A stretch of 12,950 nucleotides of DNA from Candidatus Woesearchaeota archaeon (GCA_043812195.1 JBDRML010000037.1:1-12950); one strand, 5' to 3'. Counted from the first letter of the stretch, positions 1 through 12,950 are shown. The notes: generated by a model not told the origin, from the letters alone. Program-made: numbers and translations.

Positions 1-78
1 AGCAGGTTCTTTATCAGTTGGTTCTTCTGCAGGTTCTTCAGTGTCTTCTTCTTCATCCATTTTTTCAAATTCATCCAT
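1..78 (-). CDS. partial CDS, N-terminal 26 codons only (MDEFEKMDEEEDTEEPAEEPTDKEPA...), continues beyond window start; unknown acidic protein
   Basis: ATG at 78-76 on the minus strand. A GGAGGTG motif (complement of 86-92) lies 7 nt upstream. The frame stays open to position 1. It is too short to appear in the ORF track. Confidence 0.35.
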   Translation of the reverse strand, partial: MDEFEKMDEEEDTEEPAEEPTDKEPA

Positions 79-171
79 TTAAATGCACCTCCAAAGTGTA
101 CATTTTGAGAGGAAATTCCTTTTATAAAGATTATTGTTCTACAGAAAAAATTGAGTTTATTTATAAAGGGT

Positions 172-1083
172 TTATAAATTAAAAGCTGAAATAATTAGGG
201 GAAATGCTATTGTAGCATCACAAATTACATCTACAAAGTCTGCTTTTGGGTTCATTTTGCCCCAAGAGATACCTTCTTGCAATGGTGCGCCTGAAGATCC
301 TCCTGATTCTGGTCTGTCTGTTGTTATTTGAATTCCATAGCTTGCTCCTTTTGTTAATTGCATGGCTTGCTGAATATAATTTTTGGGAACTCCTCCTCCG
401 ATGTATATAACTCCTGATTTCTTTGATGTCCATGATATGTCTAGAATTTCTTTTAGATCATCAAAAGTATCTACTTCTATTTTATCTCCTTTTGCAATAT
501 GGTTCCAAATCATTAAACCTATGCCTGAATCTGAGATTGCTGGGCAAAATATTGGAATTTTCTTTTCATAGCAAGTTTTTAATATTGAATTGTCTGATTC
601 TACTAAACTACCTAATTTCCATAAGAATTCTTTTATGTTTAATTTTTCTTTGCTTAATTCTTTGAAGTGTTTATCAAAGAAATCTTCTAATTTTTGATAT
701 ACTTCACTTTGCATTAAAATGTCATATATCCTATCTAGGCCTTTTTTGTTTAGTTCTTCATCATTTTCTTTTGATTCGTTTTTGTAATGATGGAATCCTA
801 ATGCTTCTATTAAATCATGAGTTAGATTAGCTCCTGTTGTGACAAATACATCAATTTTATCTTTTTTTAATAGATCTATTATTATATTTTTCATTCCTCC
901 TGGAACCATTGCTCCTGCGAATCCGAAAAAGACCTTACAATCTTTGTCTGAGAACATCTTTTGCATTATTTCTGCTGCTCTGCCTATTCTTCCTGCTCCC
1001 ATTACACCAGATTGCTGCATTTCATTTATTAATTCTGAAACTTTCATATCTGGTTTAATATCTATTTGTTTAACTGGTTTCAT
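172..1083 (-). CDS. dys: deoxyhypusine synthase
   Basis: 303-aa ORF with GAGRIGRAAEI, FFGFAGAMVPGG, TTGANLTHD, GGGVPKNY and EGISWGKM segments. The last resembles the catalytic-lysine region of deoxyhypusine synthases. Family recognition is from memory. Confidence 0.9.
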   Translation of the reverse strand: MKPVKQIDIKPDMKVSELINEMQQSGVMGAGRIGRAAEIMQKMFSDKDCKVFFGFAGAMVPGGMKNIIIDLLKKDKIDVFVTTGANLTHDLIEALGFHHYKNESKENDEELNKKGLDRIYDILMQSEVYQKLEDFFDKHFKELSKEKLNIKEFLWKLGSLVESDNSILKTCYEKKIPIFCPAISDSGIGLMIWNHIAKGDKIEVDTFDDLKEILDISWTSKKSGVIYIGGGVPKNYIQQAMQLTKGASYGIQITTDRPESGGSSGAPLQEGISWGKMNPKADFVDVICDATIAFPLIISAFNL

Positions 1084-1110
1084 AGAAAATAAAGAGAAAG
1101 AAAAGATTTA

Positions 1111-1146
1111 AAAAATGTCTTATTTCTTGGCTGGAGGCAAACTATT
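1111..1146. repeat. 36-bp perfect direct repeat, copy 1 (AAAAATGTCTTATTTCTTGGCTGGAGGCAAACTATT)
   Basis: Identical 36/36 to 1841-1876. It lies 2 nt past the stop of the 1149-1472 gene and upstream of dys. Confidence 0.95.
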
Positions 1147-1148
1147 AG

Positions 1149-1472
1149 TTAAGCTACAACTTCTTTTTTAGAAAGTGTTTTTTCTGTTTCTATCTTTGTT
1201 ATAATTTTGTCCATTTTTATTAACTCTTTAACCCATGGGTTTTTTAGGTTTAATTGGAATAGTTTTGCATTTCCTATTTTTCTTGTGTGTTGGACTATCT
1301 CATTTTTAACTAATTTAGGCCATATTTCTAAGAAAGCAGTCCATCCAACATTAGAATTTTTAGCTATTTCGGTCATTGAATAGTCCATGTCTCTAGCTAA
1401 AATTAAAAAATCTAATATCCTAATTAAGGGGTAATTTCCAAAGTATTCTACAAATACACTTTTTTCTTCCAT
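1149..1472 (-). CDS. small winged-helix DNA-binding protein (107 aa), family not assigned
   Basis: ATG-initiated ORF. The segment YSMTEIAKNSNVGWTAFLEIWPKLVKNEIV...RKIGNAKLFQLN resembles an HTH plus wing. A TATA-rich divergent intergenic region lies at 1473-1574. Confidence 0.6.
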   Translation of the reverse strand: MEEKSVFVEYFGNYPLIRILDFLILARDMDYSMTEIAKNSNVGWTAFLEIWPKLVKNEIVQHTRKIGNAKLFQLNLKNPWVKELIKMDKIITKIETEKTLSKKEVVA

Positions 1473-1574
1473 TGTAAAAAAAGAAGATTAAACAAGTATT
1501 TAAACATTTCTATTTTTGATAACTATACTTCATAAATAGAAAACTATAAATATGAGTGCTCCCTTTTAGAGTAT

Positions 1575-1829
1575 ATGGATGAAAAGCTGATTATAAAAAA
1601 ATTTATTGTAAGAAAATTATATAGACACAGGATATGGCTACATAAACATACGAATATTAATAATCTCCAAAAAGGTTTATCTGGTAAATTAAGAGTTTCT
1701 AAAGAAGTTAAAAAAGCTATAGATGATCTTCTAAAAGAACAAATACTTTTGTCTAAACCAACACATTATGGATTAGAAATAAGTTTGAACCCAAAAAAGA
1801 TAAAAGAGATTGAGGATTTAATTGATTAA
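1575..1829 (+). CDS. hypothetical small basic protein (84 aa)
   Basis: ATG at 1575 with TATAAATA at 1545-1552, about 26 nt upstream. No family was recognised. Confidence 0.5.
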   Translation: MDEKLIIKKFIVRKLYRHRIWLHKHTNINNLQKGLSGKLRVSKEVKKAIDDLLKEQILLSKPTHYGLEISLNPKKIKEIEDLID

Positions 1830-1840
1830 TTATAAAAAAG

Positions 1841-1876
1841 AAAAATGTCTTATTTCTTGGCTGGAGGCAAACTATT
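1841..1876. repeat. 36-bp perfect direct repeat, copy 2
   Basis: Identical to 1111-1146. It encodes the last 8 codons plus stop (NSLPPAKK*) of the TrmB-type gene. Confidence 0.95.
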
Positions 1877-2659
1877 CCAAGATGTCTCAAACATTTTCCC
1901 TAAAGTTTGTGCGAAATAAGGTGTATTAACCCATACTCCTACATCATAAGTTGGATGAACATCTTTATCGTCCATCATCATGAACAATACTTCTTTGCCA
2001 TCAACTATGCAGAATCTAGTGTTCATATCATTTAGATTTTTAACTTCTGCTATTTTTGATATATCTTTTATGATATGTTCTGATTCTTTATCGAATGGAG
2101 CTGCTATCCTAATTTTGACACCTTTTTTAGACATTTTCTGTAGTGTTGGAGCTAAGGCTTCAAATTTTCTTAGGATTCCTTTTGATGTTGTAGCTAGAAC
2201 TACAGATTCATTTGCTTTTTTAATCATGTATTCTAAATGTGTGTAAATATTATGTCTTCCTTTTATTGCTCCAGATAAATCAGTTGGTTCTATAAATTCA
2301 ATACCTTGTTTGTGAAGAGTATTAAGTTCATTTATGATATCTCCTGTTGAGAGGTCTTTTAATTTTGTGATGTTTTTTTCAGCATCTTCTTTTATTGACC
2401 TTTTAATTCTTGAAACAACTTCTTTAGGTTCTACTGCTAGGTATTTTATTGGCTTACCTAATTTCATTACTACAAAACCTTTTTTTTCCAAAGTTTCTAA
2501 AACATCATATGCTCTTGATCTTGGAACGTTTCCAATGTCTGAAAGTTCTCCTGCTGTTGATGTTCCTCTTGATAATAGAGCTGTCCAAATTCTAACTTCA
2601 TATAAATTTAAGTTAAAAATTTGCCTTAATTTATTTAAAAATTCTTCTTTTACAATCAT
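1850..2659 (-). CDS. TrmB-family transcriptional regulator (wHTH plus C-terminal TrmB-type domain)
   Basis: LYEVRIWTALLSRGTSTAGELSDIGNVPRSRAYDVLETLEKKGFV is a typical TrmB N-terminal wHTH. I prefer the ATG at 2659 (MIVKEEFLNKL) because GGAGG lies 7 nt upstream. The track start at 2722 is a GTG. Confidence 0.85.
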   Translation of the reverse strand: MIVKEEFLNKLRQIFNLNLYEVRIWTALLSRGTSTAGELSDIGNVPRSRAYDVLETLEKKGFVVMKLGKPIKYLAVEPKEVVSRIKRSIKEDAEKNITKLKDLSTGDIINELNTLHKQGIEFIEPTDLSGAIKGRHNIYTHLEYMIKKANESVVLATTSKGILRKFEALAPTLQKMSKKGVKIRIAAPFDKESEHIIKDISKIAEVKNLNDMNTRFCIVDGKEVLFMMMDDKDVHPTYDVGVWVNTPYFAQTLGKMFETSWNSLPPAKK

Positions 2660-2783
2660 CTTTTTTCCTCCAAGAGATGCCCCCTCTTCTTTACTACCTT
2701 TTGCCTTGAATATTTTTTTCACTGCGGTAGAACATAATCTATTGTGTAATGGTAATTCACTATTATATAAAGATTATTGTGAT

Positions 2784-4631
2784 TTATGAATTAGATTTTT
2801 GTTTTGAAGAAAATTTTTTTTGATTTTTATATATGTGTTCAATATCTTTTAGTGTGTTTAATTCTTTAGTATCTTTATCATTTCTTAATCTGAGAAATCT
2901 TGGGAACCTTAATGCATAACCTGAAGAATAAGTTGGGCTTTTTTGAATTTCTTCATAACCTACTTCAATAACTATTTTTGGTTTTAGAATTGCAACTTTT
3001 CCTTTTTGAATTTCTATTAATGGTTTTAAAATTTTTGTCATTTCTTTGTATGTCATTCCTTCTGATTTTTCTTTTAATCCAGTACTGGCTTTTCCTACTT
3101 CTAATAATTCATTTCCTGATTTGCATGCTAGTGTGTAACTTGTTAGCCACCCTGCTCTTTTTCCTTCTCCGAAATCTGCCGATACAATAGTTAAGTCTAA
3201 TGGTTCAAGAACTGGTTTTAATTTTACCCAGCCTTCTACATATCTACCTGGTTTGTATTCTGCATCTAGTTTTTTACCTATTAAACCTTCAAAACCTTCT
3301 CTTAAAACTTTTTTGTAGAATTTTTCAACTTCTTTAACTGAATCTGAAACTAATTTTTCTGTAAGTTGAACTTTGTATTTTTCTATCTTTATTATTTTTT
3401 CTAATAGTTTTCTTCTTTCTTTGAATGGTTTACCCATTAAGTTTTTTCCATTGTAAAATAAAATATCAAAGGCAAATATTTGAACTGGTAACTTCTTTAT
3501 TGTTTCTTCAATATTGTGTTTTCTTTTGATTCTTTGAGATATAGCTTGAAATGGCATTTGTGTTTTGGTTTTTGGATCATAACCTATAGCTTCTGAGTCT
3601 ATTATGAAAGAATTTCCTTTTATGTGAGTTTTAATATAATTAACAATGTCAGGGAATTGCCTTGTTACATTTTCTAGTCTTCTTGTAAATAATTTTATTT
3701 CATTACCATTTTTGTGTATTTGTAATCTAAAACCATCTATTTTAAAATCGAATAATGCTGGTTTTCCTGTTGATTTAAATGCTTCTTCAATAGTTTCTGA
3801 TTTAATTGCTAACATAGAGTTAATTGGAGTTCCTATTTTAATTTCCTGTCCTATAGATTTTAATCCATGTTTCTTTAAAGATTTAGCAACTTCTGCGAAA
3901 TCGTTTTTAACATCGAATGTTTGTTGGGTTGTTTTAATGAAGTAATTATATATTTCTCTATTTAGTTTTACATCTTCTGAATCTACCAATTTGTATTTTG
4001 TTAGGTCTTTTGATTTGATATCTTCTAGCGATTTTGGTTTTAGAATTGATTTTGTTTCTATATTTTTAGAATTTACTCCTTTGACTCTTGGGAAGTATGT
4101 CCATGTTATTGCGTCTCTTAAAACTCCTGCTGATACTCCAACTCTTAATTGTTCTATTACTGTTCTAATTATGAATTTTGATTCTTCTTCGTTTGCTGAT
4201 GTTAATAATTCTGTGACTAATTGTATTTTTCTATTGACTGTGCCTTGACCTTCTAGTGTTGCTAGTTTTCTTATATTATCAAATACTTTATCTAGTGTTA
4301 ATTTTTTAGAAAATAATGTTGTTTGGGATTTCTTTTTTGTGAGTTCTTTTGCTACTAACCCTAAATCTCCTTTTTTAGCAAATTCTTTTTCTATTTTATC
4401 TGGAGAATCTCCTGTTGCTGATGCTAGAGCTTTGATTGCGTATCTTTCTGAAAATCCTATTTTTCTTTCATCATACGCAGGGAATACTCTTCCTTCTAAC
4501 AAATAAATGACTTGATCTAATTCTGATTCTGGAGTATTTTCTAAAAGTTCTGATATGATATATGTTTTTTCTATTCTTTTTGATGTTTCTTCCAGAGCTT
4601 TGTATGCATTTACTAATTTAGAATATTCCAT
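2784..4631 (-). CDS. lig: ATP-dependent DNA ligase
   Basis: 615 aa. Contains the KIDGFR motif I (adenylation lysine), IIDSEAI, FAFDILF, EGLIGKK and WVKLKP motifs, plus the long N-terminal DNA-binding domain typical of archaeal/eukaryotic ligases. Confidence 0.95.
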   Translation of the reverse strand: MEYSKLVNAYKALEETSKRIEKTYIISELLENTPESELDQVIYLLEGRVFPAYDERKIGFSERYAIKALASATGDSPDKIEKEFAKKGDLGLVAKELTKKKSQTTLFSKKLTLDKVFDNIRKLATLEGQGTVNRKIQLVTELLTSANEEESKFIIRTVIEQLRVGVSAGVLRDAITWTYFPRVKGVNSKNIETKSILKPKSLEDIKSKDLTKYKLVDSEDVKLNREIYNYFIKTTQQTFDVKNDFAEVAKSLKKHGLKSIGQEIKIGTPINSMLAIKSETIEEAFKSTGKPALFDFKIDGFRLQIHKNGNEIKLFTRRLENVTRQFPDIVNYIKTHIKGNSFIIDSEAIGYDPKTKTQMPFQAISQRIKRKHNIEETIKKLPVQIFAFDILFYNGKNLMGKPFKERRKLLEKIIKIEKYKVQLTEKLVSDSVKEVEKFYKKVLREGFEGLIGKKLDAEYKPGRYVEGWVKLKPVLEPLDLTIVSADFGEGKRAGWLTSYTLACKSGNELLEVGKASTGLKEKSEGMTYKEMTKILKPLIEIQKGKVAILKPKIVIEVGYEEIQKSPTYSSGYALRFPRFLRLRNDKDTKELNTLKDIEHIYKNQKKFSSKQKSNS

Positions 4632-4671
4632 GGTAAGTTTTATAAGTTTGGATAGATATAAAGTTTACTAT
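4632..4671. promoter_or_regulatory. 40-bp divergent intergenic region with two interleaved TATA boxes (lig and nitroreductase)
   Basis: TTTATAAG at 4639-4646 lies about 30 nt upstream of the ATG at 4672. TTTATATC on the minus strand (complement of 4653-4660) lies about 26 nt upstream of the lig ATG at 4631. Confidence 0.45.
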
Positions 4672-5205
4672 ATGAAATTTGAGAAAGCTTTGAAAGGAAG
4701 AAGATCTATTAGAAAATTTAAAGAGAAAAAATTGAGTAAGAATTCTTTAGGTTCTATTTTAGATGCTGCGAGATATGCTCCTAGTGCTGGTAACTTACAG
4801 AATTGGAGATTTATTGTTGTTGAAGATGAAAAAACTAAAGAAAAAATTGCTAAGGCTTGTTTAGGTCAAAAATGGATGGTACGAGCTGGAGCTTTAGTTA
4901 TAGCTTGTAGTGATGATAGTGATGTTAAAAGAATTTATGGAAATAAGTCTGATTTTTATGGCAGACAAAATTGCGCTGCTGCTGTTCAAAATATGTTATT
5001 GAAAGCTTATTCTATTGGAATGTCTAGTTGTTGGGTTGGAGCATTTAATGAAGATGATATAAAAAATGCTTTGAAAATTCCTGGCGATATAAAGATAGAA
5101 GCTGTTTTGTGTTTTGGACATTCTGATGAGAAACCTAATATGCCTAAAAGAACTGATTTGAGAAATTTGGTTCATTTTGAAGAATGGGGCAATATGATGA
5201 AGTAA
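4672..5205 (+). CDS. nitroreductase-family oxidoreductase
   Basis: MKFEKALKGRRSIRKF...ARYAPSAGNLQNWRF is a typical nitroreductase N-terminus. The track start at 4555 would overlap lig by 77 nt, so the ATG at 4672 is preferred. Confidence 0.85.
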   Translation: MKFEKALKGRRSIRKFKEKKLSKNSLGSILDAARYAPSAGNLQNWRFIVVEDEKTKEKIAKACLGQKWMVRAGALVIACSDDSDVKRIYGNKSDFYGRQNCAAAVQNMLLKAYSIGMSSCWVGAFNEDDIKNALKIPGDIKIEAVLCFGHSDEKPNMPKRTDLRNLVHFEEWGNMMK

Positions 5206-6510
5206 TTATTCTGGAACTTTGTATATTGCTGAATCTATGCACGGGCCTGCTCCAACTGAAAAGAAATTTAGAACATTTCTTGGATGAATAGTAAAATCTG
5301 GCATATCTCCCTTTAAAACATCATCTAACAAAACTGGTATAGTTGCGACTGATGAGTTTCCGCGCCATGATATATTCATTGGTGTTTTTCTTTTGATTAC
5401 CTCTTTTGGAAGACCTAATCCTTCCTCTCCAAGAATTTCTGAATCTAAATAATAATTTGCTTGGTGTGCAAAAATTAAATCTATTTGCTCTTTGGTTAAG
5501 TCAGCTCTTTCTAAGCTTTCTCTGATAATTCCGGGAACATTATTAACTGCATACCTAAATAACATATTTCCTTTCATTTTTAAAAATAGATGTTCTTTGT
5601 TGGGATAGTTAGGATTACTAGATTTTCCTAAAGTAAGATATTCCCCGAATTCTGAATCTGTTCTGCTTGCATGAGATAAAATACCTTCTTTAGTTTCTCC
5701 TTTTCTGGCTTCTACCTTTACAAATCCTCCCTTATCTGCATATATCATTCTGTCTGGATCAGCTGGGTCGCTTACATCTGATAAGGTTTCTACTGCACCA
5801 GTCCCTATTTCTTTTGCTAATCCTGCTTGAATAGTATAATGTGAGAATATTAATAATTCTAGCCACCCAGGACAGCCAGATAATAAATCAAAACAAATTA
5901 GATTTGGATTTTCAATACCTGCTTTTTTCTTTACTCTTTCAGCCATGCTCTCTCTTTCATGCACAACAATTAAATAATCAAGACCTTCTGGAATATTTCT
6001 ATCTCTCTCTGATTGAGGAATAATGTATGCTTTCTTGTCATTACTTGCAAAAACCTCTTTGGCAAAATTGTACCAATTCTTATTAGCAATTACATCATAA
6101 GCAACTGTTGGAGTAGCAGAAAGTCTATCTGCTTGCATTTCTCTGAAAACTATTTGAGAAGCAATTGATGGAAGCCAATTTATTTCAGGAGTTCCAAATT
6201 TACAATCTCCAAAATCATGTGCAATACCAAAACAATCCCATAAACTAAAATTATCACCTGAATTTATTACTGCTTCAGCTCCTAAGTCTGATGCAACCTT
6301 TCCTTCTAATTTATATTCTCTTTCTTTTATTCCAGTTCTTTTATATAATTTTTCTACTCTTTTTTCAGGAGTTTTTGGATCTAGTTTATATCCCTCTCCT
6401 GATATATTTCTAATATAAAAGATACTATCATTGAAATCCTTGTTTTTAACAATTCTTCCAGGATTAGATTTTCCTGTTGCAGTTATTATAGTATTTGTAT
6501 ACTTAGGCAT
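5206..6510 (-). CDS. FabH-like (KAS III / thiolase-superfamily) condensing enzyme with extended N-terminal half
   Basis: CFDLLSGCPGW (Cys213), FAHQAN (His349) and RGNSSVATIP (Asn385) have Cys-His and His-Asn spacings close to those of FabH. IYADKGG resembles the FGDGAGA loop. Confidence 0.8.
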   Translation of the reverse strand: MPKYTNTIITATGKSNPGRIVKNKDFNDSIFYIRNISGEGYKLDPKTPEKRVEKLYKRTGIKEREYKLEGKVASDLGAEAVINSGDNFSLWDCFGIAHDFGDCKFGTPEINWLPSIASQIVFREMQADRLSATPTVAYDVIANKNWYNFAKEVFASNDKKAYIIPQSERDRNIPEGLDYLIVVHERESMAERVKKKAGIENPNLICFDLLSGCPGWLELLIFSHYTIQAGLAKEIGTGAVETLSDVSDPADPDRMIYADKGGFVKVEARKGETKEGILSHASRTDSEFGEYLTLGKSSNPNYPNKEHLFLKMKGNMLFRYAVNNVPGIIRESLERADLTKEQIDLIFAHQANYYLDSEILGEEGLGLPKEVIKRKTPMNISWRGNSSVATIPVLLDDVLKGDMPDFTIHPRNVLNFFSVGAGPCIDSAIYKVPE

Positions 6511-6574
6511 TTAAATTGAGAGTTTTGAATAGTTTATATATTTTATCTTATCAAAAAGTTTTGTAAAAATTAAA

Positions 6575-6600
6575 GGAAAAAGAAGATCACCTCTTTTTCC
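6575..6600 (-). terminator. hairpin (9-bp stem, 8-nt loop containing GATCACC) followed on the minus strand by a T-rich tract
   Basis: 6575-6583 GGAAAAAGA pairs with 6592-6600 TCTTTTTCC. It lies downstream of ftsZ, after the first hairpin. Confidence 0.4.
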
Positions 6601-6609
6601 CAAAAAAAT

Positions 6610-6662
6610 AAGTGAATGAGCGACGGCTTTGGGGGGTTAAAGAATGTTCAACTCATTCACTT
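6610..6662 (-). terminator. ftsZ 3-prime hairpin (11-bp perfect stem, 31-nt GC-rich loop) followed by T7 on the minus strand
   Basis: 6610-6620 AAGTGAATGAG pairs with 6652-6662 CTCATTCACTT. The ftsZ stop codon (6657-6659) lies inside the stem. The minus-strand transcript continues ATTTTTTTG. Confidence 0.5.
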
Positions 6663-7736
6663 GAGCATGTCAATTCCCAGTTCTCTTTCCATTCTAACTG
6701 ATTCTTGTATTTTCTCTTTTAATCTATCTACTTTCCCTAGAACGTAAGGAGAGGTAACTCCTGTAATTATAGTCATTACACGTATTTTACCATCCATACC
6801 TGGTTCTATTCTAGCACCCCAAATAACATTTGCATCTGGGTCTAGGGATTTTGTAACCATTTCTCCTATTTTATTTATATCATCTAATAACATGTCTTCT
6901 CCACCTGTAACATGTATTAATGCGCCTGTTGCACCCTCATAATTAATTTCAAGCAATGGGTTTGTTAGAGCTCTATGAACTGCTTCTTCTACTCTTCCTG
7001 CAGTATTAGATTCTCCTATACCTATAGCAGATACGCCACCATCTGACATGATTGCTTTTACATCTGCGTAATCTAGATTAACTAAGCTTGGTACAGCAAT
7101 AATTTCAACGATTCCTTTAATCATTGTTGAAATTAACTCGTTTGCTACTGCAAATGCTTGTTTTATAGGTAAATTTCCAGCTAGATTCACTAACCTGTTA
7201 TTATCTATAACTATTACAGTGTCACAAACTTGTCTTAATTGTTGTAGGCCGAATTCAGCTTTGTCTACTCTTGCTTTTTCTATATTGAAAGGCATTGTTA
7301 CTGTTCCTATAACTATGGCTCCTTGCTCTTTAGCAATTTGAGCAACTATTGGTGCAGATCCAGTTCCTGTTCCTCCACCCATTCCTGCGCAAATAAATAC
7401 CATATCAGCTTTGCTGACAACTTCCTTTAGCTCAGAAATATTTTCTTTAGCAGAATCTCTTCCTTTGTCTAAAAATCCACCACAACCTAGACCTCTTGTT
7501 AATTCTCTTCCGATTAAGATTTTATGATCTGAAGAAGAAATATCTAAGTGTTGTTTGTCTGTGTTAACAGCAGTAATCTCTGCTCCTTTAACTCCTTTCT
7601 TGTATAACCAAGAAACCATATTATTTCCTGCACCACCCAAGCCTAGAACTTTTATTTTAGCTTGACCGATGTTTAGGTCCTCATAATTTGTGTCTTGTTC
7701 TACATTTTTCAATGCATCTTGTATGATAAATTCCAT
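6657..7736 (-). CDS. ftsZ: cell division GTPase FtsZ
   Basis: GLGGAGNN and the [10 protein letters not shown] tubulin/FtsZ signature, with length and domain order typical of FtsZ. Confidence 0.97.
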
Positions 7737-7812
7737 TTTTTTCTTAAGCCCCCTTTTGCTTTTTTATATTTTACACCACAATAATTTTTATATAGGTGCT
7801 TTATTATTATTT

Positions 7813-7847
7813 CCTCTAGAAAAAGTTACTGATCGCCAAATTAGAGG
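7813..7847. other. hairpin presenting GATCGCCAAA in its loop (copy 1)
   Basis: CCTCTA at 7813-7818 pairs with TAGAGG at 7842-7847. The loop contains GATCGCCAAA at 7831-7840. It is followed by CTTTTTC, and TAAGACCAATT lies at 7869-7879. Confidence 0.4.
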
Positions 7848-7898
7848 CTTTTTCAAGATAAAACTAACTAAGACCAATTGAGAATACATGTACGTTTA

Positions 7899-7926
7899 TC
7901 ATTTCAGATCGCCAAAAATGAAATGA
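7899..7926. other. hairpin presenting GATCGCCAAA in its loop (copy 2)
   Basis: TCATTTCA at 7899-7906 pairs with TGAAATGA at 7919-7926 (8/8). The loop at 7907-7918 is GATCGCCAAAAA. TAAGACCTATT follows at 7932-7942. Confidence 0.45.
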
Positions 7927-8007
7927 AGTGTTAAGACCTATTTCTATTTTATTATAGTATCATATATAAAGATTTTTGAACTAGAAAGTATATTTTTAAG
8001 GATATAA

Positions 8008-8388
8008 TCAACTTTGATATTCCACTAAAACCCTTGTTTTACTTGATTTTTCTTTATTATAATCAAAAGGATATTTATGAATGCGATATAAATTATTTTT
8101 AAAATAGATATTTGTTGATTCTAAATTAGATAATGTTGGTATATCAAAATCGCAGTTTTCTAAAACTATTTCTGTTAATGGCTTTGATGGGTAAAAATCA
8201 CTTATTATGCTTTTTCCCAATCTATGAATTTGAACTGAAAATGTAATATCTTTTGGAGATACACTAATCTGGCTTCCTTTTTCAGCAATGTCTGGTAAAT
8301 CTACTGATGAACAAATACCAAATTTTTCATTTAATTTTAACTGGCCTCTGTATAAGAGATCTCGTAGTGTGATTCTATTTTTTCTCAT
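8008..8388 (-). CDS. hypothetical protein (126 aa)
   Basis: ATG ORF with TTTATAAA (minus strand) about 30 nt upstream in 8389-8435. No family was recognised. Confidence 0.5.
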   Translation of the reverse strand: MRKNRITLRDLLYRGQLKLNEKFGICSSVDLPDIAEKGSQISVSPKDITFSVQIHRLGKSIISDFYPSKPLTEIVLENCDFDIPTLSNLESTNIYFKNNLYRIHKYPFDYNKEKSSKTRVLVEYQS

Positions 8389-8435
8389 GATTTTGAGCCG
8401 TTTAATTGAGTTTATAAAGAATTCTATTTTAATAA

Positions 8436-8708
8436 TTATAAGCCAAAAGACTCTTCAAAGATTTTCATTTCTCTTATTTTTTGAATAAATTGATGTCCTT
8501 TTTCTGTTATTGCTATGAAGTCTTTGTCTTTTACTTTTGTTCTTTGTATGAAATTTTTTTCTATTAAACCTTGTAAATAATTATTCATCTGAGTATGTGA
8601 TAAGTTTGCTTTATACATTAGATGGGTTGGTTTAATTTCTCCTTTCTTCTCTTGAATTGAGACTAGAATATCGTTAATTATGTCTAGTCTGCTTCTTTTT
8701 CTTTCCAT
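8436..8708 (-). CDS. small archaeal winged-helix regulator (COG3432/HTH_45-like, from memory)
   Basis: [11 protein letters not shown]...[30 protein letters not shown]...ITEKGHQFI matches the pattern of small archaeal wHTH regulators. Confidence 0.7.
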
Positions 8709-9396
8709 GGTATAAAACTCTTATTAAGACTTGCAATAATAAAATATAACCTACTAATTGAACTACTTCAGCTATAACATAAACTAAAGGATTTAATATT
8801 ATGAACATAAAGAAAGCCTGACTAATTGCTATGATGCTAAACCCGTATGCTAAGTATTTTGTGTTTTTGTTTCCAGTTTGTGAGTAGATATTAAAGTATC
8901 TAGATGCTATGAATACAAGGAAGATTATTGATGTTATGTGGAATATGTAATATAATGTTGAACTGTATAAAGCTGATACTATTGATAATACTATAATGAA
9001 GTATATTGTTAAAAATACAGTAGGTATTTTCTGGCCTCTTTTAATACTATATAATACATAGAGGCCTGCTAGATTAGCTAGAACAAATATTAGGAAACTT
9101 GAAATTGCTAGTATGTTGAAACTTCTTACAACTTCTAGTGTTTGTATAACTGCACCTGTTGGAGTGTTAGCTTTTATTGATTCATAATATACTGTAACAT
9201 TTGTGACCATTTTGAATAAGAATGATGCTGCGATTAAATAGAATGCAAATCCTAATTTCATATAGTTTTTATTATTGTTTAATTTGTAGTATCTAGTAGC
9301 TACTGTTGCTATGCTAAAAAGTACGAGAATTGTGATTAGGTCAATGAAAATTGATACTAAATAGAACCATTTAGGACCGAATGCTATCTCTATCAT
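8674..9396 (-). CDS. polytopic integral membrane protein (about 7 hydrophobic segments), unknown function
   Basis: 240-aa ORF made of repeated long hydrophobic stretches with a Lys-rich tail. Its 3-prime end overlaps the downstream wHTH gene by 35 nt. Confidence 0.65.
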
Positions 9397-9409
9397 TAGT
9401 TAGGGGAGA

Positions 9410-9631
9410 GTGGTATCGTTTAAAAATCTTATGATTTGGAATTTAGTAAGTATTTTTCATAGGGTATTTATAAATGGCTTTTTAAGATTTAGTAAAGAGG
9501 TGATGGCAATATCAAAAAATAAAATAAGATCGATATTAAGAAGGGTCATTCCTTTAGAAGATTATGAGATTGAGTATTTTAAACATTTATTTTATAAGAG
9601 TGTTATAAGTGAGCGCTGGACTCGGAAGTGA
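9410..9631 (+). CDS. doubtful small ORF (track start is GTG; alternative ATG at 9503 gives 42 aa)
   Basis: TTTATAAA at 9467-9474 would place a transcript start near the ATG at 9503. The 3-prime end (9600-9631) resembles a cassette junction module rather than typical coding sequence. Confidence 0.2.
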   Translation: MVSFKNLMIWNLVSIFHRVFINGFLRFSKEVMAISKNKIRSILRRVIPLEDYEIEYFKHLFYKSVISERWTRK

Positions 9632-9742
9632 TTATTTTAAAATTTTATTAGTTTCTAAGTACCAAAGATATATTTTATTTTGCTGTTCAAAACCTTTAAA
9701 AAGGTCTATTTTCTAGGTTTTAAGAAGTTTATGTTATGAAAA

Positions 9743-10156
9743 ATGGTAAATGGAATTGATACAACTGCTAGTGAAGATATAAGTGTTGGTGGAAAGGATA
9801 TCACTTGTCCTAGATGTAAAGAATCTACTAATATGTTGTGGAGTGTTGATATTGAATATACTTGTAGCACGAAAAGAAGAAGAGTTTGTAAGAAGTGTAG
9901 AGATGAATTATTAGAAGAGATAGAAGAGGTTTTAGAAGTTGGTGGTGATCTTAAATCAGAAATTAAGGATCAAAAAGTTATAGAGGATATTACTTGTCCT
10001 GGTTGTGGAGAAGGAGCAACTTGTCCTTGTGTTATGCATAGTATTTCTGTGACTAAGGATTTTGAGGGCAAAAAGATGATGAAAGATTCTGATAAGTTTG
10101 TAATGTTTAAGAAAGAGGATTTTGATAAGTTTAAGGCTGATTTGTTTGGTGGTTAA
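9743..10156 (+). CDS. Cys-rich zinc-ribbon-type protein (137 aa) with duplicated DITCPxC motif
   Basis: CPRC...CKKC and CPGCGEGATCPC motifs. The stop codon lies inside a TTGGTGGTTAA motif that resembles the junction-module head. Confidence 0.7.
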   Translation: MVNGIDTTASEDISVGGKDITCPRCKESTNMLWSVDIEYTCSTKRRRVCKKCRDELLEEIEEVLEVGGDLKSEIKDQKVIEDITCPGCGEGATCPCVMHSISVTKDFEGKKMMKDSDKFVMFKKEDFDKFKADLFGG

Positions 10157-10200
10157 TCACTGTTAAATCCGCCGAGGGCGTAGCCCGAGGAACGGAGAAG
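10157..10200 (+). repeat. junction module M1 (GTTAAAT..CCGAG, mini-hairpin GGGC-GTA-GCCC at 10176-10186, tail GAACGGAGAAG at 10190-10200)
   Basis: GC-rich island in AT-rich DNA. The 11-nt tail is identical to 10564-10574. The GTTAA..CCGAG..CGTAG core aligns with M2. Confidence 0.75.
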
Positions 10201-10213
10201 TTTGAGTTTTGCC

Positions 10214-10228
10214 GATAGAATTATATAC
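10214..10228 (+). promoter_or_regulatory. BRE/TATA-like promoter of the cassette A gene
   Basis: GATAGAA followed by TTATATAC at 10221-10228. The TATA starts 29 nt upstream of the ATG at 10250, consistent with a leaderless mRNA. Confidence 0.5.
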
Positions 10229-10249
10229 TTGAATTAATTAACTTAATTC

Positions 10250-10429
10250 ATGGTAATTACACGACCTAGAATTTGGTATGTTTGTAATAAATGTGGAGAA
10301 TGGTTTTGTTATCCTAAAAACCCTCCAAAAAAATGTCCTGATTGTAAAAAAGGAGATTTAACCAAAACATGCGCTTTCTGTGGTGAAAAATTCGAGGAGT
10401 GTAAATGTTCCAAAAGAAGAATTGGATAA
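10250..10429 (+). CDS. 59-aa zinc-ribbon mini-protein (MVITRPRIWYVCNKCGEWFCYPKNPPKKCPDCKKGDLTKTCAFCGEKFEECKCSKRRIG)
   Basis: Translated by hand; it falls below the track length cutoff. Contains CxxC at C12/C15, C29/C32 and C41/C44, plus CKC. A further CxxCG..F..CKC unit continues in another frame to 10478. Confidence 0.55.
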   Translation: MVITRPRIWYVCNKCGEWFCYPKNPPKKCPDCKKGDLTKTCAFCGEKFEECKCSKRRIG

Positions 10430-10491
10430 GAAATGTCATAACTGTGGATTCTTTAAAGCAAATTGTAAATGTGAATAAGGCAAAACTCAAA

Positions 10492-10574
10492 TTGAATATA
10501 ATTGGTGTTAATTGCCCCGAGCCGTAGGCGTTAGCACTCTGTCAAGGTCGTAGTGAAAAGCGTGAACGGAGAAG
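10492..10574 (+). repeat. junction module M2 (head TTGAATATAATTGGTGTTA, CCCCGA + GCC-GTA-GGC at 10521-10529, tail GAACGGAGAAG at 10564-10574)
   Basis: The head is 17/19 identical to the M3 head. The core aligns with M1. It is GC-rich relative to its surroundings. Confidence 0.8.
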
Positions 10575-10982
10575 TTCCCACGGGCATCAAACATCTTTTC
10601 TATAGAAAGATATTTATATAATAGGATATTATTGTATTTTCATGTGGCATGGCATGTTTCATACAATCGATGAAGAGAAAGATTGGCACAGCACGTTTGA
10701 TCCGTGCACTGAAGATGAGCTTATGTGGTTGGATCGTGTTGCTCAATTATTGGGTATTGAGGAAACTCCTTCTTATAAATCAAATATACCTATTGATTGC
10801 CCTGTAACTGGTACAGTGATTTCTGCAATTGACAATTGTTTTGATCTTGCACAAGACCGTTTAGGATTTAAGAATTCGTGCCCATATGCTAAACGGGGTC
10901 TTTATGAACGCAACACCAAAGACTTGATAGGTGTTGTGTGTAGCTATAAAGGTAGAACTTGTGAAGATAATGCCCGTGGGAA
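10575..10982 (+). mobile_element. cassette B: single gene enclosed by a perfect 13-bp inverted repeat
   Basis: 10575-10587 TTCCCACGGGCAT is the exact reverse complement of 10970-10982 ATGCCCGTGGGAA. The right arm encodes the last codons of the cargo ORF. Confidence 0.5.
10602..10620 (+). promoter_or_regulatory. BRE/TATA-like promoter of the cassette B gene
   Basis: ATAGAAAGATA followed by TTTATATA at 10613-10620. The TATA starts 29 nt upstream of the ATG at 10642. An imperfect palindrome ATCTTTTCTATAGAAAGAT lies at 10592-10610. Confidence 0.5.
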
Positions 10983-10986
10983 TTGA
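10642..10986 (+). CDS. hypothetical Cys/Trp-containing protein (114 aa), no family recognised
   Basis: ATG ORF with leaderless TATA spacing. It is visibly more GC-rich than the core genes. Confidence 0.65.
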   Translation: MWHGMFHTIDEEKDWHSTFDPCTEDELMWLDRVAQLLGIEETPSYKSNIPIDCPVTGTVISAIDNCFDLAQDRLGFKNSCPYAKRGLYERNTKDLIGVVCSYKGRTCEDNARGN

Positions 10987-11045
10987 ACTTAATTGGTGTT
11001 ATACGAGGCGAGGACAAAGTCCGAGAGTGCAACGTCCCTTTAGCG
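10983..11045 (+). repeat. junction module M3 (head TTGAACTTAATTGGTGTTA, CGA + GGAC-AAA-GTCC at 11012-11022)
   Basis: The head matches M2. The CGA plus triloop hairpin sits at the equivalent position. The stem sequence differs from M1 and M2 but remains complementary. Confidence 0.75.
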
Positions 11046-11069
11046 TTTGAGAGTGTGCCGTTCATTATT

Positions 11070-12008
11070 TTAAAAAGTGGGGCGATTATACTTTACTACT
11101 TTGGCTATCATTTGTTTTAATTCTTTAGAATTAGGCCAATCTGGCAGGATATCTAAATCATGTTTAATGGAGTAAAAATCTAACCTCTTATCTAAATTTT
11201 GAAAATTAAATAGTTCTGGATAAAATTCCTGAAACCAATCTAAAAGATGAGCGTAATCCTCTTTTTTAGCGAATTTTTCAAATTCTTCGGACATATATTT
11301 TTTTGGATGCTCAACCATTTTCTTTATTACACTTAGAGTAAAATCAATAGATGACAATTCTGTTCTTTCAAAATCCAAAATTCCTACAATCTTTGTATCT
11401 TGAATCAGTATGTTATCAAAATGCACGTCCCAGTAAACTAAGGCTATTTTTTGCTCTTTTAGAACATTATGGTTGTTGTTTATAAATTTCTTGATACTTT
11501 GTATAAACTCAAATGATAGCAGTTTCTTTTGCTCAATCTTTTTCAAGGAATTTTGGATTTGGTTGAGTATCTTATCATGCCAATTATCCGAAGAATTTAC
11601 TTTAAATTTTTCTAGAAATTTATCAGATGGCGATTTGTTGATGATTATTAAAACTTTGCAGAGTTGCTTAATAATGTTTTTTCTCTTGTCATTGCTCAAC
11701 AAATGCCATTTTGAATAAAGAGTGTCACCCTTGATTTTTGGATAAATCATGAATAATTTGCCATAAGTCTTTTTGGAATTATCAAAAACTTTGATTTTAG
11801 GAGATGGAATTTTATTCTTGAAAAAATTATAAAAAAATACTTCTCTTTCAAATTTTTCTTCATTATCCTCATCTTCACAAACTTTGAGAATAAATTTATC
11901 GTTAATTGAATAAACTTTGTTTGTGAAGCCTATTTCAATTTTTTTAATATATTTTACTTCTCCTAAATTATTCTGAAGAAAAATTTGTTTTATGATTTTT
12001 TCATCCAT
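11070..12008 (-). CDS. APH/choline-kinase-family phosphotransferase (aminoglycoside phosphotransferase-like fold)
   Basis: GFTNKVY loop, ILKV lysine, VHFDNILI (HxDxxxxN catalytic loop) and ILDFE (metal-binding Asp). Family recognition is from memory. Confidence 0.85.
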   Translation of the reverse strand: MDEKIIKQIFLQNNLGEVKYIKKIEIGFTNKVYSINDKFILKVCEDEDNEEKFEREVFFYNFFKNKIPSPKIKVFDNSKKTYGKLFMIYPKIKGDTLYSKWHLLSNDKRKNIIKQLCKVLIIINKSPSDKFLEKFKVNSSDNWHDKILNQIQNSLKKIEQKKLLSFEFIQSIKKFINNNHNVLKEQKIALVYWDVHFDNILIQDTKIVGILDFERTELSSIDFTLSVIKKMVEHPKKYMSEEFEKFAKKEDYAHLLDWFQEFYPELFNFQNLDKRLDFYSIKHDLDILPDWPNSKELKQMIAKVVKYNRPTF

Positions 12009-12030
12009 AATGATTGATAAGATGTTAGGT

Positions 12031-12038
12031 TATATAAA
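12031..12038 (-). promoter_or_regulatory. TATA box of the cassette C gene
   Basis: The minus strand reads TTTATATA starting 30 nt upstream of the ATG at 12008, the same spacing seen in cassettes A and B. Confidence 0.5.
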
Positions 12039-12079
12039 TTTAGCCCCACTTTTTTGTATCGTTGAGGCACACTCTCAAA

Positions 12080-12120
12080 TGTCGTATAACGGTTGTTAGT
12101 TTCTCCAAGCTTTGCGAGGA
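12080..12120 (+). repeat. junction module M4a (diverged head TGTCGTATAACGGTTGTTA, tail GCGAGGA)
   Basis: It follows right arm C in the same way that M2 and M3 follow their arms. The head matches the M2 head at 11/19, including TATAA and TGTTA. Confidence 0.55.
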
Positions 12121-12159
12121 TTGATTTTTAGTGTAACGATGCCGAAGGCAAAAAATCAA
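12121..12159. repeat. cargo-less arm pair (empty hairpin) related to the cassette A arms
   Basis: TTGATTTTT at 12121-12129 pairs with AAAAATCAA at 12151-12159. TGCC at 12140-12143 pairs with GGCA at 12147-12150 around a GAA triloop. A 10-nt bulge AGTGTAACGA sits between the two stems. GGCAAAAAATCAAA resembles right arm A, GGCAAAACTCAAA. Confidence 0.6.
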
Positions 12160-12161
12160 AG

Positions 12162-12176
12162 TTTGAGAGCCCGAGC
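12162..12176 (+). repeat. candidate left arm of cassette D (TTTGAGAGCCCGAGC); partner expected beyond window end
   Basis: It shares GTTTGAGAG with the verified left arm of cassette C and sits in the equivalent position. No partner can be seen in the window. Confidence 0.35.
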
Positions 12177-12189
12177 TTCTTATAAGTAC

Positions 12190-12202
12190 TCTGCGAAGCA
12201 GA
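12190..12202. other. GAA-triloop mini-hairpin TCTGC-GAA-GCAGA
   Basis: 5-bp perfect stem, GAA loop, C-G closing pair. It is the same type as the hairpins in the junction modules. Confidence 0.5.
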
Positions 12203-12256
12203 CAATATTTTAGGGGTGCCCGCCGTTTTAGTTCTTAATCTGAAAGTAGTAACACA

Positions 12257-12273
12257 ATAGAAAGATTTATAAA
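12257..12273 (+). promoter_or_regulatory. BRE/TATA-like promoter of the last gene
   Basis: ATAGAAAGA followed by TTTATAAA at 12266-12273, 43 nt upstream of the ATG at 12309. It is nearly identical to the cassette B promoter. Confidence 0.45.
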
Positions 12274-12308
12274 GTTTAACCTACAACTAAATATATTGGG
12301 TAATCAAA

Positions 12309-12950
12309 ATGTTTTACGATCCTTTACAAAGAAGATTGAAACAGATGGAGGGTGAGAATCCTTCGCTAAATAAGCATCCGCAAGGATTTTGGAAAGGTTT
12401 CAGAGAGAGATCTTATTTCTCGAAAAGATTTTTATCTGGGATAGTTGAGACCATTCCACAATTTACTCATCGTTATGGTTCTAATGCTGATCGAATTTTT
12501 GATTATAAAAAAGGATTTGAAAATGTAGGTTATCCTGAACAAACAGTGAATTGGTTAGAAGAAGCATTAAAAGATATTATTGTATCTGGTGAGATAAGAA
12601 GCAGAGTAGAAAAAGACTTAGAAATAGCAAGAAAACATGCGTATAATTCTGGAGTGAAATTAAGGGAAGTGGATGTTAACGGCATACTTGGTTTGCATGA
12701 AACAGACATGAGAACTTCCGGGTATAAGTACGTTCCAGGATGGCTGAACAAAGCAATTGCATACATTGAACTAGCAGAAGAGAAAAGGGGCGATGCAGAA
12801 TTGTATTCATTAGCAAGAGAATATTTAGAGGAGTCATTGATTGTTTTGAAAAAAGTAGAAGAAGAACAAAGAGAACTTGAAGGAGTTATTCAAACAATGT
12901 TAGACTCTTGTCAACCAAGAAAAAAAGATTTGACTTTTTCTCAAGCGTAA
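12309..12950 (+). CDS. hypothetical protein (213 aa), no family recognised; the stop codon is the last triplet of the window
   Basis: Complete ATG..TAA ORF. It is visibly more GC-rich than the core genes, and its C-terminal part looks helical and charged. Confidence 0.65.
   Translation: MFYDPLQRRLKQMEGENPSLNKHPQGFWKGFRERSYFSKRFLSGIVETIPQFTHRYGSNADRIFDYKKGFENVGYPEQTVNWLEEALKDIIVSGEIRSRVEKDLEIARKHAYNSGVKLREVDVNGILGLHETDMRTSGYKYVPGWLNKAIAYIELAEEKRGDAELYSLAREYLEESLIVLKKVEEEQRELEGVIQTMLDSCQPRKKDLTFSQA

What the first reader, a model, noticed from the sequence alone, without database searches (positions are those of the whole stretch)
10157..12950. Tandem array of self-promoted single-gene cassettes, each enclosed by its own perfect 13-14 bp inverted repeat
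The following pairings are directly visible.
- Cassette A: 10201-10213 TTTGAGTTTTGCC pairs 13/13 with 10479-10491 GGCAAAACTCAAA.
- Cassette B: 10575-10587 TTCCCACGGGCAT pairs 13/13 with 10970-10982 ATGCCCGTGGGAA.
- Cassette C: 11046-11059 TTTGAGAGTGTGCC pairs 14/14 with 12066-12079 GGCACACTCTCAAA.

Each pair brackets exactly one ORF together with its own TATA box, which starts 29, 29 and 30 nt upstream of the ATG. The arm sequences differ between cassettes, but their position relative to the conserved flanks is constant: ...GAAG then the left arm, and the right arm then TTGAA.... So the pairing is conserved while the sequence is not.

The cargo is heterogeneous: a zinc-ribbon mini-protein, an unknown Cys-rich protein, an APH-like kinase and another unknown protein. 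One cassette is in the opposite orientation.

Inference: this is a gene-cassette platform whose logic recalls integrons or mobile insertion cassettes but fits neither. The cassettes carry their own promoters. The arms lie on the cassette side of the conserved GTT. No canonical R or L boxes are present. No transposase or integrase is in view. I do not know of a described system with this architecture.
Basis: partly seen in the sequence, partly recalled or inferred. Interest (0 to 1): 0.9.

Follow-up and report, generated by a model that had tools for sequence, protein, structure and literature searches.

The report
Archaeal gene cassettes bounded by dif-like sites
This stretch of a tiny DPANN archaeon's genome is a swappable array of single-gene cassettes, each bounded by a 28-bp site resembling the one the chromosome-resolving enzyme XerA uses, so it works like an integron built from different parts.

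Summary
They are not the recombination sites.

**Core sites.** The "conserved flanks" hold a 28-bp 11-6-11 core, ATTGAAnnTAA-TnnnTG-TTAnnTnCnCC. It matches the Pyrococcus abyssi XerA dif site at 19/28 positions. The window has four copies in direct orientation: 10146, 10491, 10982 and 12079.

**Where cassettes exchange.**
- A 99.2%-identical strain (L200) loses homology exactly at the spacer/right-arm border of the third site and carries different cassettes after it.
- Two other strain comparisons also break at the spacer.
- The kinase cassette recurs as a unit, with the same arms, in other arrays.

**Distribution.** The same architecture fills arrays in Woesearchaeota and Pacearchaeota metagenome-assembled genomes (MAGs). 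Three of them lie next to a XerA-type recombinase gene.

**What the arms are.** They are cassette-specific outer extensions of the site.
- The right arm ends exactly 16 nt before the cassette end in 22 of 45 ORF-bearing cassettes.
- The two half-sites of one cassette covary.
- Joined in silico, the cassette ends fold as one strand into a four-way junction rich in strand-specific C-GNA-G mini-hairpins.

**Verdict.** This is an integron-like platform using Xer-type sites. It is not an attC integron. I found no description of it in the literature I searched.

The parts
10146..10173 (+). Core site S1: TTGGTGGTTAA-TCACTG-TTAAATCCGCC. The left arm is degenerate and overlaps the stop codon of ORF 9743-10156. 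This is probably the left end of the array.
   Evidence: Regex and nhmmer hit. Identical in the 99.2%-identical strain L200.
10163..10507 (+). Cassette A. Its parts are: right half-site plus GC-rich module 10163-10200; left arm 10201-10213; TATA 10221; ORF A 10250-10429 (Zn-ribbon-like, frameshifted); right arm 10479-10491; left half-site plus spacer 10491-10507.
   Evidence: The in-silico circular junction folds with z = -4.7.
10491..10518 (+). Core site S2: ATTGAATATAA-TTGGTG-TTAATTGCCCC.
   Evidence: Best HMM hit in the window. It differs at 6 of 28 positions from L200 although the flanks are about 99% identical.
10508..10998 (+). Cassette B. Its parts are: module 10508-10574; left arm 10575-10587; TATA 10613; ORF B 10642-10986 (Cys-rich, no family); right arm 10970-10982, which is coding.
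   Evidence: Junction fold z = -3.2.
10982..11009 (+). Core site S3: ATTGAACTTAA-TTGGTG-TTATACGAGGC. Homology with strain L200 ends here, after ...TTGGTGTTAT.
10999..12095 (+). Cassette C. Its parts are: module 10999-11045; left arm 11046-11059; inner repeat 11072-11083 / 12043-12054; APH-family kinase ORF 11070-12008 on the minus strand with TATA at 12031-12038; right arm 12066-12079; left half-site TGTCGTATAA, complementary to the cassette's own start TTATACGA.
   Evidence: The whole unit recurs at about 81% nucleotide identity (window 11022-12090), with the same arms, in L336-L339 and L341-L343 in other contexts. Junction fold z = -7.3.
12079..12106 (+). Core site S4: ATGTCGTATAA-CGGTTG-TTAGTTTCTCC.
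12096..12950 (+). Cassette D, cut by the window end. Its parts are: a conserved module with hairpin GATTGATTTTT...AAAAATCAAAG (12119-12161); a putative left arm TTTGAGAGCCCGAGC starting at 12162; TATA 12266; ORF D 12309-12950 (no family).
   Evidence: The same module is followed by other arms and ORFs in L063 and L062, and the module also matches in L158 and L145. Coordinates.

Best explanation
Window 10146-12950 is the start of an array of mobile single-gene cassettes in a Woesearchaeota-type (DPANN) archaeon.

**Shown**
- Cassettes are delimited by directly repeated 28-bp Xer/dif-like core sites: an 11-bp left arm ATTGAAnnTAA, a 6-bp spacer TnnnTG, and an 11-bp right arm TTAnn....
- A cassette runs from a right arm to the next spacer.
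- Cassettes are gained, lost and replaced at the spacer between near-identical strains.
- One cassette type recurs in different arrays.

**Inferred with good support**
The enzyme is an archaeal XerA-type tyrosine recombinase acting in trans. In three related arrays it is encoded nearby, about 0.2 kb beyond the last site in one and 1-2 kb from the nearest detected site in the other two. Excision gives a circle whose junction is left arm-spacer-right arm, made from the cassette's own two ends.

**Inferred with moderate support**
- The 13-14 bp arms, the two half-sites and the purine-rich GC module are one cassette-specific structured element read as a single strand.
- When the cassette ends are joined, or when single-stranded DNA folds across the ORF, they form a four-way junction. 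It has an arm stem (P1), a half-site stem (H1) and two small hairpins (H2, H3).
- H1 rebuilds a double-stranded recombinase-binding arm next to a single-stranded spacer. The logic parallels folded integron attC sites and the folded CTX-phage attP.

**How the cargo is expressed**
Each cargo gene is expressed from its own TATA promoter, and it can sit in either orientation.
For: **The site**
- The consensus matches P. abyssi dif ATTGGATATAA-TCGGCC-TTATATCTAAA (PMC2958812) at 19/28 positions, and at 10/11 in the left arm (consensus).
- The window has four co-oriented sites and no others.

**Family**
Arrays of 3-10 such sites occur in Woesearchaeota/Pacearchaeota MAGs and metagenome contigs.

**Breakpoints**
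- Window versus L200 is 99.18% identical over 4755 nt and ends at ...TTGGTG|TTAT.
- L130 versus L158 is 99.98% identical and ends one base into the spacer.
- L197 versus L130 switches at the left arm.
- L341 versus L342 ends one base into the spacer.
- ORF-less units of 105-160 nt repeat exactly from core to core.

**Cassette as a unit**
The kinase cassette is homologous only over 11022-12090. All 28 arm positions are identical to L341, against 81% identity overall.

**Recombinase**
- The genes in L128 and L188 score 232 and 236 bits on NCBIfam XerA_Arch (cut-off 220). They fall below the integron-integrase cut-off.
- Their best solved-structure match is 4A8E, XerA.
- A third such gene is in L341.

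**Structure**
- Own-cassette half-sites pair in 87.1% of cells against 72.5% when shuffled. The covariation score is 0.365 against 0.126, reached by 0/500 shuffles.
- The same arms read in array context are no better than shuffled. Wilcoxon p = 7e-6.
- The right arm ends sharply at offset 16.
- All 19 junctions folded gave the arm stem, and most gave the four-way fold. z ranges from -3.2 to -9.6.
- RNAalifold finds 16 of 22 pairs with compensatory changes.
- C-GNA-G motifs number 73 on the top strand and 4 on the bottom in the module zone. Such DNA mini-hairpins are exceptionally stable (PMC13037366, PMC3201870).

**Cargo**
ParE, PIN, HicA, HNH, NUDIX and methyltransferases. Orientation is 25 forward and 20 reverse.
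Against: - No recombinase gene lies in the window, and no biochemical evidence links XerA to these sites.
- Most arrays show no xerA within the DNA held.
- The window's first site has a poor left arm.
- The modules of window cassettes A-C fold weakly on their own (z from -0.6 to +1.0). The four-way junction is therefore clear in the family but degenerate here.
- About 40% of cassettes lack a perfect arm of at least 7 nt at the fixed offset.
- L200's B arms carry one uncompensated mismatch, and L336's arms carry two.
- The P1 covariation is partly by construction, because the arms were chosen for complementarity.
- Single-strand folding cannot be told apart in silico from cruciform extrusion or RNA folding.
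- The same module is joined to different arms and ORFs in different genomes. This hints at a second level of exchange that the model does not explain.
Confidence: 0.62

Rival explanations
1. Double-strand-only Xer recombination. The array is an accumulation of small Xer-exploiting elements (IMEX-like) at or near the chromosomal dif site. The arms, modules and half-site complementarity are historical leftovers of palindromic sites and have no present function.
For: - The core sites are valid double-stranded 11-6-11 sites.
- Single sites occur next to ftsZ and housekeeping genes in other genomes (L011, L015, L089, L108).
- GC skew changes sign near 8-9 kb of the window.
- Some cassettes lack arms.
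Against: - The arms are perfectly conserved in the kinase cassette, 28/28 and inner repeat 24/24, while the cassette as a whole is 81% identical.
- Compensatory changes occur in the arms and in H2 between related cassettes.
- Non-consensus but complementary half-sites, such as ACGCCTAA/TTAGGCGT, covary only in own-cassette context.
- The 73:4 strand bias of C-GNA-G motifs has no meaning for a purely double-stranded site.
Confidence: 0.2
2. The 13-14 bp arms are themselves the recombination junctions, and arm-ORF-arm units move in and out at GAAG| and |TTGAA of a fixed platform.
For: - The same conserved module (GATTGATTTTT...AAAAATCAAAG) is followed by different arms and ORFs in the window, L063 and L062.
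- A shared 'shell' (arms TAARTTTTTGGGC plus GAGGGCTCG) holds different inner ORFs, each with its own nested repeat, in L062 and L067.
Against: - All four nucleotide-resolution strain breakpoints fall at the core spacer, and none falls at an arm.
- Repeated ORF-less units are bounded by cores.
- The arms have no shared sequence that a recombinase could recognise.
- The kinase cassette's homology includes the module and both half-sites.
Confidence: 0.07
3. RNA-level element. The arms, half-sites and modules fold in a read-through transcript, for example for processing, stabilisation or circularisation of cassette mRNAs.
For: - There is strand-specific structure with GNRA/GNA-type loops.
- The fold is equally possible for RNA (one search used RNA parameters).
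Against: - The left arm lies upstream of each cassette's own TATA box, so it is absent from the cassette's own mRNA.
- Cargo orientation relative to the module is nearly random, 25:20.
- No Rfam family or tRNA matched.
- The perfect helices lack bulge-helix-bulge features.
Confidence: 0.06
4. An ordinary archaeal integron or a cluster of attC sites without an integrase (CALIN), as reported by Ghaly et al. 2022.
For: - Integrons and CALINs were reported in Nanoarchaeota, including Woesearchaeales and Pacearchaeales (PMC9668308).
- The cargo is rich in toxin-antitoxin genes, as in chromosomal integrons.
- The crossover lies next to a G|TT.
Against: - There is no RYYYAAC...GTTRRRY pair on either strand of 9701-12950.
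- Inter-ORF segments have z of about 0 in array context.
- The published archaeal attCs are canonical 58-90 nt hairpins unlike these sites, and they fold far more strongly per nucleotide.
- The adjacent recombinases pass the XerA threshold, not the integron-integrase threshold.
Confidence: 0.03

Closest known systems
Archaeal XerA/dif chromosome-dimer resolution (Pyrococcus abyssi; Cortez et al. 2010, PMC2958812)
   Same: - The site is 28 bp with 11-6-11 geometry and an inner ATAA-N6-TTAT palindrome.
- 19/28 positions are identical to Pab dif, and 10/11 in the left arm.
- XerA-family recombinase genes lie near related arrays.
- Cortez et al. also note inverted repeats flanking dif, and that XerA binds stem-loops.
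   Different: - dif is a single copy per chromosome and resolves dimers. Here there are 4-10 direct copies within a few kb that bound exchangeable genes.
- The right arms are degenerate.
- The arms of one cassette covary.
Acinetobacter pdif (dif) modules (PMC6449649; Blackwell and Hall 2017)
   Same: - Discrete one- or few-gene modules are bounded by 28-bp Xer sites.
- No recombinase lies in the module.
- Cargo includes toxin-antitoxin pairs and adaptive genes.
- One arm is conserved and the other is variable.
- The same module is found in different contexts.
   Different: - pdif modules are bacterial, plasmid-borne and use XerC/XerD.
- Their flanking sites are inversely oriented (C/D and D/C).
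- They have no cassette-specific closing stems or structured module.
- Here the system is archaeal and the sites are direct repeats in the window.
Integrons, including archaeal integrons and CALINs (Ghaly et al. 2022, PMC9668308)
   Same: - There is an array of small mobile cassettes with strain-level turnover, ORF-less cassettes and cargo rich in toxin-antitoxin genes.
- The recombinase belongs to the Xer-related tyrosine recombinases.
- Each cassette's first bases are complementary to its last, and the site is cassette-specific in sequence but conserved in structure.
- Single-strand folding is likely.
   Different: - There is no attC hairpin at the cassette's 3' end.
- The crossover lies in the centre of a palindromic site, so its halves end up at opposite ends of the cassette.
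- The recombinase type is XerA, not IntI.
- Cassettes have their own promoters and random orientation.
IMEX elements such as CTX phage, which use host XerCD and a folded single-stranded attP
   Same: - A housekeeping-type Xer recombinase is exploited in trans.
- Arrays are separated by dif-like sites with one degenerate arm.
- A folded single strand supplies the recombination substrate.
   Different: - IMEX elements are phages or islands of several kb that integrate at the one chromosomal dif.
- Here the units are single genes of 0.1-2.6 kb.
- No viral relatives were found in IMG/VR: 2 weak single-site hits among 119 loci.

Membership tests
Integron / CALIN | An attC site at each cassette's 3' end: an imperfect hairpin of about 57-141 nt with R'' (RYYYAAC) and R' (GTTRRRY) boxes. 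| tested here: not met
   - There are no R''...R' candidates on either strand of 9701-12950.
- Array-context junctions fold no better than shuffles.
- The published archaeal attCs look different.
Integron / CALIN | An IntI integrase carrying the integron-specific extra domain. | tested here: not met
   - No recombinase lies in the window.
- The recombinases beside related arrays score 225 and 220 bits on TIGR02249 (cut-off 265), in two separate stretches.
- The same proteins score 232 and 236 bits on XerA_Arch (cut-off 220).
Integron / CALIN | Mostly promoterless, co-oriented cassettes expressed from a common Pc promoter. | tested here: not met
   - Each cassette has its own TATA box 29-43 nt before its ATG.
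- Cargo orientation is 25 forward and 20 reverse.
Xer/dif site | A 28-bp site of two 11-bp inverted arms around a 6-bp spacer, with the conserved inner ATAA/TTAT. | tested here: met
   -.
- TAA and TTA are invariant in the aligned sites.
- 19/28 positions are identical to Pab dif.
Xer/dif site | A cognate Xer-family tyrosine recombinase. | tested here: inconclusive
   - XerA-type genes lie next to arrays in L128, L188 and L341.
- None lies in the window, and activity was not tested.
Xer/dif site | A single copy per replicon in the terminus region, serving dimer resolution. | tested here: not met
   - There are four sites in 2 kb of the window and up to 10 in 4 kb elsewhere.
- Terminus location is not testable on contigs.
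pdif modules | [quoted passage not shown] | tested here: not met
   All four window sites, and the sites of the arrays in L062, L067, L112, L128 and L154, are co-oriented.
IMEX | An element without its own recombinase, integrated at the host's chromosomal dif by the host Xer. | tested here: inconclusive
   - The cassettes carry no recombinase.
- Whether the array sits at the chromosomal dif cannot be decided without a complete genome.
MITE / IS element | Terminal inverted repeats shared between copies, plus direct target-site duplications. | tested here: not met
   - The arms differ between cassettes, and no direct duplications flank them.
- The arms are not scattered. They sit at a fixed offset from the core.

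The most novel reading that the evidence does not exclude
DPANN archaea possess a second, independently evolved 'integron'.

- A XerA-type recombinase shuffles self-promoted single-gene cassettes.
- The recombination substrate is a folded single strand.
- The two ends of each cassette pair through cassette-specific arms, covarying half-sites and C-GNA-G mini-hairpins into a four-way junction.
- That junction rebuilds the recombinase-binding arms next to an unpaired spacer.

This would be convergent with integron attC folding but topologically inverted, because the crossover lies at the centre of the palindrome rather than at its base.
Probability: 0.4. Interest if true: 0.92.

Novelty: new variant of a known kind. 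Interest (0 to 1): 0.8.

Why it matters
- It would give DPANN archaea, which have tiny genomes and depend on hosts, a dedicated gene-shuffling platform. That would explain part of their strain-level variability.
- It would show that the housekeeping Xer/dif machinery was turned into a cassette system in Archaea, in parallel with IntI/attC integrons and Acinetobacter dif modules in Bacteria.
- The cargo includes a kinase gene shared at 60-75% identity with CPR bacteria and Firmicutes, so the platform may take part in cross-domain transfer.
- The covarying cassette ends offer a directly testable model for structure-specific recognition by XerA.
- Integron-finding tools built on attC models would miss these arrays.

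Tried and rejected
- **Rfam and ARAGORN.** Rfam at E up to 1 on the whole window gave no hit. ARAGORN found no tRNA or tmRNA. I therefore dropped my first ideas: an ncRNA gene split by ORF-bearing introns, split tRNAs, bulge-helix-bulge processing stems, C/D-box sRNAs and ribozymes.
- **CRISPR.** I considered CRISPR-like repeats because of GTT...GAAG and ATTGAAAC. I rejected this because there is no repeat-spacer periodicity and the units contain genes.
- **attC reading of the modules.** Array-context folds were no better than shuffles, and there is no R''/R' pair.
- **Source contig.** Exact-sequence look-ups of window proteins ORF C and ORF D, and of P0001, found nothing. I could not extend the contig. 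P0001 shows it is only about 13.2 kb.
- **Genome-collection pattern scan.** Most matches were chance hits in bacteria. Only about 9 loci were real.
- **Viral contigs.** 119 loci gave only 2 weak single sites, so there is no sign of viral carriage.
- **Recombinase screen.** My first regular-expression screen was too strict and found nothing. A relaxed one found the genes.
- **L108/L169.** These carry only a decayed C-terminal relic of xerA.
- **Circular contigs.** Only L162 has a terminal overlap, and it is ambiguous.
- **Literature.** Searches for Xer/dif cassette arrays in archaea or DPANN found no description.

Full report
**1. The observation**

The window is AT-rich (about 30% G+C). It encodes archaeal housekeeping proteins such as FtsZ, an ATP-dependent DNA ligase, a TrmB-like regulator and a deoxyhypusine-synthase-like protein, judged by reading the translations. 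An identical copy of ORF C is annotated in NCBI as coming from a Candidatus Woesearchaeota MAG on a 13.2-kb contig.

The three arm pairs are exact reverse complements at the stated coordinates and extend no further. TATA boxes start 29, 29 and 30 nt before the start codons of ORFs A, B and C, and 43 nt before that of ORF D.

Perfect inverted repeats of at least 13 nt within 1.5 kb number 7 in the window. Markov simulations give 1.38 ± 1.19. ORF C matches the APH kinase family in Pfam. ORFs A, B and D match nothing.

**2. What the 'conserved flanks' are**

Reading the junctions and a related Pacearchaeota array (L067) shows that TTGAAnnTAA-TTGGTG-TTA is the centre of a 28-bp site. It has 11-bp inverted arms around a 6-bp spacer.

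Across the sites aligned the consensus is ATTGAATATAA-TTGGTG-TTATATTCCCC, with TAA and TTA invariant. The experimentally used P. abyssi XerA dif site is ATTGGATATAA-TCGGCC-TTATATCTAAA (PMC2958812). That is 19/28 identical overall and 10/11 in the left arm.

The window holds four such sites, all on the + strand, at 10146, 10491, 10982 and 12079. An HMM of the site finds no others in the window.

Rfam and ARAGORN find nothing.

**3. The family**

Pattern scans of the genome and metagenome collections found the same sites in Woesearchaeota/Pacearchaeota MAGs and environmental contigs. Most of the matches in bacterial contigs did not pass the site HMM and are treated as chance. Sites are often in co-oriented arrays:

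| Locus | Sites |
|---|---|
| L062 | 8 in 3 kb |
| L067 / L173 | 10 |
| L128 | 8 |
| L154 | 8 |
| L112 | 6 |
| L130 / L158 | 6 |

The 62 unique inter-site units range from 105 to 2645 nt. ORF-less units of 105-160 nt recur within arrays.

Cargo genes include ParE, PIN, HicA, HNH, NUDIX, Ham1 and methyltransferases. They lie in either orientation, 25 forward and 20 reverse.

IMG/VR viral contigs gave only chance-level hits.

**4. Where cassettes are exchanged**

- L200 is 99.18% identical to window 6248-11002. Homology stops exactly after ...AATTGAACTTAATTGGTG|TTAT in the third site. Two unrelated cassettes follow, one of them with 14/15-matching arms that abut the next core.
- L130 and L158 are 99.98% identical and diverge one base into a spacer. 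L197 and L130 switch at the left arm.
- L341 and L342 are 100% identical and diverge one base into the spacer after the kinase cassette's left half-site.
- The kinase cassette of the window is homologous to L336-L339 and L341-L343 only over 11022-12090. That span is essentially the cassette predicted from the cores (10999-12095), and its neighbours differ.
- Between the window and L200, the second core differs at 6 of 28 positions although the flanks are about 99% identical.

Cassette boundaries are therefore the core spacers, not the arms.

**5. The recombinase**

No recombinase is in the window. In related loci a tyrosine recombinase gene lies near the array:

- L128 6859-7710, about 200 bp after a terminal half-degenerate site.
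- L188 3828-4646.
- L341 4800-5621, next to fibrillarin.

The first two pass NCBIfam XerA_Arch (232 and 236 bits, cut-off 220). They fail the integron-integrase model (225 and 220 bits, cut-off 265, in two stretches). Their best solved-structure match is P. abyssi XerA, 4A8E. Most arrays show no xerA in the DNA held, so action in trans is assumed.

**6. What the arms are**

- *Position.* In 22 of 45 unique ORF-sized cassettes, a perfect repeat of at least 9 nt has its right copy ending exactly 16 nt before the cassette end, abutting TTGAAnnTAA. At offsets 0-15 the count is 0-2. The left copy lies 23-140 nt after the crossover, behind a purine-rich GC module that nearly always ends in AG.
- *Half-site covariation.* The two half-sites at the ends of one cassette are complementary. 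87.1% of cells pair against 72.5% when shuffled. 69 cells carry double changes against 26. The covariation score is 0.365 against 0.126, reached by 0/500 shuffles. The two arms of one site as it stands in the array are no better than shuffled. A paired test gives p = 7e-6.
- *Non-consensus pairs.* Pairs such as ACGCCTAA/TTAGGCGT argue for pairing rather than for protein sequence recognition alone.
- *Conservation of the arms.* The arms and the inner repeat of the kinase cassette are identical between the window and L341 (52 positions), although the cassette as a whole is 81% identical. Related cassettes show compensatory changes in the arms:
  - TAAGTTTTTGGGC/GCCCAAAAACTTA versus TAAATTTTTGGGC/GCCCAAAAATTTA
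  - GCAACCGAA/TTCGGTTGC versus GCCACCGAA/TTCGGTGGC

  

**7. The fold**

I joined each cassette's end to its own start: right arm + left half-site + spacer + right half-site + module + left arm.

- In all 19 cases folded as single-stranded DNA, the arms form an outer stem (P1). In most of them the half-sites also form a hairpin with the spacer in its loop (H1), and the whole fold is a four-way junction with two further small hairpins (H2, H3) followed by AG.
- z-scores are -4.7, -3.2 and -7.3 for window cassettes A, B and C, and -9.6 and -8.2 for two compact relatives. The array-context junctions of the window have z of about 0.
- RNAalifold on nine compact junctions recovers P1, H1 and part of H2, with compensatory changes at 16 of 22 pairs. 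P1 is partly by construction there.
- The module remainder folds into two hairpins in 18 of 30 cases. The modules of window cassettes A-C are weak examples. The module of cassette D is a canonical one.
- The module zone carries 73 C-GNA-G motifs on the top strand against 4 on the bottom. GCGNAGC occurs 12 times against 1. These are the exceptionally stable DNA mini-hairpins (PMC13037366, PMC3201870).

This strand bias means that one strand is read as a single strand.

In the array the same pairings are long-range. P1 and H1 close off each cassette, and successive cassettes are linked by single-stranded 6-nt spacers flanked by double-stranded arms. That this is the substrate is my inference, not a result.

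**8. Comparison with known systems**

- *Integron.* It is not one in the defining sense. There is no attC, the published archaeal attCs are canonical hairpins, the recombinase is XerA-type, and the cassettes are self-promoted.
- *Xer/dif.* It shares the site type with archaeal Xer/dif, but not the single-copy dimer-resolution role.
- *Acinetobacter dif modules.* It resembles them (PMC6449649) but is archaeal, has direct-repeat sites and adds the structured cassette ends.
- *IMEX and folded CTX attP.* It resembles them in exploiting a Xer enzyme.
- *Literature.* A review of archaeal tyrosine recombinases describes dif as single-copy and mentions no such arrays (PMC8371274). Targeted searches found no description.

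**9. Verdict**

- The interpretation as a novel cassette platform is broadly right, but its mechanics were misassigned.
- Best-supported model: a XerA/dif-type, integron-like cassette array.
- Likely but unproven: a single-strand folding component that explains the arms.
- Unexplained: the same module occurs with different arms and ORFs, nested arm pairs occur around some cargo, and the L336/L341 relatives have an ~85-nt palindromic insert in place of the spacer.

Noticed in passing
window 1111-1146 and 1841-1876: There is a perfect 36-nt direct repeat. The second copy is the 3' end of the TrmB-like ORF 1850-2722 (-). The 694 nt between the copies carry two small ORFs (1149-1472 -, 1575-1829 +) with no Pfam match. 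This looks like a small insertion with a 36-bp target duplication.
   Followed up: partly
window 10412 (ORF A, 10250-10429): A one-base indel relative to L200 truncates the Zn-ribbon mini-protein from 75 to 59 aa. The window copy is probably a frameshifted allele.
   Followed up: yes
window 10491-10518 (core site S2): Six of 28 positions differ from the 99.2%-identical strain L200: the arm NN positions, the spacer TTGGTG versus TCAGTG, and the right arm. Elsewhere the difference is about 0.1-1.7 per 100 nt. The core is a hotspot of change.
   Followed up: partly
window 10970-10986: The right arm of cassette B encodes the last residues of ORF B. The stop codon TGA is supplied by the ATTGAA of the core's left arm.
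   Followed up: yes
window 11070-12008 (kinase ORF C): There are hundreds of homologues at 60-87% identity, including annotated CPR bacteria (Peregrinibacteria, Nomurabacteria) and Caldanaerobius. This suggests wide, possibly cross-domain transfer. The closest homologue's locus (L340, 87%) lacks the arms.
   Followed up: partly
L336 ~5110-5030 and L341 ~1010-905 (minus strand): In these relatives the 6-nt spacer is replaced by an ~85-nt palindromic insert, CATCAGGGATAA...TTATCCC(C/T)TG, between a normal left arm and right arm. L341 also seems to hold sites in both orientations.
   Followed up: no
L162 (whole 3073-nt contig): A 107-nt terminal direct overlap begins inside a core site. This could be a circular 2966-nt molecule of five cassettes, or an assembly-graph cycle through a repeated cassette.
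   Followed up: partly
window ~8000-9500: GC skew changes sign from negative to positive where gene orientation also switches, about 1-2 kb before the array. A related single site lies about 770 bp upstream of ftsZ in L011. A link to a replication landmark could not be tested.
   Followed up: no
L108 4221-4379 (also L169): A 52-aa decayed C-terminal relic of a XerA-like gene lies about 3 kb downstream of a lone core site.
   Followed up: yes

Follow-up and report, generated by a model that had tools for sequence, protein, structure and literature searches.

Dif-Like Junctions with Conserved Mini-Hairpins in a Gene-Cassette Array of a DPANN Archaeon

Introduction

Several described systems collect or resolve DNA through tyrosine recombinases of the Xer type. 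The archaeal chromosomal dif site, which is used by XerA for dimer resolution, consists of two imperfect inverted arms of about 11 bp separated by a 6-bp spacer and is found once per chromosome in the replication-termination region. The experimentally validated dif of Pyrococcus abyssi is ATTGGATATAATCGGCCTTATATCTAAA (PMC2958812), and an arrangement of xerA and dif as a module is known in some archaea (PMC5357621). IMEX elements carry no integrase of their own and sit in tandem at a dif-type site, each bounded by dif-like sites with one conserved arm plus central region and one divergent arm (PMC5357621). Acinetobacter plasmid pdif modules appear to be comparable, being gene modules of a few hundred bp to a few kb bounded by 28-bp Xer sites which are used by host recombinases.

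Integrons depend on IntI, a Xer relative with a specific additional domain, and on attC sites, which are contiguous hairpins of 57-141 nt of the form R''(RYYYAAC)-L''...L'-R'(GTTRRRY). The start of each integron cassette is complementary to its own 3' site and not to that of its neighbor. Integron cassette arrays lacking their integrase (CALINs) were reported in Woesearchaeales and Pacearchaeales MAGs (PMC9668308).

In this work, a stretch of 12,950 nt from a Candidatus Woesearchaeota archaeon (GCA_043812195.1 JBDRML010000037.1:1-12950, hereafter the window) was analyzed. An initial annotation had described GC-rich islands with a shared head, a C-(G/A)NA-G triloop mini-hairpin and a tail, and had proposed that the module is recognized as a folded strand, either as a DNA recombination site or as an RNA. 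The islands are the junctions of a gene-cassette array. Related loci from metagenome contigs, denoted by L and a number, were compared with the window.

Results

Organization of the Array

The window contains 9.5 kb of housekeeping genes followed by junctions M0 to M4 and their cassettes (table 1), and it ends inside the array. Heads, tails, and C-GNA-G mini-hairpins were all confirmed, about 12 times more often than chance. In detail, four C-GNA-G hairpins with at least 3 bp are located in 9581-12260, whereas local-composition shuffles give 0.32 and only 0.2% of the shuffles reach four. The tail GAACGGAGAAG occurs twice, with 0.00 copies expected by chance. The generic core TAANNNNTGTTA occurs four times on the + strand, always at junctions, whereas 1.5 are expected for both strands of the whole window. 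The heads at 10492-10510 and 10983-11001 match in 17/19 positions, and a diverged copy is located at 12080-12098.

In a few points the initial annotation had to be corrected. The supposedly related TTGGTGGTTAA at 10146-10156 had been aligned in the wrong register. It is the left arm of M1, where the true core is TAATCACTGTTA (10154-10165). The degenerate junction M0, the cassette-specific perfect inverted repeats (IRs), and the dif-like nature of the head had been missed. Moreover, the AAA loop of M3 is GAA in the homologous cassette of L180.

Table 1. Features of the cassette array in the window. A slash marks the module end or a homology start.
Feature	Coordinates	Strand	Description	Basis
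Junction M0, degenerate, probable left end of the array	9586-9628	+	Left arm TTTATTTTATAA 9586-9597; 5-nt spacer GAGTG 9598-9602; right arm TTATAAGTGAG 9603-9613; short GC module ending GGAAG/T	Read from sequence; resembles M3 (GTGTTATA..GGAC..CGGAAG); spacer one base short
Cassette 1 payload	9743-10156	+	137-aa protein with four CxxC motifs (zinc-ribbon-like); stop codon inside the left arm of M1	Only weak zinc-ribbon Pfam hits
Junction M1 head (dif-like)	10145-10173	+	Left arm TTTGGTGGTTAA 10145-10156; spacer TCACTG 10157-10162; right arm TTAAATCCGCC 10163-10173	
M1 GC module	10174-10200	+	Mini-hairpin GGGC-GTA-GCCC 10176-10186; tail GAACGGAGAAG 10190-10200	
IRa	10201-10213	+	TTTGAGTTTTGCC; first 13 nt of the cassette 2 payload unit	Perfect complement of 10479-10491
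Cassette 2 payload	10250-10429	+	59-aa zinc-ribbon protein; TATA-like ttatata about 25 nt upstream	
IRa'	10479-10491	+	GGCAAAACTCAAA	Partner of IRa
Junction M2 head	10491-10518	+	Left arm ATTGAATATAA; spacer TTGGTG; right arm TTAATTGCCCC	Left arm compared with P. abyssi dif (PMC2958812)
M2 GC module	10519-10574	+	Mini-hairpin GCC-GTA-GGC 10521-10529; AGTGAAAAGCG motif; tail GAACGGAGAAG 10564-10574	
IRb	10575-10587	+	TTCCCACGGGCAT	Perfect complement of 10970-10982
Cassette 3 payload	10642-10986	+	114-aa protein; TATA-like tttatata about 27 nt upstream; 3' end overlaps IRb' and the first bases of the M3 left arm	No family match
IRb'	10970-10982	+	ATGCCCGTGGGAA	
Junction M3 head	10982-11009	+	Left arm ATTGAACTTAA; spacer TTGGTG; right arm TTATACGAGGC	Homology with L180 starts exactly at TG/TTATACGAGG
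M3 GC module	11010-11045	+	Mini-hairpin GGAC-AAA-GTCC 11012-11022; conserved AGTGCAACG 11026-11034; ends TTTAGCG/T	
IRc	11046-11059	+	TTTGAGAGTGTGCC	Perfect complement of 12066-12079
Cassette 4 payload	11070-12008	-	312-aa APH-type phosphotransferase with its own TATA-like box	PF01636, 3.9e-15; same cassette (82% aa identity, 83% nt identity) in metagenome contig L180 behind a different left arm
IRc'	12066-12079	+	GGCACACTCTCAAA	
Junction M4 head	12079-12106	+	Left arm ATGTCGTATAA; spacer CGGTTG; right arm TTAGTTTCTCC	Left arm TCGTATAA is the exact complement of TTATACGA, the right arm that opens the same cassette at 10999-11006
M4 GC module, widespread "P1" type	12107-12161	+	Stem TTGATTTTT with AAAAATCAA, enclosing an unpaired AGTGTAACGA and mini-hairpin TGCC-GAA-GGCA 12140-12150; ends AAAG/T	Covariance model hit 12118-12162, 71.9 bits
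Start of cassette 5	12162-12202	+	IRd TTTGAGAGCCCGAGC 12162-12176 (partner beyond the window); hairpin TCTGC-GAA-GCAGA 12190-12202, containing an exact GCGAAGC at 12193-12199	Same start follows P1 in L128, L184, and L146
Cassette 5 payload	12309-12950	+	213-aa protein	No family match

The family is widespread. Arrays occur in Woese-/Pacearchaeota genomes and in at least 120 metagenome contigs, although the metagenome loci were selected by an exact 20-mer and some of them come from related populations. No match was found in IMG/VR viral contigs. Some of the IR-flanked "payloads" carry housekeeping genes, such as a class I tRNA synthetase.

The Heads Are Dif-Like Sites

The heads of M2, M3, and M4, as well as those of L062, show an 11-6-11 layout. 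The left arm ATTGAATATAA of M2, which is followed by TTGGTG and TTA, matches the P. abyssi dif left arm ATTGGATATAA in 10 of 11 bases. In L134 and L183 the left arms match TTGGATATAA exactly (ATTGGATATAA arms), and a comparable head in L062 is ATTGAATATAATCGATGTTATATTCTCC. Arm pairs are formed by GAATATAA and TTATATTC in L062, and by TCGTATAA and TTATACGA between the two ends of one window cassette. Right arms, however, are poorly conserved. Arm positions 4-7 vary between copies but covary within a cassette. Unlike a chromosomal dif, which is a single site, at least five sites are found within 2.6 kb of the window.

Structure of the GC Modules

A covariance model built on the module found 112 copies, in which 93% of the cells are paired. 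Compensatory changes were confirmed in the mini-hairpin and its enclosing stem, as 11 of 13 pairs show double-sided changes, 0 of 500 shuffles reach the observed values, and the slid controls are far lower. It should be noted that this alignment was fitted to the model. Wobble pairs and GNA loops occur on one strand only (GNA 43 versus TNC 3). The loops are GNA triloops closed by C-G, as in d(GCGAAGC)-type DNA mini-hairpins, and an exact GCGAAGC occurs in the window and in several relatives, but here they are embedded in a conserved junction module.

These results support the folded-strand proposal of the initial annotation. They could also be read as a family of structured noncoding RNAs, or of RNA processing or insulator elements, transcribed from the + strand, in which the long-range repeats would form RNA stems enclosing each mRNA and the resemblance to dif would be incidental. 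In favor of this are the covariation with G-U-type wobble on one strand only and the strong conservation of the unpaired AGTGCAACG, and GC-rich islands in AT-rich archaea may often be RNA genes. Nevertheless, no Rfam 15 match was found near the islands at E<=10 in the window, or at E<=1 in the four related loci L179, L062, L129, and L218, and ARAGORN found no tRNA or tmRNA. GNRA tetraloops are few (5) and UUCG (TTCG) is absent, a repertoire typical of DNA mini-hairpins and not of RNA. Flanking genes point in either direction, often converging on the module, and therefore transcription across payloads in a consistent direction is unlikely. Furthermore, the RNA reading does not explain the homology breakpoints at the head spacer or the xerA linkage, and thus seems unlikely. 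The choice between DNA and RNA is not settled, since DNA is favored only by the loop repertoire and by the inconsistent orientation of the neighboring genes.

Complementarity within Cassettes and Compound Junctions

Each cassette carries its own inverted repeats, which in the window are 13-14 nt long and perfect in three cassettes, and its starting right arm pairs with its ending left arm. The repeats were found in 20 of 53 junctions versus 0.85% in controls. The arm rule holds perfectly (8/8) in 15 of 25 foreign cassettes versus 3% of permuted pairs, across seven arm types. An inverted second copy of the core is present in 21 of 78 cases versus 1.5% in controls, in more than 10 covarying types. 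In these compound junctions, the two inverted dif-like halves are roughly 85-130 nt apart and show TAAC...GTTA pairing with an extrahelical 2-nt bulge.

Cognate "circular" junctions fold with z = -4.7, -3.2, and -7.3, whereas array-context junctions give -0.5, +0.4, and -2.4. In the simple heads of this window, however, folding puts the spacer in a 6-nt loop, which is not a known tyrosine-recombinase substrate.

In compound junctions, the site to the right of a payload has its spacer in the inverted orientation (TAA-CA(TC)nnnA-TTA), and many payloads are therefore bounded by inversely oriented sites. As payload genes occur on either strand, and inverted flanking sites would by themselves make the inner arms complementary, the sites might serve mainly to invert segments, as in shufflons or invertons, or to build mosaics like the Acinetobacter pdif modules. 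This is doubtful, because successive heads are direct repeats in the window, L062, L067, and L112, which predicts excision and not inversion. In addition, identical short units recur in tandem in different contexts, and complementarity extends 9-14 nt beyond the arms into cassette-specific sequence.

Homology Breakpoints

Homology breakpoints between near-identical contigs fall at the head spacer. Repeated units in L062 swap partners at the spacer, and the homology between the window and L180 starts there as well (table 1). L218 and L234 are 99.6% identical over 3.1 kb, starting at TAA/CATCGG, and the homology of L170 and L203 ends at the left arm. There is a single case, that is, L207 and L234 (100% identity over 420 bp), in which the breakpoint ends at AAAGT, at the module/IR boundary and not at the spacer. 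Mini-hairpin variants are also not strictly linked to payloads. A second exchange point, or homologous exchange inside the conserved module, is therefore possible.

The latter breakpoint, together with payload units bounded by perfect inverted repeats and conserved sequence outside them, would also fit miniature transposon-like or REP/BIME-like palindromic repeats, moved by an unidentified transposase, with the cassette-specific repeats as terminal inverted repeats. This seems improbable. The repeats differ between cassettes, whereas a transposase needs conserved ends, and no target-site duplications were seen. No transposase was noticed in the array-bearing loci whose ORF lists were read, or among the few ORFs submitted to family searches. 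Finally, the conserved sequence is a tyrosine-recombinase-type core with linked xerA.

Linkage with xerA

No xerA or integrase lies in the window itself. In 9 of the 120 related loci, a diverged xerA lies 0.7-10 kb downstream of the array on the same strand. The nine proteins share only 32-69% identity, so they come from separate lineages. Scores against NCBIfam NF040815 for four representatives are 213-239 bits with a cut-off of 220 (three of four above it), and the best solved-structure match is P. abyssi XerA (4A8E, 4e-44). In the loci read, a left arm followed by CAnnnn sits roughly 100-200 nt upstream of xerA.

The linked recombinases fall below the integron-integrase cut-off (TIGR02249, 184-215 versus 265 bits) and match IntI4 (2A3V) only in two pieces around the missing IntI-specific insertion. 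This bears on the possibility that the array is an ordinary CALIN, with canonical attC sites served by an IntI encoded elsewhere, as reported for some Nanoarchaeota. The pairing and 2-nt bulge of the compound junctions and the own-cassette complementarity, which mirrors the R''/R' rule, are in its favor. However, published archaeal attCs are contiguous 60-90-nt hairpins of the form RYYYAAC..GTTRRRY, for example ACATAACAAATCATTCAACCGG...CCGGTTAATTCATGGTTATGG. Judged from sequence and folding, without IntegronFinder, the window junctions have no such hairpin and lack RYYYAAC/GTTRRRY pairs, and their partner sequences lie 0.3-1 kb apart. Compound junctions in relatives are attC-like only in outline. 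A canonical CALIN is thus very improbable.

Discussion

The best reading, held with moderate confidence, is that the islands are the junctions of a tandem array of small, self-promoted gene cassettes at a fixed chromosomal locus of an AT-rich DPANN archaeon, probably recombined by the host XerA at dif-like sites. Each junction opens with a 28-bp dif-like core, that is, a conserved left arm ATTGAAnnTAA, a 6-bp spacer TnnnTG, and a variable right arm TTAnnnnC, followed by a GC-rich module of GNA-triloop hairpins ending in (G/A)AG/T. A cassette runs from the right arm through the module, the IR, a payload with its own TATA box on either strand, and the partner repeat IR' to the left arm. The crossover core is the head and not the mini-hairpin, which is an accessory side branch.

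As for the mechanism, it is inferred, in the absence of any experiment, that XerA exchanges strands in or at the edge of the spacer. Cassettes would then integrate, excise, and shuffle like IMEX elements at a xerA-linked dif site. As the two arms and the two IRs of a cassette are mutually complementary, an excised or unwound cassette strand could fold its junction into one long imperfect hairpin, with the GC mini-hairpins as side branches on one strand. That would be an attC- or CTX-attP-like substrate. In many relatives the inverted second copy of the core would rebuild, inside that hairpin, a double-stranded dif-like site with a 2-nt bulge. The single-stranded form and the role of the modules are likewise inferred.

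Compared with IMEX elements, these cassettes are similarly devoid of an integrase and arranged in tandem, and in compound junctions the two halves can fold into a hairpin with a bulged central region, which seems to parallel the single-stranded CTXphi attP (Val et al. 2005). They differ in their archaeal host with a single recombinase, in their units, which are single-gene cassettes of 0.1-4 kb and not phages or islands, and in their GC-rich modules and cassette-specific repeats. As in integrons, the arrays consist mostly of single-gene cassettes, the site could fold into an imperfect hairpin with extrahelical bases on one strand and AAC/GTT-type triplets next to the crossover (TAAC...TG/TTA), and in 9 of the 120 related loci the recombinase gene is adjacent to the array. 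On the other hand, this gene lies downstream in the same orientation and not divergent, and the crossover point would lie deep inside the hairpin, so that about 60-100 nt (right arm, module, and IR), rather than 6 nt, are carried to the 5' end of the cassette. Cassettes also have their own TATA boxes and occur in either orientation. The pdif modules seem to share the alternating site orientation of the compound junctions and the existence of very short "empty" modules, whereas the present locus is chromosomal and archaeal, with one recombinase, direct repeats in this window, extra structured modules, and long-range cassette-specific repeats.

Nothing similar was found in Rfam or in the papers searched, and the array looks like a previously undescribed, integron-like way of collecting genes in archaea. 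A further reading, which remains tentative and rather unlikely, is that DPANN archaea possess a gene-capture platform that needs no dedicated integrase, in which the housekeeping XerA recombines folded single-stranded hairpin sites built from two inverted dif halves, cassette-specific closing stems, and GNA-triloop side branches. If so, this is a living intermediate, or an independent parallel, between Xer/dif chromosome resolution and the IntI/attC system.

Genomic Context of the Cassette Array

The window has a G+C content of about 31%, and its first part encodes archaeal housekeeping proteins, that is, deoxyhypusine synthase, ATP-dependent DNA ligase, FtsZ and TrmB-type regulators. From about position 9586 onward the picture changes, and short ORFs with their own TATA-like boxes alternate with GC-rich islands. 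The ORFs correspond to two zinc-ribbon proteins (ORF1 and ORF2), a 114-aa orphan (ORF3), an APH-type phosphotransferase on the opposite strand and a 213-aa orphan. The coordinates of the features are listed in the table.

Coordinates of features in the window and in related loci (L numbers). In sequence motifs here and in the text, a slash inside a motif marks a boundary.
Feature	Source	Coordinates	Strand	Remark
Region encoding housekeeping proteins	window	1-9400
36-nt perfect direct repeat, first copy	window	1111-1146		AAAAATGTCTTATTTCTTGGCTGGAGGCAAACTATT; just downstream of the stop of gene 1149-1472
Gene	window	1149-1472	-
36-nt perfect direct repeat, second copy	window	1841-1876		AAAAATGTCTTATTTCTTGGCTGGAGGCAAACTATT; covers the last codons and stop of the TrmB-like gene
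TrmB-like gene	window	1850-2722	-
ftsZ	window	6657-7736	-
73-aa GTG-start ORF	window	9410-9631	+	runs across M0; no family match
Region of the C-GNA-G hairpin count	window	9581-12260
Degenerate fifth junction (M0)	window	9586-9628
CPxC-encoding repeats	window	9795-9823 / 9984-10012
CPxC-encoding repeats	window	9995-10016 / 10334-10355
Left arm	window	10146-10156		TTGGTGGTTAA
Core overlapping this left arm	window	10154-10165		TAATCACTGTTA
Inverted repeat of ORF2, left / right	window	10201-10213 / 10479-10491
TATA-like box	window	10222-10229
Inverted repeat of ORF3, left / right	window	10575-10587 / 10970-10982
TATA-like box	window	10610-10617
Inverted repeat of APH, left / right	window	11046-11059 / 12066-12079
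TATA-like box	window	about 12030	-
P1 module	window	12118-12161
TATA-like box	window	about 12263
ftsZ	L011			5' fragment running off the contig end; head about 0.8 kb away
ftsZ	L182	3-467
ORF of 1002 aa	L199	520-3525		directly beside a P1 junction
ORF of 1026 aa	L223	4876-7953		directly beside a P1 junction
Conserved ~170-nt segment (example)	L177	2700-2880
Conserved ~170-nt segment (example)	L199	300-440

The TATA-like box (ttatata, tttatata or tttataaa) is located about 24-40 nt upstream of four of the five payload start codons, whereas ORF1 has only tttatgtta. The cassettes look self-promoted and probably leaderless, unlike promoterless integron cassettes. The two zinc-ribbon proteins share CPxC-encoding repeats, both within ORF1 and between ORF1 and ORF2 (82-83% identity over 22-29 nt), and therefore neighboring cassettes carry paralogous small zinc-ribbon genes. 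The 73-aa ORF that crosses the degenerate first junction is probably not a gene. In the housekeeping part, the two copies of the 36-nt direct repeat lie 730 nt apart and could be a duplicated gene end or a shared terminator.

The ftsZ gene lies within about 2 kb of the array in three different genomes, that is, in the window and in the loci L011 and L182, which suggests a fixed chromosomal locus. In other loci, a class I (Trp/Tyr) tRNA synthetase and xerA lie on the far side, and this represents conserved synteny around the array.

Architecture of the Junctions

All elements reported in the initial annotation, namely the heads, the tails and the mini-hairpins, are found where they had been placed. 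In detail, the tail GAACGGAGAAG occurs twice against 0.00 expected, and the generic core TAANNNNTGTTA occurs four times on the + strand, in all cases at junctions. Four C-GNA-G hairpins of at least 3 bp are present in the region examined, against 0.32 expected, and only 0.2% of the shuffles reach four. There is a single error of register, as TTGGTGGTTAA, which had been listed as a related head, is a left arm, and the core at this position is TAATCACTGTTA. In addition, the degenerate fifth junction lies outside the range that had been annotated.

Each of the payloads ORF2, ORF3 and APH is bracketed by its own perfect inverted repeat, a feature that had been missed. The left repeat always starts right after ...AG/T and the right repeat always ends right before TTGAA..TAA.

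The head of the junctions is a dif-like site. Written as 11-6-11, the heads read ATTGAATATAA TTGGTG TTAATTGCCCC, ATTGAACTTAA TTGGTG TTATACGAGGC and ATGTCGTATAA CGGTTG TTAGTTTCTCC, and an example of the double-stranded head is ATTGAATATAATTGGTGTTAATTGCCCC. In relatives, the head is ATTGAATATAA TCGATG TTATATTCTCC, whose arms are inverted repeats. The dif site which is bound and recombined by the XerA of P. abyssi is ATTGGATATAA TCGGCC TTATATCTAAA (PMC2958812), and some relatives carry exactly TTGGATATAA as the left arm. The right arms are poorly conserved.

Distribution of the Family

An exact scan of one genome per species with the head motif gave mostly chance hits, and this applies to most of the 119 genome hits. 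For instance, the hit in Methanosphaera (L055) lies in what reads as ordinary, probably coding, sequence and is a chance match rather than the dif of that organism. The scan also revealed arrays in MAGs of Woesearchaeota and Pacearchaeota, with up to nine heads per 3 kb, and the module called P1 in the window is shared almost base for base with these arrays. L062, a 3,076-bp contig of 34% G+C labelled as a Bacteroidota MAG, consists almost entirely of junctions. It has nine heads and repeated 105-120-bp "empty" cassettes with 33-35-nt payloads, and it is probably a DPANN fragment placed in the wrong bin.

Concerning a viral origin, the P1 module is absent from IMG/VR, and the five viral head hits look like chance. 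In the literature searched, which was incomplete and is thus no proof of novelty, no description of dif-like cassette arrays in archaea was found.

The payloads observed include kinases, glycosyltransferases, GmrSD-type defence genes and many small zinc-ribbon proteins. Of the two large ORFs beside P1 junctions in L199 and L223, the protein of L199, the only one submitted to Pfam, has a GmrSD N-terminal restriction-endonuclease domain, and a defence gene thus occurs as cassette payload. Some segments flanked by inverted repeats, however, carry housekeeping genes. In many loci, a conserved segment of ~170 nt (TCGTGAGCCATATTAATTTTAAAGAGGACAC...GCTTCTTTTTTTCTAAAAAAGAAGAT) follows AAAG/ downstream of P1. 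It is present in at least 15 contigs and ends in an AT-rich hairpin, after which the contigs diverge, and it may be a further junction type or a terminator.

Position of the Recombination Breakpoints

In L062, two short units recur two and three times in different contexts, and their boundaries lie in the head spacer. The left arm travels with the upstream payload, whereas the right arm plus module travels with the downstream payload. The APH cassette of the window recurs at 83% identity in the metagenome contig L180, where homology begins at TG/TTATACGAGG, behind a different left arm and spacer. Similarly, the contigs L218 and L234 are 99.6% identical over 3.1 kb starting at TAA/CATCGG, and the contigs L170 and L203 diverge right after the left arm. 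A canonical attC with its crossover at the G/TT following the tail was also considered, but the repeated units of L062 and the comparison of the window with L180 place the exchange at the head spacer instead. There is a single pair, that is, L207 and L234, which is 100% identical for 420 bp and diverges at AAAGT/, the boundary of the module and the inverted repeat. This could be a second exchange point, or exchange within the highly conserved module. Among the contigs retrieved, the search for pairs of empty and occupied sites gave only two ambiguous cases, neither of which was clean.

Pairing Rules and Folding

Three pairing rules were examined. First, the reverse complement of at least 9 nt after the AAAG/ of P1 recurs downstream, directly followed by a left arm, in 20 of 53 deduplicated junctions, compared with 0.85% with swapped probes. 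Second, the right arm opening a cassette is the complement of the left arm closing it, 0.4-4.3 kb away, in 15 of 25 cases (perfect 8/8, across seven arm types), compared with 3% of permuted pairs, and the APH cassette of the window obeys this rule (TTATACGA and TCGTATAA). Third, in "compound" junctions, an inverted copy of spacer+TTAA lies roughly 85-130 nt upstream of the forward copy in 21 of 78 cases, compared with 1.5% in the control. The compound junctions have a constant 2-nt bulge and more than ten covarying spacer types, and when folded, this rebuilds a double-stranded dif-like core. In simple heads, on the other hand, folding would put the spacer in a loop. Moreover, many payloads in relatives are bounded by inversely oriented sites, which predicts inversion.

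A covariance model of the P1 core, consisting of a 9-bp stem, a 10-nt bulge (AGTGCAACGA) and the mini-hairpin, found 112 copies in 80 sources. Of their cells, 93% are paired and 11 of 13 pairs show changes on both sides. None of 500 shuffles reaches the observed values and the slid controls are far lower, although the alignment is fitted to the model.

Among 464 distinct hairpins in 121 junction regions, GNA triloops outnumber their complements 43 to 3, and most of them are closed by C-G. GNRA tetraloops are rare (5), TTCG is absent, and wobble pairs occur on the same strand. Thus, one strand folds, and the loop repertoire is that of stable DNA mini-hairpins, whereas the single-stranded DNA form is treated as an inference. 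Folded as DNA, the junction that each window cassette would have after circularization (for the APH cassette, GGCACACTCTCAAATGTCGTATAACGGTTGTTATACGAGGCGAGG...TTTGAGAGTGTGCC) is far more stable than shuffles (z -4.7, -3.2, -7.3), but the junctions as they stand in the array are not (z -0.5, +0.4, -2.4).

The possibility that the islands are known RNA elements found no support. ARAGORN detected no split or intron-containing tRNA and no tmRNA. The comparison with Rfam, which covered group I/II introns, ribozymes and C/D RNAs, gave no relevant hits in the window or in four related loci. Bulge-helix-bulge processing stems around each ORF were rejected, as by-eye pairing of tail and head gives a continuous stem without the 3-4-3 motif. 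The resemblance of GAGCCGTAGGC to domain V of group II introns is due to chance, since this sequence forms no hairpin.

The Linked Recombinase

Nine of the 120 metagenome loci (713 kb in all) encode a tyrosine recombinase of 264-292 aa. Of the four representatives which were scored, three reach the NCBIfam XerA equivalog cut-off and one falls just under it, while all four stay below the integron-integrase cut-off. For the one submitted to the structure search, the closest solved relative is the XerA of P. abyssi. In all nine loci, the gene lies downstream of the array on the same strand, and as the proteins share only 32-69% identity, the linkage is old and repeated. In the loci read, a final left arm followed by CAnnnn lies roughly 100-200 nt upstream of xerA. 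For comparison, it is estimated that a random 713 kb of about 1-Mb genomes should hold fewer than one xerA. Modules of xerA/dif are known in some archaea, and in the XerS and XerH systems (PMC5357621).

Interpretation

The simplest account is an array of IMEX-like mini-cassettes at what is inferred to be a xerA-linked dif site, with a junction architecture that converges on integron attC logic. The features that point this way are the own-cassette complementarity, an imperfect hairpin with bulged bases, one active strand, and TAAC...TG/TTA next to the crossover. Nevertheless, it is not a canonical integron, as the enzyme lacks the IntI insertion, the window junctions are not contiguous attC hairpins, and published archaeal attCs look different. 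The GC-rich mini-hairpins of the initial annotation are real, conserved and covarying, but they are side branches between the right arm and the closing repeat of the cassette and not the crossover site. Candidate roles for them are strand choice, accessory-protein binding, or nucleation of folding.

The core motif together with the covariance model supplies a searchable signature for finding hypervariable regions in archaeal metagenomes. The family shows dif-like double-stranded cores and attC-like folded versions side by side, and the finding makes testable the open question of how integron attC/IntI recombination arose from Xer/dif. The DPANN archaea are episymbionts with about 1-Mb genomes and few recognizable mobile elements, and if XerA moves these cassettes, such streamlined organisms have a general platform for shuffling accessory genes at the chromosome-resolution site.
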